Below are positions 1-64,000 of a stretch of 64,000 bases of DNA, piece after piece. The stretch is from Patescibacteria group bacterium (lineage in GTDB: Bacteria > Patescibacteriota > Microgenomatia > 2-02-FULL-39-11), in the NCBI GenBank assembly GCA_023379265.1, contig JAMCUI010000007.1, forward strand, positions 14,780 through 78,779, written 5' to 3'. Within the stretch, counting starts at the first letter, position 1. Every line of letters starts with the position of its first letter. Made by a program: the position numbers and the translations under genes. Below the pieces are notes generated by a model. The model was not told the DNA's origin. It did not search any database and was given only the letters and a program-made list of their open reading frames with translations.

Positions 1-34
1 TCGGGGAATCACCCAATGGTATTTCCAGTATGGA

Positions 35-427
35 ATGGATAAAGTCATCGCTTTTACATCTGAAAATGAAAGGAAATATAAAAATATAATAATAGACAAT
101 ACTATCAATCAACCCTATATTTATGTCCTTTTTTACAAGAAAGTCGATCCAAAAACATTAACTGAGCAAGACTACAAGGATTTTTCCCACGTAGATCCTA
201 CAACCAACTGGTTAGCAGTCTCTAAATTCCGCAACTACGGCTTCCGGAAGATTACTAGTGAAAACATGCAAGGAGCAAAATTATTAAAAACAGTTTATAA
301 CAGCCCTTATTCCCAATACGGTATCTATACAAAAGGCGGAAATCTGATAGTCAGGTTTGAAGTAATAAATTCCAATGTGACTGTTTCAAACGCGTTGATT
401 TCTGAAGCCAATTCAGTTAAAATATGA
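35..427 (+). CDS. hypothetical protein (frame open to window start; may be 5'-partial)
   Basis: 130-aa ORF with no recognisable motifs. The reading frame has no stop between position 2 and the ATG at 35, so the true start may lie outside the window. Confidence 0.35.
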   Translation: MDKVIAFTSENERKYKNIIIDNTINQPYIYVLFYKKVDPKTLTEQDYKDFSHVDPTTNWLAVSKFRNYGFRKITSENMQGAKLLKTVYNSPYSQYGIYTKGGNLIVRFEVINSNVTVSNALISEANSVKI

Positions 428-439
428 TAACCAAATTAC

Positions 440-512
440 CGCGGGGTAGTGTACAGTTGCACAGGAGGCTCATAATCTCCTAGGCCGGGTGCGACTCCCG
501 GCTCCGCAACCA
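440..512 (+). tRNA. tRNA-like element, initiator tRNA-fMet-like (anticodon CAT, encoded CCA), non-canonical D-arm and T-loop
   Basis: The 5' end CGCGGGG and 3' end CTCCGCAACCA mirror the E. coli tRNA-fMet acceptor, including the C1xA72 mismatch and an encoded CCA. The anticodon stem GGAGG/TCTCC carries the loop CTCATAA (CAT at 471-473). The T-stem is CCGGG/CCCGG. The D-arm is shortened with a 3-4 bp stem and no GG, and the T-loop TGCGACT is atypical. Confidence 0.45.
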
Positions 513-522
513 ATAACTAAAT

Positions 523-547
523 AGCGCCTCACAAGGCGCTGTTTTGG
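523..547 (+). terminator. rho-independent terminator-like hairpin
   Basis: AGCGCC-TCACAA-GGCGCT stem-loop followed by GTTTTGG. It sits between convergent genes and just downstream of the tRNA-like element. Confidence 0.4.
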
Positions 548-569
548 TATTTCAATAAAAACAGTTATC

Positions 570-1493
570 CTATGAAACGATATTAACTGGTTTTCCTTGG
601 AGATAAGACTCAATATTTTTAGTCACACCATTTGCCAATCTCTCTTGAGATTGCCTAGTATTCCAAGCGATATGTGGTGTCACAACTACATTTGATAGTG
701 AAAAAAGTGGATTATTTTTATCCGGCGGTTCTTTTTCGAAAACATCAAGACCAGCTCCATACAAATGTCTATTCTTCAGGTATTTAATTAAAGCTTTTTC
801 ATCCACCACTTTCCCCCTTGAGGTATTAACCACAATTGCTCCGGCAGGAAGAAGTGACAGCTCTTTTTCACCTATTAATTTTTCTGTTTCTGGCGTCAGA
901 GGAATATTAATTGAAAGTACATTGCTTTGTCTGAGTAGATTTTCTAAATCAGATTGTGATGATTTAGAATTTATATAAACAGTCTTCATTCCGAAGGCAC
1001 GTGCCAACTTCCCTACTCTTCTACCGATATTGCCATACCCTAAAATACCCAAAGTCTTGCCTTTAAGTTCTTCTCCTGCATTACCTTTGGGATCAAATTT
1101 CCCTATCTTAATTGTATTTTGCGCCAAGTTCAGCTGACGGGAAACAGAGAGCATTAGAAGAATTGCGTGCTCGGCAACAGATTCAGAGGAAAATGCTGGC
1201 ACATTGGACACTCTCACTTTATATTTTCTTGCTGCCTTAATATCCGTCCAATTCTGATATCCTGTCATAGCCATCACTACATAATGCAAATTTTTGGCAT
1301 TTTGGAAAATTTTTTCCCCTATGTAAACCCATTTGCTGACTATAATTGTCGCGTCTTTTACTAGCTCCAACACTTCTTTCTCTTTGGGCCAGGAAGAATA
1401 CGGTAAAACAACATCAGCCTGTTTCTTAAGCTTATCAATAAGCTCTTCCGATATCTGCAATTTATCAAGGAATACTATCTTCTCCCTTTTCAT
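570..1493 (-). CDS. D-isomer-specific 2-hydroxyacid dehydrogenase (glycerate/phosphoglycerate dehydrogenase family)
   Basis: 307 aa. Rossmann NAD-binding motif GILGYGNIGRRVG, and a catalytic-domain arrangement typical of the D-2-hydroxyacid dehydrogenase family. Confidence 0.8.
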   Translation of the reverse strand: MKREKIVFLDKLQISEELIDKLKKQADVVLPYSSWPKEKEVLELVKDATIIVSKWVYIGEKIFQNAKNLHYVVMAMTGYQNWTDIKAARKYKVRVSNVPAFSSESVAEHAILLMLSVSRQLNLAQNTIKIGKFDPKGNAGEELKGKTLGILGYGNIGRRVGKLARAFGMKTVYINSKSSQSDLENLLRQSNVLSINIPLTPETEKLIGEKELSLLPAGAIVVNTSRGKVVDEKALIKYLKNRHLYGAGLDVFEKEPPDKNNPLFSLSNVVVTPHIAWNTRQSQERLANGVTKNIESYLQGKPVNIVS

Positions 1494-1656
1494 TTCGTAG
1501 AGTATATACCATCCGTACCAAAAAGTTAATAAACTTTTATAATATTAAATTTCTTAAATAACTTTGTTTTCTTTTTTTTCTAGCCGAATTCTTTATGCTA
1601 TAATTGGAAAATTGACGGATAGCAAGCCAGCTATCTCAAGAGAACATTATCAAACT

Positions 1657-1690
1657 TTGAATTAAATTTTGGGTAAAACTTTAGTAATAT
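1657..1690 (+). promoter_or_regulatory. candidate sigma70-type promoter for tRNA-Met
   Basis: TTAAAT (1662-1667), a 17-bp spacer, then TAATAT (1685-1690) ending 5 bp before the tRNA 5' end. The genome is AT-rich, so specificity is weak. Confidence 0.25.
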
Positions 1691-1695
1691 AGCTT

Positions 1696-1768
1696 GCCAG
1701 CGTAGCTCAGTGGTAGAGCAGCGTCTTCATAAGGCGTGGGTCACAGGTCCGAATCCTGTCGCTGGTAC
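1696..1768 (+). tRNA. tRNA-Met (anticodon CAT), elongator type
   Basis: Full cloverleaf. Acceptor GCCAGCG/CGCTGGT (G1-U72), D-arm GCTC-AGTGGTA-GAGC, anticodon stem GCGTC/GGCGT with loop TTCATAA, T-arm ACAGG-TCCGAAT-CCTGT, discriminator A. No CCA is encoded. It could alternatively be Ile2 (lysidine), but a separate tRNA-Ile(TAT) is present in the window. Confidence 0.85.
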
Positions 1769-2079
1769 TGTATCACAAATCTCCGGTCCGAATCCTGTCG
1801 CTGGTACTGTATCACAAATCTCCGGTCCGAATCCTGTCGCTGGTACTGTATCACAAATCTCCGGTCCGAATCCTGTCGCTGGTACTGTATCACAAATCTC
1901 CGGTCCGAATCCTGTCGCTGGTACTGTATCACAAATCTCCGGTCCGAATCCTGTCGCTGGTACTGTATCACAAATCTCCGGTCCGAATCCTGTCGCTGGT
2001 ACTGTATCACAAATCTCCGGTCCGAATCCTGTCGCTGGTACTGTATCACAAATCTCCGGTCCGAATCCTGTCGCTGGTA
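1746..2079. repeat. perfect 39-bp tandem repeat array; each unit is the 3' 22 nt of tRNA-Met plus a 17-nt spacer (9 copies of the tRNA segment)
   Basis: The unit CTGTATCACAAATCTCC+GGTCCGAATCCTGTCGCTGGTA repeats head-to-tail without mismatches. The first copy of the 22-mer is the T-arm and acceptor 3' end of the tRNA itself. Stop-free frames on both strands produce the artefactual repeat-peptide ORFs seen in the six-frame track. Confidence 0.95.
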
Positions 2080-2086
2080 CAATATT

Positions 2087-3133
2087 TTAATAGAAAATGA
2101 TTGAAGTCAGCATATAATTGTATATATAGGTGATGTCCGAAATGCTGACATTACTGGCTATTCCAAACGATCCGTTGAACCTCGGAAATATTGAAGCTAT
2201 ATAGCTTTGTCCCAAAGCTCCCTGCGTATATAGAGTTCCGTTTACCCCATCAACAACTATCGGTACAACGTATGGTGGATTATTGTTTACCTGGGGCATT
2301 GTGTAATTTGCCGCCACTCCAAGCCCTATATGAGGCGTATCAGGAGAATTTATGTCATATCCCGGAGGAAATACCGCTATCCCCTCATGATTGTTGGAAA
2401 TACTTTTTATCATCTGCCAGTTTGATGGATATTGGATCATATACCTATCCTGTGGATTATCATAGACTGCCCATGTCACTTGTACGGGAGGTGTGGAAGG
2501 CGGAGTATAGACTTGAGTTTGCCCATTAGTATCTTGAAAGATTATCTGCACGCTAGTGACTGGATTGGGTGTAGGATTTACAGAATTTCCATTATTGGAA
2601 TTGACAGAGGTTTGTGAATGTGATGTATTTACTAATCCTTCCGAAGTTGACATCCCTCCCTGTTTAGAACTATTTGAAGTACTATTTTGGGAAGTTTGAT
2701 TTGGTACATTCCCGCTTCCGGTCACAGATAAACTATTTTTTTTATCTTCATTTCCCACATTCACACCTGTAACTAGTGGGCTTTGTGGGCTAGTAGCATC
2801 TGTACCGGTTTTCCTGTTTGTGCCTGGAGTAATCTTTAGTAATATATCAATTAGCCAATTTGGGTTATCTTGGCTTGTTGTTGGTATCAAGTCTCCTAAT
2901 TTATGCTTGTAAATAAAATTACTTGAACTTTGGGGAGGTTTAGGCAAAAAAATCCTAATAATTATCAGTATTGCTGCTATGCTTAAGACGCTTATAATTC
3001 CGGGGATAAATAACTTATGTAAGTGTGAGGGCAAAACCATTTTCTTCTTTGATTTTTCCGTAATCATGCCCTTGCTGTCTATACTGTAAGCCATAACTAA
3101 TTTTAGAAAAAAAGTTTTACCCACTTTTGCCAA
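2087..3133 (-). CDS. hypothetical membrane-anchored/secreted protein with Ser/Thr/Asn-rich linker
   Basis: 348 aa. N-terminal TM (IISVLSIAAILIIIRIFL), a low-complexity S/T/N-rich stretch, and a C-terminal globular region with no recognisable motifs. Confidence 0.45.
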   Translation of the reverse strand: MAKVGKTFFLKLVMAYSIDSKGMITEKSKKKMVLPSHLHKLFIPGIISVLSIAAILIIIRIFLPKPPQSSSNFIYKHKLGDLIPTTSQDNPNWLIDILLKITPGTNRKTGTDATSPQSPLVTGVNVGNEDKKNSLSVTGSGNVPNQTSQNSTSNSSKQGGMSTSEGLVNTSHSQTSVNSNNGNSVNPTPNPVTSVQIIFQDTNGQTQVYTPPSTPPVQVTWAVYDNPQDRYMIQYPSNWQMIKSISNNHEGIAVFPPGYDINSPDTPHIGLGVAANYTMPQVNNNPPYVVPIVVDGVNGTLYTQGALGQSYIASIFPRFNGSFGIASNVSISDITYIYNYMLTSIIFY

Positions 3134-3456
3134 TTCAAACTTGCATCCTGAGGCGTAGGCGATGGTTCCGCTATTGGAGAAACCGTAGGAAGCAAAAGTA
3201 CCACCTCGTCTTCTTTACCTAGATTCAATTTATCCCGCGCCTCCTTTTCTATATATTGCTTACTTTCCACTTCAGCTAGTTTTCTTTTCAGCTGGTTATT
3301 GTTGTTTTGTGCGTCCTGAAGCTGATTTTGGGTACTCTGTATAATTTTTTCCCGTTGGGAAATCTTTACCCATGAACGGACTATTCCTACAACAAGCATA
3401 ACAAACACTATCAAAAGTATCCAATTTAGCAGTTTATATCGGTCCATAATTGACAA
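3103..3456 (-). CDS. septum formation initiator FtsB/DivIC-like protein
   Basis: 117 aa. N-terminal TM followed by a coiled coil, and the family-typical motif YIEKEARDKLNLGKEDEVVL. Confidence 0.6.
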   Translation of the reverse strand: MSIMDRYKLLNWILLIVFVMLVVGIVRSWVKISQREKIIQSTQNQLQDAQNNNNQLKRKLAEVESKQYIEKEARDKLNLGKEDEVVLLLPTVSPIAEPSPTPQDASLNWQKWVKLFF

Positions 3457-3485
3457 AAATCCCTTCTTGATGTATTATAGGCCCC

Positions 3486-4355
3486 ATGAATTCAGATAAA
3501 AACACTGATTTGTCTTCTGCTCGTGAACAATTTATCAGATATCTCACAGAAAACAGAAGGGCTCATGCTACTATTTTAGCATACAGCAAAGATATAGAGC
3601 AGCTGGTCGCCTTTCTTTCTGACATGGGCAAAAAGCAGATTATTGAAGTAGAAAAAATAGATCTTGATGGCTTTCTGAAAAAACTTTCCACAGATGGTTA
3701 TACTCTTAAATCCCTCTCCCGAAAAATAAACTCCATAAAAACATTCTATCGGTTTCTTAAAAACCAAAATCTTATTACAACCAATCCAGCAGCAGAGATT
3801 ACCCACCCAAAATATGAGACTAAACCCCCCAGAATACTATCAAAGATGGAATATAGAGCTTTAAGGGACGCTTGCAGATCAGATATAAGAACTTATGCCA
3901 TCGTGGAGCTCTTCCTTCAGACGGGCATAAGAATTGGAGAATTGGCTAATTTAAAACTGATAGATGCCAATGAAAGAGAATTAATAATTAGACCTCAAGA
4001 GAGTCATCCGCAACGCTCAATACCTTTGAATAAGGCAGCCAAAGCTGCACTGGATAAATGGCTAATTATAAGACCAAAAACCAATGGCGAAGCTCTTTTT
4101 GTCACCAAAACCGGCAGGCCGCTTTTAGTTCGTAATATTAGGACTACTATAGATAGATATTTTAAGATTGCCGGTATTGAAAACGCCAAAGTAAATGATC
4201 TCAGACATACTTTTATTGCACACCATCTAGCTGCAGGAACAGATCTTACCATGATCAGCCAGTTAGTAGGACACAAAAGACTGGCTACTACAGAAAAATA
4301 CCTAGACCTCATAAAGGACAAGGCCGTCTCCAACCTGAAACTGGAAGAGCTTTAA
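3486..4355 (+). CDS. tyrosine site-specific recombinase, XerC/XerD family
   Basis: 289 aa. N-terminal core-binding SAM-like domain. C-terminal catalytic signature LRHTFIAHHLAAGTDLTMISQLVGHKRLATTEKYLDL, i.e. the R...HxxR...Y tail. Confidence 0.8.
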   Translation: MNSDKNTDLSSAREQFIRYLTENRRAHATILAYSKDIEQLVAFLSDMGKKQIIEVEKIDLDGFLKKLSTDGYTLKSLSRKINSIKTFYRFLKNQNLITTNPAAEITHPKYETKPPRILSKMEYRALRDACRSDIRTYAIVELFLQTGIRIGELANLKLIDANERELIIRPQESHPQRSIPLNKAAKAALDKWLIIRPKTNGEALFVTKTGRPLLVRNIRTTIDRYFKIAGIENAKVNDLRHTFIAHHLAAGTDLTMISQLVGHKRLATTEKYLDLIKDKAVSNLKLEEL

Positions 4356-4568
4356 CTTGAACTGTTGAGCATTAACGTCTCTTCTTACCTTACTCTCCTT
4401 CCTTTTCCGATATTATTAATTTCATCACTTGTGAGTCCAGATAAGTTGATTTTATTGTGAAACGTGAGGGATAAAAGCACTGTTTTTTCTGTTGAAGTAT
4501 TTAGAACCGAAACTCTTAAGTTTTCCAGCAGTGCAAACAATGAACAAGTTTTTTAATTGGATTTTATG

Positions 4569-4640
4569 TGGAACCGGATGGAGTCGAACCATCTACATCG
4601 ACTTTATAAGAGTCGCGTTCTGCCGGTGAACTACGGTTCC
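4569..4640 (-). tRNA. tRNA-Ile (anticodon TAT/UAU)
   Basis: Reverse complement folds as acceptor GGAACCG/CGGTTCC, D-arm GTTC-ACCGGCA-GAAC, anticodon stem CGACT/AGTCG with loop CTTATAA (TAT), T-arm GATGG-TTCGACT-CCATC, discriminator A. No CCA. Confidence 0.8.
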
Positions 4641-4756
4641 ATGCAACCTGTCCCATAAATTTGCCTCGATTACAAATTATTCAGACAGTCGAAAATTAAA
4701 GGAACAAAGCGCTAACGTGTCTGAAATTATAGAATATACGGGGAGAAATGTAAATT

Positions 4757-7102
4757 TTATAGTTTAGCGCGCTGGGATATTTCTGCTTCTACTAATTCCC
4801 TAGGCCTTCCATACTTCAACCGTGAAAGAGAAAGTATCGCCTCTGCCACCTTGGGGTTTTCAATCTTCTTTTGCGCTGCCATATCTTTTCTCAAATCAAC
4901 AGAAAATGGTGGAACCGGTTTATTCCCTACTATGGTATTTACATAGGCATTATAAACGTCAACGTTAATAAGATCTCCTTCATTAAATACCGGAGTAAAC
5001 CAGTGTTGTAAATAATTAGCATCAGTTACGCCTACTCTAAATGTAATAAGTGTCCCAACGTTACCAAAGACGGCATTTTTTACCTCCTCCTCCATTTGTC
5101 CTATAAACTGGTTAGCCACACAAAGGTTTAGCCTGAATTTCCTGGCCTCAGAGAGTATTTGGGCAAAATCAGGTGTTGCAAAATTCTGAAATTCATCAAC
5201 ATAAAGAAAAAAGTCTTTTCTTTTATCTTCAGGAGTATCCACCCGACTCATGGCGGCTACCAGAATTTTTGGCACCAGGATTAAACCAAGGAAACTGGAA
5301 TTTTCTTCTCCCAGTTTTCCCTTGGCAAGATTGACAAGAAGAATCTTCCCTTCATCCATCACTTTTCTAAAATCAAACGCACTTTTACTTTGTCCGATTA
5401 TGTTTCTCATAAGTTTATTAGTGACAAAACGGCCGAATTTTGAAACAATATAATCCAATACTTCAGATTTATGAAAATCTGAAGTCTGCGCAATCTGGTC
5501 AGTCCAATAACGTCTTACAATCGGATCCTGAACTTTTGGAAGAAGCTCCTGAACATATGAAGAATCAGTCAGAACTCTAACAACCTCTACAAAAGAAGCA
5601 CCTGGCTCCACCATAACAGTCAACATTGCATTTCTTATGGCGTGCTCAAATCGTGGGCCAATAATACCTGTTTTCTGCGGATCATAAAGTTTGTACATTA
5701 ACCCTATGATTGAAGTGACTATAAAATGTTTCTGTTCCTCGGTATAGGCTTCAAGCATATTAAGTCCCATTGGTCTTTCTCCATCTGAAGGATCAAAATA
5801 GATGATATCCTCAGCTCTTTCTGGAGGAATAAGAGGTAAAAGTCCCTCAACTAAATCTCCGTGAGGATCAATAACTGCAACTCCTTTCCCTTCCTTTATA
5901 TCCTGCAAAACCATATCTTTCAGAAGTACAGATTTACCAACCCCTGTTTTCCCAATTATATAAACATGCCGCCTTCTGTCATCAAGTTGCATGTAAACAG
6001 GACGCATAATTCCACGGTAGACACTTTTACCTAAATACATTCCCGATGTTGGAGTTTCGGCAGGAGCTGGGGCTTTTTTGGATGTTACCCAGTTGATATG
6101 AGGCGTTTCAATAGTTTTATTGGGAAAATGGAATATTGTAGCCAACTCTTCACTGGAAAGGATAGAAAGTTGCCTATGTGGCCAGTTCACCATAGGAAAA
6201 TACCGATATATAAAATCCACCATAAATGAACTCTTCATTAGGTGCTTGGCACGGGTGAAGTGATTTAAGTCGGAAGCAAACTGTGCAAAGACCGCCTCAA
6301 TATTATGAAGATGCATGTTGGCTGACTCAAGCGTTGTCGAGGTTACTACTACCCTTATAACAGTCTTAAAACCAGGTTTTGAGGTCTTATTTTCAACCGC
6401 TTCAAGTACTTTAGGATCAACATTATACTTTGCTTTTTCAGGATTGGCTTCATTTTTCTTGATGCTGGAAACGTAACTTCTACCCTTTTTCTTCCACTTA
6501 CCATCAGCGGGAGTTATCAATATTTGTATAGAAGCACCTTCCCCAGTCTGCATTTTTCCTAGTGCAGAAGTAACTGCTGAAAGAGGATCGACAGGCAAGT
6601 CCTTATAAAAACGCATCGGGTAAAAATCCGCATGCTGTAGTATATAGGAGGCAAAAGCTACCTTTCCGTCTTCATTAAAAATATTATACTCATCCACCTC
6701 CTTAATTTCTGCCTCTGGATACATTCCGTAGATCTGCTTTTCTAACAGATCGCGCAAATGGTGATGAACAGATATATAAAACTTTATGTCTCCAGGGGTA
6801 CCGACTATCTCAAACGAAATATGATCTGAAGCTTTCAGGAATGACAAAAATCCTCCGTGAGAGAGTGAAGCGAGAGAGGAAAAAAACTGTTCAGCCGCAT
6901 CAATTTTTATTTCATTATTTTTGGGAACCATTACCTGCAATAACACAAACTCGAGACTTTTTTTCTCGCGTCCCCGGTGTTTCCACCAAAGAAAAAGAAA
7001 ATATGAAAGAAGCGACAATCCTACTAAAAGAATTACCAACGCTCCCATAACCAAAGCTAAGTCTTCAAGCCTAAAAACAATTTGTGAAGGATCAGTGTAC
7101 AT
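4757..7102 (-). CDS. membrane-anchored P-loop ATPase, VirD4/TraG/TraD-type type IV coupling protein-like (FtsK-HerA superfamily)
   Basis: 781 aa. N-terminal TM. Walker A GKTGVGKS followed by VIDPHGD (the DPKGE-like T4CP motif). IIYFDPSD...GLNML (NPL-like). Walker B YVDEFQNF. ARKFRLNLCVANQFIGQM resembles the T4CP RKxG...Q motif. The ~340-aa N-terminal domain before the P-loop is unusually long. Confidence 0.5.
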   Translation of the reverse strand: MYTDPSQIVFRLEDLALVMGALVILLVGLSLLSYFLFLWWKHRGREKKSLEFVLLQVMVPKNNEIKIDAAEQFFSSLASLSHGGFLSFLKASDHISFEIVGTPGDIKFYISVHHHLRDLLEKQIYGMYPEAEIKEVDEYNIFNEDGKVAFASYILQHADFYPMRFYKDLPVDPLSAVTSALGKMQTGEGASIQILITPADGKWKKKGRSYVSSIKKNEANPEKAKYNVDPKVLEAVENKTSKPGFKTVIRVVVTSTTLESANMHLHNIEAVFAQFASDLNHFTRAKHLMKSSFMVDFIYRYFPMVNWPHRQLSILSSEELATIFHFPNKTIETPHINWVTSKKAPAPAETPTSGMYLGKSVYRGIMRPVYMQLDDRRRHVYIIGKTGVGKSVLLKDMVLQDIKEGKGVAVIDPHGDLVEGLLPLIPPERAEDIIYFDPSDGERPMGLNMLEAYTEEQKHFIVTSIIGLMYKLYDPQKTGIIGPRFEHAIRNAMLTVMVEPGASFVEVVRVLTDSSYVQELLPKVQDPIVRRYWTDQIAQTSDFHKSEVLDYIVSKFGRFVTNKLMRNIIGQSKSAFDFRKVMDEGKILLVNLAKGKLGEENSSFLGLILVPKILVAAMSRVDTPEDKRKDFFLYVDEFQNFATPDFAQILSEARKFRLNLCVANQFIGQMEEEVKNAVFGNVGTLITFRVGVTDANYLQHWFTPVFNEGDLINVDVYNAYVNTIVGNKPVPPFSVDLRKDMAAQKKIENPKVAEAILSLSRLKYGRPRELVEAEISQRAKL

Positions 7103-7145
7103 GGAAACTTAAAGCTATATTTACTAGATAAATCATTCTATCTTT

Positions 7146-7628
7146 CTAATCAGATTTTACTCTGATTATTTTTCCGTGTATGACTTTGAGCATTACATGA
7201 GCCTTTTTTAGTTTTTTGACACACCATACGGCCATCCATCGCAAAGCACTGCTTATTTGACTATGAAGTCCCGCTACAACCTGCTGATCCGAGATGGGCA
7301 AAACTACATTTGGTAAGGGGGTAACTGAAGCAACTAAGGGAATCGAAGCCCCAGATTGAGTTACTCCCAACTTTTTGACATCAGGAGGTAATTCAATTGA
7401 CTCTTTTATTGCTGTCACCCCCACCTCTGATACTTCTTTTGGTATCTCAACCTCTTTGGAAATCATCTGAGGTGTCTCGGAAGATGCAATTTTTATCGCC
7501 TCATGTTCTTTCCCTATCGATACAGATACTGTCTGATTCTTTACTCCCTTGTCTGACTTTATCCCAGAATTGCTTTTTACGCTTTGAGAATAATTCTTCT
7601 GTTGGGAGTTGGCAGGTGTGGTGTTCAT
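7146..7628 (-). CDS. hypothetical protein (Ser/Lys-rich, C-terminal amphipathic/hydrophobic tail)
   Basis: 160-aa ORF packed between the S-component-like gene and the ATPase. No motifs recognised. Confidence 0.35.
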   Translation of the reverse strand: MNTTPANSQQKNYSQSVKSNSGIKSDKGVKNQTVSVSIGKEHEAIKIASSETPQMISKEVEIPKEVSEVGVTAIKESIELPPDVKKLGVTQSGASIPLVASVTPLPNVVLPISDQQVVAGLHSQISSALRWMAVWCVKKLKKAHVMLKVIHGKIIRVKSD

Positions 7629-7663
7629 AATTATTCTTTAACTTAATTTATGCGGATAAACAG

Positions 7664-8296
7664 TCAGTTTTCCCTTGCTTTGTGATTCAATTTTATTCCA
7701 GAAAAATTAAGTGAAGACAGAAAAGTTTTTATGGTTTCAGCTGTAAAGAAAGAGATAGGAACTAAAACTACATTGCCTATGAGGTTGTATTTGAAAAAAG
7801 GCAAACCTAAAATATAAGCATCAACTAATCCGGATAATGTTCTTGGATACATACCCCAATTATCCAAAAACCATACGCCGAAATTCGTCCAAAGATAAAA
7901 CCAAAAAGACGCAGCAATACCCACACCTCCTGCCGTTAAAAGCTTAAAAACTAAATTTCTTTCTCCGGCAGCTTTACTTTTGAAATTTAGTTTCAAAATT
8001 CCCATCAAACCAATCACAATATAACCGCTCCATGTGAACATAAATATATTTGTATTTCCAATCAACACATCCGTAACCGCCATAATAAAAAAAGGTACAA
8101 CCAAAGCGTATTTTTTGCCCAAGTATGCAGCTGAAAGAAGAGTTGCTGAGGTAACAAATTCCACATTATCTCCGATATGAAAAACCGTTCTAGAGAGAAT
8201 ACCTAAAATTACTAGGATAAAAGCGAGTAAATATTTTTCTTTATCTTTTCTTCCCATTTTCCTCAAATTAAAATTTAGAATAAATCCATTCGACAT
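7664..8296 (-). CDS. small polytopic membrane protein, ECF-transporter S-component-like (candidate cobalamin/corrinoid substrate-binding component)
   Basis: 210 aa with ~6 predicted TM helices and a short basic C-terminus. Size and topology resemble ECF S components. It overlaps the DUF4430 gene and lies in an operon headed by a cobalamin-riboswitch-like leader. Confidence 0.35.
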   Translation of the reverse strand: MSNGFILNFNLRKMGRKDKEKYLLAFILVILGILSRTVFHIGDNVEFVTSATLLSAAYLGKKYALVVPFFIMAVTDVLIGNTNIFMFTWSGYIVIGLMGILKLNFKSKAAGERNLVFKLLTAGGVGIAASFWFYLWTNFGVWFLDNWGMYPRTLSGLVDAYILGLPFFKYNLIGNVVLVPISFFTAETIKTFLSSLNFSGIKLNHKAREN

Positions 8297-8741
8297 GGTC
8301 TCCTGGATATATCACATATCTATCAGCAGCAATAGTACCCGTTTTCCCATTTACCTTATATATCCAGCCGTATTGTCCACCATTTGCCCTATCGCCAATC
8401 TTGGTCACCATTATTCCGTATTTATACTGTTTTATCTCTATATCTATTTTCTTGTCAGTAGCCAATTTTTTAAGCGCCTGATATACTGTCTGTACGTATA
8501 CCTCGCCTGTTTCATTTTTTCCATTACCAAAATCAATTGACACTATTTCCAAAGATGTTACACTCTGCGTGGGTGACGGCTGCTGTTGATTGCTTAGCTC
8601 TGTGGTTTGAATATTACGGTTTACGATATTTGGTAAATTAATAACCGATTGCTGTTTTTGCAACACATATTGCCCAAAGACAACCAAAATTACTACGATT
8701 AAACCGGTAAATATAAACAATTTTTTTGAATTTCTTTTCAT
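8268..8741 (-). CDS. DUF4430-family (transcobalamin/intrinsic-factor beta-domain-like) secreted protein
   Basis: 157 aa. N-terminal signal anchor. The C-terminal motif GWIYKVNG...YVIYPGDHVEWIYS matches the W-x-Y-x-V-N-G ... D-G-D-x-V-x-W-x-Y signature of DUF4430 proteins, which are found next to ECF/cobalamin transporters. Confidence 0.5.
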   Translation of the reverse strand: MKRNSKKLFIFTGLIVVILVVFGQYVLQKQQSVINLPNIVNRNIQTTELSNQQQPSPTQSVTSLEIVSIDFGNGKNETGEVYVQTVYQALKKLATDKKIDIEIKQYKYGIMVTKIGDRANGGQYGWIYKVNGKTGTIAADRYVIYPGDHVEWIYSKF

Positions 8742-8796
8742 ACTGTCCCCCTTCCTTTCTATTGTGTCATATATGCTCCAGCCTTGACAAGTGGCG

Positions 8797-11283
8797 TTAA
8801 TTTATTGCTGTTTCTGAAGTAGCAGTGTCGCTAAAACTGTAAATTACTCCAGATAGGAGTATATTTGTTCTAAATCTCTTGTCATTCACTTTTATATTTT
8901 TTGTGTTTGCATTTTTGCCTTGAAATTTTCCTGAAAATAACAGTTTTTCTATTGATTTTACCTGCTGATCTTTGCCTTTTTTATACCATCTCCGGCTATT
9001 TTGACATTGTATTATATGCTGCTTAAGTTTGATAAATAAAACAAGACAATAAATTATAAAAAGAATCTCCCAATATGCTTCCTTATACTTATCCATTTCA
9101 AGATTTGACACCCGGTCTTGCAGTAATAATAACGGTAATAACCCATCTTTTAAGTTTAGGTATTGCTCCTCAAATAAGCTGTCATAACTTTTAAGAAATT
9201 CTATTTTCTCCTGTAACTGGTCTAGATTTTCTTGTGTAAATCTGTCGGAATAATCAGATATAAGCCGTTTCAGCTGAATATAGATAATTGTTGAAACAAG
9301 AAATTTAATCTGTTCGGGCATTTTATCCACTCTAAACACCTCCGTAAGTACTGACAATGAGGTAACAATATCTGAAATATTTTTGAGAATGGAAGGGATC
9401 TCTGGCTTTAAGAATGTCTGATCTCTAGAATCTTTGAGTAAATCTATTATTTCCTCAGTTAGAAATATCAAATCCATATATATTTCTCTTCTACCATTAC
9501 GAGTCAAACTATCCCGTTTTCCTGGATACGTAGCATTATTTTCCCCACATGTAAGAAAAGATTCCAATCTAAAATCATCAAAATATCTGAAAATATGTAC
9601 AAATCTTTCTGTAAAATCTGCATCCCACATCGGTTGAAAAATAAAACCATCCTTTTGAAAAGATGTGCTTTGTGAAATATCAAATCTATATTTATGCGCA
9701 ATAAGGCTATGTAATTTCATAAAGTCTTGCTGCACTTCTTTAGTATTTTGTGATAAACTAAATTCTCCAAATTGTCTACCTAACTTATTGCTATGTTCAG
9801 CGCTAAATTCTTTCTCTTCACTTAACTCTAAAGGTTTATTAGGACTCATCTCGATAATTTGTTTTTCGCTTCGTTTATAGCTCCCGGTCGTGCTTGAAAG
9901 TAGGGTTTTGAGATGACTTCTAGACTGATCTGGATTATGAGAAATCAGAAGAAACTGTTCAAAATTCAGTAATTGTTCTTCTAGTAAATCAATCTCAGCC
10001 AAAGTGTCTTTGACATAATTCCACGGCAATATTTCCTTTCGTTCATTGCTCTTTTCTTCACCATCTAAGATTTCTTTTTCTTCTTTCCCCTCCACGCTCT
10101 TTAACCATTCTTTTTTATCTAAAACATCTACTGGAAACACTTTGGGCAAAACAGTAGCTCCTACTGTATCATCAATCAAACTCCTCATAAAAGCATAAGC
10201 AGCCAACACACGCATCCGGTCTAGAGTATCAATCTCTCTAACCTCCTTGGCAAATTCGGTTTGAGATTTATCAAAATCACTTTTATTATCAGCATAAAAA
10301 TCTATCTCTTTGAAGTTTTCTTCTTTTTTCCTTTCTCTACCGTTTATCCTTTGAGTGGACATTCCATCAGACTCTAGTCTTTTGATACCATTTGTTCCGT
10401 TACCTCTACCTTCTCTAACAAAATCTTCTTCCACCTGTAAAACCAAAGCTTGAGCCATCATCGCAAAAGCTGTCTTTATATTCTTGTCTTTCTCTGCCAT
10501 CTTTTCCATTTCCCCTGCATAAAATTGCTCCTTTGCCTTATTTTCTGACTCTCTTTGGAAATCAGAGATTAATGTTTCCTGCTTAAACTTATCTAAAACG
10601 CTTTTCTCGCTTTCCCTCTTTTCTGCTGAAAACGATTGGGAAAATGATTCAAATATTTCCGTATGGTCAATATTTTTCCCCCGGGATTCAACTAAAACCG
10701 TTTCTTCTTCAATCGTATCGTGACGATCATGTTTTTCTCCAGTTACTCTATCCAAAAAATTCCATAGCGTGTCGCTATCCCCACCTACAGTATATGAAGT
10801 CAATTTGACGGTATCACCTTTTTTCTCTGCCTTATAAATCCTGTTATTTCTTCCGTGAGTATCCTTCGTCTCTTTCCTACTACTCACCCACACTGCAGTT
10901 ATATCAGACTCATCAGAAGCTATCTTATGATATTTATCAATAAGCTGACGATAGGTCTGCCCCCCATTCTCCTTATCATCAATCCATACCTCTGCCGCTT
11001 CTCCTTCCTGTGAGAGCAAAGTGTCCACGAATTCCTCCTGTCCGGAAATTTTATTTCTCACTTTTACATTTTTGCCTATCCTCAATGTAACTTGATTTAT
11101 GACGCTTCCATCGGTACTAAATTCATCCTGATATGTCCTCATATCCCGCGCCATGGCTGATACTGCTTTTTTACCCTCACCCAACCGCTCCATCACGCTA
11201 AAGGCTCTGGCGCTTGATAAATCATGATCTCCAGCTGAACCATTTGTTCCGATTCCCATCGGTGCAATCGCTTCAACCATCAT
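8797..11283 (-). CDS. large uncharacterised protein (828 aa), acidic/charged, single TM near C-terminus; first gene downstream of cobalamin-riboswitch-like leader
   Basis: Long ORF with no signal peptide and one hydrophobic segment (WEILFIIYCLVLFIKL) about 90 aa from the C-terminus. No catalytic motif recognised. Confidence 0.45.
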   Translation of the reverse strand: MMVEAIAPMGIGTNGSAGDHDLSSARAFSVMERLGEGKKAVSAMARDMRTYQDEFSTDGSVINQVTLRIGKNVKVRNKISGQEEFVDTLLSQEGEAAEVWIDDKENGGQTYRQLIDKYHKIASDESDITAVWVSSRKETKDTHGRNNRIYKAEKKGDTVKLTSYTVGGDSDTLWNFLDRVTGEKHDRHDTIEEETVLVESRGKNIDHTEIFESFSQSFSAEKRESEKSVLDKFKQETLISDFQRESENKAKEQFYAGEMEKMAEKDKNIKTAFAMMAQALVLQVEEDFVREGRGNGTNGIKRLESDGMSTQRINGRERKKEENFKEIDFYADNKSDFDKSQTEFAKEVREIDTLDRMRVLAAYAFMRSLIDDTVGATVLPKVFPVDVLDKKEWLKSVEGKEEKEILDGEEKSNERKEILPWNYVKDTLAEIDLLEEQLLNFEQFLLISHNPDQSRSHLKTLLSSTTGSYKRSEKQIIEMSPNKPLELSEEKEFSAEHSNKLGRQFGEFSLSQNTKEVQQDFMKLHSLIAHKYRFDISQSTSFQKDGFIFQPMWDADFTERFVHIFRYFDDFRLESFLTCGENNATYPGKRDSLTRNGRREIYMDLIFLTEEIIDLLKDSRDQTFLKPEIPSILKNISDIVTSLSVLTEVFRVDKMPEQIKFLVSTIIYIQLKRLISDYSDRFTQENLDQLQEKIEFLKSYDSLFEEQYLNLKDGLLPLLLLQDRVSNLEMDKYKEAYWEILFIIYCLVLFIKLKQHIIQCQNSRRWYKKGKDQQVKSIEKLLFSGKFQGKNANTKNIKVNDKRFRTNILLSGVIYSFSDTATSETAIN

Positions 11284-11319
11284 AAGAACTTAGAGAAACT
11301 ACATTTTCATTTAAGCCAA

Positions 11320-11345
11320 TAAAAAACCCTCTATCTCAAGAGGGT
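11320..11345 (-). terminator. intrinsic terminator (riboswitch expression platform)
   Basis: On the minus strand: ACCCUCU-UGAGAUAG-AGGGU hairpin followed by UUUUUUAUU. It lies between the aptamer and the start codon at 11283. Confidence 0.5.
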
Positions 11346-11454
11346 CAAAATGATCAACGAATTCTCAAGTTACCCAATTTCAAACAAGCAAATTATGTGT
11401 ACTTATTGATTGATTGGATAATTGTATTGTTTGTTGATTTATTACTTTCCTGCT

Positions 11455-11575
11455 CGGGATAAACTTGAAGGGGAGTTCCCGGCTTATATCGCAGAAGGCG
11501 AAATTCACGGTTGCGGCACAGTCCCTGATTTTCACAGGGTTCCTCTTTTCCTTCAATAGAGTTGTTAATTTACTT
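11455..11575 (-). ncRNA. cobalamin (B12) riboswitch, short-type aptamer
   Basis: The minus-strand RNA reads GGAACCCUGUGAAAAUCAGGGACUGUGCCGCAACCGUGAA...AAGCCGGGAACUCCCC. This matches the cobalamin riboswitch core GGAA-nnn-GGUG-AAA-UCC...GC-C-CCGCAAC-UGUAA and a B12-box-like AAGCC-GGGA...CCCC. It is followed by a terminator and then a gene. Confidence 0.55.
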
Positions 11576-12154
11576 CGTACTCAACCAGACATTTTCTTTT
11601 ACTTTTGCCATCTTATTAAGATATCTGGCTGTCTCAAAAAAAAGATCCGACAATCTATTTAAGTACACCAAGACTAATCTGTCAACATTGCTTTCTGTAT
11701 TATAAAGTCGCACTACTTCCCTCTCAGCTCTACGGCAGACAGATCGAGCAAGATGGGAAAACGATGCGGCTTTTGTGCCTCCCGGCAATATAAAATTTTT
11801 CAAAGGCTCAAGCTTTTCATCTATACTATCAATTAGCACTTCCATCTCACTATCACGCCCCTTTATGTTAACCAAATCGGATTTTCCAAGCGCCAGATGC
11901 GAACCAATTGAGAGTAAATCAGACTGTATTTTATGGAAAAAATCGGAAAGTTTCTTCTCTTTTTCCAAATGGGAAATAAGAACTCCAACTACAGAATTGA
12001 GCTCGTCAACTGTACCAAAAGCAACAACCCGCAAATTATGCTTCTCGACCCTTGTACCACCGTATAAAGAGGTTTTCCCATCATCACCAGTACGTGTGTA
12101 TATCTTTACTCTATTACCGGTTTTAATACTTCGTTTGGAATTTTTGCTTTTCAC
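11570..12154 (-). CDS. pduO: ATP:cob(I)alamin adenosyltransferase, PduO type
   Basis: 194 aa. N-terminal IYTRTGDDGKTSLYGGTRVEKHNLRVVAFGTVDELNSVVGV matches the PduO/MMAB signature (IYTRTGDxGxTSL...R...YG..DEL). Confidence 0.8.
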   Translation of the reverse strand: MKSKNSKRSIKTGNRVKIYTRTGDDGKTSLYGGTRVEKHNLRVVAFGTVDELNSVVGVLISHLEKEKKLSDFFHKIQSDLLSIGSHLALGKSDLVNIKGRDSEMEVLIDSIDEKLEPLKNFILPGGTKAASFSHLARSVCRRAEREVVRLYNTESNVDRLVLVYLNRLSDLFFETARYLNKMAKVKENVWLSTK

Positions 12155-12184
12155 GGAACCGCCTGTTCTTGTGTATAAAGTGAC

Positions 12185-14515
12185 TTAACATTCACTATAC
12201 CCGCAGCTGTAACACTTTTTACAACCTTCCTCAAAAGCCAACGATGCTTCTCCACATGAAGGACATAAATCATAGTCTGACTTTTCGGCGAGTAACGGCT
12301 GCTGCGTCAGGACTGATATTGTCGTCATACCATTTTGTATCTGATTATGCGCTACGCCATTTCCGTTTTTTATCTTGTAACCAAAATGCATTGCTAGCAC
12401 TTTGGCAACAGCATCCGGTAGTGACCTTACTTTTTTATCACCAAACCCTAAAGATTTTGATCCGCCAATACCGATAAGCTGATTGAATATCTGTTTGGCT
12501 CTTTCACTAGATGGAACGTTGGACTGCATCCTCAGCGCCAATGAAGCCAACCTACCCATAGCTTCTGCCATGGCAGTGACGTCAGATCCGGCCTTTCCGA
12601 CATTAATAAAGATTTCCAACGGTTCATTACTTTCACCGGTATTTATGGTGACAAAGGCCGCTCCAACTGGTGTATCGATCTGATATGTAGCTCCGTTTAC
12701 CATCATCGGTCTTGATTTTATCTGAGCTTTTGCCTCTCCATTGTGTTTTTCTTCCTTCTTCTCTTCAGTTTTTTCCGTAACTCTCTCCAACACTCCCGGC
12801 CTGCTACCATCTCTCATATACGTCATCCCTTTACAACCCAGATCATAAGCCAGACGATAAAGTTTTTGGACGTCTGCTACGGTATGCGTTTTGGGAGCGT
12901 TTACAGTCTTAGAGATAGAAGCATCCACATATTTCTGGATGGCAGCCTGCACCTTTACATGATCCTCAGGAGACAAATCATTGGCTGAGACAAAATATGA
13001 GGGAACAGGATCATTGGGATTCTTCTTTTTCCATTCTTCAAACAGCGGATGATAAAGCCTATGCTCTCCCAACCTGTCACGTCTGATGAACGAAAACTCA
13101 TAAACAGGCTCTATTCCTGAGGATACTCCAGCCAGAAGCGATGTGGAACCTGTTGGTGCTTGCTGTAGAAGAACTGAATTCCTTATGCCCCATTTTTTTA
13201 TTCCGTCCCTAATTTTCTTGGGCAATTGCTTGATAAAATAGCCTTTAAGATGTTTCTTTGTATCAAGTTTGGGAAATGATCCTTTTTCTTTGGCTATTTC
13301 AATTGAAGACTCGTAAGCAGCATCCCTTATTATCCTGTAAATTTTATCTATTATTTTGAGTGACTCGTCAGATCCATATCTAATCTTCATTTTTATCAGG
13401 GCATCTCCCAACCCCATCGTGCCCAAGCCGATACGTCTTTCACCGTTTTGCTGCACTTCCCTTATCTGGGGAAATACGTAAGCATCAGCATCAATTATGT
13501 CATCCTGAAACCTGACGCCAACTTTGGCGATTTCTGCCATTTGCTTGAGATCTATCCTTCCTTCCTCATCAACCAGTGAAGCCAGATTTATTGAGCAAAG
13601 ATTGCAGACTCCCCAGGCGGGTAGACCTTCTTCACCACAAGGATTTACGCAGTTTATCTTATTGAAATACCAATTATTAAACCATTTATTATATCTCTCC
13701 ATAAATACCACACCCGGCTCTGCTGAAGCCCAAGCAGCCTCGGCTATCATATCCCAGATTTTTCTAGCCTTTACTGTCTTCACCACTCTCACTTTTTTCC
13801 CAAGTTTTAACCAATTATCTAGATAACCATCCCATTTGGTATCATATTCCTTATCATTTATATCGGGGAACACCAGATCCCAATCACCATCTTTTTTTAC
13901 CGCATCCATAAATTTATCAGAAACACAAACCGAAAGATTGGCGCCGTTTATTCTGGATAAATCTCTTTTGACGGTAATGAATTCCTCGATATCTGGATGC
14001 CAATCCCACAACATAAGCATGAGGGCTCCACGCCTTGTTCCTCCCTGCTGGATGATATCTTTTGTTGCTACCGAAAAAAGTTCAGCCCAATTGCATGGAC
14101 CCGAAGAAAATCCATTTACCTTCTTCACACGGGAACCACGCGGCCGCAGAGATGAAAGGTTTATACCCACCCCTCCTCCTCTAGCCATAATCTCAACCAT
14201 TTGCTTTAGTGTTTCCAGTATTCCATCACGTGAATCTTTTGGGGAAGGAATAACAAAACAGTTGTAATAAGTTACTTTATATCCTGTTCCTGCTCCTGAT
14301 AGTATCCTTCCTCCAGGAACAAGTTTGAAATTTTCCATAGCATCGTAAAACTTCTTCTCCCAAGATTTTCTTTCTTCAGGCTTTTCCATCTCTGCCACAC
14401 CTCTGGCCACTCTTTTCCATAATTCTTCCGGTGTTTTTTCCTGGGGATTACCTTTATCGTCTTTTAAGGAGTAACGATCTAAAAAGACCTGTTCGCGGAT
14501 GCCTGTTAATTTCAT
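12185..14515 (-). CDS. nrdJ: ribonucleoside-diphosphate/triphosphate reductase, adenosylcobalamin-dependent (class II)
   Basis: 776 aa. Class II active-site region NPCGEEGLPAWGVCNLCSINL, a glycyl-radical-free architecture, and a C-terminal Cys-rich zinc ribbon CPSCG...CKKCYSCGYSEC. Confidence 0.9.
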   Translation of the reverse strand: MKLTGIREQVFLDRYSLKDDKGNPQEKTPEELWKRVARGVAEMEKPEERKSWEKKFYDAMENFKLVPGGRILSGAGTGYKVTYYNCFVIPSPKDSRDGILETLKQMVEIMARGGGVGINLSSLRPRGSRVKKVNGFSSGPCNWAELFSVATKDIIQQGGTRRGALMLMLWDWHPDIEEFITVKRDLSRINGANLSVCVSDKFMDAVKKDGDWDLVFPDINDKEYDTKWDGYLDNWLKLGKKVRVVKTVKARKIWDMIAEAAWASAEPGVVFMERYNKWFNNWYFNKINCVNPCGEEGLPAWGVCNLCSINLASLVDEEGRIDLKQMAEIAKVGVRFQDDIIDADAYVFPQIREVQQNGERRIGLGTMGLGDALIKMKIRYGSDESLKIIDKIYRIIRDAAYESSIEIAKEKGSFPKLDTKKHLKGYFIKQLPKKIRDGIKKWGIRNSVLLQQAPTGSTSLLAGVSSGIEPVYEFSFIRRDRLGEHRLYHPLFEEWKKKNPNDPVPSYFVSANDLSPEDHVKVQAAIQKYVDASISKTVNAPKTHTVADVQKLYRLAYDLGCKGMTYMRDGSRPGVLERVTEKTEEKKEEKHNGEAKAQIKSRPMMVNGATYQIDTPVGAAFVTINTGESNEPLEIFINVGKAGSDVTAMAEAMGRLASLALRMQSNVPSSERAKQIFNQLIGIGGSKSLGFGDKKVRSLPDAVAKVLAMHFGYKIKNGNGVAHNQIQNGMTTISVLTQQPLLAEKSDYDLCPSCGEASLAFEEGCKKCYSCGYSEC

Positions 14516-14566
14516 ACTTTTAATATAAGCTAAATCTTAATAATGACTGACAAAACATGAGACTAT

Positions 14567-15013
14567 TTACAACAATTTATTCAACTCTCTCTCAAAATCT
14601 TCCAAATCTACAAATCTTCTGAAAACTGACGCAAACCTTATATATGCAATCTTGTCTACTTTCTTCAGTTTGTTTGCAACCAGCTGACCTATTTTTTTAC
14701 TGTCAACCTCTGTCGTATCCAAACCTCTCAGTTCTCTTTCTATCTCATCTGTAATCCGCTCTATATCTTCTATTCCAACAAGCGTCTTTTCGCAAGATTT
14801 TATAATCCCGTGTTTCAATTTATCTCTGTCAAACTGCTCTTTTCTCCCATCTTTTTTTATGACAATTATAGGAACACTTTCCACTCTTTCGTATGTGGTA
14901 AATCTTTTCGTACATTTACTACATTCCCTTCTCCTTCTGGTTGTACCCAGATCTTCACTATCTCTTGTTTCAACAACCTCTGTATCGCTATTACTACAAA
15001 ACGGGCATTTCAT
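14567..15013 (-). CDS. nrdR: transcriptional repressor NrdR
   Basis: 148 aa. N-terminal zinc ribbon MKCPFCSNSDTEVVETRDS...CSKC followed by an ATP-cone domain. Confidence 0.9.
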   Translation of the reverse strand: MKCPFCSNSDTEVVETRDSEDLGTTRRRRECSKCTKRFTTYERVESVPIIVIKKDGRKEQFDRDKLKHGIIKSCEKTLVGIEDIERITDEIERELRGLDTTEVDSKKIGQLVANKLKKVDKIAYIRFASVFRRFVDLEDFERELNKLL

Positions 15014-15176
15014 TTTTTATTTATTAATTTTCTTATCAAAAAAAACTGTCTTAAACTATATATTGAGCTTCTAATGGCTAGTTTATAGTATAAAATCCAG
15101 TATTTTCAGTAATATTTTGGCAATATTTAGTCGTTTTTGGCGCATAAAAAACACGCGTTTGCGTGAAAAACTTTCA

Positions 15177-15192
15177 ACCCTATCTATAGTGT
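15177..15192. promoter_or_regulatory. candidate NrdR box upstream of nrdR
   Basis: ACCCTATCTATAGTGT matches the NrdR-box consensus acaCwAtATaTwGtgt at about 14 of 16 positions. A weaker second site is at about 15053-15067 (AAACTATATATTGAG). The spacing is not canonical. Confidence 0.25.
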
Positions 15193-15380
15193 TCAAAACT
15201 ATACTATGACCCTAAATAGACACTGTCAAGAAGACAAATTATATCAAACGACATCAGTTTAAAAATCAGCCTCAGGAAAATTTTTTTTCTTATAATGGCC
15301 GTATTTTCTTTAGTCTTTCTTTTCGTTTGTGAAAACACTTTTTCAGTTGGAAAATTATTGTATCCAAAAAACAGCTAATA

Positions 15381-15965
15381 TCACCTTGAGGCAGCAATCT
15401 GTTGTATCGCCTGATGAGTAACACCTAAGGCATCTAACAACCTTTTACTGTAATTTTTATCGTTACTGTTAGCGTTAATTCCGTTTATTATTTCCTCATG
15501 TTTTTTTGCTGCCAAATCCAGCTTATCAGCCAATCCCGGGGGTAAATCTCCTGTCTTTTTTATATCGTTTAACTCTACAGCAGCAGTCAGGAGATATTTT
15601 TCTCCTTTGGTAATAGTATCGATACTCAAGTTGTACTCATTCTTATCCCATAATTGTTGACCCATAACCAGCCGTTTATCAGAAAAAAGAAGATTAAGTT
15701 GTACCTTTCTAACCGAATCTTTGGTGAAAAAAAGCAGTATATGATCTCTTAATACTTTAAGAAAGTATAAAGGACTATCAGGTAAGATTCCTGGATAAGG
15801 CAATGTATATTCTACAGAGGGTGTAGGGGTAAGCGTGATACTGGGAATGGACGCCTCTGTCGTCTTTGATAGAACAGCGTAAACAGAAACCTGGGGAAAA
15901 ATAAAGATAAAAAGCAGGCAGAATATGGCTATAAATAATCTGCGAATCATTCTTGGTAGTACCAA
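15381..15965 (-). CDS. secreted DUF5667-like protein
   Basis: 194 aa. Signal peptide, then the motif YTLPYPGILPDSPLYFLK typical of DUF5667 proteins, which are common in CPR genomes. Confidence 0.45.
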   Translation of the reverse strand: MVLPRMIRRLFIAIFCLLFIFIFPQVSVYAVLSKTTEASIPSITLTPTPSVEYTLPYPGILPDSPLYFLKVLRDHILLFFTKDSVRKVQLNLLFSDKRLVMGQQLWDKNEYNLSIDTITKGEKYLLTAAVELNDIKKTGDLPPGLADKLDLAAKKHEEIINGINANSNDKNYSKRLLDALGVTHQAIQQIAASR

Positions 15966-16045
15966 TTATATACCTTACAGGTAATAATGCAATTACAGTT
16001 TCGCCTTATGTAGCCGTCTAATAAACAAATATATTATGGTATTTA

Positions 16046-16646
16046 TCAACTTTTAAGCATTTTGTACGTATTTAAGGTTTTATAGATTGGCCCTGAAGAA
16101 GTCAATGTACTGTCAATAAGTGAAATTCCTCTTACTGAAAATTTTTCCGTAAGTTGGAATTTATGATTTAGAATAGTATATTTTAATTCTTCTTGCCTAT
16201 TACCTCCAATATGTCTTCCGCGTCCTAATGTAATATGTGAATTATATTTTCTTTTCTCTTTTTCAAAACCTAAAACCGCTAGATTATCATCAAGATTCTG
16301 CACCAACCTCAATAAATTATGGTTTGTGTTTGCACCCAACCAGACGATAAACTGTTCTTTGGAAAAATATCCAATCTTATTGAAAATAATATCAAACTGA
16401 TATACGTTTTCAACACATTTTTCAATTGCGGCGTTTATCCTTTTTAATAATTCTCTTGTGTCCTTTGATTTTATTTTGGCAACTCTCAAATCAGAATTTA
16501 TGTTGCCTAAAAATTTCAGTGTCAAATGTATATTTTCCCTTTTAGTCCAGGCAACCTCAGGGAATTTTTCTCTCAGTTCGGTAAAAAAGAGAAATTACGT
16601 TGTTTCTAAACACTTGGGGAAATTGAAAGGCGATAAATAACCTCAT
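16046..16646 (-). pseudogene. thpR: RNA 2',3'-cyclic phosphodiesterase (2H phosphoesterase LigT/ThpR), interrupted by a frameshift at an A6/T6 homopolymer
   Basis: The ATG at 16646 opens MRLFIAFQFPQVFRNNVISLF, which hits a stop after 28 codons. The neighbouring frame continues TELREKFPEVAWTKRENIHLTLKFLG... through the second H-x-T motif (HITLGRG). Deleting one T from the T6 run (forward A6 at 16583-16588) restores one continuous ~200-aa LigT. Confidence 0.6.
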
Positions 16647-16855
16647 ATATACATACGTATAAACAACTCGAGCCAGTCATTATTTAGAGATGCAACGTAT
16701 GGTAAATTTCAGAAGATCGCAGATGGAATGATTATTCCAGTTTTTTATATGTATATGAAATAGGTAATAATATACGTTCTACTCTCTAAACAACATACTA
16801 ACAAAATATTCTATCCTAGCAAGCTAGTAAATTTCCCTACAATAGAACTAGAGTA

Positions 16856-18424
16856 TTATTCCCACTCCATTGTTGCAGGAGGTTTGGTAGTGATATCGTA
16901 GACTACTCTTACTACTTCAAAAACTTCAGTGACAATCCTTTCTGAAATTCTTGCCAGAACTTCATACGGTAAACGTACCCAATCAGCAGTCATTGTATCT
17001 TTTGACTCTATTGCTCTAATGGCGATTGTTTCTCCGTATTTTCTTTCATCACCTGCAACACCCGTAGATTTTACTCCAGTCAGAATGGCAAAAGACATCC
17101 ATATATCTTCATAAAGTCCAGCTTTTTTTATCTCCTCCACTACAATCTTGTCCGCTTTTCTCAAAATTTCCAATTTTTCTTTTGTCACCTCACCAATAAC
17201 CCTAACTCCCAGACCGGGACCTGGAAAGACATGTCTGGAAATCATTTCTTTAGGAAATCTTAGTGTTTTTGCTATATCGCGAACTTCATCCTTATACAAT
17301 GTTCTTAGAGGTTCAACTATACGGAAACCGTGTTTTGCAGGAATCCCTCCTACATTGTGATGGGTTTTAATTTTCTGGGCATGCTTTGTACCCTTACTTT
17401 CGATCACGTCAGGATATATGGTCCCCTGAACTAATATTTTTGCGCCCGACTTTTTTGATTCTCTCTCAAACACTCTTATAAATGTCTCCCCTATTACCTT
17501 TCTTTTCTGCTCAGGATCAACAACTCCTCTTAATCTTTTCAAAAAATCTCCTTCAGCGTTTATAACTTTAACAGGCAACTTTAATTTATACTTAAAAGTA
17601 TTTTTTATCTCCTCCGTCTCCCCAAAACGCATAAGTCCGGTATCTACATAAAAACATGTCAGGTTTTTACCAATTGCCTGGTATGTAAGATACGCCGCCA
17701 CACTAGAATCAATACCTCCGGAAAGAGCACAAACTACTTTATTATTTCCGATTTGTTTCTTTAGTTCTGTGATTTTCTCCCCAATAAATTTTTGAAGTTT
17801 TTTCTCCTCAGGCCGTAATCCTGTTAAAGTCGACTTATCTCCTGAAGGATTTTCTTTACATATACGGATAACAAAATTTTCCAAAATGTCGGGACCGTAC
17901 TCTGTATGATGAACCTCGGGATGGAATTGAATTCCATAAAATTTTCTTTTTTCATCTGCAAATGCAGCCACTTCCACTGAAGGGGTAGAACCGGTAATAA
18001 AAGCTCCCTCCGGGGGTTTTAACACTTGATCAAAATGGCTCATCCAAACTGTAAAGTTTTTTTTCTTTTTTTCCCATCCAGCAAAAAGTGAATTATTTTT
18101 TGTGAGAGTAAAACTAGTTGGACCGTATTCTTTTTTCTTTCCCGGCATTACCTTTCCCTTAAGCTGCTGACCCATAATCTGCAAACCATAACAAATTCCC
18201 AATACGGGAATTTTAGCCTGGAAAATTTTTGGGTCCGGTAGAAGAGCATTCTTCCCATAAACTGATGAAGGTCCGCCTGAGAGGATTATCCCATTTGGTT
18301 TACATTCTTTTATTTTGGAAACAGCTCTCTTTGGTAGAACTATTTGCATTGCAACCCCCATCTCGCGGATACGTCTGCCTATAAGGTGACATGTCTGGGA
18401 CCCAAAATCGATTATGAGAATCAT
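16856..18424 (-). CDS. guaA: GMP synthase (glutamine-hydrolysing)
   Basis: 522 aa. N-terminal class I GATase (GICYGLQ), PP-loop SGGIDSSV, and the C-terminal dimerisation domain ending ...TKPPATMEWE. Confidence 0.9.
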   Translation of the reverse strand: MILIIDFGSQTCHLIGRRIREMGVAMQIVLPKRAVSKIKECKPNGIILSGGPSSVYGKNALLPDPKIFQAKIPVLGICYGLQIMGQQLKGKVMPGKKKEYGPTSFTLTKNNSLFAGWEKKKKNFTVWMSHFDQVLKPPEGAFITGSTPSVEVAAFADEKRKFYGIQFHPEVHHTEYGPDILENFVIRICKENPSGDKSTLTGLRPEEKKLQKFIGEKITELKKQIGNNKVVCALSGGIDSSVAAYLTYQAIGKNLTCFYVDTGLMRFGETEEIKNTFKYKLKLPVKVINAEGDFLKRLRGVVDPEQKRKVIGETFIRVFERESKKSGAKILVQGTIYPDVIESKGTKHAQKIKTHHNVGGIPAKHGFRIVEPLRTLYKDEVRDIAKTLRFPKEMISRHVFPGPGLGVRVIGEVTKEKLEILRKADKIVVEEIKKAGLYEDIWMSFAILTGVKSTGVAGDERKYGETIAIRAIESKDTMTADWVRLPYEVLARISERIVTEVFEVVRVVYDITTKPPATMEWE

Positions 18425-18439
18425 AATTTTTGCTCTTTG

Positions 18440-19522
18440 TTATTTGTTCTCTGTTATTTGAACAATATCATGCGGATGGCTCTCAATAAGAGAAGATTGG
18501 GTAATACGCATCAGTCTTGAATTCTCTTGAAGCTCAGAAATACTTTTTACCCCCGCATAATACATGCCGGAACGCAAACCTCCTACAAGTTGCGTCACAA
18601 CATCTTCAACGCCTCCTTTTATAGGTACTGCACCTTCTATACCTTCTGCAACTAGCTTTTTTTCCTGACCGCGCCTATATTCCTGTCCGTAACGGGAGCT
18701 ACTTCCCTCTTTCATCGCGGCTACAGACCCCATCCCTCTGTATTTTTTATATTTTTGTCCGTTTATTGTCATCACTTTTCCCGGTGATTCGGTACATCCG
18801 GCAAAAAGAGAACCGGCCATGACAGTTGAAGCTCCTGCTGCCAATGCTTTTACAATATCTCCTGAAAAGCGCAAGCCCCCGTCAGAAATAACAGGTATAT
18901 TAAACCTTTTTGCAATAGACACAGTTTCCAAAACTGCCGTAATCTGTGGCACTCCCATACCGGCTACGATTCTCGTGGTACAGATTGAACCCGGGCCCAT
19001 ACCTACTCGGATTGCCTGGGCTCCTGCTTCTATAAGAGCTTTTGCTCCAGCGGCTGTTGCTATACTTCCGGATATAAGAGCGATGTCTTTATATTCATTA
19101 GCAATAAAACTTGTCGCTTCAATTACCCACTTGGAAAAACCGTGTGCACTGTCAACTACTAAAACGTCAACCCCAGCGTCACTTAAACCCATAACTCTCT
19201 CTTTCAAATCGTCACCCACTCCAACGGCAGCCGCCGCAAAAAGACCTACATTCTTTACTATCTTTACCTCTTGTGCCTGTTTTTCAATTGACAGATTTCT
19301 ATGGATTACTCCAAGACCGCCTAGCTTCCCCATAGCTATGGCAAGTTTGGATGTGGTTACAGTATCCATTGGTGAAGAAATAATGGGAATATCAAGTCGT
19401 ACATTACCAGCCAATCTTGAAGAAATATCTATATCCCCTCTTTTCACCTGTGCGTAGTTTGGCAAAAGAAGAACATCGTCAAAAGTCAAACCTGTGTTTT
19501 CAACAATTTTTTGTTGGTCCAT
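18440..19522 (-). CDS. guaB: IMP dehydrogenase lacking the CBS subdomain
   Basis: 360 aa. Catalytic loop GMGPGSICTTRIVAGMGVPQ. Flap/finger region RYGQEYRRGQEKKLVAEGIEGAVPIKG, which is IMPDH-like rather than GuaC-like. There is no insertion where the CBS pair normally sits. Confidence 0.75.
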   Translation of the reverse strand: MDQQKIVENTGLTFDDVLLLPNYAQVKRGDIDISSRLAGNVRLDIPIISSPMDTVTTSKLAIAMGKLGGLGVIHRNLSIEKQAQEVKIVKNVGLFAAAAVGVGDDLKERVMGLSDAGVDVLVVDSAHGFSKWVIEATSFIANEYKDIALISGSIATAAGAKALIEAGAQAIRVGMGPGSICTTRIVAGMGVPQITAVLETVSIAKRFNIPVISDGGLRFSGDIVKALAAGASTVMAGSLFAGCTESPGKVMTINGQKYKKYRGMGSVAAMKEGSSSRYGQEYRRGQEKKLVAEGIEGAVPIKGGVEDVVTQLVGGLRSGMYYAGVKSISELQENSRLMRITQSSLIESHPHDIVQITENK

Positions 19523-19562
19523 AATTAGATTTTTCGGAATTAATAATCTAAAATATCTTTGG

Positions 19563-20567
19563 TTAAACCGATTTGCTTCTTATAAAACTAGCTTCCTTTG
19601 CTTTTTGCGATGCTTTATTCAAATCTTCTAAACTTAGTATATTATTGTCCAAAAGTGTCTGGTATTCATTAAGCAAATTTGTCCTCAACATCTCCGGACC
19701 ATCGGTGTTAACAGTAAATGCAACTCCTTGTTCTTTTAAAATAGCAAAAATATTTTTAAAATCGGACAGGTTTTTTACTACCCTTGTGTTTAGATTTGAT
19801 GTAGGACAAACCTCAAGAACAATATTTCTGTTTTTCAACTCTAAAAGCACATTTTTATCCTCTACTGCCCTAACACCATGACCGATTCTGTCCGGTTCTA
19901 GAAGTTTAATGGTGCGCATCATCTCATCAGCCCCTGTTGCTTCACCAGTATGGATTGTCACTCCGAGTCCTACCCTCTTACATGCTTTTATCGGCTCAAC
20001 CAAAGTTTCCATGCTAAACTGTGGATCAATTGGTCCGGCCAAATCTATTCCTATTACGCCCCGTCTCGCATACTTTACCGCTTTTTCGGCAATTATGGAA
20101 TTTAGTTTTTGGGAAAACCTGCGGTCACACATAAGAATCAGTCCTATCCTCATGGGATATGAAAGCATCGCTCTTTCCATACTGTGAATACTTGAAAGGA
20201 TAATATGGTCCAGATCTCTTTCCCCGCCGCGGTTTCTCAGCATAGGATTGAAACGAATTTCAAGAGTTGTAATACCGTTTTTGCGATAAGCTCCGGAAGC
20301 GATAGAATAAATGCTTTTTTCCATCGCTTCAGGCGAGGATTGAATAAGTTCCGTCCAGTGGAAAAGGTCAAGATATTTTTTGTAGTTGGTATCGTCAGAT
20401 ACAGTAATAAGTTTTTCAAAATCCCAGTAGTTTTTAGTTGGCAGTCTTATCCCCTGCTCCTGGGCTATTTCCCACATGATGGGTGGGTCTACAGCTGATC
20501 CTATATGAACATGCAGCTCCGTCAGTTCTCCGAATTTTTTCGCAGCTGTATCCATATTATTTTTCAT
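19563..20567 (-). CDS. add: adenosine deaminase family metal-dependent hydrolase
   Basis: 334 aa. N-terminal LTELHVHIGS (the HxH metal site), HTGEA motif, and a C-terminal D...D consistent with adenosine/adenine deaminase. Confidence 0.7.
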   Translation of the reverse strand: MKNNMDTAAKKFGELTELHVHIGSAVDPPIMWEIAQEQGIRLPTKNYWDFEKLITVSDDTNYKKYLDLFHWTELIQSSPEAMEKSIYSIASGAYRKNGITTLEIRFNPMLRNRGGERDLDHIILSSIHSMERAMLSYPMRIGLILMCDRRFSQKLNSIIAEKAVKYARRGVIGIDLAGPIDPQFSMETLVEPIKACKRVGLGVTIHTGEATGADEMMRTIKLLEPDRIGHGVRAVEDKNVLLELKNRNIVLEVCPTSNLNTRVVKNLSDFKNIFAILKEQGVAFTVNTDGPEMLRTNLLNEYQTLLDNNILSLEDLNKASQKAKEASFIRSKSV

Positions 20568-20967
20568 TCTCCAGATATTTTACTAAATTTTGGGGAGAAA
20601 CGACTGCTTTGACAAAATTAGTCACGGTAATATCCTTAATTTTTGCTCTGGCAAAAATGGGTTTTTCAAGAGCCAATGAATAACCGATCTCCACTGTAAC
20701 GGCAGGACCCAGATACGAACCCTGGTTGAATATATAGATAACATCACTTTTCCTGATATTCTCTAAATGCGAAAAAGCCCCCTCCCCTTCCCACTTTGTC
20801 AGAGTAGCTTTATCGTATTTCGTTTTCAACTCTTGCGGCTTGTGCCCGTGTCTGACATGTGAAGGCTGTGGAACTATTACCGTAAACCCTTTTCCCCGAA
20901 GTAATTTTGCCACATTCTCCATCTGGTTATAAAATTTAAAACTGCCGCAGAAACAGATTGTTTTCAT
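20557..20967 (-). CDS. nucleoside 2-deoxyribosyltransferase-like protein
   Basis: 136 aa. The C-terminal AVTVEIGYSLALEKPIF resembles the nucleophile-Glu motif (GTAFEIGYA..GKP) of N-deoxyribosyltransferase/DNPH1-like proteins. It sits next to purine salvage genes. Confidence 0.45.
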   Translation of the reverse strand: MKTICFCGSFKFYNQMENVAKLLRGKGFTVIVPQPSHVRHGHKPQELKTKYDKATLTKWEGEGAFSHLENIRKSDVIYIFNQGSYLGPAVTVEIGYSLALEKPIFARAKIKDITVTNFVKAVVSPQNLVKYLENEK

Positions 20968-21138
20968 GTATAAACTCCATCAAAAAACCCGGCCGCAGCC
21001 GAGTCGTAAAGAATTATTATTGTTTGTCTTAAATCAATTTGACCAACCATATTATATATTACCACAATTATACCCAACCTGTCAAAAAGAAATTAGCAAT
21101 CTCTTGTTGACATCCTAAAAAATTGATACACTGATTTT

Positions 21139-21885
21139 GTGGGGATATTTTTTACCGCTGTCATAGTCTTTCTTATTCTTCTTGTTCTATCTGGTCTAAA
21201 AGTAATCGACCAGTATGAAAGAGGTATTGTTTTGACTCTTGGTTCATATTCCTATACTCTTGACCCTGGTCTTAAAGTAGTTTTCCCTATTTTCCAAAGA
21301 CTGATTAAAGTAGATATTCGAATCACAACCTCTGATATTCCCCAACAGGAAGTCATCACTAAAGATAACGTGCCGGTGGGAATAAACGCAGTTGTTTACT
21401 TCCAAGTTAATAAACCCGAGGATGCGGTCCTCAAAATTCAGGATTATACTTATGCTGTCACCCAATATGCCCAGACAGCACTGCGTGACGTTATTGGAGG
21501 TGTGGAGCTAGATAGTCTTCTTGTGGACAGACAGAAAATTGCCGAAGAGATAAAAAAGATCGTTGACAGTGAAACTACCGAATGGGGAGTTGATGTCACA
21601 GCCATTAAAATCCAAGACATAGAGTTACCAGCAGATATGAAAAGAGCAATGGCTAAACAAGCCGAGGCGGAAAGGGAAAGAAGGGCGACAATCATCCGCT
21701 CACAGGGAGAATTATCTGCTTCAGCAAACCTTAAAAAAGCTATGGAACAAATGGCTACATCAGGGGCAATCTCTTTAAGAACTCTACAGACAATTGAAGC
21801 AACTACTGCCAATCCTTCAAATACAGTCGTCTTTGCTCTTCCCATCCAGGTTTTGGAAGGATTGAAAAAACTTGCTAACCAATAA
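21139..21885 (+). CDS. SPFH/band-7 (stomatin/prohibitin-like) membrane protein
   Basis: 248 aa with a GTG start. N-terminal TM, SPFH core, then a coiled-coil region DMKRAMAKQAEAERERRATII. Confidence 0.8.
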   Translation: MGIFFTAVIVFLILLVLSGLKVIDQYERGIVLTLGSYSYTLDPGLKVVFPIFQRLIKVDIRITTSDIPQQEVITKDNVPVGINAVVYFQVNKPEDAVLKIQDYTYAVTQYAQTALRDVIGGVELDSLLVDRQKIAEEIKKIVDSETTEWGVDVTAIKIQDIELPADMKRAMAKQAEAERERRATIIRSQGELSASANLKKAMEQMATSGAISLRTLQTIEATTANPSNTVVFALPIQVLEGLKKLANQ

Positions 21886-21897
21886 TTTCTTAAATAA

Positions 21898-22572
21898 TTA
21901 CTTAATAGCCTTCAAAAACTCTTCTGCCAGTTGACTGGTGTCAGCAGTTGACTGATAAAATTCTTTCCATACTACTACTATATCAGCGTCATTAAAAACT
22001 GCCCGCTGGACTTCCCTTATTGTATCCCCTCCGGCTATCGAGAGAAGAAGATTATAACTGGCATGAATCTTGTTTATCTGGATATAGGGAATGGGTTTGT
22101 CTCTGTTGAATTTTTCCTCATCTACCCCTCGGTGAAGAAGTACCACATCTGGAAGTTTTTTCAGCTTCCTTAACACCTTTACAGACTCCTCAACATTCAT
22201 CATATCAAGCATACTATCCAAGCCTTCTCTCTTACAGGATTCAATAAATGAATTAATCGTCTCAACTGGCGCCCAACCCAGACTGACTGCGGCAGACGCC
22301 CCGGCATTTTTGGCGATATTCACTTCTGTCTCTGCCCTATCCATTGTCTTTAAGTCTGCCACGATATAAGGACTAACATCCAATCCTTCCAGCCTTTCAC
22401 CCCACCACCGATAAAGACTGGCAATGGCCTCCATCCCATACCTTTTAATAAGAGGGGTACCAGCTTCGATAATAATTCTGTCGCTTGCAGGAAGTGATTG
22501 TATTATGTTGTATGCGTCATTTAGCGTACTATTTAGGGCAATCTGCAGGTAACGTTTTTTTCTATCCAACAT
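21898..22572 (-). CDS. 3-hexulose-6-phosphate synthase (HPS/HxlA) family, OMP-decarboxylase-like fold
   Basis: 224 aa. IIIEAGTPLIKRYG (compare ELGTPLIK in HPS) and DLKTMD (compare DMKTMD in HPS). Confidence 0.6.
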   Translation of the reverse strand: MLDRKKRYLQIALNSTLNDAYNIIQSLPASDRIIIEAGTPLIKRYGMEAIASLYRWWGERLEGLDVSPYIVADLKTMDRAETEVNIAKNAGASAAVSLGWAPVETINSFIESCKREGLDSMLDMMNVEESVKVLRKLKKLPDVVLLHRGVDEEKFNRDKPIPYIQINKIHASYNLLLSIAGGDTIREVQRAVFNDADIVVVWKEFYQSTADTSQLAEEFLKAIK

Positions 22573-22687
22573 ATTTTTATTCTATACCCATCTTATCCTG
22601 ATTGCAGTACCAAACAAAATAAAGCACTAAAAAACGGATTAGATATATACTGAAAAACAAGTGTAAATATGAGTTTTTGAAGTATAT

Positions 22688-23491
22688 CTATTTATCAATG
22701 AGATATAAATGATGGAGAGGCCCGTGTCCTTTTCCAATATTTAATCCAACGGAATATTTCAACGCTTCCGAGATATATCTTTTGGCTATTTTGACTGCTT
22801 GAGGTAAACTTTTACCTTTGGCGAGTTCTGCTGCGATAGCTGAAGAGAAAGTACATCCTGTACCGTGAGTATTTTTTGTTTCTATTCTTTTTTCATCAAA
22901 AATATGGAATGATTTTCCGTCATAAAGAATATCTATGGAATTTTTACTTTCTGGCAAATGCCCACCTTTAACAATTACATTTTTAGGGCCCATTTTTTTG
23001 AGAAACACAGCGGCTTTTTTCATTTCTGATATTTCCCTCACTTCAATTCCCAGCATAGCTTTGACTTCGTGAAGATTGGGAGTAATGACAAATGATAAAG
23101 GAAAAAGATATTTTATAAGTGTCGACTGAGCATCTTTTTTTAATAACCTATCCCCGCTTTTTGCGACCATGACAGGATCAACAACAATAGGGATTTCCTT
23201 ATATTTCTTCAGTCCAGAAGCGACTGTTTTTATTATTTGATTACTAGCTAACATACCGATTTTTATGACATCCGGCTTCAGATCTTCCATTACCGATTTT
23301 ATCTGCTCTGTCACAATAGATATTGGCAACTCAAAAACTCTCTGCACCCCAATAGTATTTTGGGCCGTAATGGCAGTAATAACACTCATTCCATAAACTC
23401 TTCTTGCGGCAAAAGTTTTCAAGTCCGCCTGGATACCTGCTCCCCCGCCGCTATCTGACCCTGCAATAGTCAATACTTTTTTTAGTTGCAT
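22688..23491 (-). CDS. thiD: hydroxymethylpyrimidine/phosphomethylpyrimidine kinase
   Basis: 267 aa. N-terminal LTIAGSDSGGGAGIQADLKTFAA signature of ThiD. Confidence 0.85.
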   Translation of the reverse strand: MQLKKVLTIAGSDSGGGAGIQADLKTFAARRVYGMSVITAITAQNTIGVQRVFELPISIVTEQIKSVMEDLKPDVIKIGMLASNQIIKTVASGLKKYKEIPIVVDPVMVAKSGDRLLKKDAQSTLIKYLFPLSFVITPNLHEVKAMLGIEVREISEMKKAAVFLKKMGPKNVIVKGGHLPESKNSIDILYDGKSFHIFDEKRIETKNTHGTGCTFSSAIAAELAKGKSLPQAVKIAKRYISEALKYSVGLNIGKGHGPLHHLYLIDK

Positions 23492-23536
23492 AAATTCTAA
23501 ATATCATGCCAAACTTGTTTCGGCATCTCGTTAATA

Positions 23537-24568
23537 TTAACTAGATTCTGAAACAAGTTTAGGAAGACTTAAAATATGATCCCAACTCTCCAATTTTAAT
23601 CGTATGCGTTTACCATCACTATTAACTAACCAACTTCCTTCTTTTTCTGGCAAAATTTTACCGATTATGTTCACATTTGTGTTTGTCTTTTTTTTAATTT
23701 TAGAAATTAAGAGTTCTGTATTCTTTTTACTAACGGTAAATAATAATTCGTAATCTTCTCCTCCGTTAAGAGCTAAATCATATGGATTCTTTTTAATAGA
23801 TTTAGCAAATTCCAACATGTCTTTGGCAACCGGAAGCTTATCCTCATATATCTCAACTCCGACTCTACTTCTCTCACAAATGTGACCTATGTCACCGCTT
23901 AATCCGTCACTTACATCAATCATTGCTGTTGCCATATGACTGGCGGCAATTAATTTTGACTCGCCAATTCTGGGATTTGGGGCCAGCTGTCTCTGCAATA
24001 ATCTTTTAGTTTTTACCAATAAAAATTTTCTATCTTTGGCTATAAAAAGACCCGCAGCAGCATCTCCCAACGTACCAGTTACTAAAACGTTATCTCCAAT
24101 ATTTGCGCCGGACCGTAAAAGCAGATCCCTCTTTTTTACTTTTCCCAGCATAAAAATATCAATTGCCCAATCTTTTCCCGAAGATATATTTCCTCCTGCC
24201 ACCTGTATATTGTATTTATTACAAGCTATATCTATTCCTCTATAAATTCTTTGAACAAAATCGGTAGAGATATTCTTGGGCAAAATCAGAGAAATCAGAC
24301 AGACGGTGGGTAACCCGCCCATTGCGGCAATATCGCTAATGTTTATTGCAATTGCTTTGTGGCCGATATTTTCCGGCTCCAAATTTTCCAAAACAAAATG
24401 TCTGCCCGCAACCTGTATATCACAAGTTACCAGCTCAAGATAATTTTTATCAAAAGACAAAACTGCACAGTCATCACCGATTCCCACAATTACATCACGA
24501 TTCTTTACTTTCAACTCTGACGTAAGCTTTTTAATTAACTCAAATTCACCAGGTAACTTAAGCGGCAT
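23537..24568 (-). CDS. thiL: thiamine-monophosphate kinase
   Basis: 343 aa. GEFELI...IGDDCAVL...HF motif of the AIR-synthase-related ThiL family. Confidence 0.8.
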   Translation of the reverse strand: MPLKLPGEFELIKKLTSELKVKNRDVIVGIGDDCAVLSFDKNYLELVTCDIQVAGRHFVLENLEPENIGHKAIAINISDIAAMGGLPTVCLISLILPKNISTDFVQRIYRGIDIACNKYNIQVAGGNISSGKDWAIDIFMLGKVKKRDLLLRSGANIGDNVLVTGTLGDAAAGLFIAKDRKFLLVKTKRLLQRQLAPNPRIGESKLIAASHMATAMIDVSDGLSGDIGHICERSRVGVEIYEDKLPVAKDMLEFAKSIKKNPYDLALNGGEDYELLFTVSKKNTELLISKIKKKTNTNVNIIGKILPEKEGSWLVNSDGKRIRLKLESWDHILSLPKLVSESS

Positions 24569-25367
24569 ATATTTTTGCTCCCTTTGCCAGTTGGCTCGGG
24601 CTCATATTATATAAAGTATCAAGAAGAGCGATTTTGAAACTAGCCGGGCCTTTTGCATTTTTAGCTGCGATTTCAGCAGCATAACCATAACATGCAAGCG
24701 CTGCAGAAGATGCAAAAGCATAATTCTTTTCTACTGCACAAAAAGCAGCCACCATGGTAGTAGACATACAACCTGTTCCGGTGTTCGTCGAAAGCCATTG
24801 GTCACCGTTATCAACAAAATATGTTTCTTTTCCAGAAGATACAATGTCGCGCTTTCCCGTAATAACCACAACTGTCTTATATTTTTTAGCTAGACTTTGT
24901 GCTACTTTCACTGGGTCCTTTATGCCTTCAACGCTTTCCACTCCTTTTACTTTACCTCCTGCACCAGCCACAGCACCTATCTCTCCGTGGTTTCCCCTCA
25001 ATACTGCTATTTCCAATTTACTTAATAGCTCAAGTGAAGTACTGGAACGCAATTTAGTAGCGCCTGCCCCAACTGGGTCAAGTATAATCGGAATCCTCAT
25101 GCTGTTTGCTTTTCTTCCAGCAATAAACATTGATTCAATCCATTCTTTTGATAATGTTCCAATATTTAAAACCAATGCGTTTGCAATACCTGTCATTTCC
25201 TTCATCTCTTCCCTTGCATGGGCCATGACTGGAAGAGCTCCCACATGCAGTGTGACATTTGCCGTATCATTCATCACGACAAAATTAGTAATATGGTGCA
25301 GAAGCGGTCTTTTTTCTCTCACTCTTTTTAATATTTCTCCTGCTCCTTGATTTAATTTTTTATCCAT
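24558..25367 (-). CDS. thiM: hydroxyethylthiazole kinase
   Basis: 269 aa. ITNFVVMNDTANVTLHVGALPVMAH and Gly-rich ATP-binding segments typical of ThiM. Confidence 0.8.
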   Translation of the reverse strand: MDKKLNQGAGEILKRVREKRPLLHHITNFVVMNDTANVTLHVGALPVMAHAREEMKEMTGIANALVLNIGTLSKEWIESMFIAGRKANSMRIPIILDPVGAGATKLRSSTSLELLSKLEIAVLRGNHGEIGAVAGAGGKVKGVESVEGIKDPVKVAQSLAKKYKTVVVITGKRDIVSSGKETYFVDNGDQWLSTNTGTGCMSTTMVAAFCAVEKNYAFASSAALACYGYAAEIAAKNAKGPASFKIALLDTLYNMSPSQLAKGAKIYAA

Positions 25368-25405
25368 AACTCTCCTAATAATTAAATTTAATAATTTATA
25401 TAAAA

Positions 25406-26038
25406 TTAACTTTTCGCTTCACTAACTATTTTTTTTAATTTTTCTGCAGCTAATTTCGGTTCATTTACCAGAAATACTGCAGATATTACGGCAATTCCAT
25501 CGGCTCTCGCCCGTATTACTTGATTTGCATTTTCCAAAGTTACTCCTCCTATTCCTACAATGGGAATTTTTACCACTTTTTTAATTTTTTTAAGCATGCC
25601 AATCCCGACAGGCTTACCTGTATCTGTTTTAGTTGTGGAGCCGAAAATGTCACTTACACCCAAATAGTCAGCCCCGTCTTTGACTGCTTTTTTTGCTTCT
25701 ACCACATTGCTCGCTGTAACCCCCAATATTTTTTCCCGTCCGATAATCTGTCGGACAATATTTGCTGGCATATCGCTTTGCCCCACATGTACTCCTTCAG
25801 CATCAATTGCCAATGCCACATCAATCCTGTCGTCAATGATAAGAGGAATACCCGCTTTCGTTGTAATTTTATGAAGAGCTCTACCTTCTTCAATCATCAG
25901 TCGTGTGGAAGCATTTTTTTCCCTATATTGCACAATTGTCACTCCACCTTCTATTGCTAATGCAACAATTGAAAGGACTGATTTTTTTCCGGCCAAATTC
26001 TTGTCAGTGACCAAATAAAGACTGTAGTCAATATTCAT
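25406..26038 (-). CDS. thiE: thiamine-phosphate synthase
   Basis: 210 aa. YLVTD...VQYREK...GADYLGV motifs of ThiE. Confidence 0.85.
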   Translation of the reverse strand: MNIDYSLYLVTDKNLAGKKSVLSIVALAIEGGVTIVQYREKNASTRLMIEEGRALHKITTKAGIPLIIDDRIDVALAIDAEGVHVGQSDMPANIVRQIIGREKILGVTASNVVEAKKAVKDGADYLGVSDIFGSTTKTDTGKPVGIGMLKKIKKVVKIPIVGIGGVTLENANQVIRARADGIAVISAVFLVNEPKLAAEKLKKIVSEAKS

Positions 26039-27353
26039 TGAAAATCACTCTCAGTTTCATAAAAAGTAAATATACAATAGACACGCAGACAAATGTCGGA
26101 AGGGATGCTCCCAGATCTGGCAGTTTTCTGGTAATAAACTGGTAGACTAAAATCCCAAAAACCCAAGATGACATTGCCAACCAATTAATTCCTTTTGAAA
26201 ACCAATACAGACCATGTCTGCTATAAAGCTCTTTTGTAGCTATATTTCCTTTATGTATAAAAAAATAGTCAGTAATAAGAATGGCAAAAAGAGGAATGAA
26301 TATTGACCCTATAAGATAAAGGAAATTCTCATACTGTGTAATATTCAGGAACATTGCGGAAATTAAAGAGAATATTCCCAAAAAAATAATAAGTGTCCGT
26401 TGCTTTATATGGGGAAAGATATTTTGTGTTGATACTGCTGAAGAGTATAAATCTGCCCAGGCTTCTTTTGTCTCGTCAACCAAAAGTATAAGAAGCGCCA
26501 GTGAACCGGCAGACAATAAAACCGCCTGAATGAATCCTATCGTCTCCTGGGTTATGGAAGTTGTCATAAGTATGACCGCGCCAACAGTATAAAGCCATAT
26601 ATTTGAGAGAAAATACCCCCAAAAAGACCCCCAAAAAGCATGCCTGTCGTTTTTTGCAAACCTATTAAAATCAGCAATCAAAGGCAACCAAGATATAGGC
26701 ATAGCAATCACTATATCCACCCCAGACCAGAAAGAGAGGCTACCATCTCCGGCTTTTCTCAAAAGTGTGGAAATATTGTTTCCGGCAAAAATATGATAAG
26801 TCAACCAAGCTGTAGTCAAAATCACAATCCACACGGCATACCTTTTGAGCCACTTTCTTACCACAGCCGTTACTCCCCCTATTCCCATTAGAATGACTAA
26901 AAAAGCAAATATAATGATACTTATGTAATAATTTCCAAATCCAAAGAGTGATTTTAGTATCGCCACTGCCGTCATGCCCATAACGACAAATTCAAAGATT
27001 GTCCAGCCAATAAGTTGTATCACATTAAAAAATGATGGTAACCATGATCCTCTTATGCCCAAAATCGATCTTAAAAGAACCATTGTTGGAGCATGAGTCC
27101 TGCTGCCCATAAGACCCACAGCTGCCAAAAGTATGCATCCGACAAAAGAACCTATGATAATTGCGGTAAATGCCTGAAAAAAACCAAGCCCCGGAGAAAG
27201 AAAACTGCCTGCCAAAAGAACAAGAAGACCCATACCCAAATCTCCCCACAGGACAAAATAATCAAAGAAACCAAGTATCTGATATTTTTGGGGTACAGGC
27301 TCAATCCCCCATTCCGGGAGGGACCTGACAATCTGAATTTTCTTTTTACTCAT
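26028..27353 (-). CDS. cytX: NCS1-family permease, candidate hydroxymethylpyrimidine transporter CytX
   Basis: 441 aa with about 12 TM helices. It is the first gene after the TPP riboswitch and is co-operonic with thiE/thiM/thiL/thiD, the classical CytX context. Confidence 0.55.
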   Translation of the reverse strand: MSKKKIQIVRSLPEWGIEPVPQKYQILGFFDYFVLWGDLGMGLLVLLAGSFLSPGLGFFQAFTAIIIGSFVGCILLAAVGLMGSRTHAPTMVLLRSILGIRGSWLPSFFNVIQLIGWTIFEFVVMGMTAVAILKSLFGFGNYYISIIIFAFLVILMGIGGVTAVVRKWLKRYAVWIVILTTAWLTYHIFAGNNISTLLRKAGDGSLSFWSGVDIVIAMPISWLPLIADFNRFAKNDRHAFWGSFWGYFLSNIWLYTVGAVILMTTSITQETIGFIQAVLLSAGSLALLILLVDETKEAWADLYSSAVSTQNIFPHIKQRTLIIFLGIFSLISAMFLNITQYENFLYLIGSIFIPLFAILITDYFFIHKGNIATKELYSRHGLYWFSKGINWLAMSSWVFGILVYQFITRKLPDLGASLPTFVCVSIVYLLFMKLRVIFNEY

Positions 27354-27380
27354 ATGGATTCGTCGCTTTGCTTCTCACAT

Positions 27381-27405
27381 AAAAAAACCATTCCGCAAGG
27401 AATGG
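27381..27405 (-). terminator. intrinsic terminator (TPP riboswitch expression platform)
   Basis: On the minus strand: CCAUUCC-UUGC-GGAAUGG followed by UUUUUUUAU, immediately 5' of the cytX start. Confidence 0.6.
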
Positions 27406-27520
27406 CTGTATATTTTCCCTGCGTTGGCATTATCCAAATCAGGTTATATGGGTCATCCCGATATATTTCGAGAACTCTCAGCCTGATTTCCATCAAGCTC
27501 CCCATTTAATAATTAATATT
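27405..27520 (-). ncRNA. TPP (THI-box) riboswitch
   Basis: Minus-strand RNA contains GGGGAGC...GGCUGAGA...GAUGACCC...AACCUGAUUUGGAUAAUGCCAACGCAGGGA. This is a near-consensus THI element (CUGAGA; ACCUGAUCUGGAUAAUGCCAGCGUAGGGA). Confidence 0.85.
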
Positions 27521-27603
27521 CTAATCCTCAAAAAAGACTAAGTCAACGTCTTAAAATAATTAAAAGTCTTGAGAAGAATAACCGTTTCCGCTAATATTAC
27601 TCT

Positions 27604-28161
27604 ATGAATACACCTATTACTATTCCCGAAGTAAGAAACATTACCGTCTCAGGACACGCAGCAAGTGGCGCCACCACCCTTTCCAAAGCGCTTGGTGAAA
27701 AACTTGGTTGGCAGGTGATAAACGGAGGAGAAATTTACCGCGAGTACGCCAGGAAAAACGGCATACCTCTGGAACAAACCGGTCAATCTTCTGATGAATA
27801 CCATCTACAACTGGACAATTTCATCAAAGAAAAATTAAAAAAGGAGAAAAACCTTATTGTAGAATCATGGCTTTCCGGTTTTGATGCCAAAAATATAGAA
27901 GGCGTCTTTAAAATATTCGTCACTTGCTCAGACGATTCACTCCGGGCAAAAAGAATTGTTAAGAGGGATAAAATGTCTCTTGAAAAAGCAATAATTCATC
28001 TGAAAACCCGAGAAGGGGAAAACCTGAAAAAATGGGATAAGCTGTATCACTCAAGAGAGTTCTGGAATCCTAAAATATACAACATTGTCATTGATACTTA
28101 TAAAACCAATCCTACTGAAACACTCAATCTCGCTTTAGTAGCACTTGGGGTAACCGGGTAA
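27604..28161 (+). CDS. cytidylate-kinase-like P-loop NTPase
   Basis: 185 aa. P-loop ITVSGHAASGATTLSKALGEKLG and a size typical of archaeal-type CMP kinase-like family proteins. Confidence 0.45.
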   Translation: MNTPITIPEVRNITVSGHAASGATTLSKALGEKLGWQVINGGEIYREYARKNGIPLEQTGQSSDEYHLQLDNFIKEKLKKEKNLIVESWLSGFDAKNIEGVFKIFVTCSDDSLRAKRIVKRDKMSLEKAIIHLKTREGENLKKWDKLYHSREFWNPKIYNIVIDTYKTNPTETLNLALVALGVTG

Positions 28162-28234
28162 AAAACGAGGAAGGTGAAAATTTTGTCTGAAAATTTCCAA
28201 TACAAGCTTTTGATGTAAAAGGATTGTTCAAAAT

Positions 28235-29719
28235 TTACTGAGGTTTGTTCAGAACTATGGGTTTGAGACGAGACATGGCTTCAAGCGTATAACGTATCCC
28301 CTGGACCCCTGAGCCGCTTCCCTTTATCCCAAGAAAAGGAAAATGGTCAGGACCTCTTTGAGGTTTACTGTTTATCTGAACTGTACCTACATCAACAATT
28401 TGGGCCAACTTTATACCAGCCCCCTCATCACTTGTAAAAACTGATGCCTGCAGACCGTAATTTGACTCTCTTATGATTTTTACCGCTTCATCTACTGAAT
28501 TTATTCTTATAAAAGAGACAACTGGCCCGAATGTTTCTGTCTGAATTATCTCCATTGACGATTTTACCATATCTAATATCGTAGGCTCTATATACCTACC
28601 ATCTCTTTTTCCACCTACCACAACCTTTGCACCATCGGCTTTGGCTTTCAATATTCTTTTTTCAATAGTCTGGGCAGAACTATCTGAAATGACCGGACCC
28701 ATGTTGAATTTTTCTTCCCTAGGATCACCCATTTTCATTATTTCTTTTGTTTTTACAACCACAAGCGGCAGGAGTTCATCAATCGTAGAAGACATCCCCA
28801 ATACATACTTTATGGCGGTACATCTTTGACCGGCAAAAGAAAAAGCGCCTTTGACTATTTCGGTTGCAGTAAACTGTAAGTCAGCATCAGGCAATACAAT
28901 TGCCGGATTATTTCCACCGCACTCAAAAAGTATTGGAATCATACCTATTTCTTCAGCAATTGATTTACCCACTTGTGAAGAACCGGTAAACGTAACCATG
29001 TCAATTCCCTGATGAACACAAAGATAATTGCCTGTATCTTCTCCTCTACCGGTTACAATCACTATCAATCCTTTAGGCAATCCTGCCTGATAAAAAATTT
29101 GGGCAAGGTGCAAACCGGATATACCACCTTGTGAAGGAGGCTTAAAGACGACCGCATTTCCCATTATAAGTGCTGGGGCAATCTTTGAAACGGCAAGATT
29201 TACCGGGTAGTTAAAAGGAGCAATTGCCAAAACGGTTCCCAAAGGCACGCGTTCCACTATCGCCATTTTCGTCTGATCATATCCCGGAAATACCTCGCCT
29301 GATAACTCCTCACCAGTCACATGTAATCCTTCATTGGCAAAGTAATCTATCATGTCTGCACTTCTTAAAATTTCATCCTTTGCTTCTGAAAAAGGTTTAC
29401 CTATTTCTCTTATAAGTGTTGTAGTAAGATAATGCTCATGCTGCCTTATCCAGTCAGCGGCAAGATGTAATATTTTTGCCCTTTTTATCATGGGAATGGA
29501 CTTCCACGAAAGTTGTGCTTCTTTCGCTCTGTCAATCGCCTGGTCAATCTCTGAATGGGAAACTTCTTGTATTTTCCCCATGACTTTGCCGTCAATCGGT
29601 GAAACAACGTCGATGGTTTTTCCTGAAAGCGAAACTGTCCATTTCTCTCCGTCAAAATAGTTGTATGTAGCCGGAGATTTGCCGTCAGCGATTTCCGAAA
29701 AATAATTATTGTATGCCAT
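28235..29719 (-). CDS. NAD(P)-dependent aldehyde dehydrogenase (GapN-like non-phosphorylating family)
   Basis: 494 aa. ALDH glutamate and cysteine active-site regions (ECGGNNP; GQRCTA) and the FTGSSQVGK NAD-binding segment. Confidence 0.7.
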   Translation of the reverse strand: MAYNNYFSEIADGKSPATYNYFDGEKWTVSLSGKTIDVVSPIDGKVMGKIQEVSHSEIDQAIDRAKEAQLSWKSIPMIKRAKILHLAADWIRQHEHYLTTTLIREIGKPFSEAKDEILRSADMIDYFANEGLHVTGEELSGEVFPGYDQTKMAIVERVPLGTVLAIAPFNYPVNLAVSKIAPALIMGNAVVFKPPSQGGISGLHLAQIFYQAGLPKGLIVIVTGRGEDTGNYLCVHQGIDMVTFTGSSQVGKSIAEEIGMIPILFECGGNNPAIVLPDADLQFTATEIVKGAFSFAGQRCTAIKYVLGMSSTIDELLPLVVVKTKEIMKMGDPREEKFNMGPVISDSSAQTIEKRILKAKADGAKVVVGGKRDGRYIEPTILDMVKSSMEIIQTETFGPVVSFIRINSVDEAVKIIRESNYGLQASVFTSDEGAGIKLAQIVDVGTVQINSKPQRGPDHFPFLGIKGSGSGVQGIRYTLEAMSRLKPIVLNKPQ

Positions 29720-29745
29720 ATTACACTACGATAGCAAAAAGGGTA

Positions 29746-30207
29746 TTATCGTACAACCTTAATCCCGCCTGATTCCAACATGATAGTCACCGGTCCGTCA
29801 TTAACCAAACTAATATTCATATAAGCCCCAAATTCGCCAGTTGCTACTTTCCGCACACCCAAATCTTTTAATTTTTTAATAAAAGACTCATAAAGAATTT
29901 TTGCTCTTTCCGGTTTGCCCGCTTTTATGAAAGAAGGTCTTCGACCCACACCAGTATCGGCATATAAAGTGAATTGCGATACCACCAATATCTCACCGTT
30001 TACATCCAAAATAGACAAATTCATCCTGTCTTCTGCATCACTCATAATCCGCAAATTTACAGTTTTTTCGGCTAATACATCTGAATCTCCTTCATAATCT
30101 CCCTCTTTTACTCCCAATAAAATTAGATAACCTTTTCCTATTTCTCCTACAATTTTATTGCCAATATAAACTTTTGCAGAGGTTACCCTTTGGATAAGTA
30201 CGCGCAT
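29746..30207 (-). CDS. dtd: D-aminoacyl-tRNA deacylase
   Basis: MRVLIQRVTSAKV...GYLILLGV... is the canonical Dtd N-terminus. The real start is most likely the internal Met (MRVLIQRV) rather than the longer ORF in the track. Confidence 0.8.
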   Translation of the reverse strand: MRVLIQRVTSAKVYIGNKIVGEIGKGYLILLGVKEGDYEGDSDVLAEKTVNLRIMSDAEDRMNLSILDVNGEILVVSQFTLYADTGVGRRPSFIKAGKPERAKILYESFIKKLKDLGVRKVATGEFGAYMNISLVNDGPVTIMLESGGIKVVR

Positions 30208-30208
30208 T

Positions 30209-31243
30209 TTAGTTGGTAAATTCCTGTACAAACATTTCCCCATAAATTCCGCCATCCATTACCCCTACGCCCACTTTATGGAATTCTGGAGAAAGTATGT
30301 TTGCACGGTGTCCGGGACTGTTCATAAGACCCTGAAAGGCTAAATCCACATTTGGCGCTAGCGCCAAATTTTCTCCTGCGGAAAGAAAACTTATTCCTGC
30401 TTTTTGCATCCGGTCAAAGGGAGATTGTCCTTCCGGATTGTAATGGGAGAAATATCCCCTAGCAAACATGTCTTTGGCGTACGCGCGAGCAAGATCCCGC
30501 AACCTATAATCAAGAGACAATCCCCTCAAACCGTTCTGCACCCGAGCCTGATTTACCAAATTCAGCATTGTAGTCTCAGCAGTTTCATCAACGGAAACAT
30601 TCTTTTGTGTAAAGTTTAGATTGACTTTTTCCTCTGATTGGGGATTTGGATTTATAGTGATGAAATTAAGAGTCTCGTTTACTGCCTGTCCAAAAACAAT
30701 ATTAAGAGTACTTTCGATACCTTGAGTTTTGGCAACCAGGATTCCACCAATCCTTGATGAGATAATATCTTTTTTTACACTTCCTTTTATGGGCAAAGCG
30801 ATCAGAAGAGTCAGTATAAAAGCTACAAATATGACCGCTTCCCCCATTGCAGGAATAAGTCCTAATGCTTTATTGACCAGGATGGAATATGAGTAAAGTT
30901 TCTGTTTTTTTAACCCGTCAATAAACTTGGGATATACTTTGCCGTATAAAAAATTTATTAGTGTGGAAAAAACCAGTTCAAATATAAACCCAACAAGTAA
31001 AAATCCTGCAGCATTGGCAATTCCACGGGATAGGGAAAAATTGCTCACAATAAGATCAGCAACAATATTGTAAAATTTCAAGGATCCGATAAATGAAAGC
31101 AAAAATCCTCCCAAATCCACCAATCCCAAAAGCAAACCTCTCCCCCATCCCTCAAGAAGATAAAAAATAAAAACTAGAATTATGATTAGGTCTACCCAAT
31201 TACCATGTAGAGAAAAATTTTGCATATAGACCGTAACAAACAA
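30209..31243 (-). CDS. CvpA-family membrane domain fused to a CAP/SCP (PR-1-like) domain
   Basis: 344 aa. The N-terminal four-TM region resembles colicin V production protein CvpA. The C-terminal GYFSHYNPEG...GENLA...GHRANIL matches CAP-domain (YkwD-like) motifs. Confidence 0.55.
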   Translation of the reverse strand: MFVTVYMQNFSLHGNWVDLIIILVFIFYLLEGWGRGLLLGLVDLGGFLLSFIGSLKFYNIVADLIVSNFSLSRGIANAAGFLLVGFIFELVFSTLINFLYGKVYPKFIDGLKKQKLYSYSILVNKALGLIPAMGEAVIFVAFILTLLIALPIKGSVKKDIISSRIGGILVAKTQGIESTLNIVFGQAVNETLNFITINPNPQSEEKVNLNFTQKNVSVDETAETTMLNLVNQARVQNGLRGLSLDYRLRDLARAYAKDMFARGYFSHYNPEGQSPFDRMQKAGISFLSAGENLALAPNVDLAFQGLMNSPGHRANILSPEFHKVGVGVMDGGIYGEMFVQEFTN

Positions 31244-31377
31244 ACCAATAGTTATCCATATACAACCTTGCTATTTCCATGGAGAAATCTGCTCTGTATA
31301 TTACATTAAGGAACTACACGTATTGATAACAAATCTAAAATCCGTCCGGATAATATTGTATAATAAAAAACCCTTTT

Positions 31378-33627
31378 ATGAAAAACGGAATTTTTGTGAA
31401 AGCCGGAAAACTGAAGTCAAAGCAGATATTCTACAAAAAGAAATTCATTTTTATTATTGTAGTGGCTATGTTATGCCTATCGTCGATTTATTACCTTTTT
31501 TCTATATTAAAGGATTTACCTTCTCCTACCAAACTTTCTCTTCGGGAAGTCCCTCAAACGACAAAAATTTTTGACAGAAACGGTACCCTTTTATACAACA
31601 TATATGCCAACCAGAATAGGACATTAGTAAAACTAGCAGTTATTCCAATCTCCCTCCGAGAGGCAACTATAGCTATTGAGGATAAAGATTTTTATAAACA
31701 TGGCGGCATAGATCCCATAGGTGGAATCATAAGAGCAGTACGTGACACTCTGTTACGCAGACAACTTCAAGGAGGTTCTACTATAACTCAACAACTGGTC
31801 AAAAATGCTCTTTTAACACCTGAACGAACCGTTACAAGAAAAATTAGAGAAATTATTCTCTCATACTGGACTGAAAAATTGTATTCCAAGGACCAAATTC
31901 TTGAAATGTATCTCAATCAGGTCCCCTATGGCGGTACAGCCTGGGGGATAGAAGCTGCCGCCCAAACTTATTTTGGCATACACGCTAAAGATCTTGATCT
32001 GGCACAATCTACTCTTCTTGCTGGCCTACCACAAGCTCCGACAATTTATTCTCCTTTCGGAGCTCATCCTGAATACGCTATCCAACGACAAAGGGAAGTA
32101 CTACAAAGAATGGTTGATGATGGATACATTGGAAAAGATCAGATGGAAAAAGCCGAAAACGAAATTTTACATTTCCGCCCCCAACAGACAGACATTAAAG
32201 CTCCACACTTTGTAATGTATATCAAAGAACAATTGGTGAATAAATATGGTGAAAAAATAGTCGAACAGGGAGGGTTGAAAGTCACAACCACACTTGACCT
32301 TCCTCTTCAAGAAATGGCCCAGGACACTGTTGCCAGTGAAGTAGCGAAACTGAAAGCCTTAAACGTCAGCAATGGAGCCGTTGTAATAACAAGACCTACA
32401 ACCGGGGAAATTCTGGCTATGGTAGGTTCAAAAGATTATTTTGCCTCTGATTCTGGAAATTTCAACGTCACGACTGCTCTTCGACAACCAGGATCTTCAA
32501 TCAAACCTATAAACTATGCCATCGGTCTGGAATCACATAAAGTCACTGCATCCACGGTTTTTCTTGACACTCCCACTTGTTTTGACGTAGCTGGACAAAA
32601 GCCGTATTGTCCGGTAAATTATGACGGTAAATTCCACGGACCAGTGCAACTCCGCTTTGCTCTGGGAAATTCCATAAATATACCTGCGGTAAAAATGATG
32701 GCCGTCAACAGTGTTAAAACCATGATAGCAACGGCCTCTGCCATGGGTATCACTACCTATAAAGACCCATCAAAATATGGACTGTCTTTGACTTTGGGGG
32801 GAGGAGATGTCACTATGCTTGATATGGCCCAAGCTTATGGAGTCTTTGCAAACACCGGTATTAGGCGCGATCTAATCTCAATTCTGAAAGTAGAGGATAA
32901 TAATGGAAAAACACTGGAAGAATATAAAGATCCTAATTTCGTCAAAGATGTGGAAAAACCGTTAAACTACCCTTCTTCTATACTTATTTCAGGTCCAAGA
33001 ATTTTTTCCATGGAAACGTCATTTCTTATTTCACACATTCTTCTTGATAATAACGCCCGCACTATGGAATTTGGCCCCGACTCTGCCCTTGTCATACCGA
33101 AACATGCCGTTTCCGTCAAAACCGGTACGACTGATGATAAACGTGACAACTGGACAATAGGCTATACTCCGAATTTTCTGGTAGCCACATGGGTAGGCAA
33201 TAATGACAATTCTCCGATGAATCCGTTTCTTGCATCGGGTATAACGGGAGCTGCTCCAATATGGAACAAAGTGATGACGTCCGTTTTAAAAAATCAGCCC
33301 GATATTTGGCCTCGACAACCGGACGGTATAGTCGGGGCGCAAATTTGCTCATTATCAGGACTGACACCTCCAAATTCCGATCCCAACGCTTCAGATAAAG
33401 GTTGTGCAACACGTTATGAGTATTTCATAAAAGGAACGGTCCCAACCGAACCAGAACATCTTGAGCAAACTATTGCCGTTGACAAAACTACGCATAAAAT
33501 GGCTTCGCCTAATCAGACAGATAACGTTTCCATGGAACAACACCAGGTCGTGTCTGATATGTTTGGTAAATATTGTCTTGACTGTTCTCATGATGGAGGC
33601 GATCCAATAACTAACATAAAACTTTGA
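31378..33627 (+). CDS. class A penicillin-binding protein (bifunctional glycosyltransferase/transpeptidase, PBP1A-like)
   Basis: 749 aa. GT51 motifs EDKDFYKHGGID and GGSTITQQL. Transpeptidase SSIKP (SxxK), SIN, KTGT. Confidence 0.85.
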   Translation: MKNGIFVKAGKLKSKQIFYKKKFIFIIVVAMLCLSSIYYLFSILKDLPSPTKLSLREVPQTTKIFDRNGTLLYNIYANQNRTLVKLAVIPISLREATIAIEDKDFYKHGGIDPIGGIIRAVRDTLLRRQLQGGSTITQQLVKNALLTPERTVTRKIREIILSYWTEKLYSKDQILEMYLNQVPYGGTAWGIEAAAQTYFGIHAKDLDLAQSTLLAGLPQAPTIYSPFGAHPEYAIQRQREVLQRMVDDGYIGKDQMEKAENEILHFRPQQTDIKAPHFVMYIKEQLVNKYGEKIVEQGGLKVTTTLDLPLQEMAQDTVASEVAKLKALNVSNGAVVITRPTTGEILAMVGSKDYFASDSGNFNVTTALRQPGSSIKPINYAIGLESHKVTASTVFLDTPTCFDVAGQKPYCPVNYDGKFHGPVQLRFALGNSINIPAVKMMAVNSVKTMIATASAMGITTYKDPSKYGLSLTLGGGDVTMLDMAQAYGVFANTGIRRDLISILKVEDNNGKTLEEYKDPNFVKDVEKPLNYPSSILISGPRIFSMETSFLISHILLDNNARTMEFGPDSALVIPKHAVSVKTGTTDDKRDNWTIGYTPNFLVATWVGNNDNSPMNPFLASGITGAAPIWNKVMTSVLKNQPDIWPRQPDGIVGAQICSLSGLTPPNSDPNASDKGCATRYEYFIKGTVPTEPEHLEQTIAVDKTTHKMASPNQTDNVSMEQHQVVSDMFGKYCLDCSHDGGDPITNIKL

Positions 33628-33734
33628 TCTCATACGCTAATAAACACCTCATCAACTGTTCTCACGAAATAGGAAATCTAGTAAATAATATTAGTCTTTA
33701 ACTTTCCCCTCACTCTTTACACACCCTATAATGT

Positions 33735-36110
33735 GTGATATATTTTCTCACCATGGTAAAAAGACCGTCACAACGTGATTATAAGACGAATAAAACAAAT
33801 GTTTTAGCCTTAATCTTTCTCTTACCGATATTATTCCTAAAATGGATCGGTGACCTCATTATTTTCCCATTCAAAAAAATACCATCACTTGTCTATAAGA
33901 CCTATATTATTTTGGGGGCATCAATAAGTAAAATACTGATCTTGCTCAAACTTTCCTTGGCAAAGATTAAATTCAAACCGCCAGCTATAAAAGTAAAACC
34001 ACAAACCAAACCCGTAATAATCTTTAGAAAAAGACATACTCTGGAAGACATAAGAGATAAAATCTCAATCTTACAGCAAAAAATTAACTCATTTCGTATT
34101 CCCTGGCCCTCCATGCAAAAATCCATAAAAATAAAAAGAGCGATAAAACTGCTGATTATTAAAATTAAATATTTTTTCCTTGGAGCGTTAGCGGTTGCCA
34201 TCATCGCAACCGCTTTAGAACTAAACAGTGAAATCCAGTCGCTGCCGAATCCTATTTTTCTTTCCAACCGTGCCGTACCCACTACCACAAAAATTTATGA
34301 TAGAAACGGAAAACTTTTATACGAAATTTATGCTGATGAAAACCGCACACCTGTCAAGCTGTCAGAAGTCCCGTTGATAGTTAAGGAAGCTACTGTTGCA
34401 GTAGAAGATAAAGGCTTTTATAACCACGGAGGTTTTTCTATCCCGGGAATTGTCAGGGCCGCTCTTCATGATATAAATTCATCCAATCTAGAAGGAGGTT
34501 CCACAATTACACAACAACTTGTCAGAAGCGCCCTTCTTACACCTGAAAAAACTTTTGAGAGAAAACTGAAAGAGATTGTTCTTTCTGTATGGGCAGAACA
34601 AATTTATTCCAAAGACCAGATTCTAGAAATGTATCTCAACCAGGTCCCTTACGGCGGGACTGCATGGGGAATAGAAGCTGCTTCAGAAACATATTTCGGT
34701 AAAAAGGTCCAAAATCTGACACTACCTCAAGCCGCACTTATAGCAGGGCTACCTGCAGCGCCAACGCTTTACTCCCCTTTTGGAACACGCCCTGAGCTTG
34801 CGAAAGTAAGACAGGAGGAAGTATTAGATGAAATGGTAAAAAGTGGTTACATTTCAGCTCAAGAAGCACAACAGGCAAAAAATGAACCTCTAAATCTACG
34901 AAAACCCTCAGTACCTATTGCAGCTCCACATTTTGTCATGTACGTCAAGGATTTACTGGAAGAACAATACGGACCCAGATTGGTAGAAATGGGAGGCCTG
35001 CGTGTCACAACAACACTTGACCTTTCCATACAGGAAATGGCGCAAAAAATCGTCACTAACAACATAGAAAATCTGAAATCGCTGAATGTAGGTAATGGAG
35101 CGGTGCTTATCACTGATCCAAAAAATGGGCAAATATTAGCTATGGTTGGATCAGCCAATTATTTTGATAAAAATTCCGACGGAAATGTAAATCTTACCAC
35201 AGCACTTCGTCAACCTGGTTCGTCAATAAAAGTTGTCAATTACGCTAAAGCTCTAAGCATGGGTTATACAGCTGCAACTATTATCAATGATTCACCGGTT
35301 ACATTCACTTCGCCAGGTGCGCCTTCTTACTCACCTGTAAACTACGATGGTAAATTCCATGGAAATGTACCTTTAAGGGTGGCATTGGCATCATCCTTTA
35401 ACATTCCAGCGGTTAAAGTTTTGACGGCAATTGGTGTAAAAAATATGATTGAACAGGGAAAACTTATGGGGATTACCACCTGGAACAATGACAGTCTTTA
35501 TGGTCTATCACTGACTCTTGGAGCAGCTGATGTCACAATGATTGACATGACCAAAGTCTATGGAACTTTGGCTGACAATGGAATAAAACATGATCTGACG
35601 CCTTTTTTGAAAATCGAAAACTACAGGGGAGAAATTCTTCCTTCTCCGATCACTGATAATGAGACACAGGCAGTATCACCTGGTATAAGCTTTATTCTTT
35701 CAAGTATATTATCCGACAACAACGCTCGAATCCCGGCTTTCGGCCCCAACTCGTCACTTGTCATCCCCGGTAAAACCGTAGCCGTCAAAACAGGCACCAG
35801 TGACAATAAAAGAGACAATTGGACAATAGGCTATACGCCCGATTATGTTGTTGCCGCATGGGTAGGCAATAATGACAATTCTCCGATGAATCCACTTCTC
35901 ACTTCGGGAATCACTGGCGCAGCTCCAATCTGGCACGACATCATGGTTAACCTGCTTTCAAATACCCCTGATAAACCATTCTCGCCACCGTCAGATATCA
36001 TTTCTATACCATGTTATGGACATATTGAATATTTTATCCAGGGCACAGAACCAAAAGGTGGCTGTATTCTACCTCCTACAAACATTCCCAAACCTACAGA
36101 TAAACAATAA
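33735..36110 (+). CDS. class A penicillin-binding protein paralogue with extended N-terminal region
   Basis: 791 aa. GT51 (EDKGFYNHGGFS, GGSTITQQL) and TP (SSIKV, SFN, KTGT) motifs. The core is about 55-60% identical by eye to the upstream PBP. It has a ~150-aa basic, hydrophobic N-terminal extension before the TM. Confidence 0.85.
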   Translation: MIYFLTMVKRPSQRDYKTNKTNVLALIFLLPILFLKWIGDLIIFPFKKIPSLVYKTYIILGASISKILILLKLSLAKIKFKPPAIKVKPQTKPVIIFRKRHTLEDIRDKISILQQKINSFRIPWPSMQKSIKIKRAIKLLIIKIKYFFLGALAVAIIATALELNSEIQSLPNPIFLSNRAVPTTTKIYDRNGKLLYEIYADENRTPVKLSEVPLIVKEATVAVEDKGFYNHGGFSIPGIVRAALHDINSSNLEGGSTITQQLVRSALLTPEKTFERKLKEIVLSVWAEQIYSKDQILEMYLNQVPYGGTAWGIEAASETYFGKKVQNLTLPQAALIAGLPAAPTLYSPFGTRPELAKVRQEEVLDEMVKSGYISAQEAQQAKNEPLNLRKPSVPIAAPHFVMYVKDLLEEQYGPRLVEMGGLRVTTTLDLSIQEMAQKIVTNNIENLKSLNVGNGAVLITDPKNGQILAMVGSANYFDKNSDGNVNLTTALRQPGSSIKVVNYAKALSMGYTAATIINDSPVTFTSPGAPSYSPVNYDGKFHGNVPLRVALASSFNIPAVKVLTAIGVKNMIEQGKLMGITTWNNDSLYGLSLTLGAADVTMIDMTKVYGTLADNGIKHDLTPFLKIENYRGEILPSPITDNETQAVSPGISFILSSILSDNNARIPAFGPNSSLVIPGKTVAVKTGTSDNKRDNWTIGYTPDYVVAAWVGNNDNSPMNPLLTSGITGAAPIWHDIMVNLLSNTPDKPFSPPSDIISIPCYGHIEYFIQGTEPKGGCILPPTNIPKPTDKQ

Positions 36111-36125
36111 AACTACAAATCGAGT

Positions 36126-36650
36126 TTATTGTGTCACTTTCACCACACCAGTGTCTGACGGTAACATATGATTGTGATATCCCCAGTTTCCGACTTTTTC
36201 AAAAGTATAAGTATACGTTCCATCTTTCCCAATGCTGCTTAATTGATCAAATCCCGGCAAATCGGTATGAACCGGATGTGGATTTGAGGCTACCCACATC
36301 AGTGAACCGGTCTTATTTATCCAAGTAACTGATGTACCTATCTTTATATTAATGATATTTGGCACAAAACCATTATCAGTATAATCAACCGATTCTTTTA
36401 CCATAGATTGCCCTCTTTCTGAAGCCGAAGAAGAACCAGCAGCTGAACTTGAAGCGACAACGTTCTCGTTTTTTATAGTACTTGATGATCCTGAAGCGGT
36501 ATTTCGCATTACGTTTTGGACTCTTTCGGTCTCGTTTGTTGTACTAACGCTCATTTCGCTTTTTGACTGTTTACCTTTTACTGCAAAATATCCTGCAGCA
36601 ACCGCAAGTATCACCACTATCAACGCGATTACATAACTTTTAGAATTCAA
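36126..36650 (-). CDS. hypothetical secreted protein (signal anchor, Ser-rich linker, C-terminal beta-rich domain)
   Basis: 174 aa. N-terminal TM IALIVVILAVAAGYFAV, then an S-rich linker. The C-terminal domain has several His but no Cys. Confidence 0.35.
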   Translation of the reverse strand: MNSKSYVIALIVVILAVAAGYFAVKGKQSKSEMSVSTTNETERVQNVMRNTASGSSSTIKNENVVASSSAAGSSSASERGQSMVKESVDYTDNGFVPNIINIKIGTSVTWINKTGSLMWVASNPHPVHTDLPGFDQLSSIGKDGTYTYTFEKVGNWGYHNHMLPSDTGVVKVTQ

Positions 36651-36683
36651 GGTCTATCACCTCCCTCCGAAATAAATAGAGTT

Positions 36684-37163
36684 TCACGTGTGTCTATCTG
36701 CCACTTTTGACGCTCCGTAAGACTCAGGCTTTGTCTTTACCCTAAAACCTGAACCTCTTATCATTCCAACAATTTCAGTTATCATTTCTTTAGTCTCTCC
36801 CCTGTTACCAATATCAACATGTATCTCTACATCATACTTTGTAATCCCATCTTTCTCAAAAACATTCAGAAACTCGTCTGCAGCAACTAGAGATAAGGTT
36901 GCTTCTTTATAAATTCGGCTGCGCAAAACCATGTTTTTTACTTCAACAATCCTCTTCCAGAAATATATCCCTCCCGTTCCAATACGGTGTACCACAATTG
37001 CTGTAACAAAATCTATTCCTGACCCGTTTTTAGGCTGTGAATCTGTCCCTATTACAATCTGGTATTTTTCCTGAGGCAATTTTTCCATAAACTGGAGTAT
37101 TCTTTCACGAACTTCAGAGAGGTTTAACAGACCATATGTGACACTATTATACTGATTATTCAT
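36684..37163 (-). CDS. YkuK/DUF458-family RNase H-like protein
   Basis: 159 aa. IVIGTDSQ...FVTAIVVHRIGTGG...IHVDIG... matches the conserved GTDSQ / ...VVH..G.GG / HvD pattern of the YkuK family. Confidence 0.5.
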   Translation of the reverse strand: MNNQYNSVTYGLLNLSEVRERILQFMEKLPQEKYQIVIGTDSQPKNGSGIDFVTAIVVHRIGTGGIYFWKRIVEVKNMVLRSRIYKEATLSLVAADEFLNVFEKDGITKYDVEIHVDIGNRGETKEMITEIVGMIRGSGFRVKTKPESYGASKVADRHT

Positions 37164-37336
37164 TTTTCTAATTTTCTCAAAGAGGTAGATAGCAAAACGT
37201 TTCCTATTCTACCACACAAATATAATTCATTGACAATTTTAGGTTCAGACTTTTATATCAAGCCAAAACTTGACAAACTGACCATATTAGTATATTATAG
37301 GCCGAATTTCCGCATTATTGCGGATTATATTTATAT

Positions 37337-37702
37337 ATGACTTCAAGCAGATTCATTCTTATATTTTTAGGATTTATTATCCTTATTATTGTTATACTTT
37401 CAAGTAGCCGAATAGCATCAACCCTAAGAGATAAGTTTGGCAACTTTATTCCTCCATCCTTAAGGCTGGCCCAAATTTCTCCTTCGCCTACACCGGTATT
37501 AACTCAAAAAACACCAACGCCTTCTGTCTATATGAAAGTTATATCGGGGGGCAATAATTCTTCAAACAATACTTTTTCCCGAAGCCGTACATCCTCACCT
37601 GAACAAATTCCGGCTACAGGCCCAGAAGATATAGCCTGGCTAATTTTGGGAGGCAGCTTTATTGCTGGAATCTCCCTTAAAAGAATTACTGCAAAGGTTT
37701 AA
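37337..37702 (+). CDS. small secreted protein with C-terminal sortase-like sorting signal (IPATG + hydrophobic + basic tail)
   Basis: 121 aa. N-terminal signal/TM. C-terminal IPATGPEDIAWLILGGSFIAGISLKRITAKV, i.e. an LPxTG-like motif, a hydrophobic stretch and a KR-rich tail. Confidence 0.3.
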   Translation: MTSSRFILIFLGFIILIIVILSSSRIASTLRDKFGNFIPPSLRLAQISPSPTPVLTQKTPTPSVYMKVISGGNNSSNNTFSRSRTSSPEQIPATGPEDIAWLILGGSFIAGISLKRITAKV

Positions 37703-37726
37703 TTTCTCCACACAAAGTCTAACTTC

Positions 37727-38332
37727 TCAATTAATCAATCTCAAAAATGTCAACAACATATAACCAGCAGGATATGACGAAGTTGTTGCTAAATGGGAAG
37801 ATGTTGAGGCGGGAATTACAGGAATTACTATTGATGAATTAGTTGCAATTGGTACGGATAATATCGGAGGAGAAGTCAATACTGGAGTTTCCTCTAAAGA
37901 GATTGTGGGCGTCACTTTCTGTAAAGTATTAACAAATCCTGGCAAATGCATATCAGTATTAACCTTAAAAAACGTAGTAAATAGAAGTGTGGTTACAGCA
38001 ATAAACAAAAAAAAAGTAAGAAGAAATATAAAATAAAACCATATAGGAATACCATCCCCTTTTGCATGAAGAAGTATTTTGGGATTCCTTTCGGGTGATT
38101 GCGAAAATACCGGAATTTGACTAGACGTTGTATTTTCACCAGCATACCACCTCGTCTGATCTGACTCAGTTGAAAAACTAGAGGCAATATCCTTACTTTC
38201 AGATTGATTATTGAGTTTAAAGTTGTCCACAATCACCGACTTATTTGTTAACTTATTTATTTCATTTTGATTTATTATCCTTTTTACGTCAAGCGATAAC
38301 CAATGCAATAAATCCATCCGTAACCTTGCCAA
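37727..38332 (-). CDS. hypothetical membrane protein
   Basis: 201 aa with one central TM (IWFYFIFLLTFFLFIAVTTLLF). No motifs recognised. Confidence 0.3.
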   Translation of the reverse strand: MARLRMDLLHWLSLDVKRIINQNEINKLTNKSVIVDNFKLNNQSESKDIASSFSTESDQTRWYAGENTTSSQIPVFSQSPERNPKILLHAKGDGIPIWFYFIFLLTFFLFIAVTTLLFTTFFKVNTDMHLPGFVNTLQKVTPTISLEETPVLTSPPILSVPIATNSSIVIPVIPASTSSHLATTSSYPAGYMLLTFLRLIN

Positions 38333-38377
38333 TTATCATATTTCCGAATATAATAATTTTGCCTCTGAAAAATTTTT

Positions 38378-39052
38378 ATGCTAAAAATGACTACACCCCT
38401 TTCACTTACGTCACTTAAGAAACAATTCCCGCATATTACCCGCATAATTGCCGCACCGCTTCAAATATTCAGTTTTAGAAATATATTCCTATCCGTAGTT
38501 CTATTATTTTTATCTATCAATACTATCCTTCCCATAACTAACCCAAAAAATCACATCAAGAAAATAAAACAAGAGATTTTAGCCACTCCCTTTACATCAG
38601 CACTTCATGAAGAACTCGGCCAGTCTTATCTGAATATAAACAAAGACGCTTCATATCATGAATATATATTGGCCCAGGAATATTTCAATAACTTAGAGGA
38701 AGCAAATATTCCTGCAAGTAGTGAAAAAGGGAGTAAAGTTTTAGGAAGCCAATCGCAAAACTCAAATATTTTATCAGTATGGGATAAAAATAAAACTTAC
38801 AATACTACATCACCTATGGATAAATTGGGTAACATATTGACGGCTAAAGAAAGGCTTGATCAGGAAAAAGCATACTGGCAATCAGTAAACCTCACACATC
38901 CAAATTATCTGTATGCCTATATGAGATTAGCCGTAATTAGCCTCGAAGAAGAAGATAAAAACAGTGCCTCCAATTATATCAAAATACTCAATCAAAACGC
39001 CCCGTTTGACCCAACAGTTATTGAACTTACCAGGAAATTAAAAGAGGAATAA
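38378..39052 (+). CDS. hypothetical membrane-anchored protein
   Basis: 224 aa with an N-terminal TM. The C-terminal region has helical repeat-like content. No motifs recognised. Confidence 0.3.
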   Translation: MLKMTTPLSLTSLKKQFPHITRIIAAPLQIFSFRNIFLSVVLLFLSINTILPITNPKNHIKKIKQEILATPFTSALHEELGQSYLNINKDASYHEYILAQEYFNNLEEANIPASSEKGSKVLGSQSQNSNILSVWDKNKTYNTTSPMDKLGNILTAKERLDQEKAYWQSVNLTHPNYLYAYMRLAVISLEEEDKNSASNYIKILNQNAPFDPTVIELTRKLKEE

Positions 39053-39073
39053 ATTATACTGTACCAGAAATTA

Positions 39074-39832
39074 TTACTTACCAGCTTCTTTTGCAGATCC
39101 ACTTGTAGCCGCAGCTCCAACAGAAGCTCCTTGTTGTGCAGCTTTTGTTTCATTTCCGCTCGTTGATGCAGTTCCTCCAGCTTCTTGCACTGCGCCTTCA
39201 CCGCTAGCTGCGGGTGCAGCTGTTGCTGCAGCGGCTGCAGCTGCAGCTTCTTCTGCGGCCATCTTCTCTGCTTCTTTTGAAACCAATGGAGCTACTTTAA
39301 CCATTTCAAGCGCTTGGTCGGTTAGTATTTTTACTTTATCAGAAATCTTCAGATCAGCCACTTTTATGGCTTGGTCAATCGAGGCAAGACCTGACACATC
39401 AACCTTTATCTTCTCAGGCAAATCAGCAGGAAGCGCTTCAACTTCTACCTCCGACATGATGTTTAGAAGCACACCTACTTTATCCTTTACCGCAGGAGAC
39501 TCTCCAACCATCTCCAAAGGCACTTTCGTAGTCACTTTCTCTTTAAGATCAACCTGATGGAAATCAACGTGAAGAGGTCGGCTGCTGACTGGATCCATCT
39601 GAATATTATGTATTAAAACCGGCCTAACTTCTCCGTCAACAATTAACTCTACAAGCCCTGTCTCCCCTACTTTGGCATATACTGAAAGCAGTTCTTTTTC
39701 CGAAAGTTGCACTGCATGAGATTTTATTTTCTTACCATATATATTACCAGGGATATTGCCTTCCTGCCTCAGTTTTTTGACTTTGCGGCCGGATATGGTT
39801 CTTTTAGTTGCTTTTAAGGTATGTTTTTCCAT
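39074..39832 (-). CDS. rplY: 50S ribosomal protein L25 / general stress protein Ctc, with Ala-rich C-terminal extension
   Basis: 252 aa. The N-terminus KATKRTISGRKVKKLRQEGNIPGNIYGK is canonical bL25. The C-terminal ~60 aa is an Ala/Gly/Ser-rich low-complexity tail. Confidence 0.8.
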   Translation of the reverse strand: MEKHTLKATKRTISGRKVKKLRQEGNIPGNIYGKKIKSHAVQLSEKELLSVYAKVGETGLVELIVDGEVRPVLIHNIQMDPVSSRPLHVDFHQVDLKEKVTTKVPLEMVGESPAVKDKVGVLLNIMSEVEVEALPADLPEKIKVDVSGLASIDQAIKVADLKISDKVKILTDQALEMVKVAPLVSKEAEKMAAEEAAAAAAAATAAPAASGEGAVQEAGGTASTSGNETKAAQQGASVGAAATSGSAKEAGK

Positions 39833-39937
39833 AATGACAGGACATTATTTTATCTATTAGAAAGGCGAAAGTCAACGGTTATTATAAAATTATGACGCTT
39901 CTTTCTATTCCGTCATTTGTGTTTATAATAAACTAAG

Positions 39938-41104
39938 ATGAAGAAACTGCCCAAAATTTCCCTTTTCCTAACAACTCTTTTTTTTGCTGTCATTTTCTCT
40001 CTTACTTATTCTTATGCTTCCCACCCCAAAGAAACAGTGTTTCTTAGTCCTCTACCGACGGAAAACAAAAGTAAAAGTAATATGATACTAATAAAATCAA
40101 TTAATACCAATAACTTCCAAACATTGCCGGAAAAGACTAATATACTTCTCCTTGGACTAGACGCACGAAAAGGAGATGCAAGTCCTAGATGTGACGCAAT
40201 CCATATGATAACGATTGATAATACTCAAGGAATAATCACAATTACTTCAGTTCCGAGAGGCACAATTGTCAACACGCCTGGAGTAGACAAAGAAAGTGAC
40301 TACATCTCAAATGCATGCCACTATATGGGGATAAAATATGCAGTAGATCTCATCAGTAAAATCACAGGAATAACTCCTGACTATACCGTCAAAGTAGGTT
40401 TTTCTCAAACTCTGGGAATTCTGCGAATGTTGGAATTACCCACTACGCCCGCATTGGAATTTTTGAGAAACCGAAGCCTGCCGTATGGAGACAACCAAAG
40501 AAGTCATGACCAAGCACTTTTTATAAAAGACATTATAGCCAAACATGCGTCCGACATATCATCTTTACCCCAACCGCTTCGCTATATATTGTACCAAATG
40601 GTGGATACTGATATGCCATACAATACCGCCGAGACTATTTTTGATAATTTGGCAAAAGAGGGAACTTTTAAAAATCCAGGTTTAATCACTTTAGTGACTA
40701 AACCGGACAATTCCTATAATCTGCAAAACCTGCATTTTGACCCTGACATTTATGCAAGCGGAGACTGGATGAAAAATACAGATTATGAAAATTACCAGAA
40801 AGATCTGGAAACTTATTTGGATAATTTACTTCTAAAATCCGAAGATTATATCGCAAGTGGAAATGTTCAAGATTCATTTAAGTTATTAAATGTACCGTTT
40901 TCCCAACAATTGTGGCTGCAAATAGATGCGACCGGTAAAAGAAATGATTATCACTATCGTCTTCTCACCGATTATGTTTTGAGTAATCCTGATAAAACTC
41001 AAAATTCTTTCTTAGTAGAGGATTTTGTAAAAGAAATGAAAACAGAAAAACAATTCGATTTTGAAACAAAAGGAGAGAATCTTCTAAAAACGTTACATGT
41101 TTAA
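39938..41104 (+). CDS. LytR-CpsA-Psr (LCP) family cell-envelope phosphotransferase
   Basis: 388 aa. N-terminal TM, then NILLLGLDARKGDASPRCDAIHMITID, the LCP core motif (LGxDxR...R.DT/AI). Confidence 0.7.
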   Translation: MKKLPKISLFLTTLFFAVIFSLTYSYASHPKETVFLSPLPTENKSKSNMILIKSINTNNFQTLPEKTNILLLGLDARKGDASPRCDAIHMITIDNTQGIITITSVPRGTIVNTPGVDKESDYISNACHYMGIKYAVDLISKITGITPDYTVKVGFSQTLGILRMLELPTTPALEFLRNRSLPYGDNQRSHDQALFIKDIIAKHASDISSLPQPLRYILYQMVDTDMPYNTAETIFDNLAKEGTFKNPGLITLVTKPDNSYNLQNLHFDPDIYASGDWMKNTDYENYQKDLETYLDNLLLKSEDYIASGNVQDSFKLLNVPFSQQLWLQIDATGKRNDYHYRLLTDYVLSNPDKTQNSFLVEDFVKEMKTEKQFDFETKGENLLKTLHV

Positions 41105-41116
41105 GTAAAAACTTCC

Positions 41117-42016
41117 ATGCTGACACTAAAACCAATTCCAGAAGACAAAGCTGATGCCCAAACACAAAAAATCTACCACTCTATAAAAAATGCTTTATCT
41201 ACTGATTCTGTACCCTTGATATTCCAGTATTTGGCCAACTTTCATTCATATTTTTTTTATCTTTGGGAACAGGCAAGAAAAAATCTGGCTGATAATAACT
41301 TCCGAAGACAGTCTGACGAGATTAAAAACTTCAGCCAAACTGCCATGGATCAGATATATAAACCGTCGGAATCGACCAAAATCTTTTTAGAAGGTATTGA
41401 GGGGACGGGGGAGAATCATGAACTGTCAAAATTTACAAATTCTGCTCTTCATCTTTACTCTTCGCTTTATCTACTCAGCCTTGCCATAAGAGAAAGCATA
41501 AAGGGTATCTATCTTGGCATAAAACAGATAGGGGAGAGAATGAATGAAAGTGACAAATCTGTATTTGACGATCTATCTGAAGGATTTACCTCTGAAATAA
41601 ATTCAAAATATGATTATCCTGAAAAAACCGTAGGTAATGAATTACTAAAACATGAAACTTCAATAACTAAAATGCCGGGCGGGGGACTGACCAAAAATGT
41701 TTACAGTGAGTTTTTCCGCCTTATGGACATGGAGATGAAAAATCTTATAAAAGAGGAGGCTTATCTGGTACGGCGGGTGGAACTGGAACGCTTTACATTG
41801 TCTCAGCTTCATTTCCTGCCTCATCCTTTAGAATCATCATTCCCCACGGTTATCAGACAAACTTCACATCTACCCGGATTCCCTGAACTAGTTTATCTTG
41901 TCGCCGACCTTTTCCCCACCCAGGCTCCCTACAAACTTCTGGCAACATCAGTGATGCAAAAAGCCCTAAACAGGAGTGTCGGAAATTATTCCCAGACTCT
42001 ATTAAATAAGACTTAA
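41117..42016 (+). CDS. hypothetical protein
   Basis: 299-aa ORF tightly following the LCP gene. No motifs recognised. Confidence 0.3.
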   Translation: MLTLKPIPEDKADAQTQKIYHSIKNALSTDSVPLIFQYLANFHSYFFYLWEQARKNLADNNFRRQSDEIKNFSQTAMDQIYKPSESTKIFLEGIEGTGENHELSKFTNSALHLYSSLYLLSLAIRESIKGIYLGIKQIGERMNESDKSVFDDLSEGFTSEINSKYDYPEKTVGNELLKHETSITKMPGGGLTKNVYSEFFRLMDMEMKNLIKEEAYLVRRVELERFTLSQLHFLPHPLESSFPTVIRQTSHLPGFPELVYLVADLFPTQAPYKLLATSVMQKALNRSVGNYSQTLLNKT

Positions 42017-43099
42017 ATCCAGCTTCGGAAAGCCTAACCTAACTAACGAATTGGTGAATTCTTCTATATTATTTTCTTGCACTTCACCTCTAACCAACCG
42101 CATGAGTAATTTTATCCTATCCCAAAATTCATTCGCTGCACCTTCTCCTTCATTACTACGCAATTCTTCCCTATAATCTACTAGTGCTTTCATATAAGTA
42201 CGTTCATTACCATGCAATACATCCAATGCCATTTCGCTGATTGGAAAGTTAACTAAATTCTTGGCTAACTTTTTCCCTATTGAGCCTCTTTTATTTAAGA
42301 CATCAATTATTCTTCTTTTCATACGAGCTACATTCTCAGCCGCTTTTGCCTTAGGCAATTCATATAAAGCTGCGGCTACCCAACCATTTAACGCCTCCGG
42401 CAATTCATCACTTTTAGGAAATTGAGTCAATTGTTCTTTTGCATCTGGAACATCAACGACCAAGGCAAAGTCTTTCCATAATATAGAAGCACCATATCTT
42501 CCTACCCAATTCTTCTTTTCTTCCAATTTTTTTCTATCAATCAGACCTGCATCTAACAAATATCCTGCCCCTTCACTTGGCTTAAATAAGACGGCGGCAA
42601 TATCGCTTTCTTTATCCACTACCATAACCTCTCGCAAGCGTAAATATGGAATATTTTCTTTCCCATCCATAAATTTACCATCTCTTACTGCTTCGTAATA
42701 AATCTCCCGATTCCATGGTGGCGATGAGTAATCAAAAATAGACAATAAAGTTAACCCGCCTTCCATTTCTTCCTCAACCAGAATGGTGTCTGCAACGTCT
42801 TTATAATTTGGCGTTTCCTTAGGAAGATCACGCCTCAAAAGTACGCAATATTTTCTCTTTTTCTGTGCATCAAAATAAGGCTTAATATCATCTGCATCTG
42901 GAACACTTTCTTGCGCTTTACCCTCATAATTATCTTTAACAGTTGCATGGAGATCTCTTCCAGAAATTCTGCTAAAAGGTTCTAAAGCTTGGCCTAGAGG
43001 AATAAATCCGAATCTTTCAAAATCTTTTCTCACCTCAGTTTTATTTCTTGGTGTAGGTTGCACTACTCTTCCAACATCACTATTACCCTCAATTACCAT
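42002..43099 (-). CDS. hypothetical protein
   Basis: 365-aa ORF, charged, with no TM. No motifs recognised. Confidence 0.3.
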   Translation of the reverse strand: MVIEGNSDVGRVVQPTPRNKTEVRKDFERFGFIPLGQALEPFSRISGRDLHATVKDNYEGKAQESVPDADDIKPYFDAQKKRKYCVLLRRDLPKETPNYKDVADTILVEEEMEGGLTLLSIFDYSSPPWNREIYYEAVRDGKFMDGKENIPYLRLREVMVVDKESDIAAVLFKPSEGAGYLLDAGLIDRKKLEEKKNWVGRYGASILWKDFALVVDVPDAKEQLTQFPKSDELPEALNGWVAAALYELPKAKAAENVARMKRRIIDVLNKRGSIGKKLAKNLVNFPISEMALDVLHGNERTYMKALVDYREELRSNEGEGAANEFWDRIKLLMRLVRGEVQENNIEEFTNSLVRLGFPKLDLSLI

Positions 43100-43104
43100 A
43101 TCTT

Positions 43105-45573
43105 CTATTGTATTGAATTATTAAATGCAAAAATCCTGTCAACCGAAGTGTCTGTAGAATAATATACTTCGCCAGTATTCCCCCCAGAAGTAGATTTGAA
43201 ATTTGCAGGAGAAAAGGAAAACTGGGGGGGGTAGGTAAATGATAATACAAAAGGCGCCACCTTATCACCCCCCTGTTTCTGGAAAAAAAGCTGATATTCT
43301 GAAACAGCTGTTGTAACAGGTCTGGGTAATGTATAAGTAACCTTCACAATTCCTTTATTTTCCGGAGCTATTTTTATAAGGAAGCCAAACGACATTTTAT
43401 CCAACTCATAATTTTGCAGGTCAACGTCATTGGCTGACATTGGAACGTCATTTAGCGTTACGCTATCCAGATGACTTCCCACCGGCACAAAGACACGGAT
43501 ATAATTAGTATATGTATCATTGCTGTAAATCTCTGGCGTGCTGGAGTTTTGATATGAAAGAGTTAAAACAGTAACAATCCTGCCATCTGCCCCTATCTTT
43601 TTTTCAACAGCCTCGGACTTGCTGACAAAATAGTTTGCTTTGTTCACGCCAAGATTTGCTTCGATGATTGAAAGATAATCGGGGTAACACTTATCGGGAT
43701 TTGACAAGTCATTAACCTCTCTGGTTGTAGAGTTAGACAGACATTTTACCTCCACTGTCCTTCCACCCCAACCCTGTTTCTCTATCAAATCCTGTGTTTG
43801 ACCGTCGTTGGAATACAAAAGTAGATTTTTTTCATCAAGCGACTGCTTAATAACGGGCAATAGATCCACCATGGTAAAACCTTTGTTAGAACTCAATCTA
43901 TCTATAAGGACATTTGTCATCGCCGTAAGAAAATCCCTCTTTTGTGTTGAACCCGGAAAAAACTTATTTTGTGAATAGTACTGGGCTTTGAAGAAAAAAT
44001 TCTCTGCGTTTATCTCGTCATTGTTAAAATCAGGCAACTTAACAGGACCAACTGTCTGCAGAATTTTTTGCACGACAAAGAGATTGAAACCAATCACGCC
44101 ATCAGCGCTTTTACCCAATTCTTTATTTAGAAAAAACTCTGCTTGAATACTTGATGCGGCAAAATCTGGATCAAAATTGCTGTCCCTCAGGAAAAAATTT
44201 GGCTGAGACATATATTTCCTAATAGGCAGGGGAGGATCAACGTGCCCTTTAAGCTGACCGTCAGCAGTGTAAACATCTTCTATCTTGAAATCCAAAATTT
44301 TACCATGATCAACTGCCAATAGGCCAAAAGACCCGATGAACCCTCCCGTTGGCCTAAGTTCCATACTATTTTGGAATAGAACCAAGTAAAGCTTGGGTTT
44401 GTCAGAAAGAAACAATTTTTCCATTACCGGCAACATATCCGACACTGATGATAAACGTTGGGAAATAGAGGTAAGAAATGAGAGGTAATCATCCTTGGGA
44501 AAGTATGGCAAATCCACTTCGTCCATCTGTTGTTTTGCTAGAACCATAGATTTTTGCAAAGATATAATTTTCTGATTGAGAGTGTCAAGATCACTTTGAG
44601 TTAAGCTTGAACTCTGGTTAATGAATCCTGAATTTTTTTTCTGAAACTCTATAGTAAATGCAAAAGCATCTTGTCCTGCTGTAAGTAAATCATCAGTTGC
44701 CGAAAGAACATCCCCAATACTTCTCATAAAAGTTGTTGAGCGCAAAGGAAAAAGTAGAGTATCCGAAACCCCGTAGATCTTCTTGGCTAGAAACAATTTA
44801 TTTTTTGCCTCATTCAAATCGATTAAAAGCGCCGTAGGATTGGAGGCTGCCATATCTTTTTGGAAACGGCCGGTAAGATCTTTTACTGAGGAGACATAAA
44901 ATAACATCGCTGAAAAACCAACAATAATTATCAATAAAATAAATAATCCGAAAACAGCAAAACTTTTTTTGGATACTAAGTGTCTTTTTTTTACAAGCAA
45001 AACTTTTTGTTTTTCTTTTGGAAAAACCTCATTGGTAGAAGTCAAAAAATTCTTTTTAACTTCAGGAACAAAATTGTGATTTTCAACAATTGGTTTTTTT
45101 TCTTCAAATGATCGGCTAAATGGTACAGTCTCTTTGGTAAATTTTCGGTAAATATCTTTTTTTAGTGACGATATTTTCCTGACATTTACTATTTCATAAT
45201 TGCTAGAAAATATAGTTTTCAGGAGTATATTAACCAACCTATCTGGATTCCAAAGGCTGATGTCGCCGATACGGACGATTTTTATGCCCCCGGGTTTTTC
45301 CGGTAGTACTTCTTTTTCCGTTTCTATAAAGAGGATTTTCCCGGTTGTCTTGAGATAATTTTTTTGGGCTATCTCAACTGCAGAAAAATTACCGAATTGG
45401 AAGATATAATCGAACTTTCCTAAAGCCGGATAGTATGAATCAGTTTTTGTCACATGGCAACTTAACTCTTCCAATTTTTGCGTAAGAAGATCTGCAATAA
45501 TTGCACCACCAATGATAAGCGTCTGAGGTAATTCTTTTTCCTCAACCAACTCCACAACTTTCCGTCTTTGCAT
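43105..45573 (-). CDS. DUF4012-domain membrane protein
   Basis: 822 aa. A ~200-aa N-terminal cytoplasmic region, a TM (FAVFGLFILLIIIVGF), then YLVLFQNSMELRPTGGFIGSFGLLAVDHGKI...DVYTADG, the hallmark of DUF4012. This family typically neighbours LCP genes. Confidence 0.6.
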   Translation of the reverse strand: MQRRKVVELVEEKELPQTLIIGGAIIADLLTQKLEELSCHVTKTDSYYPALGKFDYIFQFGNFSAVEIAQKNYLKTTGKILFIETEKEVLPEKPGGIKIVRIGDISLWNPDRLVNILLKTIFSSNYEIVNVRKISSLKKDIYRKFTKETVPFSRSFEEKKPIVENHNFVPEVKKNFLTSTNEVFPKEKQKVLLVKKRHLVSKKSFAVFGLFILLIIIVGFSAMLFYVSSVKDLTGRFQKDMAASNPTALLIDLNEAKNKLFLAKKIYGVSDTLLFPLRSTTFMRSIGDVLSATDDLLTAGQDAFAFTIEFQKKNSGFINQSSSLTQSDLDTLNQKIISLQKSMVLAKQQMDEVDLPYFPKDDYLSFLTSISQRLSSVSDMLPVMEKLFLSDKPKLYLVLFQNSMELRPTGGFIGSFGLLAVDHGKILDFKIEDVYTADGQLKGHVDPPLPIRKYMSQPNFFLRDSNFDPDFAASSIQAEFFLNKELGKSADGVIGFNLFVVQKILQTVGPVKLPDFNNDEINAENFFFKAQYYSQNKFFPGSTQKRDFLTAMTNVLIDRLSSNKGFTMVDLLPVIKQSLDEKNLLLYSNDGQTQDLIEKQGWGGRTVEVKCLSNSTTREVNDLSNPDKCYPDYLSIIEANLGVNKANYFVSKSEAVEKKIGADGRIVTVLTLSYQNSSTPEIYSNDTYTNYIRVFVPVGSHLDSVTLNDVPMSANDVDLQNYELDKMSFGFLIKIAPENKGIVKVTYTLPRPVTTAVSEYQLFFQKQGGDKVAPFVLSFTYPPQFSFSPANFKSTSGGNTGEVYYSTDTSVDRIFAFNNSIQ

Positions 45574-45667
45574 ATTGAATTTATTTTACTATACTTCTTG
45601 TTTATGGAAATACAACTTAAATAAGAATATGACCTAAGGGAATAAATATTTGGATAAGGGGAACGGA

Positions 45668-46096
45668 CTAATCCCGACTGTCCAATGCTTTATTTACCAG
45701 ATAATCTGCTCTTTGGTTTTTTTCCCTGGGGATATATGCGTATGAAATATTCCCTTTAACTTCTTGCTCTAACCGTCTTACCTGAAACATCAATTCCCTA
45801 AGATGTGCTTCCTTTACCTTAAAAAGCCCGTTTAATTGGTTTACTACTAATGTCGAATCGAGGAAAAAATGGATCTCTATTTGGTCACTTTGACCCTTTG
45901 TCGCCTTATCACTTTTTAACCATTTCAGTGCCTCAATTACTGCTGCATACTCAGCAACATTATTGGTCGTTTGCCCGATGTTTCGGGACAACTCCGCAAG
46001 AACTTGCCCGTTTTCGGTTTTTATGACTACACCAATGGCTGAAGGTCCCGGATTTCCCCTTGCACCCCCATCAGTATTGATCAATATAGAATCCAT
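45668..46096 (-). CDS. rnhA: ribonuclease HI family protein
   Basis: 142 aa. TDGGARGNPGPSAIGVV...NNVAEYAAVIEAL carries the RNase H1 DEDD-fold signature (DGG.RGNPGP; E in AEY). Confidence 0.75.
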   Translation of the reverse strand: MDSILINTDGGARGNPGPSAIGVVIKTENGQVLAELSRNIGQTTNNVAEYAAVIEALKWLKSDKATKGQSDQIEIHFFLDSTLVVNQLNGLFKVKEAHLRELMFQVRRLEQEVKGNISYAYIPREKNQRADYLVNKALDSRD

Positions 46097-46335
46097 ATGA
46101 TTTTTTACAGAATCGAAACTTAGGGATAACTACTAATATTCCGTTCGTTCTTGATTATTAATAATTTATATTATTTTCCCAAAAACAACAACAGGTCCGT
46201 GCAATGAAAAATTCAGATGAGGATCAGAAAATCCCAAACTTTCTATGTTTTCGTATTTTATATTACTAACAACTCTAACATTTACCGAAAGCAATAAAGT
46301 TATCCTGACTAAAATGATGAAATTTGTAGATAATA

Positions 46336-49300
46336 TTGCTTGACTTTCATCTGAAGCTGCTTTACGCTGAAATTATGGTTCATCTAGGCGAAAATCTACC
46401 AACACCGGCCGACGCAATTATCCGAGCAAAAACGACTTACGATATGGTAAGAAAACGTCTTGGTGGAACTGTTAATACAACATTAACGCCAATTGAAATA
46501 ATCCGGAATTATAACGCAAATATTACACAAGGCCAACCAACATTTAATGAAAATCATCCTGAAAATATAGAAGCTGTCCGAAATGCACAACGGTATCAGC
46601 GTGATATAAACATGATGGGTTTACAGCCCGATGATGAATCCAGCGTAGTACAGCAAAAAATTAGAGATTTGGGAACGCTGGTAGGAAGCCTGGCGACAGA
46701 ACCTGAAAACATACTTTCGCACCTCAGACAATTTCAAGAACATGGAGCAAGACTTGGGCTGACCGGATCAACAATTGAGGAAATGGCTGCAAGTGTAGAT
46801 ACGATCTTGGCATCTGATGCTCCACTTGTCGGACTAGATTTAAATCATGATTCTCTTTTGGATATTGCTACATCTGTTTATGACACCCGCCATGATGCTG
46901 AACTTTCGGGTATGGGGAATGCCTTTACCGCACCAATGGATGAAGCGCTTCATGCTGTGGACGATTTCCGGCAACATGCTGATCGGTTGGGCATTGTAAA
47001 TGCAATAGGAAGGAATCAGCGGCCTATGAATGAACTTTTGGGAGACTTGGCAGACAGGGCACAAAGAGCAGGAGCGGGGGGCGGTACAACAGTAGCTGAA
47101 CAATTTGCTGCCGTTGATAGATTTGGAACGTTTAGAACACAAGCCACAAGAAATATCCGCATGGGGAATATTGACGCTCTCACCCGACACCAGATAGAAA
47201 ACAGGTTGAGAGATTATGCAGAAAACCTGGAACTAAGTAGAGATGGCAATGTGGACGAGGTTATCGGAAGAATTGAGAATTTTCTTACTACACAGATACA
47301 AACAGCAGGGTACGACATCACACAAAACATACCAGATTTGGTACGAACCATAAGAGCAGACCAGGATATCCTTTTCCGAGACAATCAACAACAGGGGGCA
47401 AGACGTCAACAACAACAACATCGGATACAAGAAATCGTCAACCGCGCAATTGGACTACGTAATATGGTTGACGCCGCTCTAATCACTGATCGGACTAATA
47501 CTATGCCTCTTAGGGAATTGGGCAGCCATGTCATAAACGACGCACAAATTGCAGGTGGTATTAATATTCAACAAAACCAACGGCCGCGCCTGGCATATGA
47601 AATTGCCCAAGATATTAGAAACCTCAGAAATAGCGTAAGGGCTGCACATTTTGGAAACCTTGCCAATCGTAGGATGGAGGAAATGGCACGGCAACTACGA
47701 ATACAAGGTCCTGCGCTCAGAGTAAAAGACTCAGCCAACCAACCGTTAGCAGTTATCGTCAGTGCTGCTGATAAAGTAATCAAGGAGGAAATTGGGGCGG
47801 GTGTTGAAAACGCAGATGATCTTGCTAATTCATTGCGCACGATACAAACCGACGTACAAAAATTCAGAGTAGCTGCCAAAAATGCTGGAATCGATGATGC
47901 TGATAATGCCCAGACTCCTACTGAATCGATTACCATGGAATTGCAAGCACGCGCAGGAGTCGCTCAACTGGAAAATATTGACAATTTATCTCCAACTGAG
48001 ATCGCTCAAAAACTTGTCGAGTTCAATAAGAAAATAAAGACTGCAAAAGTAGAAGTTGTTGCGGGGGATTTTAGCACAACAGTTGATAACATCTATAATA
48101 CTGCGGGGTTACTCCAAATCCCGGATCATCTAGACCAAACTCCTGAGGAACTTCTCGGACAGATCACTACAATTCTTCAAAATACCAGAACAGCCGGGTT
48201 TGCCGAAGTTCAGGCCGGGCATGTTGGAGACCTTATTGATGAGATGAGACATACAACCGGAGCATTGAGACTGACACAGGATGCACCACTTACTGACATC
48301 ATCACTTCTGCCACACAATATCGCACTGATGCGCAAACAATGGGATATGACAGAAATGCAGATATTCAGACGGTTGCCGATAATGTCAGAGGATTCAGAA
48401 CTCTAATAACGAAAAATAATATTGCCGGAGCAAGTCTTACAGAACAGGTTGCTACACTTGAAACACATCGTGCCACACTTGGTCTACCAGACCATACTGC
48501 TGCCTACCAAATACTAAATACAGTGGAAACTACCAGACAGGATGCCATAAGGATTCAAACAGGTTTTGACGCATACAATCAAAACGTCGGCGAATCACTC
48601 CGAGTAGTCAATGAGTTTCGTGACCACGCGCAAGCCTCAGGAGTCGCAGACGCAAGGGGAGAACATCAGGTTGATATAACCCATCTCATGACAAATATCA
48701 ACACAGATGCCAGAGCTGCAGGAATTGACGCGACAGATACTTGGCAAAATAAATTCGACGCAATTACGGCTTTACGCCATGATGCAGAAACCATAGCCGG
48801 AATCCAAAACGTAAATAACACATCAATGGACAATATCAAAAGACAGCTTCGCGGCATTGCAGAAGCAATAGGTTTTACCTTCAACGACAGCACATCAATC
48901 AGAAATTTTCTCACAGGTATTGACCGGTTCAACAATCTGGCAGCTGGGGCAGGTTACCAAAGAGCTCCCGGCACATCTTATACAGATATCGCTTCCCAAA
49001 TAAGACAGGACGCCCAACAATATTTTAATATTAATCAAAACGACAATGGGGTTTCCCTGGAGACTAGATTGGCACGGGTGAAGACTTTGCGTGATCATGC
49101 AGAAAAAGCTAAATATACCGGGGATGTCAGGGCAGATCAATTGTCAAGCGTGGTTGCCTTTATAAACACCGAGGCACAGGCAGCTGGACTTGATAATGCG
49201 TTAACTTTGGAAGTCAAGGCGGATACTTTGGTTAAATTAAGACAAAGAGCGATAGCAAGAGGGATAACCGATGCAAATACTGCACTTATGTCCACTTTAG

Positions 49301-51210
49301 CAGTAAATATCAAAACCGCAGGTACTGCAATCGGAAAAACTGGAAGTCTTGATGAAATATTAATAGCACTTGAGGAAACAAGCAGTCAAAGCGCTAGAGC
49401 AACCAGCGCTGTAGTTCCTCCTGCCGCCGACGCTCTTAGAATACAGGCTGAAAGAGTTACTAACTTAAGGCAGTTATTATCCACAGCGCTTCCCGGCGTT
49501 GACACTACTGGTAATTTGGATCCACTAATCGTTACGCTTCGAAATGATGCTACAGCAGCCCAAATAACCATAAATAACGCCGAGCTTCCTGAAACCATTG
49601 CTCAAAGACTGATAGATTTCAGAAGAAATGCTGAAGATGCCAGAGTTTTTGGGGCCATGACCCAAAGAGATATAAATGTCGTCGTAAGTCAAATCAGACA
49701 AGATGCCACAGTCCTTAATGTCGCAAACGCAAATGCTGACACACCGGCTAATCTTACTGCAGTGATCCACGGAATAATTCAAAGAGCCAGAGCTGCCGGC
49801 TTTCCGGATATTACACCGACAGCTGATTCGGCCAGAAACTTCAGAAATACTTTGACAGCTGCTGGCAACATACTTCACGCTGCTGCCAATGCGACACCGG
49901 ATGAGATCATAAATCTGGCCCGTACATACAGAGATAACGCCTTGGCAATCGGTATTGCCACGGCAAACACTGACATGCTTGAAGGTGATACCGGAGTAGT
50001 CAGAAGAGTTGACAATTTCGTGACTCTTGCTAATAATTACGGCTTTGCCGGTGCCAGATATGCCGATATAGAACCACAGATAAATACCATCAATCGTGCA
50101 TCACTAGGCCTCACCGCTGCAGCCACACGGGAAACAGTACTCAATGCAGTTGTTGAGAGAAAAACCCTAACAGGAAATATCGGAATGGCCAATGCCAGGG
50201 GAGCTGATATTGCCAACGTCATAAATGCTATTGACCAGTTTTGGACCAACGTGCAACACACCAACATTCCCGAGTTTACTCAAGCACACGCAGCAAGAAA
50301 TCTTGAACAACTACGACCCCTGCTTCGCACTCAAGCGGATATTGTAAACGCCTCTCCTACCGCAACACCCAGAGAAATGATTGTGACTATCGGAAATTTT
50401 AGAACAGACGGCGGGTTGATAGCGGTACCCAACGCCAATAACTGCCCTCTTGCCACAATAAGAACTGCTATAGATTCCTTTATAGGTGAAGCCGAAAAAG
50501 TTGGAGCGCCTAGAATAAATCCTGCCACTGGAGCAATAAATGATGTACAAACAATTGTGAATGACGTGAGGACAATTGCTCAAAATCTGGGAGTAGCAAA
50601 TGCCATGGCAGATTCAATACCAACAATTCTTCCACAAATTTTATTCTTTCAGGAAAGAGTCCGTCAAGAAACATCTCTTATCCATGATGCCGGACCCGGT
50701 AGGGCACGAATTGATATTGCCAGAGTAGATTGGTTAAACACTCAAACCAATGACGCAGCGGCTCAAATCATGCTACTACATAATATAGCTATATTGACTG
50801 GAACAGATATTCGTCGCAACGGCCACAATGCAAGACCTGACAATGGAGGAATCATCGCGGTTCAGCGAAACAGAATCGTTGCTACAAGAGCAGGAGCCAA
50901 CCCAGCGGTTACTGCTGATTTAGATATAGAAGATCAAAATATGAGAGAGGTGCAAGCCTATTTGGCTGGTTTCAATCGAATGAATATATCAAATCTTCTT
51001 GGGCTTATTACAACACGCCAGATTATGACTGACCCCACCGTACCAGCAGGTCTTCGTCAGGCATTTAAGACTATACCAAGCGAGGTATGGACACGACTTC
51101 CTCAGGCCGGACCTCTTCGTGGAATGAACCCAAATCGTTTATACACAATCAAAGTTGCCAGAATACTTGCTGGATTGCCGGTAGAACAGATAAATGGAGC
51201 AATTATTTAG
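46336..51210 (+). CDS. giant (about 1610-1624 aa) Ala/Arg/Gln/Thr/Asn-rich protein built from ~35 degenerate ~45-aa repeats; function unknown
   Basis: The long ORF starts at TTG 46336 or ATG 46374. It has no TM and no signal peptide. A recurring motif (F/L/I)R-x-(D/H/N)A-x-x-x-G-(I/L/F/Y)-x-x-A appears about every 40-50 residues. Examples are FRQHADRLGI, FRDHAQASGVADA, LRQRAIARGITDA and YRDNALAIGIATA. G+C is markedly higher than the flanks. Confidence 0.55.
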   Translation: MLDFHLKLLYAEIMVHLGENLPTPADAIIRAKTTYDMVRKRLGGTVNTTLTPIEIIRNYNANITQGQPTFNENHPENIEAVRNAQRYQRDINMMGLQPDDESSVVQQKIRDLGTLVGSLATEPENILSHLRQFQEHGARLGLTGSTIEEMAASVDTILASDAPLVGLDLNHDSLLDIATSVYDTRHDAELSGMGNAFTAPMDEALHAVDDFRQHADRLGIVNAIGRNQRPMNELLGDLADRAQRAGAGGGTTVAEQFAAVDRFGTFRTQATRNIRMGNIDALTRHQIENRLRDYAENLELSRDGNVDEVIGRIENFLTTQIQTAGYDITQNIPDLVRTIRADQDILFRDNQQQGARRQQQQHRIQEIVNRAIGLRNMVDAALITDRTNTMPLRELGSHVINDAQIAGGINIQQNQRPRLAYEIAQDIRNLRNSVRAAHFGNLANRRMEEMARQLRIQGPALRVKDSANQPLAVIVSAADKVIKEEIGAGVENADDLANSLRTIQTDVQKFRVAAKNAGIDDADNAQTPTESITMELQARAGVAQLENIDNLSPTEIAQKLVEFNKKIKTAKVEVVAGDFSTTVDNIYNTAGLLQIPDHLDQTPEELLGQITTILQNTRTAGFAEVQAGHVGDLIDEMRHTTGALRLTQDAPLTDIITSATQYRTDAQTMGYDRNADIQTVADNVRGFRTLITKNNIAGASLTEQVATLETHRATLGLPDHTAAYQILNTVETTRQDAIRIQTGFDAYNQNVGESLRVVNEFRDHAQASGVADARGEHQVDITHLMTNINTDARAAGIDATDTWQNKFDAITALRHDAETIAGIQNVNNTSMDNIKRQLRGIAEAIGFTFNDSTSIRNFLTGIDRFNNLAAGAGYQRAPGTSYTDIASQIRQDAQQYFNINQNDNGVSLETRLARVKTLRDHAEKAKYTGDVRADQLSSVVAFINTEAQAAGLDNALTLEVKADTLVKLRQRAIARGITDANTALMSTLAVNIKTAGTAIGKTGSLDEILIALEETSSQSARATSAVVPPAADALRIQAERVTNLRQLLSTALPGVDTTGNLDPLIVTLRNDATAAQITINNAELPETIAQRLIDFRRNAEDARVFGAMTQRDINVVVSQIRQDATVLNVANANADTPANLTAVIHGIIQRARAAGFPDITPTADSARNFRNTLTAAGNILHAAANATPDEIINLARTYRDNALAIGIATANTDMLEGDTGVVRRVDNFVTLANNYGFAGARYADIEPQINTINRASLGLTAAATRETVLNAVVERKTLTGNIGMANARGADIANVINAIDQFWTNVQHTNIPEFTQAHAARNLEQLRPLLRTQADIVNASPTATPREMIVTIGNFRTDGGLIAVPNANNCPLATIRTAIDSFIGEAEKVGAPRINPATGAINDVQTIVNDVRTIAQNLGVANAMADSIPTILPQILFFQERVRQETSLIHDAGPGRARIDIARVDWLNTQTNDAAAQIMLLHNIAILTGTDIRRNGHNARPDNGGIIAVQRNRIVATRAGANPAVTADLDIEDQNMREVQAYLAGFNRMNISNLLGLITTRQIMTDPTVPAGLRQAFKTIPSEVWTRLPQAGPLRGMNPNRLYTIKVARILAGLPVEQINGAII

Positions 51211-51592
51211 TAGAAGAAGAACCTGGTAAAGCCTTTCCATTCACTTCAACTTTCGAAGAAATCATTTGTTTGAATTCATCTCTTAACTGCGTAATCGTCT
51301 CGCTCTCTTGTTGTTCACGCAAATCACGCATAAATTTTTGATATACCTGATCTTCTATTTTCCTATATAAACTCTTATCCATTGATCTTTTTCCTTCTTG
51401 TACATCCAGAAGCGCTCTTTCAAATTCATATTGGATGTTGGCCTTTAGATAGTCATAGTATGCTGACCATAAGATTTTCTCTAGCATCAGTTTCTGGTCG
51501 GGAGTATATGACCCGATTTTAGCAAGAGTATCCTGCCTGACTTTTTCATCAATCGGCAGGAATTTAAGAAGCTGCTGCGTCGTTACAACCAT
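51203..51592 (-). CDS. hypothetical protein
   Basis: 129-aa charged helical ORF, convergent with the giant gene. No motifs recognised. Confidence 0.35.
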   Translation of the reverse strand: MVVTTQQLLKFLPIDEKVRQDTLAKIGSYTPDQKLMLEKILWSAYYDYLKANIQYEFERALLDVQEGKRSMDKSLYRKIEDQVYQKFMRDLREQQESETITQLRDEFKQMISSKVEVNGKALPGSSSTK

Positions 51593-51607
51593 ATTTACCT
51601 TAAAAAT

Positions 51608-53761
51608 TTAGACAGGATAATTTTCAATTCTATTCTCTACCACTTTCATCATATCAAATATTGCCAATTGTAAATCTACACGAGATAAGCTTCCCCCTTC
51701 ATAAAGAGTTCTTAAGGCTGAAAGCGCTTGTTCCAACCTGTCGCCAGGATTTAAGGTCAACTCAAACCGCTCAACTAGAATATCTGCCACTGCTTCCGGA
51801 GGTAAAAGCTCAGAAGCCCATCTGGCATGGTCAACCGCCTGAACGCCACCCGGAACTCTTCCAAAAACAAGTCTCTGTATCATGCTATAACCGTGAAGAA
51901 GCGTCACGTTGGTTCTTGTAGCATCACCCGGTGGCGCTACAATCGTCTCTTGAGATATATCAGTCAAACTTTGCATGGAAAACTCCTGTTGATTATCAGG
52001 ATCATTAAGTTCTCCATGAATCTGTCCGTATCTAAGAAGTGCAGCCTTTGCAGTGTCGATTATGTGTATAACATCTTCTGATGCCGATATAGGCTTTTCC
52101 GCATCTTTAACCACTTCACTTAGTCTCAAAATTTCAGTTTCTAAATTGGTTATCTCACCCGTCAACTGAGTGACCTCCTGATCTTTTACCTGCCGTTCTC
52201 GCTCTTTTGTCGGAATACTGGCTAAATCTCTTTTCACTTCAGTTAATCTCGTTTGTTTTGCAGCCAATCCTCTTTCAGTATTTCGCCTATCAACTTCAGC
52301 CAGCCTTGAATTAAATTCCGCTTCATCTTCCTGCCACTCGGTTTTATATTGCCGAGCCAGTCCTATATTATTATGAACCATTGCATCATTATAAAGTCTT
52401 CTATTTTCACGACGAGCCTCCTCTTTTTCCCTTTCGATAGTACTTCTTGCCTCGGTCATTTCTCTTATTTCCCCCTCCAAATTTCCCTGTTCCTGCTGTA
52501 AACTTGCCTGGTTGTTTCTTAAACCCTGCAACTCTCCCTCAAGTCTTGTAACTGCTTCCCTTGCAGTTTGCAATTGAGATCTTTTTTCTGTTCTTCTGGC
52601 CTTTGCATCCTCTAACTCCTCACCCCGCATCTGTTTTTGAGCTTCTGTCATTCTCGGTTTTGCTGCTGCAGCCCTTTTAGAATCAAGTTGCTCGATTACA
52701 GGTCTAAATACCTTTCCAGGCTCAGTATTAAGTAATTCCAACGCCCTCTCGGTAAAATGCACTACAGTCTCTCTCTGAGCCTTATCCCATATTTCCACCC
52801 TCCGCTGTTGAGATAAAGGACCAACAAACATACCTCCCTCTCTTGCTCTTCTCATCCTATAACCATTCCACCGACTTGCAACGTTATATCCCAAAGCATC
52901 TGGATTTACCTGTGCATTTCCCGCTGCAGTTAAGGCAAAGGAATCCCAACTGGTAAAATTACCCATCATATTTAGCTTTACCCCCAATAGATGATAAAGA
53001 TCGGCGTGCGCCCGACCTGTCTCCATTAATTCAGTCACCACCCTATCATCTGTTGCCAAAGAATTATCTCTCATATATTCCAAATAGGCTCTCTCCTCAG
53101 CTGGTAAAAAATTCCAGCTGATTGCTCCCGCACCTCTGTTTAATACGAGCCTGCCTTGAGCATCTATTAATCCAAAAGCATCAACAAGCTGATTTATCGC
53201 TTGCCTCACACCCTCACTTAATCTTTGTATTTGACCGGCATACGCATCCAAAACCACTTCTCTATCGGCAGGCCGGGGGACATCCCCTCTTGCACCTGTC
53301 ATCGCTTCCTGTCTAACCATAAGTTTGCGGAACAATTCAGTTTCAGACATGACGTGAATAGCGATTATTCCTGCCTCTGATTTTACTAGTTCGCTAAAAT
53401 CACCGTTCGCCCTTTTATAGAGTTCAAGAAATGTCTTCTGATCTGCTAACAAAACTCCTCCCGCATCCTGATATTGTTCAAGTTGAGCTCCAATATTCTC
53501 TCCCATCTTTTGGTATTCCTTCATTACTCTTGGATCAGCAATTATTTCATGGAGAGCTGGCCTACCAAATTCTCTTCCTTTCCATTTTGTTACATTTGGT
53601 TGAGATGGAGTACGTTCGTGAGGCGCATTCCTTTGCTGAGGCTCAGGAGTATCCACATGAGGGCGAGGCGTGTTTGCCGCCGGAGCCATAGCAGCAGGTT
53701 CTATAGTTGTATGAGCCGGTGGCATCGCTTGCGGTAATGTATCTGGAGTCGCTTGTGCCAT
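51608..53761 (-). CDS. coiled-coil protein with Pro/Ala-rich N-terminus (717 aa)
   Basis: The N-terminal ~60 aa are P/A/T-rich. The central ~250 aa have strong heptad, coiled-coil character (RLEGELQGLRNNQASLQQEQGNLEGEIREMTEARSTIEREKEEARREN...). There is no TM. G+C is elevated. Confidence 0.45.
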   Translation of the reverse strand: MAQATPDTLPQAMPPAHTTIEPAAMAPAANTPRPHVDTPEPQQRNAPHERTPSQPNVTKWKGREFGRPALHEIIADPRVMKEYQKMGENIGAQLEQYQDAGGVLLADQKTFLELYKRANGDFSELVKSEAGIIAIHVMSETELFRKLMVRQEAMTGARGDVPRPADREVVLDAYAGQIQRLSEGVRQAINQLVDAFGLIDAQGRLVLNRGAGAISWNFLPAEERAYLEYMRDNSLATDDRVVTELMETGRAHADLYHLLGVKLNMMGNFTSWDSFALTAAGNAQVNPDALGYNVASRWNGYRMRRAREGGMFVGPLSQQRRVEIWDKAQRETVVHFTERALELLNTEPGKVFRPVIEQLDSKRAAAAKPRMTEAQKQMRGEELEDAKARRTEKRSQLQTAREAVTRLEGELQGLRNNQASLQQEQGNLEGEIREMTEARSTIEREKEEARRENRRLYNDAMVHNNIGLARQYKTEWQEDEAEFNSRLAEVDRRNTERGLAAKQTRLTEVKRDLASIPTKERERQVKDQEVTQLTGEITNLETEILRLSEVVKDAEKPISASEDVIHIIDTAKAALLRYGQIHGELNDPDNQQEFSMQSLTDISQETIVAPPGDATRTNVTLLHGYSMIQRLVFGRVPGGVQAVDHARWASELLPPEAVADILVERFELTLNPGDRLEQALSALRTLYEGGSLSRVDLQLAIFDMMKVVENRIENYPV

Positions 53762-53834
53762 AATTTCAGCCTAGCAAATGAGGTAGGGAAATGCAACTGC
53801 CGGCAAAATATCTTTCGAACAAATACTGGAAAAT

Positions 53835-55781
53835 GTGTCAGCCGCTATGTATGATAGAAGCATGGTACTAGCTGAAGCACCGGTCACACCACCAGTTGTA
53901 GAAGCACCACACGCTCCCGCGCCTTATGTGGAACCTAAACTCCCCGGTGAAGCACCTGAACAAGCGGCTCCCGGAGAGGATGCACGACTCCATAAAGATT
54001 TCAAACAACTTATTCAGATTGACGGGACAGCCAACGGTAACAGGGCATTGGTTGATAGGGGATACGCCAAAAAAGAGACAGTTACCGCGGAATTTAAGGC
54101 AGCGGGGAAAAATGTAGGGGATGCTGCAGTACAGCAGGAAATTGATACTGAAGTGCAAAGAAGAGAAACGGAACAGCAGGATGCTAGAAAACCCAAAAAA
54201 GAAGACGCGTCAGAGGAAATGATTGCGGCTGAGGCAAAAAAGATGGCGGCAGAGGACGGACCATGGAAAGGAAAAGACGCGAATGACCCTGCATTGAGGG
54301 AAGAAGCTGCCCTTAGAGCGGCACAAAAAAGGATTGACGGATTGACAGGCGCTTATGACATTCTTTATACCGCACAGGACGCTGTAGCCTCCTACAATGC
54401 TGCTGTAGAAAGCGCCATCCAAGGGGAGGGCAACCGGCTTATCCAAGAGGAAATTGCAAAAAGGAATGCCCAGGCTCATCTTAAAACTCCTCCCGATCCT
54501 GATATTACTGATTTACCTGATGGGGAAAAAGAACAAATTAGAGCTGGAATTAATAGAAGTGAAGTCGGGAAAAGAGTCAAAAGAGAAGATTATTATGATC
54601 CGGACAATCGCAAATATCACAAAGTTGGCGCAGACGGAAAACCGACTGCAGACGTAGTCTCCTACGACGACGCGTACGAAGCCATGTATGAAGAACTCAT
54701 CAGAGTCTCTGGCTTACCACCTGCTGCTGACGGTACACCCAATCCTGATGCTGAAAGAGCCCAACAACTGTTAAAGTCACTTCACTACAATAGGGATGAA
54801 AATGCCTTCCAGGTATATACTCCGGAGCAAAAAATGCTCAAAGAGCGTGAAGCAGGACAGGAACTCCTTATCCAGACAGCCGAAAATGTCTTTAACTCCA
54901 TTTGCGACCAGGGAGTACCGCCAGCAAAAGAAGCGTCTTCGCTTGTTTCCTCACTCGGACTCTTTCTTGACCGCTTAAAAACAACCAACCCCCCGCTTAA
55001 TCCTTTACAACGCAACATGGTTCTGGCAGCTATAAATGAGAGACTGATGGGTCTTGCCAATGCCCAAACAGCAGTCATTGTCTCCGCAGAAGACGCCCGA
55101 ATGCTTGATATGCTGAAGAAAAAACCAGGCGCTATAAGACAGCTAAACGCTTTCAAAAACAACCAGGCGCTTAAAGGCATGATGAGTGACATACACAGTT
55201 CTATAAAACAAGGTTATGTGGATATCATAATGGGCACCACCCAGCACGACGTAAACATGGAACATTTCTTCCAGTCAGTTAGCCTTGCTGCGCTTTGCCG
55301 GGAACAGGGATTGACTAAACCGTCGGAAGTAAAACGGATACTGGTAAAATTCAAGATAGCCCTGACAGCTGGAGATCAACAATTGATAACTTTCCTTGCA
55401 GGGGAAGACACAGGGGGAATACGCACAAAACTTCCGGGGGGTAAAAAAGAAAATACCAACCTTGACCAAATGCTCGATCTTATAGGCATGAACGCTAAAG
55501 ATATAGGCGATTTCCCCAAATATATAGCTGCCAACGCTAAACGGATTGTGGAAAACGCGGCCATGCCTGGAGAAACCAGCCAGGCAAACTGGGCAGAAGT
55601 TGCCAAAAACAGGGAAGCCGCGCTTCGCGGTCATGCAGTGATAGCAGAAAAGTTCGTCAAAGATCCAAAGTTTAAGCTTGATGCAGGAAAAATTCTTATG
55701 CTTATTATGGGCGGTGGAACAGTCATGGGATTAGTACAACCAATACTCGAAACAAACCCCGAAGAGAAACAACAAACATGA
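53835..55781 (+). CDS. Pro/Ala-rich protein with C-terminal tail-anchor TM (648 aa)
   Basis: The N-terminus is PVTPPVVEAPHAPAPYVEPKLPGEAPEQAAPGEDA. There is a single C-terminal hydrophobic segment ILMLIMGGGTVMGLVQPIL followed by an acidic tail. It is divergent from the 717-aa gene across a 73-bp spacer. Confidence 0.45.
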   Translation: MSAAMYDRSMVLAEAPVTPPVVEAPHAPAPYVEPKLPGEAPEQAAPGEDARLHKDFKQLIQIDGTANGNRALVDRGYAKKETVTAEFKAAGKNVGDAAVQQEIDTEVQRRETEQQDARKPKKEDASEEMIAAEAKKMAAEDGPWKGKDANDPALREEAALRAAQKRIDGLTGAYDILYTAQDAVASYNAAVESAIQGEGNRLIQEEIAKRNAQAHLKTPPDPDITDLPDGEKEQIRAGINRSEVGKRVKREDYYDPDNRKYHKVGADGKPTADVVSYDDAYEAMYEELIRVSGLPPAADGTPNPDAERAQQLLKSLHYNRDENAFQVYTPEQKMLKEREAGQELLIQTAENVFNSICDQGVPPAKEASSLVSSLGLFLDRLKTTNPPLNPLQRNMVLAAINERLMGLANAQTAVIVSAEDARMLDMLKKKPGAIRQLNAFKNNQALKGMMSDIHSSIKQGYVDIIMGTTQHDVNMEHFFQSVSLAALCREQGLTKPSEVKRILVKFKIALTAGDQQLITFLAGEDTGGIRTKLPGGKKENTNLDQMLDLIGMNAKDIGDFPKYIAANAKRIVENAAMPGETSQANWAEVAKNREAALRGHAVIAEKFVKDPKFKLDAGKILMLIMGGGTVMGLVQPILETNPEEKQQT

Positions 55782-55796
55782 AGTCTGAACTAAATT

Positions 55797-56507
55797 ATGA
55801 TCATCCAGATTTTGCTATTCCTCATATTACTTATCCTTCTCTATTTTATTAGCAAAAAAATCTCTTCTGCAATTTATACTATATTTCTTCTAATATCGAA
55901 AAACAAACATTTTACAAACATTCTATTGGCGCTTATATTCTTACCCGGAACCATTCTTCATGAGATGTCCCATTTCCTTGTCGCAACGGTACTTAGAGTA
56001 CCCACAGGAAATCTGTCGGTTCTTCCAGAGCAGGAAAAAGAGGGGGAAATAAAGGCTGGGAAATTGGAACTTGGCAAAGCTGATCCTTTCCGATATTCCT
56101 TAATAGGCCTTGCGCCAATTTTGACCGGCCTAACTGTTATCTTTATTTTAGGCAAAAACTATGGTTTAGAGCTTAATTTTTTGCTTAACTTCAAAATAAC
56201 AGTCATACAACTTGCAGTATTTTTCGTTTCTATAATTATCTCAGTCACTATGTTTTCCAGCAGAAAAGACGCAGAAAGCTTGATCATTTCAGGTCCGATT
56301 ATTTTACTAATATCCATATCTTTATACCTGATAGGAGTAAGGGTCATCCTCAATCAAAATCTGGCAGAAGCAATTACGGCCTTTTTTACAGACATCAATA
56401 AGTATCTATTGTTCATTCTTATACTAGACTGGCTTCTACTGATAATATTGCAACTAATGGTAAATCTTTTGAGTAAAATATTGGGAAGAAAATTTATTGA
56501 AAGATAG
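55797..56507 (+). CDS. polytopic membrane protein with intramembrane HExxH (HEMSH) motif, putative zinc metalloprotease
   Basis: 236 aa with about 6 TM helices. HEMSHFLVA lies at the end of TM2. Composition is host-like and AT-rich, starting 16 bp after the GC-rich block. Confidence 0.4.
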   Translation: MIIQILLFLILLILLYFISKKISSAIYTIFLLISKNKHFTNILLALIFLPGTILHEMSHFLVATVLRVPTGNLSVLPEQEKEGEIKAGKLELGKADPFRYSLIGLAPILTGLTVIFILGKNYGLELNFLLNFKITVIQLAVFFVSIIISVTMFSSRKDAESLIISGPIILLISISLYLIGVRVILNQNLAEAITAFFTDINKYLLFILILDWLLLIILQLMVNLLSKILGRKFIER

Positions 56508-56511
56508 AAAT

Positions 56512-59500
56512 TTAAGTTGTGGAGGCTGATGTTTTAGAATCCGCAGCACCTTCTTTTACCCCCGTATCTTCCGTAGGTAAAACTGGCCCTGTATCTGCGG
56601 CGGGAGACTGACTTTGATCTAAAGAGGTATTTTGTTGAAAATAATCACTCAAGGGATTCTGACTTTGAGCTTCTTGTACCGGTGAATTATTCTCCTGTGG
56701 AGACACGCTAACGGTTTTATCCTTACCCTCCTCACTTGATACCTCCTGCATGCTGAAATCCTTTACTTGGGTTTCCGGATTTCCTGTATTTGGTTTATCT
56801 TTTTGACCTGCCGCTTCAACTGACGTCCCAGATGGTTTCTGTTCCATTTCCTTTACTAATTCACTGGCGCATTTGGGACAGGAAAGGGGAGAAGCATCAT
56901 CTGTTTTCCTCTGCCAGATATTGGAACAGTTAAGACACTGGTATGATTTGGAGTCTTCTTGAGGTTTGTTTCCCCCAGGCACTTCTTCTACCTGTGGATT
57001 TTTTGTCTTATCATCTACCACAGCTGGCTTTTTAAGCTCCATCTTCTTTACGTTAAAAGCTAGTTGCTGCCCGTCATAATCCACCATTACCGTATCACCC
57101 GCAGCTAATTCTCTTTTTATAAGAAGAGAGGAAATTTCATTCTCTATAAGACGTTGCATTGTCCTGCGCAAAGGCCTGGCGCCAAATACGGGATCATAAC
57201 CCACCTCGGCTAGATACGTCTTTGCATCATGACTGATATCTATAGCAATATCCTGTTCCTCAAGCAGTTTAGAAAGAGCTTTCACCTGAAGTCCTACTAT
57301 TTCCACCATATGTTTTCTGGTCAACGGTCTAAAAACTACCACCTCGTCAAAACGATTAAGAAGTTCCGGACGGAAAAACTTGCGCAACTCTTCCATCAGG
57401 CGATCCGCCAATCGAGCAAACATCTCATCTTCTCCACTATCGGATTTTTCCTCGTCTTTATTCTCCAAACCCAAAGGAATAATATCTTCAGGCTTTTTAG
57501 TCTGTGCCTCTACTGTACTAAACAATTTCACCATCTTTCCAGAAATCCATTCGGTTGAATCCGTATTTGCTCTCTGGAAATAACGTCCGACAGCAACGAT
57601 TAATTCCTCACCAGTAGGCTTAAAAACGTGTTGATCCCATTTTTCAATAGGAAACTCAATCTTTTCCTCGTCTTTAGGATTAATCTCAACTCCTGTTTTA
57701 TCCTCTGACTGTTGTGCATTATCAATTCTTTTCTCACTTGTATTTACCTCAACCTGATTGGTGCCGCCATTATCTGTTTTATTGTTTACGGTTTTTAATT
57801 CGTCTGTCTTTATATCTCCACCTGAAATATCCGAACCGTCTGTTTTTTCTTTCCCTTCCGGTGTTTTTCCTATAGAAACAACGTCTGCGCCCTTCAACGT
57901 ACATCCCGTAAAATACTCAGCTAGCGTACCCGTAGTCCAATCTGTTGTCTGCAAATTCTCCCTTAGCCAAAACCTGTCTCCGAAAGAAACCACTTCAGTA
58001 TTGGTAGGGGATACAGCATGTGTATCAATCCTCGCAGTAGGCAACTGTTCTTGAGGCCGGTCAGGAAGAGCATTCACCACTACACCTCCTTTTACATAAT
58101 CCAAAAGAGATTTTTGTGTCCATTCTTTGGTCGTTGTTGAGGTACGCTGCCACAACCTATCGTCAAAAGTTATAATTTCCGAGCCGTCAGGAGCGATAAG
58201 ATGAGTATCTATACCGTCCTGAGGGAAATCTTTTTCTCCCTCTGTTACCGTGGAACCGGCAAAATAGTCTAAGAGTGAAGAAACTGTCCAGAACTTATCG
58301 CTTCCTTCCTTCTCCCACAGTTTTCCCTTAAAACTCACAAGTTCCCGTCCAGTTGGCGAAATAGTATAAGTACTAAAAATTTCCTTTTCTTTAGTTTCAT
58401 GACTTTCTTCATTATTTTTTGACTTATCACTCCAACCCAACATTTCATCCTGGATGATACCGCTACCTAGATTGGAAGTACAAATAACAATGGTATTCTT
58501 GAAAGAAATGGTATGTCCTTTATTATCAGTCAACCTACCATCATCTAGAAGCTGTATAAGAATATTAAAAACATCTGGATGGGCTTTTTCTATTTCATCA
58601 AATAAAACTACTGAATATGGTCTTCTTCTCACCGCTTCAGTTAATTGCCCTCCCTCTTCATAACCAACATATCCAGGAGGCGCACCAATTAATTTTGCGA
58701 CCTCGTGCTTTTCCATATACTCGGTCATGTCAAGCCGGACGATCATCTCCTCGCTTCCAAAAAGTATCTCAGCTAAAGCTTTCGCCAACTCTGTTTTCCC
58801 TACTCCGGTTGGTCCCATAAAGATAAAACTACCAATCGGCCTCTTGTTTGATTTAAGTCCTGCCCGGCCGCGTCTGACTGCTTCGGCTACCGCCAATACC
58901 GCATCTTCCTGATCTATAAGCCTCTTATGGATAATATCCTCCAGACTCATCAACTTTGTCGATTCGCTTTCAGTCAACCTGCTTATTGGAATATTTGTCC
59001 AGCGGGAAACAATATCGGCAATTATATCCGGCCCGACAATATTGGTCGTAGTCGATTTCTTTACCTGATATTGCTCTTTAAGTTCTGTTTGGGCCTGCTC
59101 CAATTCCTGAATGTCTTTTTTTATAGTCTGGAGGTGAACTTCATCTCCTAATTTTTCCGCTTCTTTTGCTTCACTATCCAACTTTTTCAATTTATCTTCG
59201 CCTTTTTTTATTTCCTCCGGTAAGGAAATTGCGGGCAATCTTACAGAAGCCGCAGCTTCATCAATTAGATCAACTGCTTTATCAGGCAAAAACCTGTCAC
59301 CAATATAACGCTGTGATAGTTTTACAGCTGCATCCAAAGCCTCGTCTGATATTTTTACACGGTGAAAAGCTTCGTATTTATCACGAAGAGCAGAAAGCAT
59401 TTCAACGGCCACATCAGCTGTAGGCTCCAAAACATATACTGGCTGAAATCTTCTTTCAAGTGCTGGATCCTTCTCCACATATTTTCTGTATTCAGTCACT

Positions 59501-60843
59501 GTTGTCGTCCCTATCACCTGCAATTCACCACGGGCAAGGGATGGTTTAAGAATATTTGACGCGTCCATGGTTCCTTCACCACCAGAACCCGCTCCCACCA
59601 TATTATGCAACTCATCAATAAAGAGAATAATTGCTCCACTTGCGGCCTTGACTTCTTTAATAAGGTTTTTCAACCTCTCTTCAAACTCCCCCCTATGCTT
59701 TGCTCCGGCGATAAGAGACATCAAGTCAAGCAATAACACTCTTTTATGAAGAAGGGTTTCCGGAACATCTCCATGAGCAATGCGAAGAGCCAAACCCTCT
59801 ACAATTGCAGTCTTACCCACGCCCGCATCTCCGATTAACACAGGATTATTTTTAGTTCTTCGTGAGAGTATGTGAATGATACGTTCAATCTCAGTACTTC
59901 GGCCAACCACCGGATCAAGCTGTCCCTGGGCTGCTTTAGCGGTTAAGTCTTCAGTGTATTCCTCAAGGGCAGAACTGGTCTTTTTCTCCTCTTCTTTCTC
60001 TAATTCTTTCTTTCCTGTTATCTTTTTATTCAACACCTCAGGCTTCAAATTGTATTTAACTAAAGTTCTTGCAGCTAGGCCTTCCCCTTCATGCGAAAGA
60101 GCCAATAATATATGCTCTGGAGAAACAAACTCGTACCCTAAAGATCTTGCAGCAGACAACGACAACTCAAGCACCCGCTTCACTCGGGGGGAAAACTGCG
60201 GTTGCCCGGAAAAATTGCCTTGTTTGAAACTTTTCTCCAATTCCGTTTGTATCTCTGATGGAGTAGCCTTACATTCGGAAATAATCTGGTAAATACTGCT
60301 ATCTCGAAGAAGCCCCCAAAGCACATGTTCTGTATCTATGTACTGGATTTTCAACTCTTTTGCTTTTCCCACAGCACTCATTAGAGCAGTATTCGCTCTT
60401 TGGGTAAGTCGAGAAAGAACGTCCATTCCAGCTCTCTTTTTCATATCTATATTCGTCTGACCATCACTTGAAGTGTCTTTTTTTTGTGGGGTATTTTTAT
60501 CTTTTTGCTGTTGTTCTGTCTTTCCTTTTGATTGGTCTGGTTTTTGAGAAACACTATTCTGCTGCTGTCCGACAACAGGCGGCTTGCCTATTCCAGAAAA
60601 AGCTTTACCACCAGGAGGATTACCAATTCCCGAATAACTTGTGCCTGATGGGGAATTACCTATCCCTGAATAAGAAGTGTTTGTATCTTGCACGGTATCC
60701 GAAGCCGCTTGGGTTGAGTTTTTTGTAATGGTAACTACCCGTTGGTCTACATCTTGACCACCCGTAGCATCATTTTGCTGACTCTTGCCACCTGAAGCGT
60801 CTTTTTTCAAGTATCTGCTGAAATTAAAAAGTCCTGCGGGCAT
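56512..60843 (-). CDS. ClpB/ClpC-like two-ring AAA+ chaperone with GS-rich N-terminal leader, large D2 insertion of four novel repeats, and C-terminal zinc ribbon
   Basis: 1443 aa. Clp-N repeats. D1 Walker [16 protein letters not shown] short M-domain coiled coil. D2 Walker [15 protein letters not shown] and TSNLGS. The '[15 protein letters not shown]' sensor motif (standard spacing from TSNLGS ~45 aa) is then delayed by about 340 aa, a stretch carrying four copies of H-x-x-x-P-x-G-x-E-(I/V)-x-x-F-...-W-...-W-T-...-L-x-x-Y-F. There is a CxxC...CxxC zinc ribbon near the C-terminus. The true start may be the internal Met near 60444. Confidence 0.75.
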
Positions 60844-61140
60844 AAATTATTTCGGAATGCAATTATAATTTTCAGTCATATGCTCCATAAATTGCCTACC
60901 ATTTACCATAGATTTCCTAGAGCAAAAATTCTAGAACACAGTTCTAGTTAAACATGGCTGATAAAATCTGTCAATACTAAATAAAATGGGTAAAAAAAAC
61001 TTTTCACGGAAAATTAATCTATTTAGGTCATAATATGACCTGGAAAGCCTTACTTGCAAGATAATTTTTCACATTTTACGCTAGAAACAGTTATTGTTTT
61101 GTAGTCCGTATAAGAATTGTACACTAACTGACAACGACTT

Positions 61141-62634
61141 ATGGAACAACATCCAGTCCCAAGAAATATTAGCGGTTTCCAGTTCCACCTTATCGGAGAT
61201 ATGACGCTGCGCCAATTTGGTTATTTAGCTGTAGGAATTGGAGGAGCTTATTTCATTTTTAAGCTTGCGCCGTTCCCGTCTATAATCAGTTTTCCGCTTG
61301 CGGGAATAGTAGGATTGGCAGGTTTTGCTTTTGCCTTTTTACCGATTCAGGAAAGACCTTTGGATAAATGGTTAGTAGCGTTTATAAAAAGCGTCACTTC
61401 TCCCACGCAATATTTATGGATAAAAAACAACCCTCCACCTGATGTACTAACAAGACCAATTGTAATTGGACAACGGGTGATATCACAATCAACACCCCAT
61501 ATAGTTGCGCATAGAGAAGCGCAACAAAAATTAGCTTCATATCTAGCATCGCTTCCTCAATCACCCCATGAAACCTTAAATCTAAGGGAGAAAAAATATA
61601 TCAACTCCACGCTGTCACTTTTTCAAACATCGGGTGTATATATAGGAAACAACCCGACAACATATGTCGCCTCAAAACCGTCTTACGCACAACATGTCGA
61701 GCCCTTAAGATATACCCCTCTTTCCAAACAATCCACACCCATTAACGCTTCTTTTACCAGCCATGTAGTAAAATCGCCACAAACCGATGCAGCGACTCAA
61801 CCTAAATCTGATAAAGTTGCTGCGGGTTTTAAGCAAATAACTATAAGCCAACCGTCAAACATAAAGTCAAATACACAAATAACCTCTACACCTACTATTC
61901 ACGACGCGCCAACACAGCAAGCAACTGAAAAAAATGCTACGCAAAAAAATGTCCAGCAGCAGACTAAAAAACCTGCTATTTTGCCTTCAAACCTAAAACC
62001 AATAACACAATCAATAAACCCACCCACTTCGCAAAAATCAATCGCCCAAGCTGATAAGGTTAAAGATCAAAATATTCCAGAAACTCAAAACGAAACAAAT
62101 AGCCTCCAAAAACAACTAACAGACTTGGCCGCGGAAAAAAAGAGGCTTGAAGACGAATTGAACAAACTTAAAAATGAAAGAGTGAATTTGGAAAAACCAG
62201 AGATTGTAAAACCTGTTGCCATGGAGGAAAAACCCTCAAAAGAACCAACGATAAAAACTATACCAGCAAAATCTGTTGCTTTAGAAATGGGCATTACAAA
62301 TATAAACCAAAACCCCAATATTATTGCGGGTGTTTTTAAGGATCCTCAACATAAAATTTTACCAAACATTATTCTCACAATAAAAGATAAAAACAATAAC
62401 CCCTTAAGAGCAATGAAAACTAACAAACTTGGTCAATTTGCTACTGCCACACCTTTACCAAATGGGGTATATCTACTAGAAGCCGAAGATCCGCTGAAAA
62501 GGTATGTCTTTGATATTGCCGAAATCACGCTTGCCGGTAAAGTATTTTCTCCAGTAGAAATAATAGCCAAAGGTGAAAAAGAACTTATGAGGGAAAAACT
62601 TAACAAAGCGGTTTTTGGCAATGCTACAATATAG
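61141..62634 (+). CDS. membrane protein with N-terminal double-TM domain and Thr/Pro/Gln-rich extracellular region plus coiled coil; possible T4SS-associated (VirB3-like N-terminus)
   Basis: 497 aa. Two N-terminal TMs (FGYLAVGIGGAYFIFKL / SFPLAGIVGLAGFAFAFLPI) followed by ERPLDKWL, a low-complexity T/P/Q/K-rich region and the coiled coil LQKQLTDLAAEKKRLEDELNKLKNE. It sits directly upstream of a VirB4-like gene. Confidence 0.35.
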   Translation: MEQHPVPRNISGFQFHLIGDMTLRQFGYLAVGIGGAYFIFKLAPFPSIISFPLAGIVGLAGFAFAFLPIQERPLDKWLVAFIKSVTSPTQYLWIKNNPPPDVLTRPIVIGQRVISQSTPHIVAHREAQQKLASYLASLPQSPHETLNLREKKYINSTLSLFQTSGVYIGNNPTTYVASKPSYAQHVEPLRYTPLSKQSTPINASFTSHVVKSPQTDAATQPKSDKVAAGFKQITISQPSNIKSNTQITSTPTIHDAPTQQATEKNATQKNVQQQTKKPAILPSNLKPITQSINPPTSQKSIAQADKVKDQNIPETQNETNSLQKQLTDLAAEKKRLEDELNKLKNERVNLEKPEIVKPVAMEEKPSKEPTIKTIPAKSVALEMGITNINQNPNIIAGVFKDPQHKILPNIILTIKDKNNNPLRAMKTNKLGQFATATPLPNGVYLLEAEDPLKRYVFDIAEITLAGKVFSPVEIIAKGEKELMREKLNKAVFGNATI

Positions 62635-62668
62635 TAGTAAGTGAATTTAATAAGGCTTAATTTATTAT

Positions 62669-63349
62669 ATGTCACAACCGACATCCGCCCCCATAAGGGC
62701 AACAACTCAAGAATTTTTAGATATTGAAGATATTAAGGAGGATATTATTATTCTTCGGGATGGTTCAGCCGCCCTGGTTATAGAAACAACTGCGGTAAAT
62801 TTTGGCCTTTTATCTGAAGAGGAACAAGACGCTCTAATTTATGCTTACGCTTCACTAATTAACTCCCTTTCATTTTCTCTCCAAGTAGCCATCTTATCCA
62901 AACGGATGGACATTTCCTCATATATCGAAACTATCACCCAGGAAGAAGAAAAACAGAATAATCCTGTTGTGAGAAGCCGTTTACACACCTATAAGGAATT
63001 TATTATGTCTATTGTAAAAGAAAATCGGGTTTTGGAAAAGAAGTTTTATCTAGCAATTCCTTTCTCAGCGTTAGAATTGGGGGTAAAAGGAGCTGTTGGT
63101 GGAAATAAAAAAAGATTGCCATTTTCCATAGATTATATAGTTTCAAGAGCTAAAACATCGCTTTTACCCAAACGAGACCATCTTTTAAGACAGTTAGGAA
63201 GAATCGGATTAAAAGGCAGACAACTACCAACGCAGGAATTGGTAGAAATTTTTTATAACATTTACAATCCCACATTGACCGGTGAAAAGCTCGGTGAAAT
63301 CGCGGGATACACCAAACCTTTAGTCGAAGGGTTAGGAAAGAACCTATGA
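62669..63349 (+). CDS. VirB4/TraC-family conjugative ATPase, N-terminal segment encoded as a separate ORF
   Basis: 226 aa. QEFLDIEDIKEDIIILRDGSAALVIETTAVNFGLLSEEEQDALIYAYASLINSLSFSLQVAILSKRMDISSYIE follows the N-terminal pattern of Gram-positive-type VirB4 proteins (QEFLPI..I.DGII..KDG....IEV.PINF.L.SE.E). Its stop overlaps the next ATG (ATGA). Confidence 0.45.
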   Translation: MSQPTSAPIRATTQEFLDIEDIKEDIIILRDGSAALVIETTAVNFGLLSEEEQDALIYAYASLINSLSFSLQVAILSKRMDISSYIETITQEEEKQNNPVVRSRLHTYKEFIMSIVKENRVLEKKFYLAIPFSALELGVKGAVGGNKKRLPFSIDYIVSRAKTSLLPKRDHLLRQLGRIGLKGRQLPTQELVEIFYNIYNPTLTGEKLGEIAGYTKPLVEGLGKNL

Positions 63350-64000
63350 CATTCTCGTTATTTGCTAAAAAAAATAATGTGGCTAATCAAAATCAAATCC
63401 CAATTCCTCAACAGACTACACAAACAACTGGATTTGCTAAAACTGCAGTAGCTACCCAAAATATAAAAAACATAAGCGCAGAAAGCAAAGTCGCCGCCTC
63501 CGCTTATATTCCATCAACAAAACTTGCAACACAAACTCAAAAATTAGCCCAAGGCATGGTAACCGTGAAAGACATCATTGCTCCTTCGCTTGTTGAAGTT
63601 GATTTCGACCATGTACGAGTAAATAACAGTTACTACAGAACTCTTTTTGTAGCAGGTTATCCGAGATTTGTATCAGCAAACTGGCTGCACCCACTTCTCT
63701 CTTTTGACCATTCTCTTTTTATATCCATGTATATTTACCCCACTGAGTCAAAAGTGATTTTGGAAGACCTCAAAAGAAAAATTGCGGAAATGGAAGCGAC
63801 TATTCAAGCTGACATGAAAAGAGGAAAAGTTGTAGATCCGTCAGTCCAAGTGGCTCTTGATGACGCACTCGCTCTCCAAGCACAATTGGCAAAAGGAGCG
63901 GAAAGATTTTTCCAATTTAGTCTGTACATTACCATTCCCTCTGAATCTGTTGAGGAATTAAACCGGATATCAAAAGAGGTAGAATCAACCATTGGTTCAC
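63346..64000 (+). CDS. VirB4/TraC-family conjugative ATPase, continuation (3'-partial at window end)
   Basis: Open to the window end. DIIAPSLVEVDFDHVRVNNSYYRTLFVAGYPRFVSANWLHPLLSFDHSLFISMYIYP matches the VirB4 segment IAP..IEF..DY.KIGDKY.RTLFI..YP......GWL..L....D.SIHI.P. Confidence 0.5.
   Translation, partial: MTFSLFAKKNNVANQNQIPIPQQTTQTTGFAKTAVATQNIKNISAESKVAASAYIPSTKLATQTQKLAQGMVTVKDIIAPSLVEVDFDHVRVNNSYYRTLFVAGYPRFVSANWLHPLLSFDHSLFISMYIYPTESKVILEDLKRKIAEMEATIQADMKRGKVVDPSVQVALDDALALQAQLAKGAERFFQFSLYITIPSESVEELNRISKEVESTIGS

Follow-up and report, generated by a model that had tools for sequence, protein, structure and literature searches.

A cobalamin riboswitch within an nrdR-nrdJ-pduO operon of a Gottesmanbacteria bacterium precedes an orphan protein that is probably a B12-handling factor

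In eukaryotes, cobalamin trafficking upstream of the PduO-type adenosyltransferase MMAB is carried out by CblC (MMACHC) and CblD (MMADHC). To our knowledge, Patescibacteria are unable to make B12, and many of them draw all their deoxynucleotides from a B12-dependent ribonucleotide reductase; a literature search found no paper that treats Patescibacteria, cobalamin and riboswitch together. In cobalamin riboswitch regulons (RF00174, RF01689) an aptamer and an intrinsic terminator govern genes for B12 uptake and handling. A precedent for the gene grouping described below is the nrdJ-cbrS-cbrT-pduO cluster of Lactobacillus delbrueckii, a B12 auxotroph that groups NrdJ and PduO with a B12 carrier, a small polytopic membrane protein (ECF-CbrT; PDB 6FNP; PMC5997447). 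Ligation of cobalt by a cysteine has been described for BtuM, a solitary S-component-like B12 carrier and decyanase (PMC6072759).

The 64-kb stretch of DNA analysed here (the window) comes from a Patescibacteria/Gottesmanbacteria bacterium and contains a cluster in the order nrdR-nrdJ-pduO, riboswitch, a gene that we call X, DUF4430, DUF6580, a 160-aa protein and a VirD4/HerA-like ATPase (Table 1), with gene junctions that are tight or overlapping. As in L. delbrueckii, NrdJ and PduO are grouped with a small polytopic membrane protein, and the DUF6580 profile matched the 182-aa membrane chain of 6FNP over its full length, although weakly and below significance (E 0.14). The DUF6580 protein is possibly a CbrT-like S-component; no paper mentioning DUF6580 was found in the literature. 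The window differs from the L. delbrueckii cluster in carrying a riboswitch attenuator after pduO, in adding X, the 160-aa protein and the ATPase to the gene names quoted for that cluster, and in that no EcfA/EcfT (ECF energising) module was found among the scanned ORFs of the window. The DUF4430 domain is the C-terminal domain of transcobalamin-type (TCN) binders (PMC4350170), and the protein in the window, of which both the anchor and the domain are kept in five loci, is likely an extracytoplasmic B12 binder. The 160-aa protein is the constant partner of the slot occupied by X and has the basic C-terminal motif W..WC.KKLKKAH..LKVIHGKIIRV. The ATPase is extremely conserved (dN/dS 0.034), carries a TraG-D_C region and gave weak matches to the DNA translocases TraD, VirD4, CedB, CedD and FtsK. 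Nucleotide-salvage genes (adenosine deaminase, IMPDH, GuaA, NrdR) surround the cluster, and a PrgI-family T4SS protein is encoded elsewhere in the window.

Table 1. Coordinates of the cluster features and of the parts of gene X in the window.
Feature	Position	Strand	Basis or remark
NrdR repressor	14567..15013	-	TIGR00244, 186 bits
NrdJ, adenosylcobalamin-dependent ribonucleotide reductase	12185..14515	-	TIGR02504, 569 bits vs cutoff 400
PduO-type ATP:cob(I)alamin adenosyltransferase	11570..12154	-	PF01923, E 1e-55; TIGR00636 above cutoff
Cobalamin riboswitch aptamer	11453..11569	-	RF00174, 32.8 bits vs gathering score 31.5
Intrinsic terminator (expression platform)	11318..11346	-	8-bp GC-rich stem and T-run
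Gene X	8797..11283	-	ATG start, 828 aa; orphan family restricted to Gottesmanbacteria
X, N-terminal conserved alpha/beta domain, residues 1-290	10414..11283	-	family alignments and AF2 model
X, codon 20	11224..11226	-	His in the window; candidate metal or cobalt ligand
X, hypervariable all-helical middle, residues 291-760	9004..10413	-	alignments; dN/dS 0.336
X, 'hydrophobic helix', residues 740-751, ILFIIYCLVLFI	9031..9066	-	12 residues, not conserved
X, conserved basic C-terminal tail, residues 761-828 plus stop codon	8797..9003	-	50-member C-terminal alignment
DUF4430 protein, N-terminal membrane anchor	8268..8741	-	PF14478, E 2e-11
DUF6580 polytopic membrane protein	7664..8296	-	PF20221, E 3e-30
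Conserved 160-aa protein	7146..7628	-	no family match, no TM helix, basic C-terminus
781-aa membrane-anchored P-loop ATPase	4757..7102	-	DUF8128 and TrwB/VirD4/HerA-like

The aptamer starts 1 nt after the stop codon of pduO, and our scan showed no terminator between the two; the one that follows the aptamer lies some 40 nt upstream of the X start codon (ATG at 11283). The terminator hairpin (GACCCTCT..AGAGGGTTTTTT, 11346-11325) appears in the MFE fold of the leader. The RF00174 score in the window is marginal, being just above the gathering threshold, and is rescued because the same element is conserved at orthologous loci: an aptamer match precedes the X orthologue in 17 of the 19 scanned loci (at or above the gathering score in 8 of them), an additional aptamer was recovered through alignment in L002, and orthologous aptamers scoring 38-50 bits were present in L001, L006, L010, L017, L021, L023 and L024. 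The aptamer core is alignable with L001 and L002, and the terminator stem and T-run are kept in both. Membership of Rfam CL00101 (RF00174/RF01689) is supported marginally by the score and also by the expression platform. The nrdR-nrdJ-pduO operon has a B12-attenuated extension of which X is the first gene, and the proposal made from the sequence alone, which placed X directly behind a B12 riboswitch, is borne out. Two features set this locus apart from known cobalamin riboswitch regulons, namely that the regulated lead gene lies outside every described B12-regulon family and that the aptamer is intra-operonic, straight after B12-consuming genes.

X is a real gene. The start codon is supported because the N-terminus M-[MI]-x-E-A is kept across the family, and a public record is identical to the protein ('hypothetical protein M1271_01510 [Patescibacteria group bacterium]'). 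Comparison with the 87%-identical orthologue in L002 gave a dN/dS of 0.257 overall (N-domain 0.135, middle 0.336, tail 0.235), indicating purifying selection. X is also the fastest-evolving gene of the cluster and diverges far faster than its upstream neighbours, with an identity across orthologous loci of 22-33% as compared with about 50% for PduO and 81-82% for NrdJ.

The sequence-only reading described X as a highly charged, E/K/D-rich protein with no signal peptide, and on both counts it agrees with our data: E, K and D make up 9.9%, 9.2% and 7.5% of the residues (D+E+K+R = 32%), and a signal-peptide-like N-terminus was found in none of 50 family members. The hydrophobic helix that it placed near the C-terminus exists as a segment (residues 740-751) and is too short and too poorly conserved to make X tail-anchored or a type II membrane protein, as had been suggested. 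The membrane test was a simple hydropathy analysis, the criterion being one TM helix, some 18-25 apolar residues in length, that is conserved in orthologues and lies either close to the N-terminus or at the very C-terminus. The apolar stretch, with a 19-aa Kyte-Doolittle maximum of 2.04, is the one point in favour of an anchor. It comprises only 12 uncharged residues, is located 77 residues from the C-terminus, and in P0003 a charged amphipathic sequence stands in its place. Across the family, uncharged runs of at least 18 aa occur in only 2 of 50 members with no positional conservation, and the most hydrophobic window shifts between residues 266 and 1150. A 12-residue segment that varies between homologues does not support a membrane anchor, and X is soluble, with neither an anchor nor a signal peptide. 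For the role of an extracytoplasmic binder the neighbouring membrane-anchored DUF4430 protein is a better candidate than X.

An exhaustive profile search returned only 51 relatives of X at 50% clustering and all the named ones were hypothetical proteins of Candidatus Gottesmanbacteria; when species-representative genomes were scanned with the X subfamily alignment a single genome was matched, a Gottesmanbacteria MAG. X had no match in Pfam, NCBIfam, PADLOC or PHROGs, and a Pfam match was found in none of the 51 relatives. This includes the Rossmann-like B12-binding domain PF02310 with its DxHxxG motif, and the local sequence reads G-D-H-D-L or, in most members, G-G-C-x-F. No meaningful match among PDB sequences was obtained with the X protein, the N-domain profile or the full-length profile (a match to a corrinoid iron-sulfur protein with E 0.81 covered a 60-residue helical stretch only and was discarded as noise), and the N-domain model had no fold relative in PDB or BFVD. 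Nor was there any sequence or fold similarity to the solved representatives of BtuF, BtuG, BtuH, transcobalamin/DUF4430, BtuM and CbrT. A match to a family unrelated to cofactor transport, which would have spoken against the B12 proposal, was thus sought by both sequence and fold and none turned up. The X family is an orphan family whose N-domain has no clear fold relative in PDB or BFVD; the PAS, GAF and longin-roadblock alpha-beta sandwiches, compared through superposition on the core sheet, may be related to it.

The family alignments and the AF2 model divide X into three parts. The N-terminal 290 aa were modelled with a pLDDT of 86.2 and a pTM of 0.84, and contain three residues that are invariant in the alignment of 51 members (E54, T88 and R148) and seven that are near-invariant (W132, S134, K154, Y164, H207, D241 and R244); the conserved residues are located at or near strand and helix termini in the model. 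Residues 1-18 had a pLDDT below 50 and form a flexible N-terminal arm. Position 20 is Cys in 35, His in 14 and Ser in 2 of the 51 members, a pattern that makes this residue a candidate metal or cobalt ligand; the Cys/His alternation tracks subfamilies and therefore represents few evolutionary events only. The middle varies in length, so that family members span 651 to 1439 aa, and its identity is about 21% where NrdJ retains 81-82%. In the tail, E-[KR]-L is followed by a K/R-rich stretch and then by FP-x-x-G-[IV]-I-Y-x-Y. This motif is present in all X subfamilies, and the last 60 aa are net-positive in nearly all of 50 members.

NrdJ and PduO are always located upstream of X in the X-bearing loci, and DUF4430 and DUF6580 are usually located downstream. 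Homologues of X outside a B12 context, a second finding that would have weakened the sequence-only reading, were looked for and none was found, NrdJ-PduO lying upstream and an aptamer in front. Since all X members come from one lineage, this shared synteny is partly inherited. At the one locus without X (L022) the aptamer is absent as well, pduO is 70 nt from DUF4430, and the transporter genes and the ATPase are kept. X is not tied to the DUF4430/DUF6580 transporter, since the subfamily 3 cluster lacks both; in L006, L007 and L008, X, a small protein of the 160-aa type and the ATPase are found together and DUF4430/DUF6580 are absent. A deoxyribosyltransferase gene is present at the cluster in L006. 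In other Patescibacteria the same riboswitch-controlled slot is occupied by short zinc-ribbon proteins of 370-490 aa (L028, L030, L031, L034), followed by a basic small protein and no transporter genes. PDB searches with this family and with the 160-aa protein returned only generic zinc-ribbon matches (eL43 type). Some motifs are collinear between the X N-domain and the zinc-ribbon proteins (RERGG with GE.G.G; W/Y-SPPG with WVSPG), and the hhalign probability of a match between them was 29% (E 6e-4) with 4 sequences and 1.3% (E 0.04) with 10; because the match weakened as sequences were added, the two families were kept separate. P0012 (371 aa), considered as a bridge between them, was rejected: it lacks a zinc ribbon and may be a truncated sequence.

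These findings support a link between X and B12, and X is probably an undescribed B12-handling factor. More specifically, we tentatively propose that X is a cytoplasmic corrinoid-binding or processing factor feeding PduO and NrdJ. Read-through from nrdJ-pduO would meet the riboswitch, and the downstream genes would therefore be made only when adenosylcobalamin is scarce. The incoming corrinoid would then be bound by the N-domain, where Cys/His 20 on the flexible arm would supply the axial ligand of the cobalt and the invariant polar residues (E54, T88, R148, S134, H207, D241) would together form a pocket. X might process the corrinoid by decyanation or dealkylation, or might only hold it, before passing it to the adjacent PduO adenosyltransferase for use by NrdJ, and the tail and spacer could serve to dock X, with the 160-aa protein and the membrane ATPase as the alternative partners. 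With these steps X would work like CblC/CblD or the BtuM-type cysteine-ligating handlers, to which it is unrelated. Its proposed position, as a cytoplasmic receiver or processor between an importer and a PduO-type adenosyltransferase, resembles that of CblC/CblD, but X is not a member of that family (MMACHC/MMADHC were absent among the listed fold matches and there was no Pfam match). The likeness to BtuM, a base-off corrinoid with an axial Cys ligand, is for X a proposal only, and BtuM is an integral membrane protein of about 190 aa whereas X is soluble and has 828 aa.

Several observations are consistent with corrinoid handling. The aptamer and terminator stand before X with the same arrangement at orthologous loci, and L022, which lacks X, has no aptamer either; the flanking genes encode NrdJ and PduO on one side and, usually, the B12-binder-like DUF4430 and CbrT-like DUF6580 proteins on the other; TM segments and signal peptides are missing across the family; and the invariant residues are polar or charged, within a domain that shows the lowest dN/dS of X and carries the Cys/His at position 20. 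Against it, at least one relative (L022) retains the transporter genes and does without X, the divergence of X far above that of PduO and NrdJ is unusual for a dedicated cofactor chaperone, the alternation at position 20 counts as few events, and the subfamily 3 cluster does without DUF4430 and DUF6580.

A reading that we consider rather unlikely is that X has no corrinoid chemistry of its own and is a hitch-hiker or scaffold, an adaptor specific to this lineage and quick to evolve that serves the conserved 160-aa protein and the VirD4/HerA-like ATPase. The ATPase would in that case be a host-interaction or DNA/protein-translocation machine up-regulated under B12 starvation, and this would be the only reason for X to lie behind an attenuator. 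The cohesion of X, small protein and ATPase in L006, L007 and L008, the tight or overlapping junctions, the tail motif kept in every subfamily and the fact that no cluster gene evolves faster than X are compatible with a scaffold, as is the presence of the small protein and ATPase without X or NrdJ in L025 and with X lost in L022. However, the riboswitch follows the X slot and not the ATPase: L022 has the ATPase and neither X nor aptamer, and the ATPase is missing from L028-L034, where aptamer, slot protein and small protein are all present. In addition, the invariant polar residues of the N-domain are typical of a ligand-binding or active site, and the single-lineage membership of X means that part of the shared synteny is inherited.

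It is less likely still that X is a B12-independent back-up, a B12-repressed substitute for a B12-dependent step as metE or nrdAB/nrdDG are elsewhere, although riboswitch control of B12-independent isozymes is established for B12 regulons. X and the small basic protein, in Gottesmanbacteria together with the FtsK/Ced-like ATPase, would secure deoxynucleotides by import or processing of DNA or nucleosides when NrdJ is without cofactor. The nucleotide-salvage surroundings, including the deoxyribosyltransferase in L006, the weak matches of the ATPase to DNA translocases and the slot of the other lineage, in which a zinc-ribbon protein and a basic small protein stand without transporter genes, would fit such a role. 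Family-library and fold searches, however, gave X neither a motif nor a fold of nuclease, kinase or RNR type, DUF4430 and DUF6580 of B12-uptake type are in the same transcription unit at most loci, and the zinc-ribbon loci lack the ATPase.

Export of X is improbable. In this scenario its basic tail would be recognised by the VirD4-like coupling ATPase, X would be delivered to the cell surface or the host, and its N-domain would capture corrinoid outside for DUF4430 and DUF6580. The conserved net-positive tail, the TraG-D_C region of the VirD4/TraD-like ATPase that the operon encodes, the PrgI-family protein elsewhere in the window and a helical middle that diverges very rapidly, as a host-facing protein would, point in this direction. 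On the other hand, the ATPase has no channel components beside it, all parts of X have a dN/dS below 1, the tail as a signal is an analogy alone with no consensus signal defined for the lineage, and L022 retains the ATPase without X. A bolder version, to which we give very little weight, would make X a B12-starvation-induced cargo of the ATPase, a 'corrinophore' or effector with a new Cys/His-ligating fold and the basic tail as translocation signal, exported to the surface or injected into the host cell to pirate its corrinoids. The surface tether capturing B12 is hardly credible, given the one short, internal and unconserved apolar stretch and the lack of a signal peptide, and is the part of the sequence-only reading that fell, whereas its B12 link, the position of X as first riboswitch gene and the lack of an unrelated family stood.

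The locus represents a known arrangement (NrdJ, PduO and a B12 carrier with a riboswitch) that has been extended by three undescribed proteins, and the immediate target of the riboswitch comes from an orphan family whose fold is unmatched and which shows a Cys/His signature. Should X prove to bind corrinoids, its fold would be a new one among cobalamin binders and bacteria would have a counterpart of the CblC/CblD trafficking step. Should X turn out to work with the VirD4-like ATPase, as its partner or its cargo, vitamin starvation would be linked to the host-interaction machinery in episymbionts.

The gene directly behind the cobalamin riboswitch encodes an 828-aa protein (X), and an identical protein is deposited in public data as a hypothetical protein of "Patescibacteria group bacterium". 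Compared with its closest orthologue (87% identical, in the related locus L002) the dN/dS of X was 0.257, with values of 0.135 for the N-terminal 290 codons, 0.336 for the middle and 0.235 for the tail, and X is therefore a translated gene under selection. The reading frame and the high charge (D+E+K+R make up 32% of residues) proposed in the sequence-only reading were both confirmed.

The genes from NrdR to the ATPase were all found on the minus strand in the order NrdR, NrdJ, PduO, riboswitch, X, DUF4430, DUF6580, small protein, ATPase and tRNA. From X to the ATPase the intergenic gaps are 35-55 nt or the genes overlap, and no convincing terminator was found between these two genes. Transcobalamin-type binders have DUF4430 as their C-terminal domain (PMC4350170), and the DUF6580 profile spanned the whole 182-aa membrane chain of the ECF-CbrT B12 transporter (6FNP) with an E-value of only 0.14. 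The closest described system is the nrdJ-cbrS-cbrT-pduO cluster of L. delbrueckii, which includes CbrT (PMC5997447), and the present system is a cluster of the nrdJ-pduO-cbrT type for acquiring and using B12 under riboswitch control.

Features of the window and slot proteins of the other lineage
Feature	Position	Strand	Remarks
NrdR	14567-15013	minus	
NrdJ	12185-14515	minus	AdoCbl-dependent ribonucleotide reductase
PduO	11570-12154	minus	PduO-type adenosyltransferase
Cobalamin aptamer	11453-11569	minus	RF00174 (Rfam), 32.8 bits, gathering score 31.5
Terminator	11346-11318	minus	8 GC-rich base pairs, then T-run
X	8797-11283	minus	ATG ORF, 828 codons
DUF4430 protein	8268-8741	minus	N-terminal membrane anchor
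DUF6580 protein	7664-8296	minus	polytopic membrane protein
Small protein	7146-7628	minus	160 aa, no known family
ATPase	4757-7102	minus	781 aa; N-terminal membrane segment, DUF8128, TrwB/VirD4/HerA-like P-loop domains
tRNA-Ile	4568-4640	minus	TAT anticodon (ARAGORN), just downstream of ATPase
TPP riboswitch	27398-27514	minus	65 bits
Thiamine salvage operon	22688-27353	minus	TPP riboswitch upstream
Zinc-ribbon slot protein	L028:283-1746		
Zinc-ribbon slot protein	L030:622-1842		
Zinc-ribbon slot protein	L031:5815-6927		
Zinc-ribbon slot protein	L034:8849-9970		

The thiamine operon includes a cytosine/purine-type permease, ThiE, ThiM, an AIR-synthase-like (ThiL-type) protein and ThiD. The window also holds two CAT-anticodon tRNAs (440-512 and 1696-1768), a region of higher GC content (46336-55781; 0.42-0.45, against ~0.38) with three large ORFs (1624, 717 and 648 aa) that have no Pfam match, an unusually long ClpB-like ORF of 1443 aa (56512-60843) and a 497-aa ORF with a PrgI-family (T4SS-type) domain (61141-62634).

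The co-oriented gene string contains the aptamer and the terminator directly past two B12-using genes (nrdJ and pduO); the aptamer starts 1 base past the pduO stop codon and the ATG of X lies ~40 nt past the terminator, placing X as the first, riboswitch-proximal gene as had been claimed. Of 19 scanned loci, 17 gave a cobalamin-clan match between pduO and X, which in 8 of them reached the gathering score, and the independent count is lower since several loci are near-duplicates. The L002 aptamer carries insertions in peripheral stems, and the scan between pduO and X gave no match in L016. At its 3' edge (11449-11460, minus strand) the aptamer has a 12-nt box, ATCCCGAGCAGG, that is the same in the window, L001 and L002 leaders; the aptamer stems of these loci otherwise differ, and the box may be part of the switching (anti-terminator) element. 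With plentiful AdoCbl, read-through from nrdJ-pduO would be terminated, and with scarce AdoCbl the X operon would be expressed.

No match to X was found in Pfam, NCBIfam, PADLOC, PHROGs or PDB sequences. Among 5.8 billion clusters a word-indexed search returned 4 proteins, and when 1.84 billion representatives were searched exhaustively by HMMER with an N-terminal profile, 51 members were obtained, none with a Pfam domain. A ~290-aa domain at, or close to, the N-terminus is present in all but one 92-aa fragment and, apart from this fragment and one 371-aa member, lengths are 651-1439 aa. All members for which a source is named are hypothetical proteins from Candidatus Gottesmanbacteria, a lineage to which the best matches of the neighbouring ATPase also point. 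The family is undescribed and lineage-restricted, with an unmatched predicted fold.

To compare gene order, 37 related loci were collected and annotated by local HMMs. In loci with enough DNA, X always lies between PduO and the small protein, with NrdR and NrdJ upstream and the ATPase downstream, and a tRNA is kept downstream of the ATPase. This co-occurrence with pduO, nrdJ and the aptamer strongly supports the proposed B12 link of X. Two X subfamilies have the DUF4430-DUF6580 pair between X and the small protein; the pair was not found in the cluster of the most divergent subfamily (L006, L007 and L008). The NrdJ of L007 (34-3528) has 1164 aa and contains an intein (Intein_splicing and LAGLIDADG), and group I intron matches adjoin the tRNA gene downstream of the cluster in three loci (L010:17441-17637, L021:15570-15766 and L017:16937-17080). 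Two divergent X proteins unseen by the HMM (hhalign 97%) were found as ORFs of 669 aa in L017 and 1239 aa in L020. L022 (8207-12730), the sole locus without X, has no aptamer either, both having been lost; a spacer of 70 nt separates pduO from DUF4430, and DUF6580, the small protein and the ATPase come next.

A different Patescibacteria lineage (L028, L030-L032 and L034) carries, between pduO and the small protein, a gene for a 370-490 aa protein with a C-terminal zinc ribbon. Directly ahead of it is a strong Cobalamin aptamer, scoring 48-54 bits, or 28 bits in L034, and the small protein comes next, while DUF4430, DUF6580 and the ATPase are absent. Given the joint loss in L022 and the aptamer in these loci, the riboswitch travels with the slot gene and small protein rather than with the transporter genes or the ATPase. 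The zinc-ribbon family is rare (9 clusters; 350-490 aa; motifs RERGG, YSPPG, GSCGG and a C-terminal CPxC...CxxC ribbon) and is a second orphan B12-regulon protein. Its motifs are collinear with those of X; homology is suggested rather than established, and the two are possibly distant kin.

Within the N-terminal domain of X, E54, T88 and R148 are invariant in the 51 members and W132, S134, K154, Y164, H207, D241 and R244 nearly so, and position 20, which lies on a flexible arm, is occupied by Cys (35 members), His (14) or Ser (2). We tentatively favour X as a cytoplasmic corrinoid-handling factor, in which this domain would bind incoming corrinoid, Cys/His 20 being the putative axial ligand of the cobalt and the invariant polar residues forming a putative pocket. 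After processing or holding this corrinoid, X would deliver it to PduO for use by NrdJ. In eukaryotes a CblC/CblD step precedes a PduO-type enzyme, which the proposed step resembles; the proposed action also resembles the cysteine ligation of BtuM (PMC6072759). X is not a member of these families, as every membership test against them was negative. Against a corrinoid role, the Cys/His exchange follows subfamily lines, X was lost in L022, and X has diverged far more rapidly than the proteins it is supposed to serve. Its all-helical, poorly conserved middle of varying length is ~21% identical between genomes that share 79-82% identity in NrdJ and the ATPase.

Such divergence might also fit a rapidly evolving adaptor that serves both the small protein and the ATPase, a role we consider unlikely. 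The small protein (no TM helix; conserved C-terminus W..WC.KKLKKAH..LKVIHGKIIRV) accompanies the slot more constantly than any other partner, following X in Gottesmanbacteria and the unrelated-looking zinc-ribbon protein in the other lineage; beyond the window it was found in L001, L004-L007, L010 and 27 metagenome loci (L011-L037), and its gene and the beginning of the ATPase gene often overlap. The ATPase is unusually conserved (99% identity with the copy in L002, dN/dS 0.034; ~80% across deep Gottesmanbacteria splits), matches phrog_5156 strongly (E 2e-94) and belongs to a family of at least 7,812 clusters at 90% identity that is found without X as well. Somewhat less probable still is a B12-independent back-up of deoxynucleotide supply, following the logic of metE and nrdAB, for which riboswitch control is a precedent; the nucleotide-salvage context and the DNA-translocase-like ATPase are in its favour. 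The tail of X in all subfamilies has E-[KR]-L, a Lys/Arg-rich run and FP-x-x-G-[IV]-I-Y-x-Y, with a basic net charge, and the N-terminus is not signal-peptide-like, as had been stated; an exported scavenger recognised by this tail is improbable. A tail-anchored or type II surface tether is very improbable: the apolar stretch read as a hydrophobic helix exists (ILFIIYCLVLFI, residues 740-751), but a membrane anchor is unsupported because it has only 12 unconserved residues, lies 77 from the end and is replaced by a charged amphipathic sequence in the homologue P0003, and uncharged runs of at least 18 aa occur in just 2 of 50 members, at unrelated positions.

The lead gene X thus represents an undescribed protein family in a new version of a known cluster type, and its short soluble domain puts the central question within direct experimental reach.

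Follow-up and report, generated by a model that had tools for sequence, protein, structure and literature searches.

Gene content of the nrdR-nrdJ-pduO locus

The window, by which we mean the whole 64-kb stretch of DNA analyzed, comes from Candidatus Gottesmanbacteria (CPR/Patescibacteria) and carries a minus-strand block that runs from nrdR through nrdJ and pduO to a cobalamin riboswitch. The nrdR gene (14567 to 15013) encodes a 148-aa protein with a zinc ribbon (PF22811, Zn_ribbon_NrdR) and an ATP-cone (PF03477). It scores 185.7 bits against TIGR00244 (cutoff, 124.65), aligns over its full length with the solved NrdR proteins of Escherichia coli and Streptomyces coelicolor (E = 8e-36), and is, by family, a dATP/ATP-sensing repressor. 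The nrdJ gene (12185 to 14515) encodes a 776-aa class II, adenosylcobalamin-dependent ribonucleotide reductase (RNR; TIGR02504, 569 bits; cutoff, 400) with the Pfam domains lgN, lgC, and TSCPD and without an ATP-cone. Its residues C86, N291, C293, E295, and C304 align with C134, N320, C322, E324, and C333 of Thermotoga maritima NrdJ; judged by its sequence, the enzyme is catalytically intact. The six cysteines at its C terminus (C-x2-C-x10-C-x2-C-x2-C-x4-C) fit a published pattern for the cysteine-rich zinc domain reported from the majority of class II RNRs, in line with the zinc ribbon proposed in a first-pass annotation of this DNA. The pduO gene (11570 to 12154; 194 aa, GTG start) encodes a PduO-type ATP:cob(I)alamin adenosyltransferase (TIGR00636, 180.7 bits; cutoff, 108; PF01923, 1.4e-55), which matches solved corrinoid adenosyltransferases at E = 2e-34 and keeps the YTRTGDDGKTS and RRAER motifs.

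The profile matches thus bear out the three gene identities given at first pass, as well as their placement on one strand with short gaps (51 nt between nrdR and nrdJ, 30 nt between nrdJ and pduO). A terminator scan found no terminator-like sites in either spacer, and the three genes look co-transcribed. In a synteny survey, nrdR adjoins nrdJ in 77 of 79 related loci, the distance from nrdJ to pduO is no more than 400 bp in 62 of 73, and the order nrdR-nrdJ-pduO-riboswitch is kept across Gottesman-, Levy-, and Roizmanbacteria.

Promoter and predicted NrdR boxes upstream of nrdR

A consensus scan places a sigma-70-type operon promoter at 15201 to 15229 on the minus strand, with 10 of 12 consensus matches; the −35 hexamer TTGACA (15229 to 15224) and the −10 hexamer TAGTAT (15206 to 15201) are separated by 17 nt. 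Two predicted NrdR boxes flank these elements. Box 2, ACACTATAGATAGGGT (15177 to 15192), lies just downstream of the −10 hexamer. It has two mismatches to ACACWATATATWGTGT, the key positions C4, A6, A8, T11, and G13 are present, and its central dinucleotide, AG, is also found in E. coli nrdAB box 2. With a position weight matrix (PWM) made from 10 boxes with experimental evidence of binding, from the unrelated organisms E. coli and Streptomyces, it is the top-scoring 16-mer of the window on both strands (14.4 bits), and it is identical or near-identical in L002 to L015 (L002 is the closest related genome, with a 99% identical NrdJ; L001 is the window's own Logan contig). The first-pass annotation had already singled out this palindrome as the best NrdR-box-like sequence; its partner, box 1, AGTGTCTATTTAGGGT (15209 to 15224), had been missed. 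Box 1 lies inside the promoter spacer and is degenerate: it scores 1.9 bits (98.8th percentile), neither the conserved C4 nor A6 is present, and the left half runs into the −35 hexamer, from which it is inseparable. The right half-site is conserved, and the consensus ..aTTTAGTGT is kept at the same spacing across the clade. The boxes stand in tandem, 32 bp apart from center to center, with a 16-bp linker; since a linker of 15 to 16 bp is experimentally required for NrdR boxes, we count this spacing in favor of the prediction.

The arrangement of −35, box 1, −10, and box 2 is conserved in relatives. Of 77 related loci, 63 have TTGA[CTA] next to the 5′ end of box 1, and in 57 of these TAnn[AC]T also falls among the first 10 linker nucleotides. 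In 60 of the 77, the highest-scoring box pair anywhere in the ~18-kb locus is found within 350 bp upstream of nrdR, nearly always with the 32-bp spacing. A conserved, TGnTATAAT-like motif, TTTGATATAAT (15238 to 15248, minus strand), precedes the −35 hexamer by ~10 nt and may act as an UP-like element or as another promoter; 60 of 77 loci have TGAT[AC][TC]A in the 45 nt that precede box 1. The nrdR start lies 179 nt downstream of box 2, farther than in most relatives. The first-pass proposal of box-like palindromes upstream of nrdR holds for 15177 to 15192, whereas another match, at 15053 to 15068, has no partner, is not conserved, and is probably not functional. The nrdR-nrdJ spacer has no NrdR box (PWM maximum, −1.8 bits), as was also first reported.

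Together, these sequence features support a real tandem pair of NrdR boxes that overlaps a conserved promoter. That the boxes sit exactly upstream of nrdR, keep their 32-bp spacing in ~60 loci, drift and yet retain C4, A6, T11, and G13, and were found with a matrix from unrelated organisms makes it very improbable that they are promoter or other-factor elements whose likeness to NrdR boxes is a coincidence of AT-rich DNA, even though box 1 is weak, 6.5% of simulated 64-kb sequences yield a single-box score as high as 14.4 bits, and an equally good-looking pair occurs within a coding region (61655 to 61702). The role of a second element is more doubtful. Between box 2 and nrdR, the terminator scan detected an inverted repeat, CACGC-AAAC-GCGTG followed by T6 (15146 to 15165, minus strand), which has the shape of an intrinsic terminator and may act as an attenuator; the hairpin, if efficient, would limit read-through into the operon. 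Of the 16 closest sequences, 12 (L001 and 11 relatives) have it, with a loop of 4 to 14 nt, and L004, L006, L008, and L010 lack it. A second layer of control, such as NTP-sensitive termination, would agree with this shape and distribution, with the longer hairpin that replaces the 4-nt loop in L005, and with the G·U pairs of L007 and L015, which are workable only in sense RNA. However, the aligned relatives show no compensatory double changes, so that an RNA structure is not proven, and the full leader shows no unusual degree of structure (z = −0.24). In L005, L011, L013, and L015, moreover, the T run ends 2 to 14 nt before the nrdR start, a poor fit with efficient termination. We regard attenuation as a tentative and rather doubtful reading of a repeat that may instead be an inert remnant or a protein operator.

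Cobalamin riboswitch and the genes behind it

The cobalamin riboswitch (11448 to 11569, minus strand) consists of an RF00174 aptamer and a conserved 3′ tail, AUCCCGAGCAGGA (11460 to 11448). The Rfam match (11453 to 11569) has a local E value of 8.6e-7 and scores 32.8 bits, only 1.3 bits over the gathering score of 31.5; it begins one base past the pduO stop codon, just as the first-pass annotation had the two abut. Comparison with relatives adds to this match. Of 80 related loci, 52 contain the core 12-mer, CTGTGCCGCAAC (0.15 expected by chance), and 43 of these have it directly after pduO; the stems covary strongly (7 to 18 double changes for each pair), and in most aptamer copies the P6 extension is short or missing. 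An intrinsic terminator, GACCCTCT-TGAGAT-AGAGGGTT followed by a T run (11318 to 11346, minus strand), forms the expression platform ~40 nt upstream of the start codon of an 828-aa open reading frame (ORF). Equivalents (CCCTCT...AGAGGG plus T6-7) are found in L002, L003, L009, L012, L013, L014, L018, L027, L039, and L041. In relatives, the conserved tail is followed by a terminator hairpin or by a Shine-Dalgarno (SD) sequence and ATG; in L023, L029, L064, L051, and L031, the ATG of the 828-aa protein's homolog lies 6 to 8 nt after the AGGAG of the tail.

The first gene downstream (8797 to 11283, minus strand) encodes this 828-aa orphan, which has no match in Pfam, NCBIfam, or the PDB. Its family, which we call P828, has 33 members at the same position, the window's own contig included, and 56 representatives among 1.84e9 proteins. 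It is tied to B12 by position alone, and this riboswitch-controlled family is the most novel lead of the locus. Next comes a DUF4430 protein (8268 to 8741, minus strand; PF14478, 2.2e-11) that resembles the transcobalamin beta domain and has an N-terminal membrane anchor (hydrophobic segment, residues 4 to 29). In Lactobacillus, transcobalamin-like proteins occur alongside ECF transporters of the cobalamin type, and the DUF4430 protein is a candidate extracytoplasmic corrinoid binder. The third is a DUF6580 membrane protein (7664 to 8296, minus strand; PF20221, 3.3e-30) with an ECF S-component fold: its AF2 model (pLDDT, 90) has ThiT, RibU, BioY, CbiM, BtuM, and FolT as top Foldseek matches in the PDB (TM-scores, 0.5 to 0.65; probability, 0.7 to 1.0), and one homolog also matches PF12822. 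The likeness is one of fold only, with no sequence match to any solved structure, CbrT included; the protein is a candidate corrinoid transporter. No ECF energizing (A/T) module was found within the window. Corrinoid import is plausible because the riboswitch-controlled genes include both a transcobalamin-like DUF4430 protein and an S-component-fold protein.

A probable single NrdR-autoregulated transcription unit

The aptamer lies −10 to +50 nt from the pduO stop in most loci, with no terminator between, and promoter-like motifs precede it in only 5 of 42 loci, a rate similar to that of coding-sequence control windows (5.7%). Since no conserved promoter precedes the aptamer, which in most relatives abuts the pduO stop, we read the riboswitch as a probable gate within the nrdR-nrdJ-pduO transcript and not as the leader of a separate operon; the first-pass assignment to a "next operon" is less likely on the same grounds. 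Riboswitches normally sit in the 5′ leaders of primary transcripts, as they would if the nrdR-nrdJ-pduO operon ended at the pduO stop and the uptake genes used a promoter within the 3′ end of pduO, where a sigma-70-like TTGAGA-16-TAAGAT (11637 to 11610) is indeed found ~40 nt upstream of the aptamer. This match is absent from L002, and, given also the distribution across loci, we consider two operons unlikely. It is somewhat easier to imagine, against the first-pass reading that dNTP synthesis depends entirely on imported corrinoid, that B12 is helpful and not obligatory, the cell having a second (class I or III) RNR elsewhere or using deoxynucleoside salvage. The window covers 64 kb of what is roughly a 1-Mb genome, nucleotide salvage is known in CPR bacteria, and a nucleoside 2-deoxyribosyltransferase-like gene (20557 to 20967; PF05014, 29.0 bits; cutoff, 28.8) hints at salvage as an alternative route. 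Purine salvage genes also lie near the nrdJ locus. Such routes are possible, if not probable: Pfam scans of 46 larger ORFs within the window detected no other RNR genes and no cob/cbi genes, in agreement with the first-pass statement that no class I or III RNR is visible there, the PWM singles out this one promoter as the conserved site, and the synteny survey shows the whole B12 handling chain retained beside nrdJ in dozens of reduced genomes.

We put at about 0.75 the probability that the whole block is one NrdR-autoregulated transcription unit, which would join B12-dependent dNTP synthesis to the means to load the enzyme. According to the known NrdR mechanism, a rise of dATP relative to ATP would bring an NrdR tetramer onto both boxes and block RNA polymerase, shutting off nrdR itself, nrdJ, and pduO, and NrdR would leave the DNA when ATP is dominant. 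PduO, as its family suggests, would make NrdJ's radical cofactor, adenosylcobalamin, from cob(I)alamin that has been imported and reduced. Bound corrinoid would cause the terminator at 11346 to 11318 to end the transcript after pduO; without ligand, transcription would read through into the 828-aa, DUF4430, and DUF6580 genes, presumably for corrinoid acquisition. If this is true, the uptake genes would be on only when a demand for dNTPs coincides with a lack of B12. A tiny genome holds together, in one block, a B12-dependent RNR, the RNR repressor, a B12-activating enzyme, and riboswitch-gated candidate uptake genes.

Comparison with known systems

Every part of the locus is of a known type, and the locus is a tidy new example, not a new mechanism. 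Autoregulation of nrdR-nrdJ is the Streptomyces paradigm. In S. coelicolor, too, a single autoregulated operon has nrdR directly before nrdJ, two 16-bp NrdR boxes with a 15- to 16-bp linker overlap the promoter upstream of nrdR, and no box separates the two genes. The Gottesmanbacteria locus, in a CPR host, adds pduO and then the riboswitch and uptake genes, has a more degenerate box 1, and carries a terminator-like leader hairpin; S. coelicolor, unlike the window, also has the class I nrdAB. A precedent also exists for the linkage of nrdJ to a B12 transporter and pduO: the nrdJ-cbrS-cbrT-pduO cluster of Lactobacillus delbrueckii, a B12 auxotroph with the transporter ECF-CbrT, groups together a class II RNR, PduO, and an S-component-type B12 transporter. 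Neither nrdR nor a riboswitch is mentioned in the published account of this cluster; in the Gottesmanbacteria locus, by contrast, the orphan 828-aa gene is interposed, the S-component likeness of DUF6580 is by fold only, and the window has no ECF A/T module.

NrdJ matches all five catalytic residues of T. maritima NrdJ (PDB 1XJE), and its tail is of the NrdJd-type cysteine-rich kind. Among the differences, the core that can be aligned scores 266 bits, and the window enzyme keeps its tail fused and lacks an ATP-cone. BtuM, a solitary S-component B12 transporter, shares the small S-component fold with DUF6580 (TM-scores, 0.54 query normalized and 0.59 target normalized), and DUF6580 may likewise work without an adjacent ECF module; however, BtuM uses a cysteine as cobalt ligand, whereas the DUF6580 alignment has no invariant Cys, and sequence similarity between the two is undetectable. 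Finally, the riboswitch shares its conserved aptamer core, covarying stems, and OFF-type expression platforms (terminator or SD sequestration) with the RF00174 elements of B12 uptake operons such as btuB and btuFCD, and it differs from them in its position, one base after the stop codon of a co-oriented gene, without a conserved promoter of its own.

Gene content and conservation of the nrdR-nrdJ-pduO operon

Three consecutive ORFs, all on the minus strand, fill positions 11570 to 15013, and their family scores and coordinates agree with the first-pass annotation, which had placed nrdR, nrdJ, and pduO side by side on one strand. The first gene (14567-15013, minus strand) encodes a 148-aa protein that scores 185.7 bits against TIGR00244 (cutoff 124.65). 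It has an N-terminal zinc ribbon (Zn_ribbon_NrdR, PF22811, 64 bits) with C3, C6, C31, and C34 of the CX2C...CX2C pattern all present and a C-terminal ATP-cone (PF03477, 69 bits), and it aligns end to end with the solved NrdR proteins of Escherichia coli and Streptomyces coelicolor (E = 8e-36). By family membership, this product is the NrdR repressor, for which dATP/ATP-dependent tetramer binding to NrdR boxes is predicted.

The second gene, nrdJ (12185-14515, minus strand), encodes a 776-aa class II ribonucleotide reductase (RNR) (TIGR02504, 569 bits; cutoff 400) with RNR all-alpha, barrel, and TSCPD domains and no ATP-cone among its Pfam matches. In an alignment with NrdJ of Thermotoga maritima, residues C86, N291, C293, E295, and C304 correspond to C134, N320, C322, E324, and C333, which make up the redox Cys pair, the thiyl-radical Cys, and the Asn/Glu of that enzyme. 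The final 28 residues hold six cysteines arranged as C-x2-C-x10-C-x2-C-x2-C-x4-C; most class II RNRs have a Cys-rich zinc/redox domain of this pattern (Loderer et al., PMC5704485). We assign NrdJ to class II and predict adenosylcobalamin dependence from the family. The third gene, pduO (11570-12154, minus strand), encodes 194 aa from a GTG start that the gene caller of the Logan assembly also chose. It scores 180.7 bits against TIGR00636 (cutoff 108.45), matches solved corrinoid adenosyltransferases at E = 2e-34, and retains the N-terminal ATP motif of the PF01923 family (T-G-D-x-G-x-T/S) as YTRTGDDGKTS. The intergenic gaps measure 51 nt (nrdR-nrdJ) and 30 nt (nrdJ-pduO), and a terminator scan of both revealed no terminator.

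The source genome belongs to the CPR (Microgenomates type, ~38% GC), and the same NrdJ is also found on a Logan metagenome contig. NrdJ relatives in the genome collection come nearly all from "Candidatus Gottesmanbacteria," with those of Levybacteria and Roizmanbacteria more distant. Among 80 related loci, nrdR lies directly upstream of nrdJ in 77/79, and in 62/73 no more than 400 bp separate nrdJ from a downstream pduO, which is slightly farther away in several more. Because of these adjacency counts, we conclude that the trio is stably maintained in this CPR class and is no peculiarity of a single genome. In one Gottesmanbacteria locus (L081, 5900-10763), the nrdJ frame extends over ~4.8 kb rather than 2.3 kb and tblastn gives a split match, as if at least one intein or insertion interrupted the gene.

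Pfam scans of the 46 larger ORFs of the 64-kb window detected neither an NrdB-type or NrdG-type domain nor any other RNR or cob/cbi gene, so the earlier remark that no class I or III RNR is visible in the window holds for these ORFs. Just upstream of the operon, a minus-strand group of nucleotide salvage genes (16856-20967) encodes GMP synthase, IMP dehydrogenase, adenosine deaminase, and a nucleoside 2-deoxyribosyltransferase-like protein whose PF05014 score of 29.0 bits is barely above the cutoff of 28.8; the last could provide an RNR-independent salvage route to deoxynucleotides. Deoxynucleotide supply may therefore depend on imported corrinoid less completely than the first-pass annotation had suggested. 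Farther away, at 56512-60843 (minus strand), is a gene for a ClpB-like ATPase of 1443 aa, whose N terminus is extended by ~160 aa and whose second AAA domain is separated from the D2-small domain by ~350 inserted residues that lack a Pfam match.

A predicted NrdR operator overlaps the operon promoter

We scanned the window with a position weight matrix (PWM) built from ten boxes experimentally bound by E. coli and S. coelicolor NrdR (Table 1, PMC13584703). The top score of all 64 kb, 14.4 bits, fell at 15177-15192 (minus strand, ACACTATAGATAGGGT; box 2), inside the 367-bp region upstream of nrdR. This is the same site that the first-pass annotation had singled out as the best box, and it is conserved in relatives. 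As 6.5% of simulated windows attain this score, it is by itself only borderline. Box 2 retains five of the six key positions (C4, A6, A8, T11, and G13) and has G at position 9; its central AG is also present in box 2 of E. coli nrdAB, which NrdR binds. Box 1 (AGTGTCTATTTAGGGT, 15224-15209) is centered 32 bp upstream of the center of box 2, leaving a 16-bp linker. It scores 1.9 bits and retains four key positions (A8, T9, T11, and G13), with G in place of C4 and C in place of A6, and its right half is kept clade-wide. NrdR is reported to require two boxes joined by a 15- to 16-bp linker (PMC13584703), and the window pair has this tandem form, with two partially palindromic 16-bp boxes in a 32-bp register that recurs in ~60 related loci.

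The comparative evidence is decisive for this sequence-based operator assignment. When each related locus (~18 kb) was scanned as a whole, its best box pair fell no more than 350 bp upstream of nrdR in 60/77 cases, with a spacing of 32 bp in nearly all of them; position alone would predict ~2%. The intergenic spacers contain nothing comparable: the PWM maximum is -1.8 bits between nrdR and nrdJ, where the first-pass annotation had correctly seen no box, and 5.5 bits between nrdJ and pduO.

A consensus scan places the putative operon promoter on the minus strand, with a -35 hexamer TTGACA at 15229-15224 and a -10 hexamer TAGTAT at 15206-15201. Box 1 sits within the -35/-10 spacer and box 2 begins 9 nt past the -10 hexamer; given these positions, box 1 would fill the spacer and box 2 would cover the start region. 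NrdR usually occludes RNA polymerase by covering the spacer and the start region. The aligned loci share a common layout, in which TTTGATATAg, N10, TTGAC, and box 1 (..aTTTAGTGT) are followed by TAGgAT, N8, box 2 (GCACCAnATATAGyGT), and ..TTTCAC. The operon also lends itself to testing NrdR operators in a deep-branching lineage, as a clean natural example.

Other elements flank this core. A motif, TTTGATATA(A/G), kept in ~60/77 loci, precedes the -35 hexamer by ~10 nt; its copy in the window (15238-15248, minus strand) reads TGATATAAT, a perfect extended -10, and may be a second promoter or a site for another factor. The TTTCAC motif, 6 to 10 nt past box 2, is kept in 49/77 loci. Just past box 2, the nrdR leader carries an inverted repeat, CACGC-AAAC-GCGTG, followed by T6 and ATG (15146-15165, minus strand). 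Of the 16 closest sequences, 12 (11 relatives and the window's own contig) have kept the repeat, and in the related locus L005 a longer hairpin replaces its loop. A covariation test found no compensatory changes, and we therefore make no RNA-structure claim for it; possible roles for the repeat are those of an attenuator, an operator, or a remnant.

Further box-like matches were rejected. The site at 15053-15068 is not considered a functional operator, though all six key positions are present, since it has no partner at 31 to 32 bp, differs in the closest related genome, and is missing from other relatives. A consensus match at 33721-33736 (palindrome ACACCCTATAATGTGT) was judged to be due to chance: it overlaps a TATAAT-like sequence, and the gene downstream encodes a class A penicillin-binding protein, not an RNR. 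That gene is the second of two in tandem (31378-36110, plus strand), which encode proteins of 749 and 791 aa with transglycosylase and transpeptidase domains. The best-scoring box-like pair of the window, CGACAACATATGTCGC and GCACAACATGTCGAGC at 61655-61702 (plus strand; 19.1 bits, 32-bp spacing), reaches a score attained by only 0.5% of simulated windows. It falls within the low-complexity coding region for a 497-aa PrgI-family protein and is probably due to chance.

The cobalamin riboswitch probably lies inside the operon

A cobalamin aptamer (RF00174; 11569-11453, minus strand) starts one base past the pduO stop codon, so that the two abut, as the first-pass annotation had noted. Its score is marginal (32.8 bits; gathering threshold, 31.5), and an aptamer at the same position in the related locus L018 reaches 40.2 bits. 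At the gathering threshold, the Rfam scan found a riboswitch in only one of eight relatives; detection in further relatives needed nhmmer and a core-motif search. With nhmmer, the same element was found after pduO in ~40 loci. The core CTGTGCCGCAAC occurs in 52/80 loci, always on the operon strand (~0.15 expected by chance), directly follows pduO in 43, and is invariant in a 30-sequence alignment. In that alignment, four pairs of one stem each have both sides changed in 7 to 18 sequences. This is textbook covariation at the sequence level, and corrinoid binding and switching are predicted. The arrangement varies in a few relatives: the core lies between nrdJ and pduO in L036 and L055, where pduO itself would be B12 controlled, and L049 and L075 have two riboswitch copies each.

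The 3' tail AUCCCGAGCAGGAG is common to all riboswitch copies. The ATG of the regulated gene comes 5 to 9 nt after AGGAG in many relatives, an arrangement that indicates translational control. In the subclade of the window, the tail is followed instead by a ~100-nt spacer and an intrinsic terminator, which in the window is predicted at 11346-11318 (minus strand), ~40 nt before the next ATG.

Such an element could head a transcription unit of its own, and the first-pass annotation had assigned it to a separate "next operon." Its location after pduO stands; a separate operon is less likely, as there is no conserved promoter and the aptamer abuts the pduO stop. A sigma-70-like motif is present in the 130 nt before the aptamer in 5/42 loci, versus 5.7% of control windows inside nrdJ. 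The window does have a promoter-like match of its own (11637-11610), and this match is missing from the closest related genome (L002), whose NrdJ is 99% identical. Because upstream promoters are few, the window's match is absent from L002, and the aptamer abuts the pduO stop, we favor an internal element: the riboswitch probably belongs to the transcript that starts at the NrdR-controlled promoter and works as a conditional terminator within the unit. With this locus, possible riboswitch action within an operon can be put to the test.

The window contains a second riboswitch-controlled vitamin salvage unit. A TPP riboswitch (27398-27514, minus strand, 65 bits) heads a thiamine salvage operon (22688-27514) with genes for a cytosine/purine/thiamine-type permease, ThiE, ThiM, an AIR-synthase-related (ThiL-like) protein, and ThiD.

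Candidate corrinoid uptake genes and an orphan protein family

The genes after the riboswitch begin with an 828-aa ORF (8797-11283, minus strand), followed by a DUF4430 protein (8268-8741, minus strand) and a DUF6580 membrane protein (7664-8296, minus strand). A 160-aa protein and a VirD4/TraD-like ATPase come next, and no terminator was found between any genes of this run. The DUF4430 protein belongs to a family with a transcobalamin beta-domain-like fold and has an N-terminal membrane anchor; it has no PDB sequence match. The AF2 model of the DUF6580 protein (pLDDT 90) has the six-helix fold of an ECF S component, and its best structural neighbors in the PDB are ThiT, RibU, BioY, CbiM, the B12 transporter BtuM, and FolT. 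By sequence, this protein has no PDB match at E <= 1 and does not fall into the CbrT/BtuM family. No EcfA/A'/T energizing module was found among the annotated ORFs of the window; the module may be encoded elsewhere, or the DUF6580 protein may act alone like BtuM. In Lactobacillus, transcobalamin-like proteins adjoin ECF cobalamin-type transporters. The DUF4430 protein, the modeled S-component fold, and this precedent together support a role for the downstream genes in corrinoid import.

The 828-aa protein (NCBI locus tag M1271_01510) is an orphan: no match came from sequence and profile searches against Pfam, NCBIfam, and the PDB, and two word-indexed homologue searches returned only four proteins. 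By iterative profile searches, 33 ORFs of 590 to 836 aa that occupy this position form a single family that evolves fast; one of them is the gene of the window itself, on its Logan contig, and the other 32 come from related loci. The family has only 56 representatives among 1.84 billion clustered proteins. The conserved part is the N-terminal ~290 residues, an alpha/beta domain; toward the C terminus, a conserved helix precedes a Lys/Arg-rich stretch, and the tail is GVIFAY. No signal peptide or clear transmembrane helix was detected in the 828-aa protein. Its AF2 model is poor (pLDDT 42, with only residues 22 to 290 at 60 to 85), and Foldseek matches to a bacteriophytochrome GAF/PHY fold were weak (E = 0.07), so no fold was assigned.

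The ATG of this family directly follows the riboswitch Shine-Dalgarno sequence in five relatives (L023, L029, L064, L051, and L031), and in L049, L051, and L031 a riboswitch copy lies between the DUF4430/DUF6580 pair and the orphan gene. Because of this adjacency and these copies just before the gene, we regard the orphan family, on genomic position, as a direct riboswitch target. It may also be the most consistent target of the riboswitch in Gottesmanbacteria. The orphan gene is always followed by the genes for the 160-aa protein and the VirD4/TraD-like coupling ATPase. Position next to the riboswitch is the only clue that would link this unannotated family to B12, and direct control by a B12 riboswitch is its only functional clue.

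Possible two-input gating and relation to known systems

With their tiny genomes, CPR bacteria (Patescibacteria) are thought to subsist on other cells. These dependencies become clearer once the cofactors that must come from outside are known, and that knowledge may help with culturing. As predicted from the class of NrdJ, the DNA precursor enzyme of this lineage would need adenosylcobalamin, and genes for B12 sensing, probable import, and activation are kept beside nrdJ in dozens of genomes, suggesting that B12 supply is a real constraint on replication in these organisms.

These elements can be joined into a speculative model, to which we give roughly one chance in five. The cobalamin riboswitch would be an operon-internal conditional terminator, and the B12 acquisition genes would depend on the NrdR-controlled promoter alone and be transcribed only under B12 scarcity. 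The orphan family would be a new corrinoid acquisition factor, possibly exported or delivered toward a host cell via a type IV-like machine. If true, the locus would be a two-input gate joining deoxynucleoside triphosphate status with cofactor status. This possible gating and the riboswitch-controlled orphan family are the leads worth following; the current understanding of RNR regulation is unchanged by the operon.

We found no published description of this arrangement in CPR bacteria in the literature searched. Its parts have counterparts elsewhere. S. coelicolor nrdRJ is the same nrdR-nrdJ operon with boxes upstream of nrdR (PMC13584703). The B12 auxotroph Lactobacillus delbrueckii has an nrdJ-cbrS-cbrT-pduO cluster (PMC5997447), which brings together nrdJ, pduO, and an S-component B12 transporter, as the window does with its S-component candidate. 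The window joins these two arrangements and adds a riboswitch that is probably operon internal. The first-pass observation is thus confirmed, and its interpretation is supported in part and has been refined. We conclude that the operon is a well-conserved example of already known system types and, as such, of modest interest.

Follow-up and report, generated by a model that had tools for sequence, protein, structure and literature searches.

The MPF-FATA-like T4SS locus described in Patescibacteria has the order PrgI/VirB3 - TrsD - VirB4 and lies near dnaA, and VirD4 is encoded far from virB4 in most genomes (Quinonero-Coronel et al. 2025, PMC12102498). Adhesins were not found and substrates were not named in that survey (PMC12102498). 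ClpB is unmentioned in the article, and ClpB, Clp_N, AAA_2, DUF4012, RVT_3 and Ribosomal_L25p are absent from its two supplementary text files. The window, the whole 64,000-nucleotide stretch analysed here, comes from an ultra-small Patescibacteria bacterium and has exactly the architecture of PMC12102498 directly to the right of a G+C-rich block (46336-55781). A PrgI/VirB3-like gene (Pfam PrgI, 5.7e-9) is followed by a TraC-like gene, which we infer to be the TrsD of PMC12102498, and just beyond the window (L007) by VirB4, a 500-aa gene, dnaN and dnaA. The cassette encoded by the block is directly upstream of the PrgI-TrsD-VirB4 cluster with dnaA about 10 kb away. A VirD4-like coupling-protein candidate (4757-7102) is likewise far from virB4. 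In contrast to the described T4SS proteins, the four block proteins match no T4SS component profile and fall among the unannotated grey genes around virB4 of that survey. The locus order is RNase H, giant, p129, p717, p648, HExxH membrane protein, long ClpB, PrgI-TrsD-VirB4, dnaN and dnaA, and the coordinates are given in Table 1.

The X-Tfe/XVIPCD effectors of Xanthomonas are T4SS substrates that combine a variable body with a conserved C-terminal recognition domain, and hypervariable, recombining surface or host-interaction loci are a general pattern in host-associated bacteria. Both bear comparison with the block, which is very probably a native, conserved and fast-evolving cassette with a G+C content driven by the composition of its proteins.

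Table 1. Features of the cassette and its neighbours in the window.
Feature	Position	Strand	Description
RNase H-like gene, 142 aa	45668..46096	-	Pfam RVT_3 9e-18, RNase_H 2e-10
Giant gene	46378..51210	+	1610 aa from ATG 46378; ORF opens at TTG 46336, giving 1624 aa
Repeat array of giant	46693..50628	+	aa about 120-1431 of the 1624-aa ORF
Conserved non-repeat C-terminal domain of giant	50653..51207	+	aa about 1440-1624; from alignments with P0002, P0007, P0008 and the L010 fragment
p129	51203..51592	-	Small soluble protein; 3' end convergent with giant, 8-nt overlap
p717	51608..53761	-	Pro/Ala-rich N-terminus, conserved N-domain, central coiled coil, conserved C-domain
p717-p648 intergenic region	53762..53834	.	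73 bp, divergent
p648	53835..55781	+	Pro/Ala-rich N-terminus, conserved YYD..YH..DG.P..VSY core, tail-anchored
Polytopic membrane protein, 236 aa	55797..56507	+	Starts 15 nt past p648; G+C 0.34
Long ClpB homologue, 1443 aa	56512..60843	-	Conserved right-hand neighbour
T4SS cluster start	61141..63349	+	PrgI/VirB3-like gene (497 aa), then TraC-like gene (226 aa)

The G+C content was 0.445 in the block and 0.385 elsewhere in the window, and the block was the G+C maximum of the window at the 9.4-kb scale (sliding maximum 0.443 at 46251, median 0.388). These results confirm the G+C jump reported in the initial annotation, and the positions and sizes given there for the four ORFs (1624, 129, 717 and 648 aa) were also correct. 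The flanks, described as roughly in the mid-30s %, are not uniformly so, since the window mean is 0.385 and G+C reaches 0.42 in the ClpB gene and 0.445 in an L25 gene (39074-39832). The left edge is not a sharp step at the start of the giant gene but a ramp, rising from 0.29-0.31 in the intergenic region to 0.37-0.41 over the gene's initial 300 nt and to at least 0.45 only from ~46600. At the right edge G+C drops at the end of the 648-aa gene, 15 nt ahead of the next gene, which is AT-rich as described. The 129-aa gene, though within the block, has a G+C of 0.37. The low complexity ascribed to all four proteins holds for the Pro/Ala-rich N-termini of p717 and p648, whereas giant is an ordered repeat protein and p129 is of ordinary composition.

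The pooled GC3 was 0.352 for the block and 0.331 for the background. The values for individual genes were 0.340 (giant), 0.354 (p129), 0.334 (p717) and 0.405 (p648), with a background range of 0.26-0.41. The presumed shift of Arg codons toward CGN was absent, with 82/233 (0.35) in the block and 218/665 (0.33) in the background (Fisher p = 0.52). The G+C expected from applying background codon usage to the amino-acid sequence of each block protein, followed by that observed, was 0.438 and 0.445 for giant, 0.372 and 0.375 for p129, 0.456 and 0.440 for p717, and 0.443 and 0.469 for p648. The codon-choice z-scores were +2.3, +0.4, -2.0 and +3.7 in the same order (background sd 1.3), inside the spread of the background or close to it. 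The sole block gene with mildly raised GC3 was p648 (z +3.3), and its excess (z +3.3 to +3.7) is small but real, with amino-acid composition leaving it unexplained. Overall, GC3 and synonymous codon choice were indistinguishable from background once amino-acid composition was controlled. The higher G+C is a by-product of proteins rich in Ala, Arg, Gly, Pro and Thr and poor in Lys, Ile and Phe, with GC1 and GC2 raised and GC3 normal. This conclusion is in agreement with the alternative offered in the initial annotation, host genes with an Ala/Arg/Pro/Gly bias that drives G+C, as the GARP fraction was 0.30 for block proteins and about 0.21 for the background. Distant orthologues retained a GARP fraction of 0.27-0.30 with a GC3 of 0.19-0.28, lower than that of their own flanks.

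The giant gene probably starts at the ATG, as in public annotations P0001 and P0002, and not at the upstream TTG. Giant is an acidic protein (pI 5.5, net charge -31) with neither a signal peptide nor a TM segment, and no match was obtained in family and PDB sequence searches or by tblastn against phage and plasmid sequences. The array contains about 26 diverged units of about 50 aa each with the consensus IRNDAQAAGLTNDAAATPEEILTRVDTFRTDAQNLGIANA, every unit consisting of two helix-loop halves of about 25 aa that end in [FLI]R..A...G[IVL]. A three-unit model was confident and all-alpha (pLDDT 93.5), having been built from an unconventional alignment of giant's own repeat tiles that could bias the inter-unit packing. 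Searches of PDB and viral structures with this fold gave no match, and a profile search with the repeat against 1.84 billion representatives revealed two distant relatives only. Very weak SAP-like matches were found for 2 of 27 repeat tiles (E 0.06) and Rho-N-like proteins appeared in the BFVD list with E > 1. The tandem helix-loop-helix units, the unit number that varies among orthologues and the confident all-alpha model are like those of HEAT, ARM, TPR, Sel1, PPR and designed helical repeats, and giant is built from a helical repeat that is so far undescribed.

The C-terminal domain of giant shows the motifs HN[IL]..[IL].G.D, DP.[VI]P..LR, W and [IL]LAG, and a PDB profile search with it was without match. 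It is conserved among orthologues that range from 1163-1624 aa in total length and are otherwise only 22-24% identical. Giant is similar to the X-Tfe/XVIPCD effectors in that a Sec signal is absent, the centre is variable and the C-terminal domain, about 185 aa long, is conserved, in a genome that also encodes a VirD4-like protein. Unlike those effectors, the domain has no sequence similarity to XVIPCD-type domains and translocation is putative. A further difference is that giant is absent from the L011 locus in which the T4SS genes are present, indicating that giant is not an obligatory partner of the T4SS.

In agreement with the initial annotation, which saw no recognisable catalytic domain, searches of Pfam, NCBIfam, PHROGs, PADLOC and PDB sequences recognised no domain in the four block proteins and returned no significant match; signal peptides were not predicted in any of them. 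The best conserved member of the cassette is p129, 44-53% identical to distant orthologues and also without significant match in family and PDB searches. It is located 15 nt downstream of p717, a spacing from which the two genes probably form one operon. The coiled coil of p717 comprises about 200 aa (aa about 360-600, window about 51962-52684), and the only matches to this protein were weak coiled-coil matches to SMC (2.5e-4, far below the cut-off), keratin and JetC. Alignment with the L011 orthologue gave an hhalign probability of 99.9%. The p717 of the window is without the TM-like insert of the L005 and L011 orthologues. Inspection of the sequence between p717 and p648 revealed a promoter-like motif on the minus strand, TTGCA[AT]-17 nt-TAG[GT].T, which is kept in the sibling and in distant L005; a generic promoter scan showed no enrichment. 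A single C-terminal TM segment is present in p648 (aa 620-639, window 55692-55751), which aligned with the L011 orthologue at an hhalign probability of 99.8%. That p648 is a paralogue of p717 was rejected (hhalign probability 3.5%).

The 236-aa membrane protein contains an invariant GT[IL][IL]HExxH (aa 55-59, window 55959-55973) and a second motif, S.TMF.S..D.E. A weak match to Peptidase_M50 was obtained for the L005 orthologue only (E 0.0038, below the cut-off). The AT-rich gene moves with p648, p717 and p129 in L011, where their arrangement is inverted; its product is part of the conserved module, and it is paired with p648 in five of five lineages. The pair resembles M50 site-2 proteases and their single-pass substrates in that a polytopic protein with HExxH in a hydrophobic segment is encoded 15 nt after p648, the TM segment of which leaves only about 9 residues outside the membrane. 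Unlike in such pairs, no counterpart of the canonical second M50 motif was identified in the membrane protein, and cleavage of p648 is purely conjectural.

The same synteny was found in the sibling species (L001, L004) and in two distant lineages (L005, L006), and no fewer than three other Patescibacteria lineages have the cassette in this arrangement. The RNase H-like gene is the left neighbour in all lineages (L001, L004, L005, L006, L011). The neighbouring proteins in L005 and L006 are 42-65% identical to those of the window, compared to only 21-31%, or below BLAST detection, for giant, p717 and p648. The C-terminus of giant is convergent with p129 in L010. In L011, p129, p717, p648 and the membrane protein are kept as one inverted unit. 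The block was present at the locus in every relative found, L011 being without the giant gene. Searches of 5.8 billion clusters and 1.84 billion representatives yielded homologues from the same syntenic locus only. No integrase, flanking or direct repeats, or nearby tRNA was found around the block, and no phage, plasmid or viral relatives of it were found. These comparisons indicate that the cassette is old, clade-specific and vertically inherited; the related Patescibacteria lineages known to have it are as yet few.

When 24.8 kb was compared with a conspecific strain, 95 of the 97 differences were within 47006-55345 (binomial 2e-37); the comparison is of metagenome assemblies, and some mosaic patches could be the consensus of co-existing strains. 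Even so, polymorphism at the block locus is still implied. The dS relative to the sibling was 0.74-1.44 for the block and 0.22-0.36 for the flanks, with nucleotide identities of 65-88% and 89-95% respectively. The RNase H-like gene (dS 0.97) is block-like, not flank-like, and inside the divergence island. Along the length of the giant gene dS varied from 0.07 to 2.0, and the patches of strain difference belong to a third type of allele. Recombined alleles form a mosaic at the locus, both within populations and between them. A new observation is that the block is a hotspot of divergence and recombination. The dN/dS of the block genes relative to the sibling was 0.07-0.15 (0.147 for giant), indicating that the ORFs are real genes. 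The proteins are under purifying selection, yet diverge much faster than their neighbours. The concentrated strain differences, several-fold higher dS than the flanks and mosaic allele tracts are like those of hypervariable surface or host-interaction loci, in contrast to the low overall dN/dS, which gives no signal of pervasive positive selection; surface exposure is putative.

The initial annotation favoured foreign origin, an island acquired horizontally from a higher-G+C donor such as the host of an episymbiont, with donor composition kept. That G+C within the window peaks at the block, that its proteins have no homologues in well-known families of the host lineage, and that p648 has slightly raised GC3 (z +3.3) and atypical codon choice (z +3.7) are consistent with such an island. 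It fails both refutation tests set in the initial annotation, composition and presence in relatives, and is rejected as extremely improbable, as GC3 and Arg codon usage are those of the background and the observed G+C is predicted from amino-acid composition alone. Furthermore, the block is syntenic where flanking proteins are only 42-65% identical, with GC3 there below the flanks, and the sole homologues in the clusters and representatives searched are from that locus; integrase, tRNA target, direct repeats and phage, plasmid or viral matches were not found.

Alternatively, the cassette could encode housekeeping cytoplasmic machinery, such as a nucleoid/chromosome-organisation or cytoskeletal complex near oriC, the T4SS adjacency being coincidental conserved order. 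Such a complex would unite a small subunit and a coiled-coil protein with a giant helical-repeat scaffold. The proximity of dnaA, the absence of signal peptides and of a TM segment in giant, the weak SMC/MukB-like coiled-coil matches of p717, and the SAP-like and Rho-N-like hits are in line with this function. It is nevertheless unlikely, since p717 has no recognisable ATPase head and matches by its coiled coil alone, far below cut-offs, and the acidic giant is ill-suited to DNA coating and dispensable at the L011 locus. In addition, p648 is membrane-anchored and paired with a membrane protease-like protein, and core housekeeping complexes would not usually show strain hypervariability, dS raised 3- to 5-fold and mosaic alleles. 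A defence or conflict system, anti-phage or anti-competitor, would explain the hypervariable, recombining locus by an arms race with mobile elements and not with the host bacterium. Large proteins of unknown function do adjoin an AAA+ ATPase, and NBD2 of ClpB matches the PADLOC candidate families PDC-M37B and DolB. These matches are generic to AAA+ in a protein of otherwise full ClpB architecture, the four block proteins have no PADLOC match beyond coiled-coil noise (E 0.004-0.008), and searches with them revealed neither a nuclease or NTPase domain nor that of any other effector. Defence islands are also typically patchy among relatives, whereas the position of the cassette is fixed at 42-65% neighbour identity, and this function is very unlikely.

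The only link of the cassette to the T4SS is adjacency, and gene order near oriC in reduced genomes can persist without functional coupling. Profile and family searches found no homology of cassette members to a known T4SS component, adhesin or effector. The structural or adhesin/effector-like role guessed initially is compatible with the T4SS-adjacent position and hypervariability, and we tentatively propose that the cassette possibly serves the T4SS as an accessory, cargo or host-interface module. The cassette consists of the giant alpha-helical tandem-repeat protein and of a divergently transcribed four-gene module (p129<-p717 and p648->HExxH membrane protein), and its products would be Sec-independent accessory, cargo or host-interface proteins. 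Giant would be an elongated helical-repeat scaffold of variable unit number, with the conserved C-terminal domain for docking or recognition, and p717 a coiled-coil partner. Tail-anchored in the membrane, p648 would perhaps be released by the co-transcribed intramembrane metalloprotease-like protein.

The G+C content of the block at 46336-55781 was 0.445 compared with 0.385 for the remainder of the window, a local increase of approximately 6 points, and at the 9.4-kb scale the block was the G+C maximum of the window. The rise and its sharp right edge agreed with the initial annotation, whereas the left edge, said to coincide exactly with the start of the giant gene, was a ramp spanning ∼300 nt. 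The sharpness of the right edge is explained by the following gene, whose product is a membrane protein rich in Ile, Leu and Phe. The p129 gene had a G+C content of only 0.37 despite its location within the block, and other native genes equaled the block in G+C (e.g., L25, 0.445; ClpB, 0.42). The increase was carried by the first and second codon positions (GC1 0.57-0.61 and GC2 0.39-0.43 per gene), which were raised because the Gly+Ala+Arg+Pro (GARP) fraction was 0.30 versus ∼0.21 elsewhere. The GC3 values for giant, p129, p717 and p648 were 0.340, 0.354, 0.334 and 0.405 respectively, with a background range of 0.26-0.41, and the pooled GC3 was 0.352 for the block versus 0.331 for background. 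When each protein was back-translated with the synonymous codon frequencies of the window itself, the expected G+C contents were 0.438, 0.372, 0.456 and 0.443 in the same order, compared with the observed 0.445, 0.375, 0.440 and 0.469. A likelihood test of synonymous choice (300 simulations per gene; background sd 1.3, maximum 2.2) returned z values of +2.3, +0.4, -2.0 and +3.7, with p648 the sole, mild codon-usage outlier of the block. The suspected shift of Arg codons to CGN was not borne out, with 35% CGN use within the block versus 33% outside (Fisher p = 0.52). Thus, neither GC3, Arg CGN use nor expected G+C revealed a foreign synonymous composition.

The window derives from the chromosome of a Patescibacteria MAG, and database entries named 'Patescibacteria group bacterium' (M1271 and M1366) contain proteins that match those encoded here exactly or at 99% identity. 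Among 5.8 billion clusters, each large protein had two matches, itself and one sibling with 73-83% identity. The cassette, comprised of the four block genes and the adjacent HExxH membrane protein gene, had the same gene order in the sibling-species contigs L001 and L004, and a scan of the genome collection with p129 recovered the sibling contig only. One sibling contig (L004/L009, CAZFNL010000079.1) belongs to a MAG labeled 'uncultured Gammaproteobacteria bacterium', probably a binning error; the contig has Patescibacteria synteny and 92-93% nucleotide identity in the flanks. A repeat profile of 48 positions, built on 17 of the giant's own repeats, was searched exhaustively against 1.84 billion representatives and identified two true distant relatives only, P0007 (E 4e-13) and P0008 (E 1e-8). 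Both are preceded on the left by L25, LytR, DUF4012 and RNase H, and followed on the right by a small protein, proteins of ∼750 and ∼580 aa, a membrane protein of ∼250 aa, a long ClpB and PrgI. The other matches of that search (P0009-P0013) were rejected as relatives, being unrelated repeats of the HA-domain and other types; the HA-repeat and giant repeat profiles aligned with an hhalign probability of 19.6%. In the distant lineages the neighbour proteins were 42-65% and p129 44-53% identical to those of the window, whereas giant, p717 and p648 were 21-31% identical or undetectable by BLAST, orthology of the latter two being established by alignment and hhalign. The distant orthologues retained a GARP fraction of 0.27-0.30 with a GC3 of 0.19-0.28, below that of their own flanks. 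In the further lineage L011, p129, p717, p648 and the membrane protein are inverted en bloc between RNase H and ClpB (FWPV01000210.1 4519-14432), and no giant gene was found at the locus within 20 kb. A short contig (L010) encodes the giant C-terminus convergent with p129. Overall, the synteny of the cassette is conserved across lineages.

These results bear directly on horizontal acquisition of the block, the one of its two explanations to which the initial annotation leaned. The block has background-like GC3 and codon usage, and the same synteny was found in L001/L004, in the distant lineages L005 and L006, and in L011 without the giant. The closest homologues were all from this syntenic Patescibacteria locus, and none were found in another taxon or in mobile elements. 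The searches for insertion signatures revealed no tRNA within 40 kb, no DNA repeats and no integrase-like ORF among the neighbours. No match was obtained with the giant by tblastn against phage and plasmid collections or with alignment pattern scans of IMG/VR for p717 and p129, and a phage, plasmid or viral origin was rejected since the collections searched contained no relatives. Foreign origin is contradicted by GC3, codon usage and synteny alike. The two outcomes that the initial annotation had named as refuting it, background-like synonymous composition and presence at this locus in relatives, were both obtained, and horizontal acquisition is essentially excluded. The block is native and its compositional signal is ordinary. 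It serves as an example of a false island, in which a local G+C rise is driven by amino acid composition and the origin is settled by GC3 together with synteny.

The four ORFs of the initial annotation exist, and the genes are real as judged by dN/dS values of 0.07-0.15 versus the sibling. The flanks of the sibling and window sequences were 89-95% identical with dS of 0.22-0.36, whereas identity fell to 65-88% and dS rose to 0.74-1.44 from 45.5 to 55.8 kb, a region that takes in the RNase H gene. Within the giant gene, dS was 0.07-0.23 at aa 1-100 and 302-602 versus 1.3-2.0 at aa 703-1102 and 1503-1602. In the conspecific strain (L002 = L003), 95 of the 97 differences over 24.8 kb were located within 47006-55345, often in dense patches such as 31 in 118 bp (50307-50424) and 17 in 74 bp (55136-55209), where the variant was neither the sibling nor the window allele. 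The raised dS combined with low dN/dS indicates recombinational exchange of old, diverged alleles and not relaxed constraint. The block is therefore a divergence hotspot with mosaicism and rapid divergence under purifying selection. A DGR target was considered in view of the hypervariability and the adjacent RVT_3 gene, and rejected on three grounds: this 142-aa neighbour contains an RNase H domain only and no reverse transcriptase, no other copy of the block DNA occurs in the window, and the substitutions between strains include both transitions and transversions, many of them synonymous.

The giant is an acidic protein (pI 5.5) with no signal peptide and no TM segment, for which the ATG at 46378 (1610 aa) is a likelier start than the ORF opening at 46336. 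Residues ∼120-1431 consist of ∼26 units of ∼50 aa, each comprised of two helix-loop halves that close with [FLI]R..A...G[IVL]. The units share a mutual identity of only ∼30%, and no DNA-level repeat is left. The relatives are shorter (1163-1259 aa) with fewer units and share with the giant both an N-terminal segment and a C-terminal domain of ∼185 aa that is conserved. A single-sequence AF2 model of aa 425-1624 was unusable (pLDDT 36.7). An alignment of non-overlapping three-unit tiles, to which the window protein, its sibling, P0007 and P0008 contributed, yielded a confident model of aa 788-942 (pLDDT 93.5, pTM 0.85), in which the predicted helices are 14-19 aa long and the loops ∼10 aa. The full protein had no match to Pfam-type families at E ≤ 0.1, and no Pfam repeat family recurred when 27 three-unit tiles were scanned at E ≤ 10. 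The repeat matched no profile HMM for TPR, HEAT, ARM, Sel1, PPR, ankyrin, SAP or HA and was not superimposable on a solved repeat protein, and the C-terminal domain had no match to PDB profiles at E < 0.1. These results indicate that the giant is built from an undescribed repeat with no counterpart in sequence or solved structure. The convergent giant and p129 genes have their last 8 nt in common (51203-51210), so that a terminator has no space between them; in L005 and L006, only 9-14 nt separate the two orthologous genes.

None of the four block proteins had a Pfam, NCBIfam, PHROGs, PADLOC or PDB-sequence match, and PDB sequence and profile searches returned nothing at E < 0.1. The distant orthologues received no family assignment from Pfam, NCBIfam, PHROGs or PADLOC, and the family searches with window proteins and distant orthologues produced only sub-threshold matches to coiled-coil, MakA, DUF7342 and M50 families. 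The p717 sequence starts with a stretch rich in Pro and Ala and has two conserved globular regions; in its centre, ∼200 aa form a coiled coil from which all weak SMC, keratin and JetC matches stem. The PDB profile matches of p717 were to coiled coils at E > 0.1. A condensin of the SMC/MukB/JetC type was rejected since there is no ATPase head and only the coiled coil at aa 371-598 matched, with 12-19 bits versus cut-offs of 567-729. The p717 orthologues of L005 (11076-13472, minus strand) and L011 (7663-9984, plus strand) contain a hydrophobic TM-like insertion at aa ∼223-260 that is missing from the window and L006 proteins. The p648 protein likewise begins with a Pro/Ala-rich segment, contains a conserved core and is anchored by a TM segment near its C-terminus (aa 620-639). 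Comparison of p717 with p648 gave a probability of 3.5%, and the two were rejected as a paralogous pair. The region between these divergent genes contains the motif CTAGCAAA.G..GT(n5)AA.TGCAACTG, kept between genomes with a protein identity of only 21-31%. Its minus-strand form is TTGCA[AT]-17 nt-TAG[GT].T, ending ∼6 nt ahead of the p717 ATG in the window, and from its sequence may be the promoter of a leaderless transcript. Promoter and terminator scans across the block showed no enrichment over shuffles, no family was found by Rfam search of the block, and no DNA tandem repeats were found.

The 236-aa polytopic membrane protein encoded downstream contains the sequence GT[IL][IL]HExxH, invariant in five orthologues and in a hydrophobic context, with HExxH within a TM segment as looked for in site-2 proteases (M50); S.TMF.S..D.E is also conserved in the five. 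The window protein had no match to M50 or another Pfam family, and the L005 orthologue matched PF02163 (E 0.0038) with 17.0 bits, under the Pfam gathering cut-off of 27.2 bits. The gene is always located immediately 3' of that for tail-anchored p648 and is co-directional. Since the protein accompanies the module in every lineage, the functional unit exceeds the compositional block.

To the right of the cassette are genes for a long ClpB, PrgI/VirB3, a TraC-like/TrsD-like protein, VirB4, a 500-aa protein and dnaN, followed by dnaA, rpmH, rnpA, yidD and yidC. The cassette is located 4-8 genes upstream of virB4 (window and L007, a contig extending to the right), well inside the ∼20 CDS considered. 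In L005 and L006, where the fetched DNA ends in PrgI, the cassette has the same placement with respect to ClpB and PrgI, and in L011 ORFs of PrgI-TrsD-VirB4 size follow directly. [quoted passage not shown] The gene for a VirD4-like coupling-protein candidate lies ∼55 kb away from the virB4 cluster.

The ClpB homologue located between the cassette and PrgI is 1443 aa, compared with ∼860 aa for typical ClpB. Its N-terminus is extended by ∼160 disordered residues that are rich in Q, S and G and include SYSGIGNxPxG repeats, and between AAA_2 and ClpB_D2-small it has a ∼350-aa insertion made of four copies of a ∼50-aa unit (..P.G.E.[IV].F...[LF]W.R......W....L.[DE]YF.G). The C-terminus contains a CxxC...CxxC zinc ribbon and also a disordered tail. 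The long form is kept in L005 (1247 aa), L006 (1397 aa) and L011 (1302 aa), always in the order cassette-ClpB-PrgI. Elsewhere in the window, LytR and DUF4012 cell-envelope genes follow the tandem penicillin-binding genes, forming a cell-wall neighbourhood left of the cassette. The cobalamin riboswitch is flanked by the gene for a cobalamin adenosyltransferase and by an 828-aa gene without a Pfam family, in a neighbourhood that adjoins a class II-type ribonucleotide reductase (12185-14515).

Coordinates of cassette genes and other features (window positions unless a locus is named)
Feature	Position	Strand	Remarks
giant	46336-51210	+	1624-aa ORF
p129	51203-51592	-	129 aa
p717	51608-53761	-	717 aa
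p717-p648 intergenic region with motif	53762-53834; L004 5952-6017; L005 13473-13554		
p648	53835-55781	+	648 aa
Polytopic membrane protein	55797-56507	+	236 aa; AT-rich gene, 15 nt downstream of p648
ClpB homologue	56512-60843	-	1443 aa; between cassette and PrgI
tRNA-Met (two)	440-512 and 1696-1768	+	with tRNA-Ile inside 4.2 kb
tRNA-Ile	4568-4640	-	anticodon TAT
VirD4-like coupling-protein candidate	4757-7102	-	781 aa; HerA/DUF87 and TrwB_AAD_bind matches
Cobalamin riboswitch	11453-11569	-	32.8 bits, barely over threshold
TPP riboswitch	27398-27514	-	65 bits; upstream of cytosine/purine-family permease (26028-27353)
Class A penicillin-binding proteins (tandem, two)	31378-33627, 33735-36110	+	transglycosylase and transpeptidase

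A Patescibacteria T4SS locus near the replication origin has been described (Quinonero-Coronel et al. 2025, PMC12102498), and the gene order on the right-hand side of the window is that of the same locus. The system is regarded as co-opted to a non-conjugative role of unknown nature, with no adhesins found and no substrates identified (PMC12102498), and its role in Patescibacteria has been called 'completely unknown' (PMC11665869). The supplements of PMC12102498 do not mention ClpB or the cassette-flanking families. The Patescibacteria T4SS is conserved, and essential in Saccharibacteria. The lack of a Sec signal, the conserved C-terminal domain of the giant and the presence of a VirD4-like gene are sequence features that would be compatible with a T4SS substrate.

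We infer that the cassette may be functionally linked to the T4SS, as cargo, a displayed host-interface protein or an accessory scaffold. The reasons are its location, the independence of its proteins from Sec, the pairing of a variable body with a C-terminal domain that is conserved, and the population-genetic pattern. The link could include tail-anchored p648 freed by the adjacent metalloprotease-like protein and could also involve the unusual ClpB. Two findings weaken this link: no cassette protein is homologous to a T4SS part, and the L011 locus has no giant gene. That the cassette instead serves a cytoplasmic housekeeping function is improbable, and a role in defence is very improbable. 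The most specific form of the T4SS link, in which the cassette is the 'business end' of the Patescibacteria system with the giant delivered or displayed, p648-p717-p129 serving docking or chaperoning and ClpB unfolding, is a long shot. The giant would then represent a new helical-repeat fold family and a host-interaction protein, delivered or displayed by the T4SS, recognized via its conserved C-terminal domain and diversified through recombination as part of an arms race against host bacteria. The p648 protein, freed by its partner intramembrane protease, might form a docking or chaperone apparatus with p717 and p129, and the insertion-bearing ClpB might unfold the 1,600-residue giant for export.

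The cassette family is known from approximately five lineages only, and its general importance is therefore uncertain. Within these lineages, a rare, undescribed set of proteins is encoded at a conserved position next to secretion genes and displays marked allelic mosaicism. The hypervariable, Sec-independent cassette abutting prgI-trsD-virB4, to which the link is positional, provides candidates for tests of a role in the T4SS, concretely the giant with its undescribed repeat and tail-anchored p648 with its membrane-protease-like partner.
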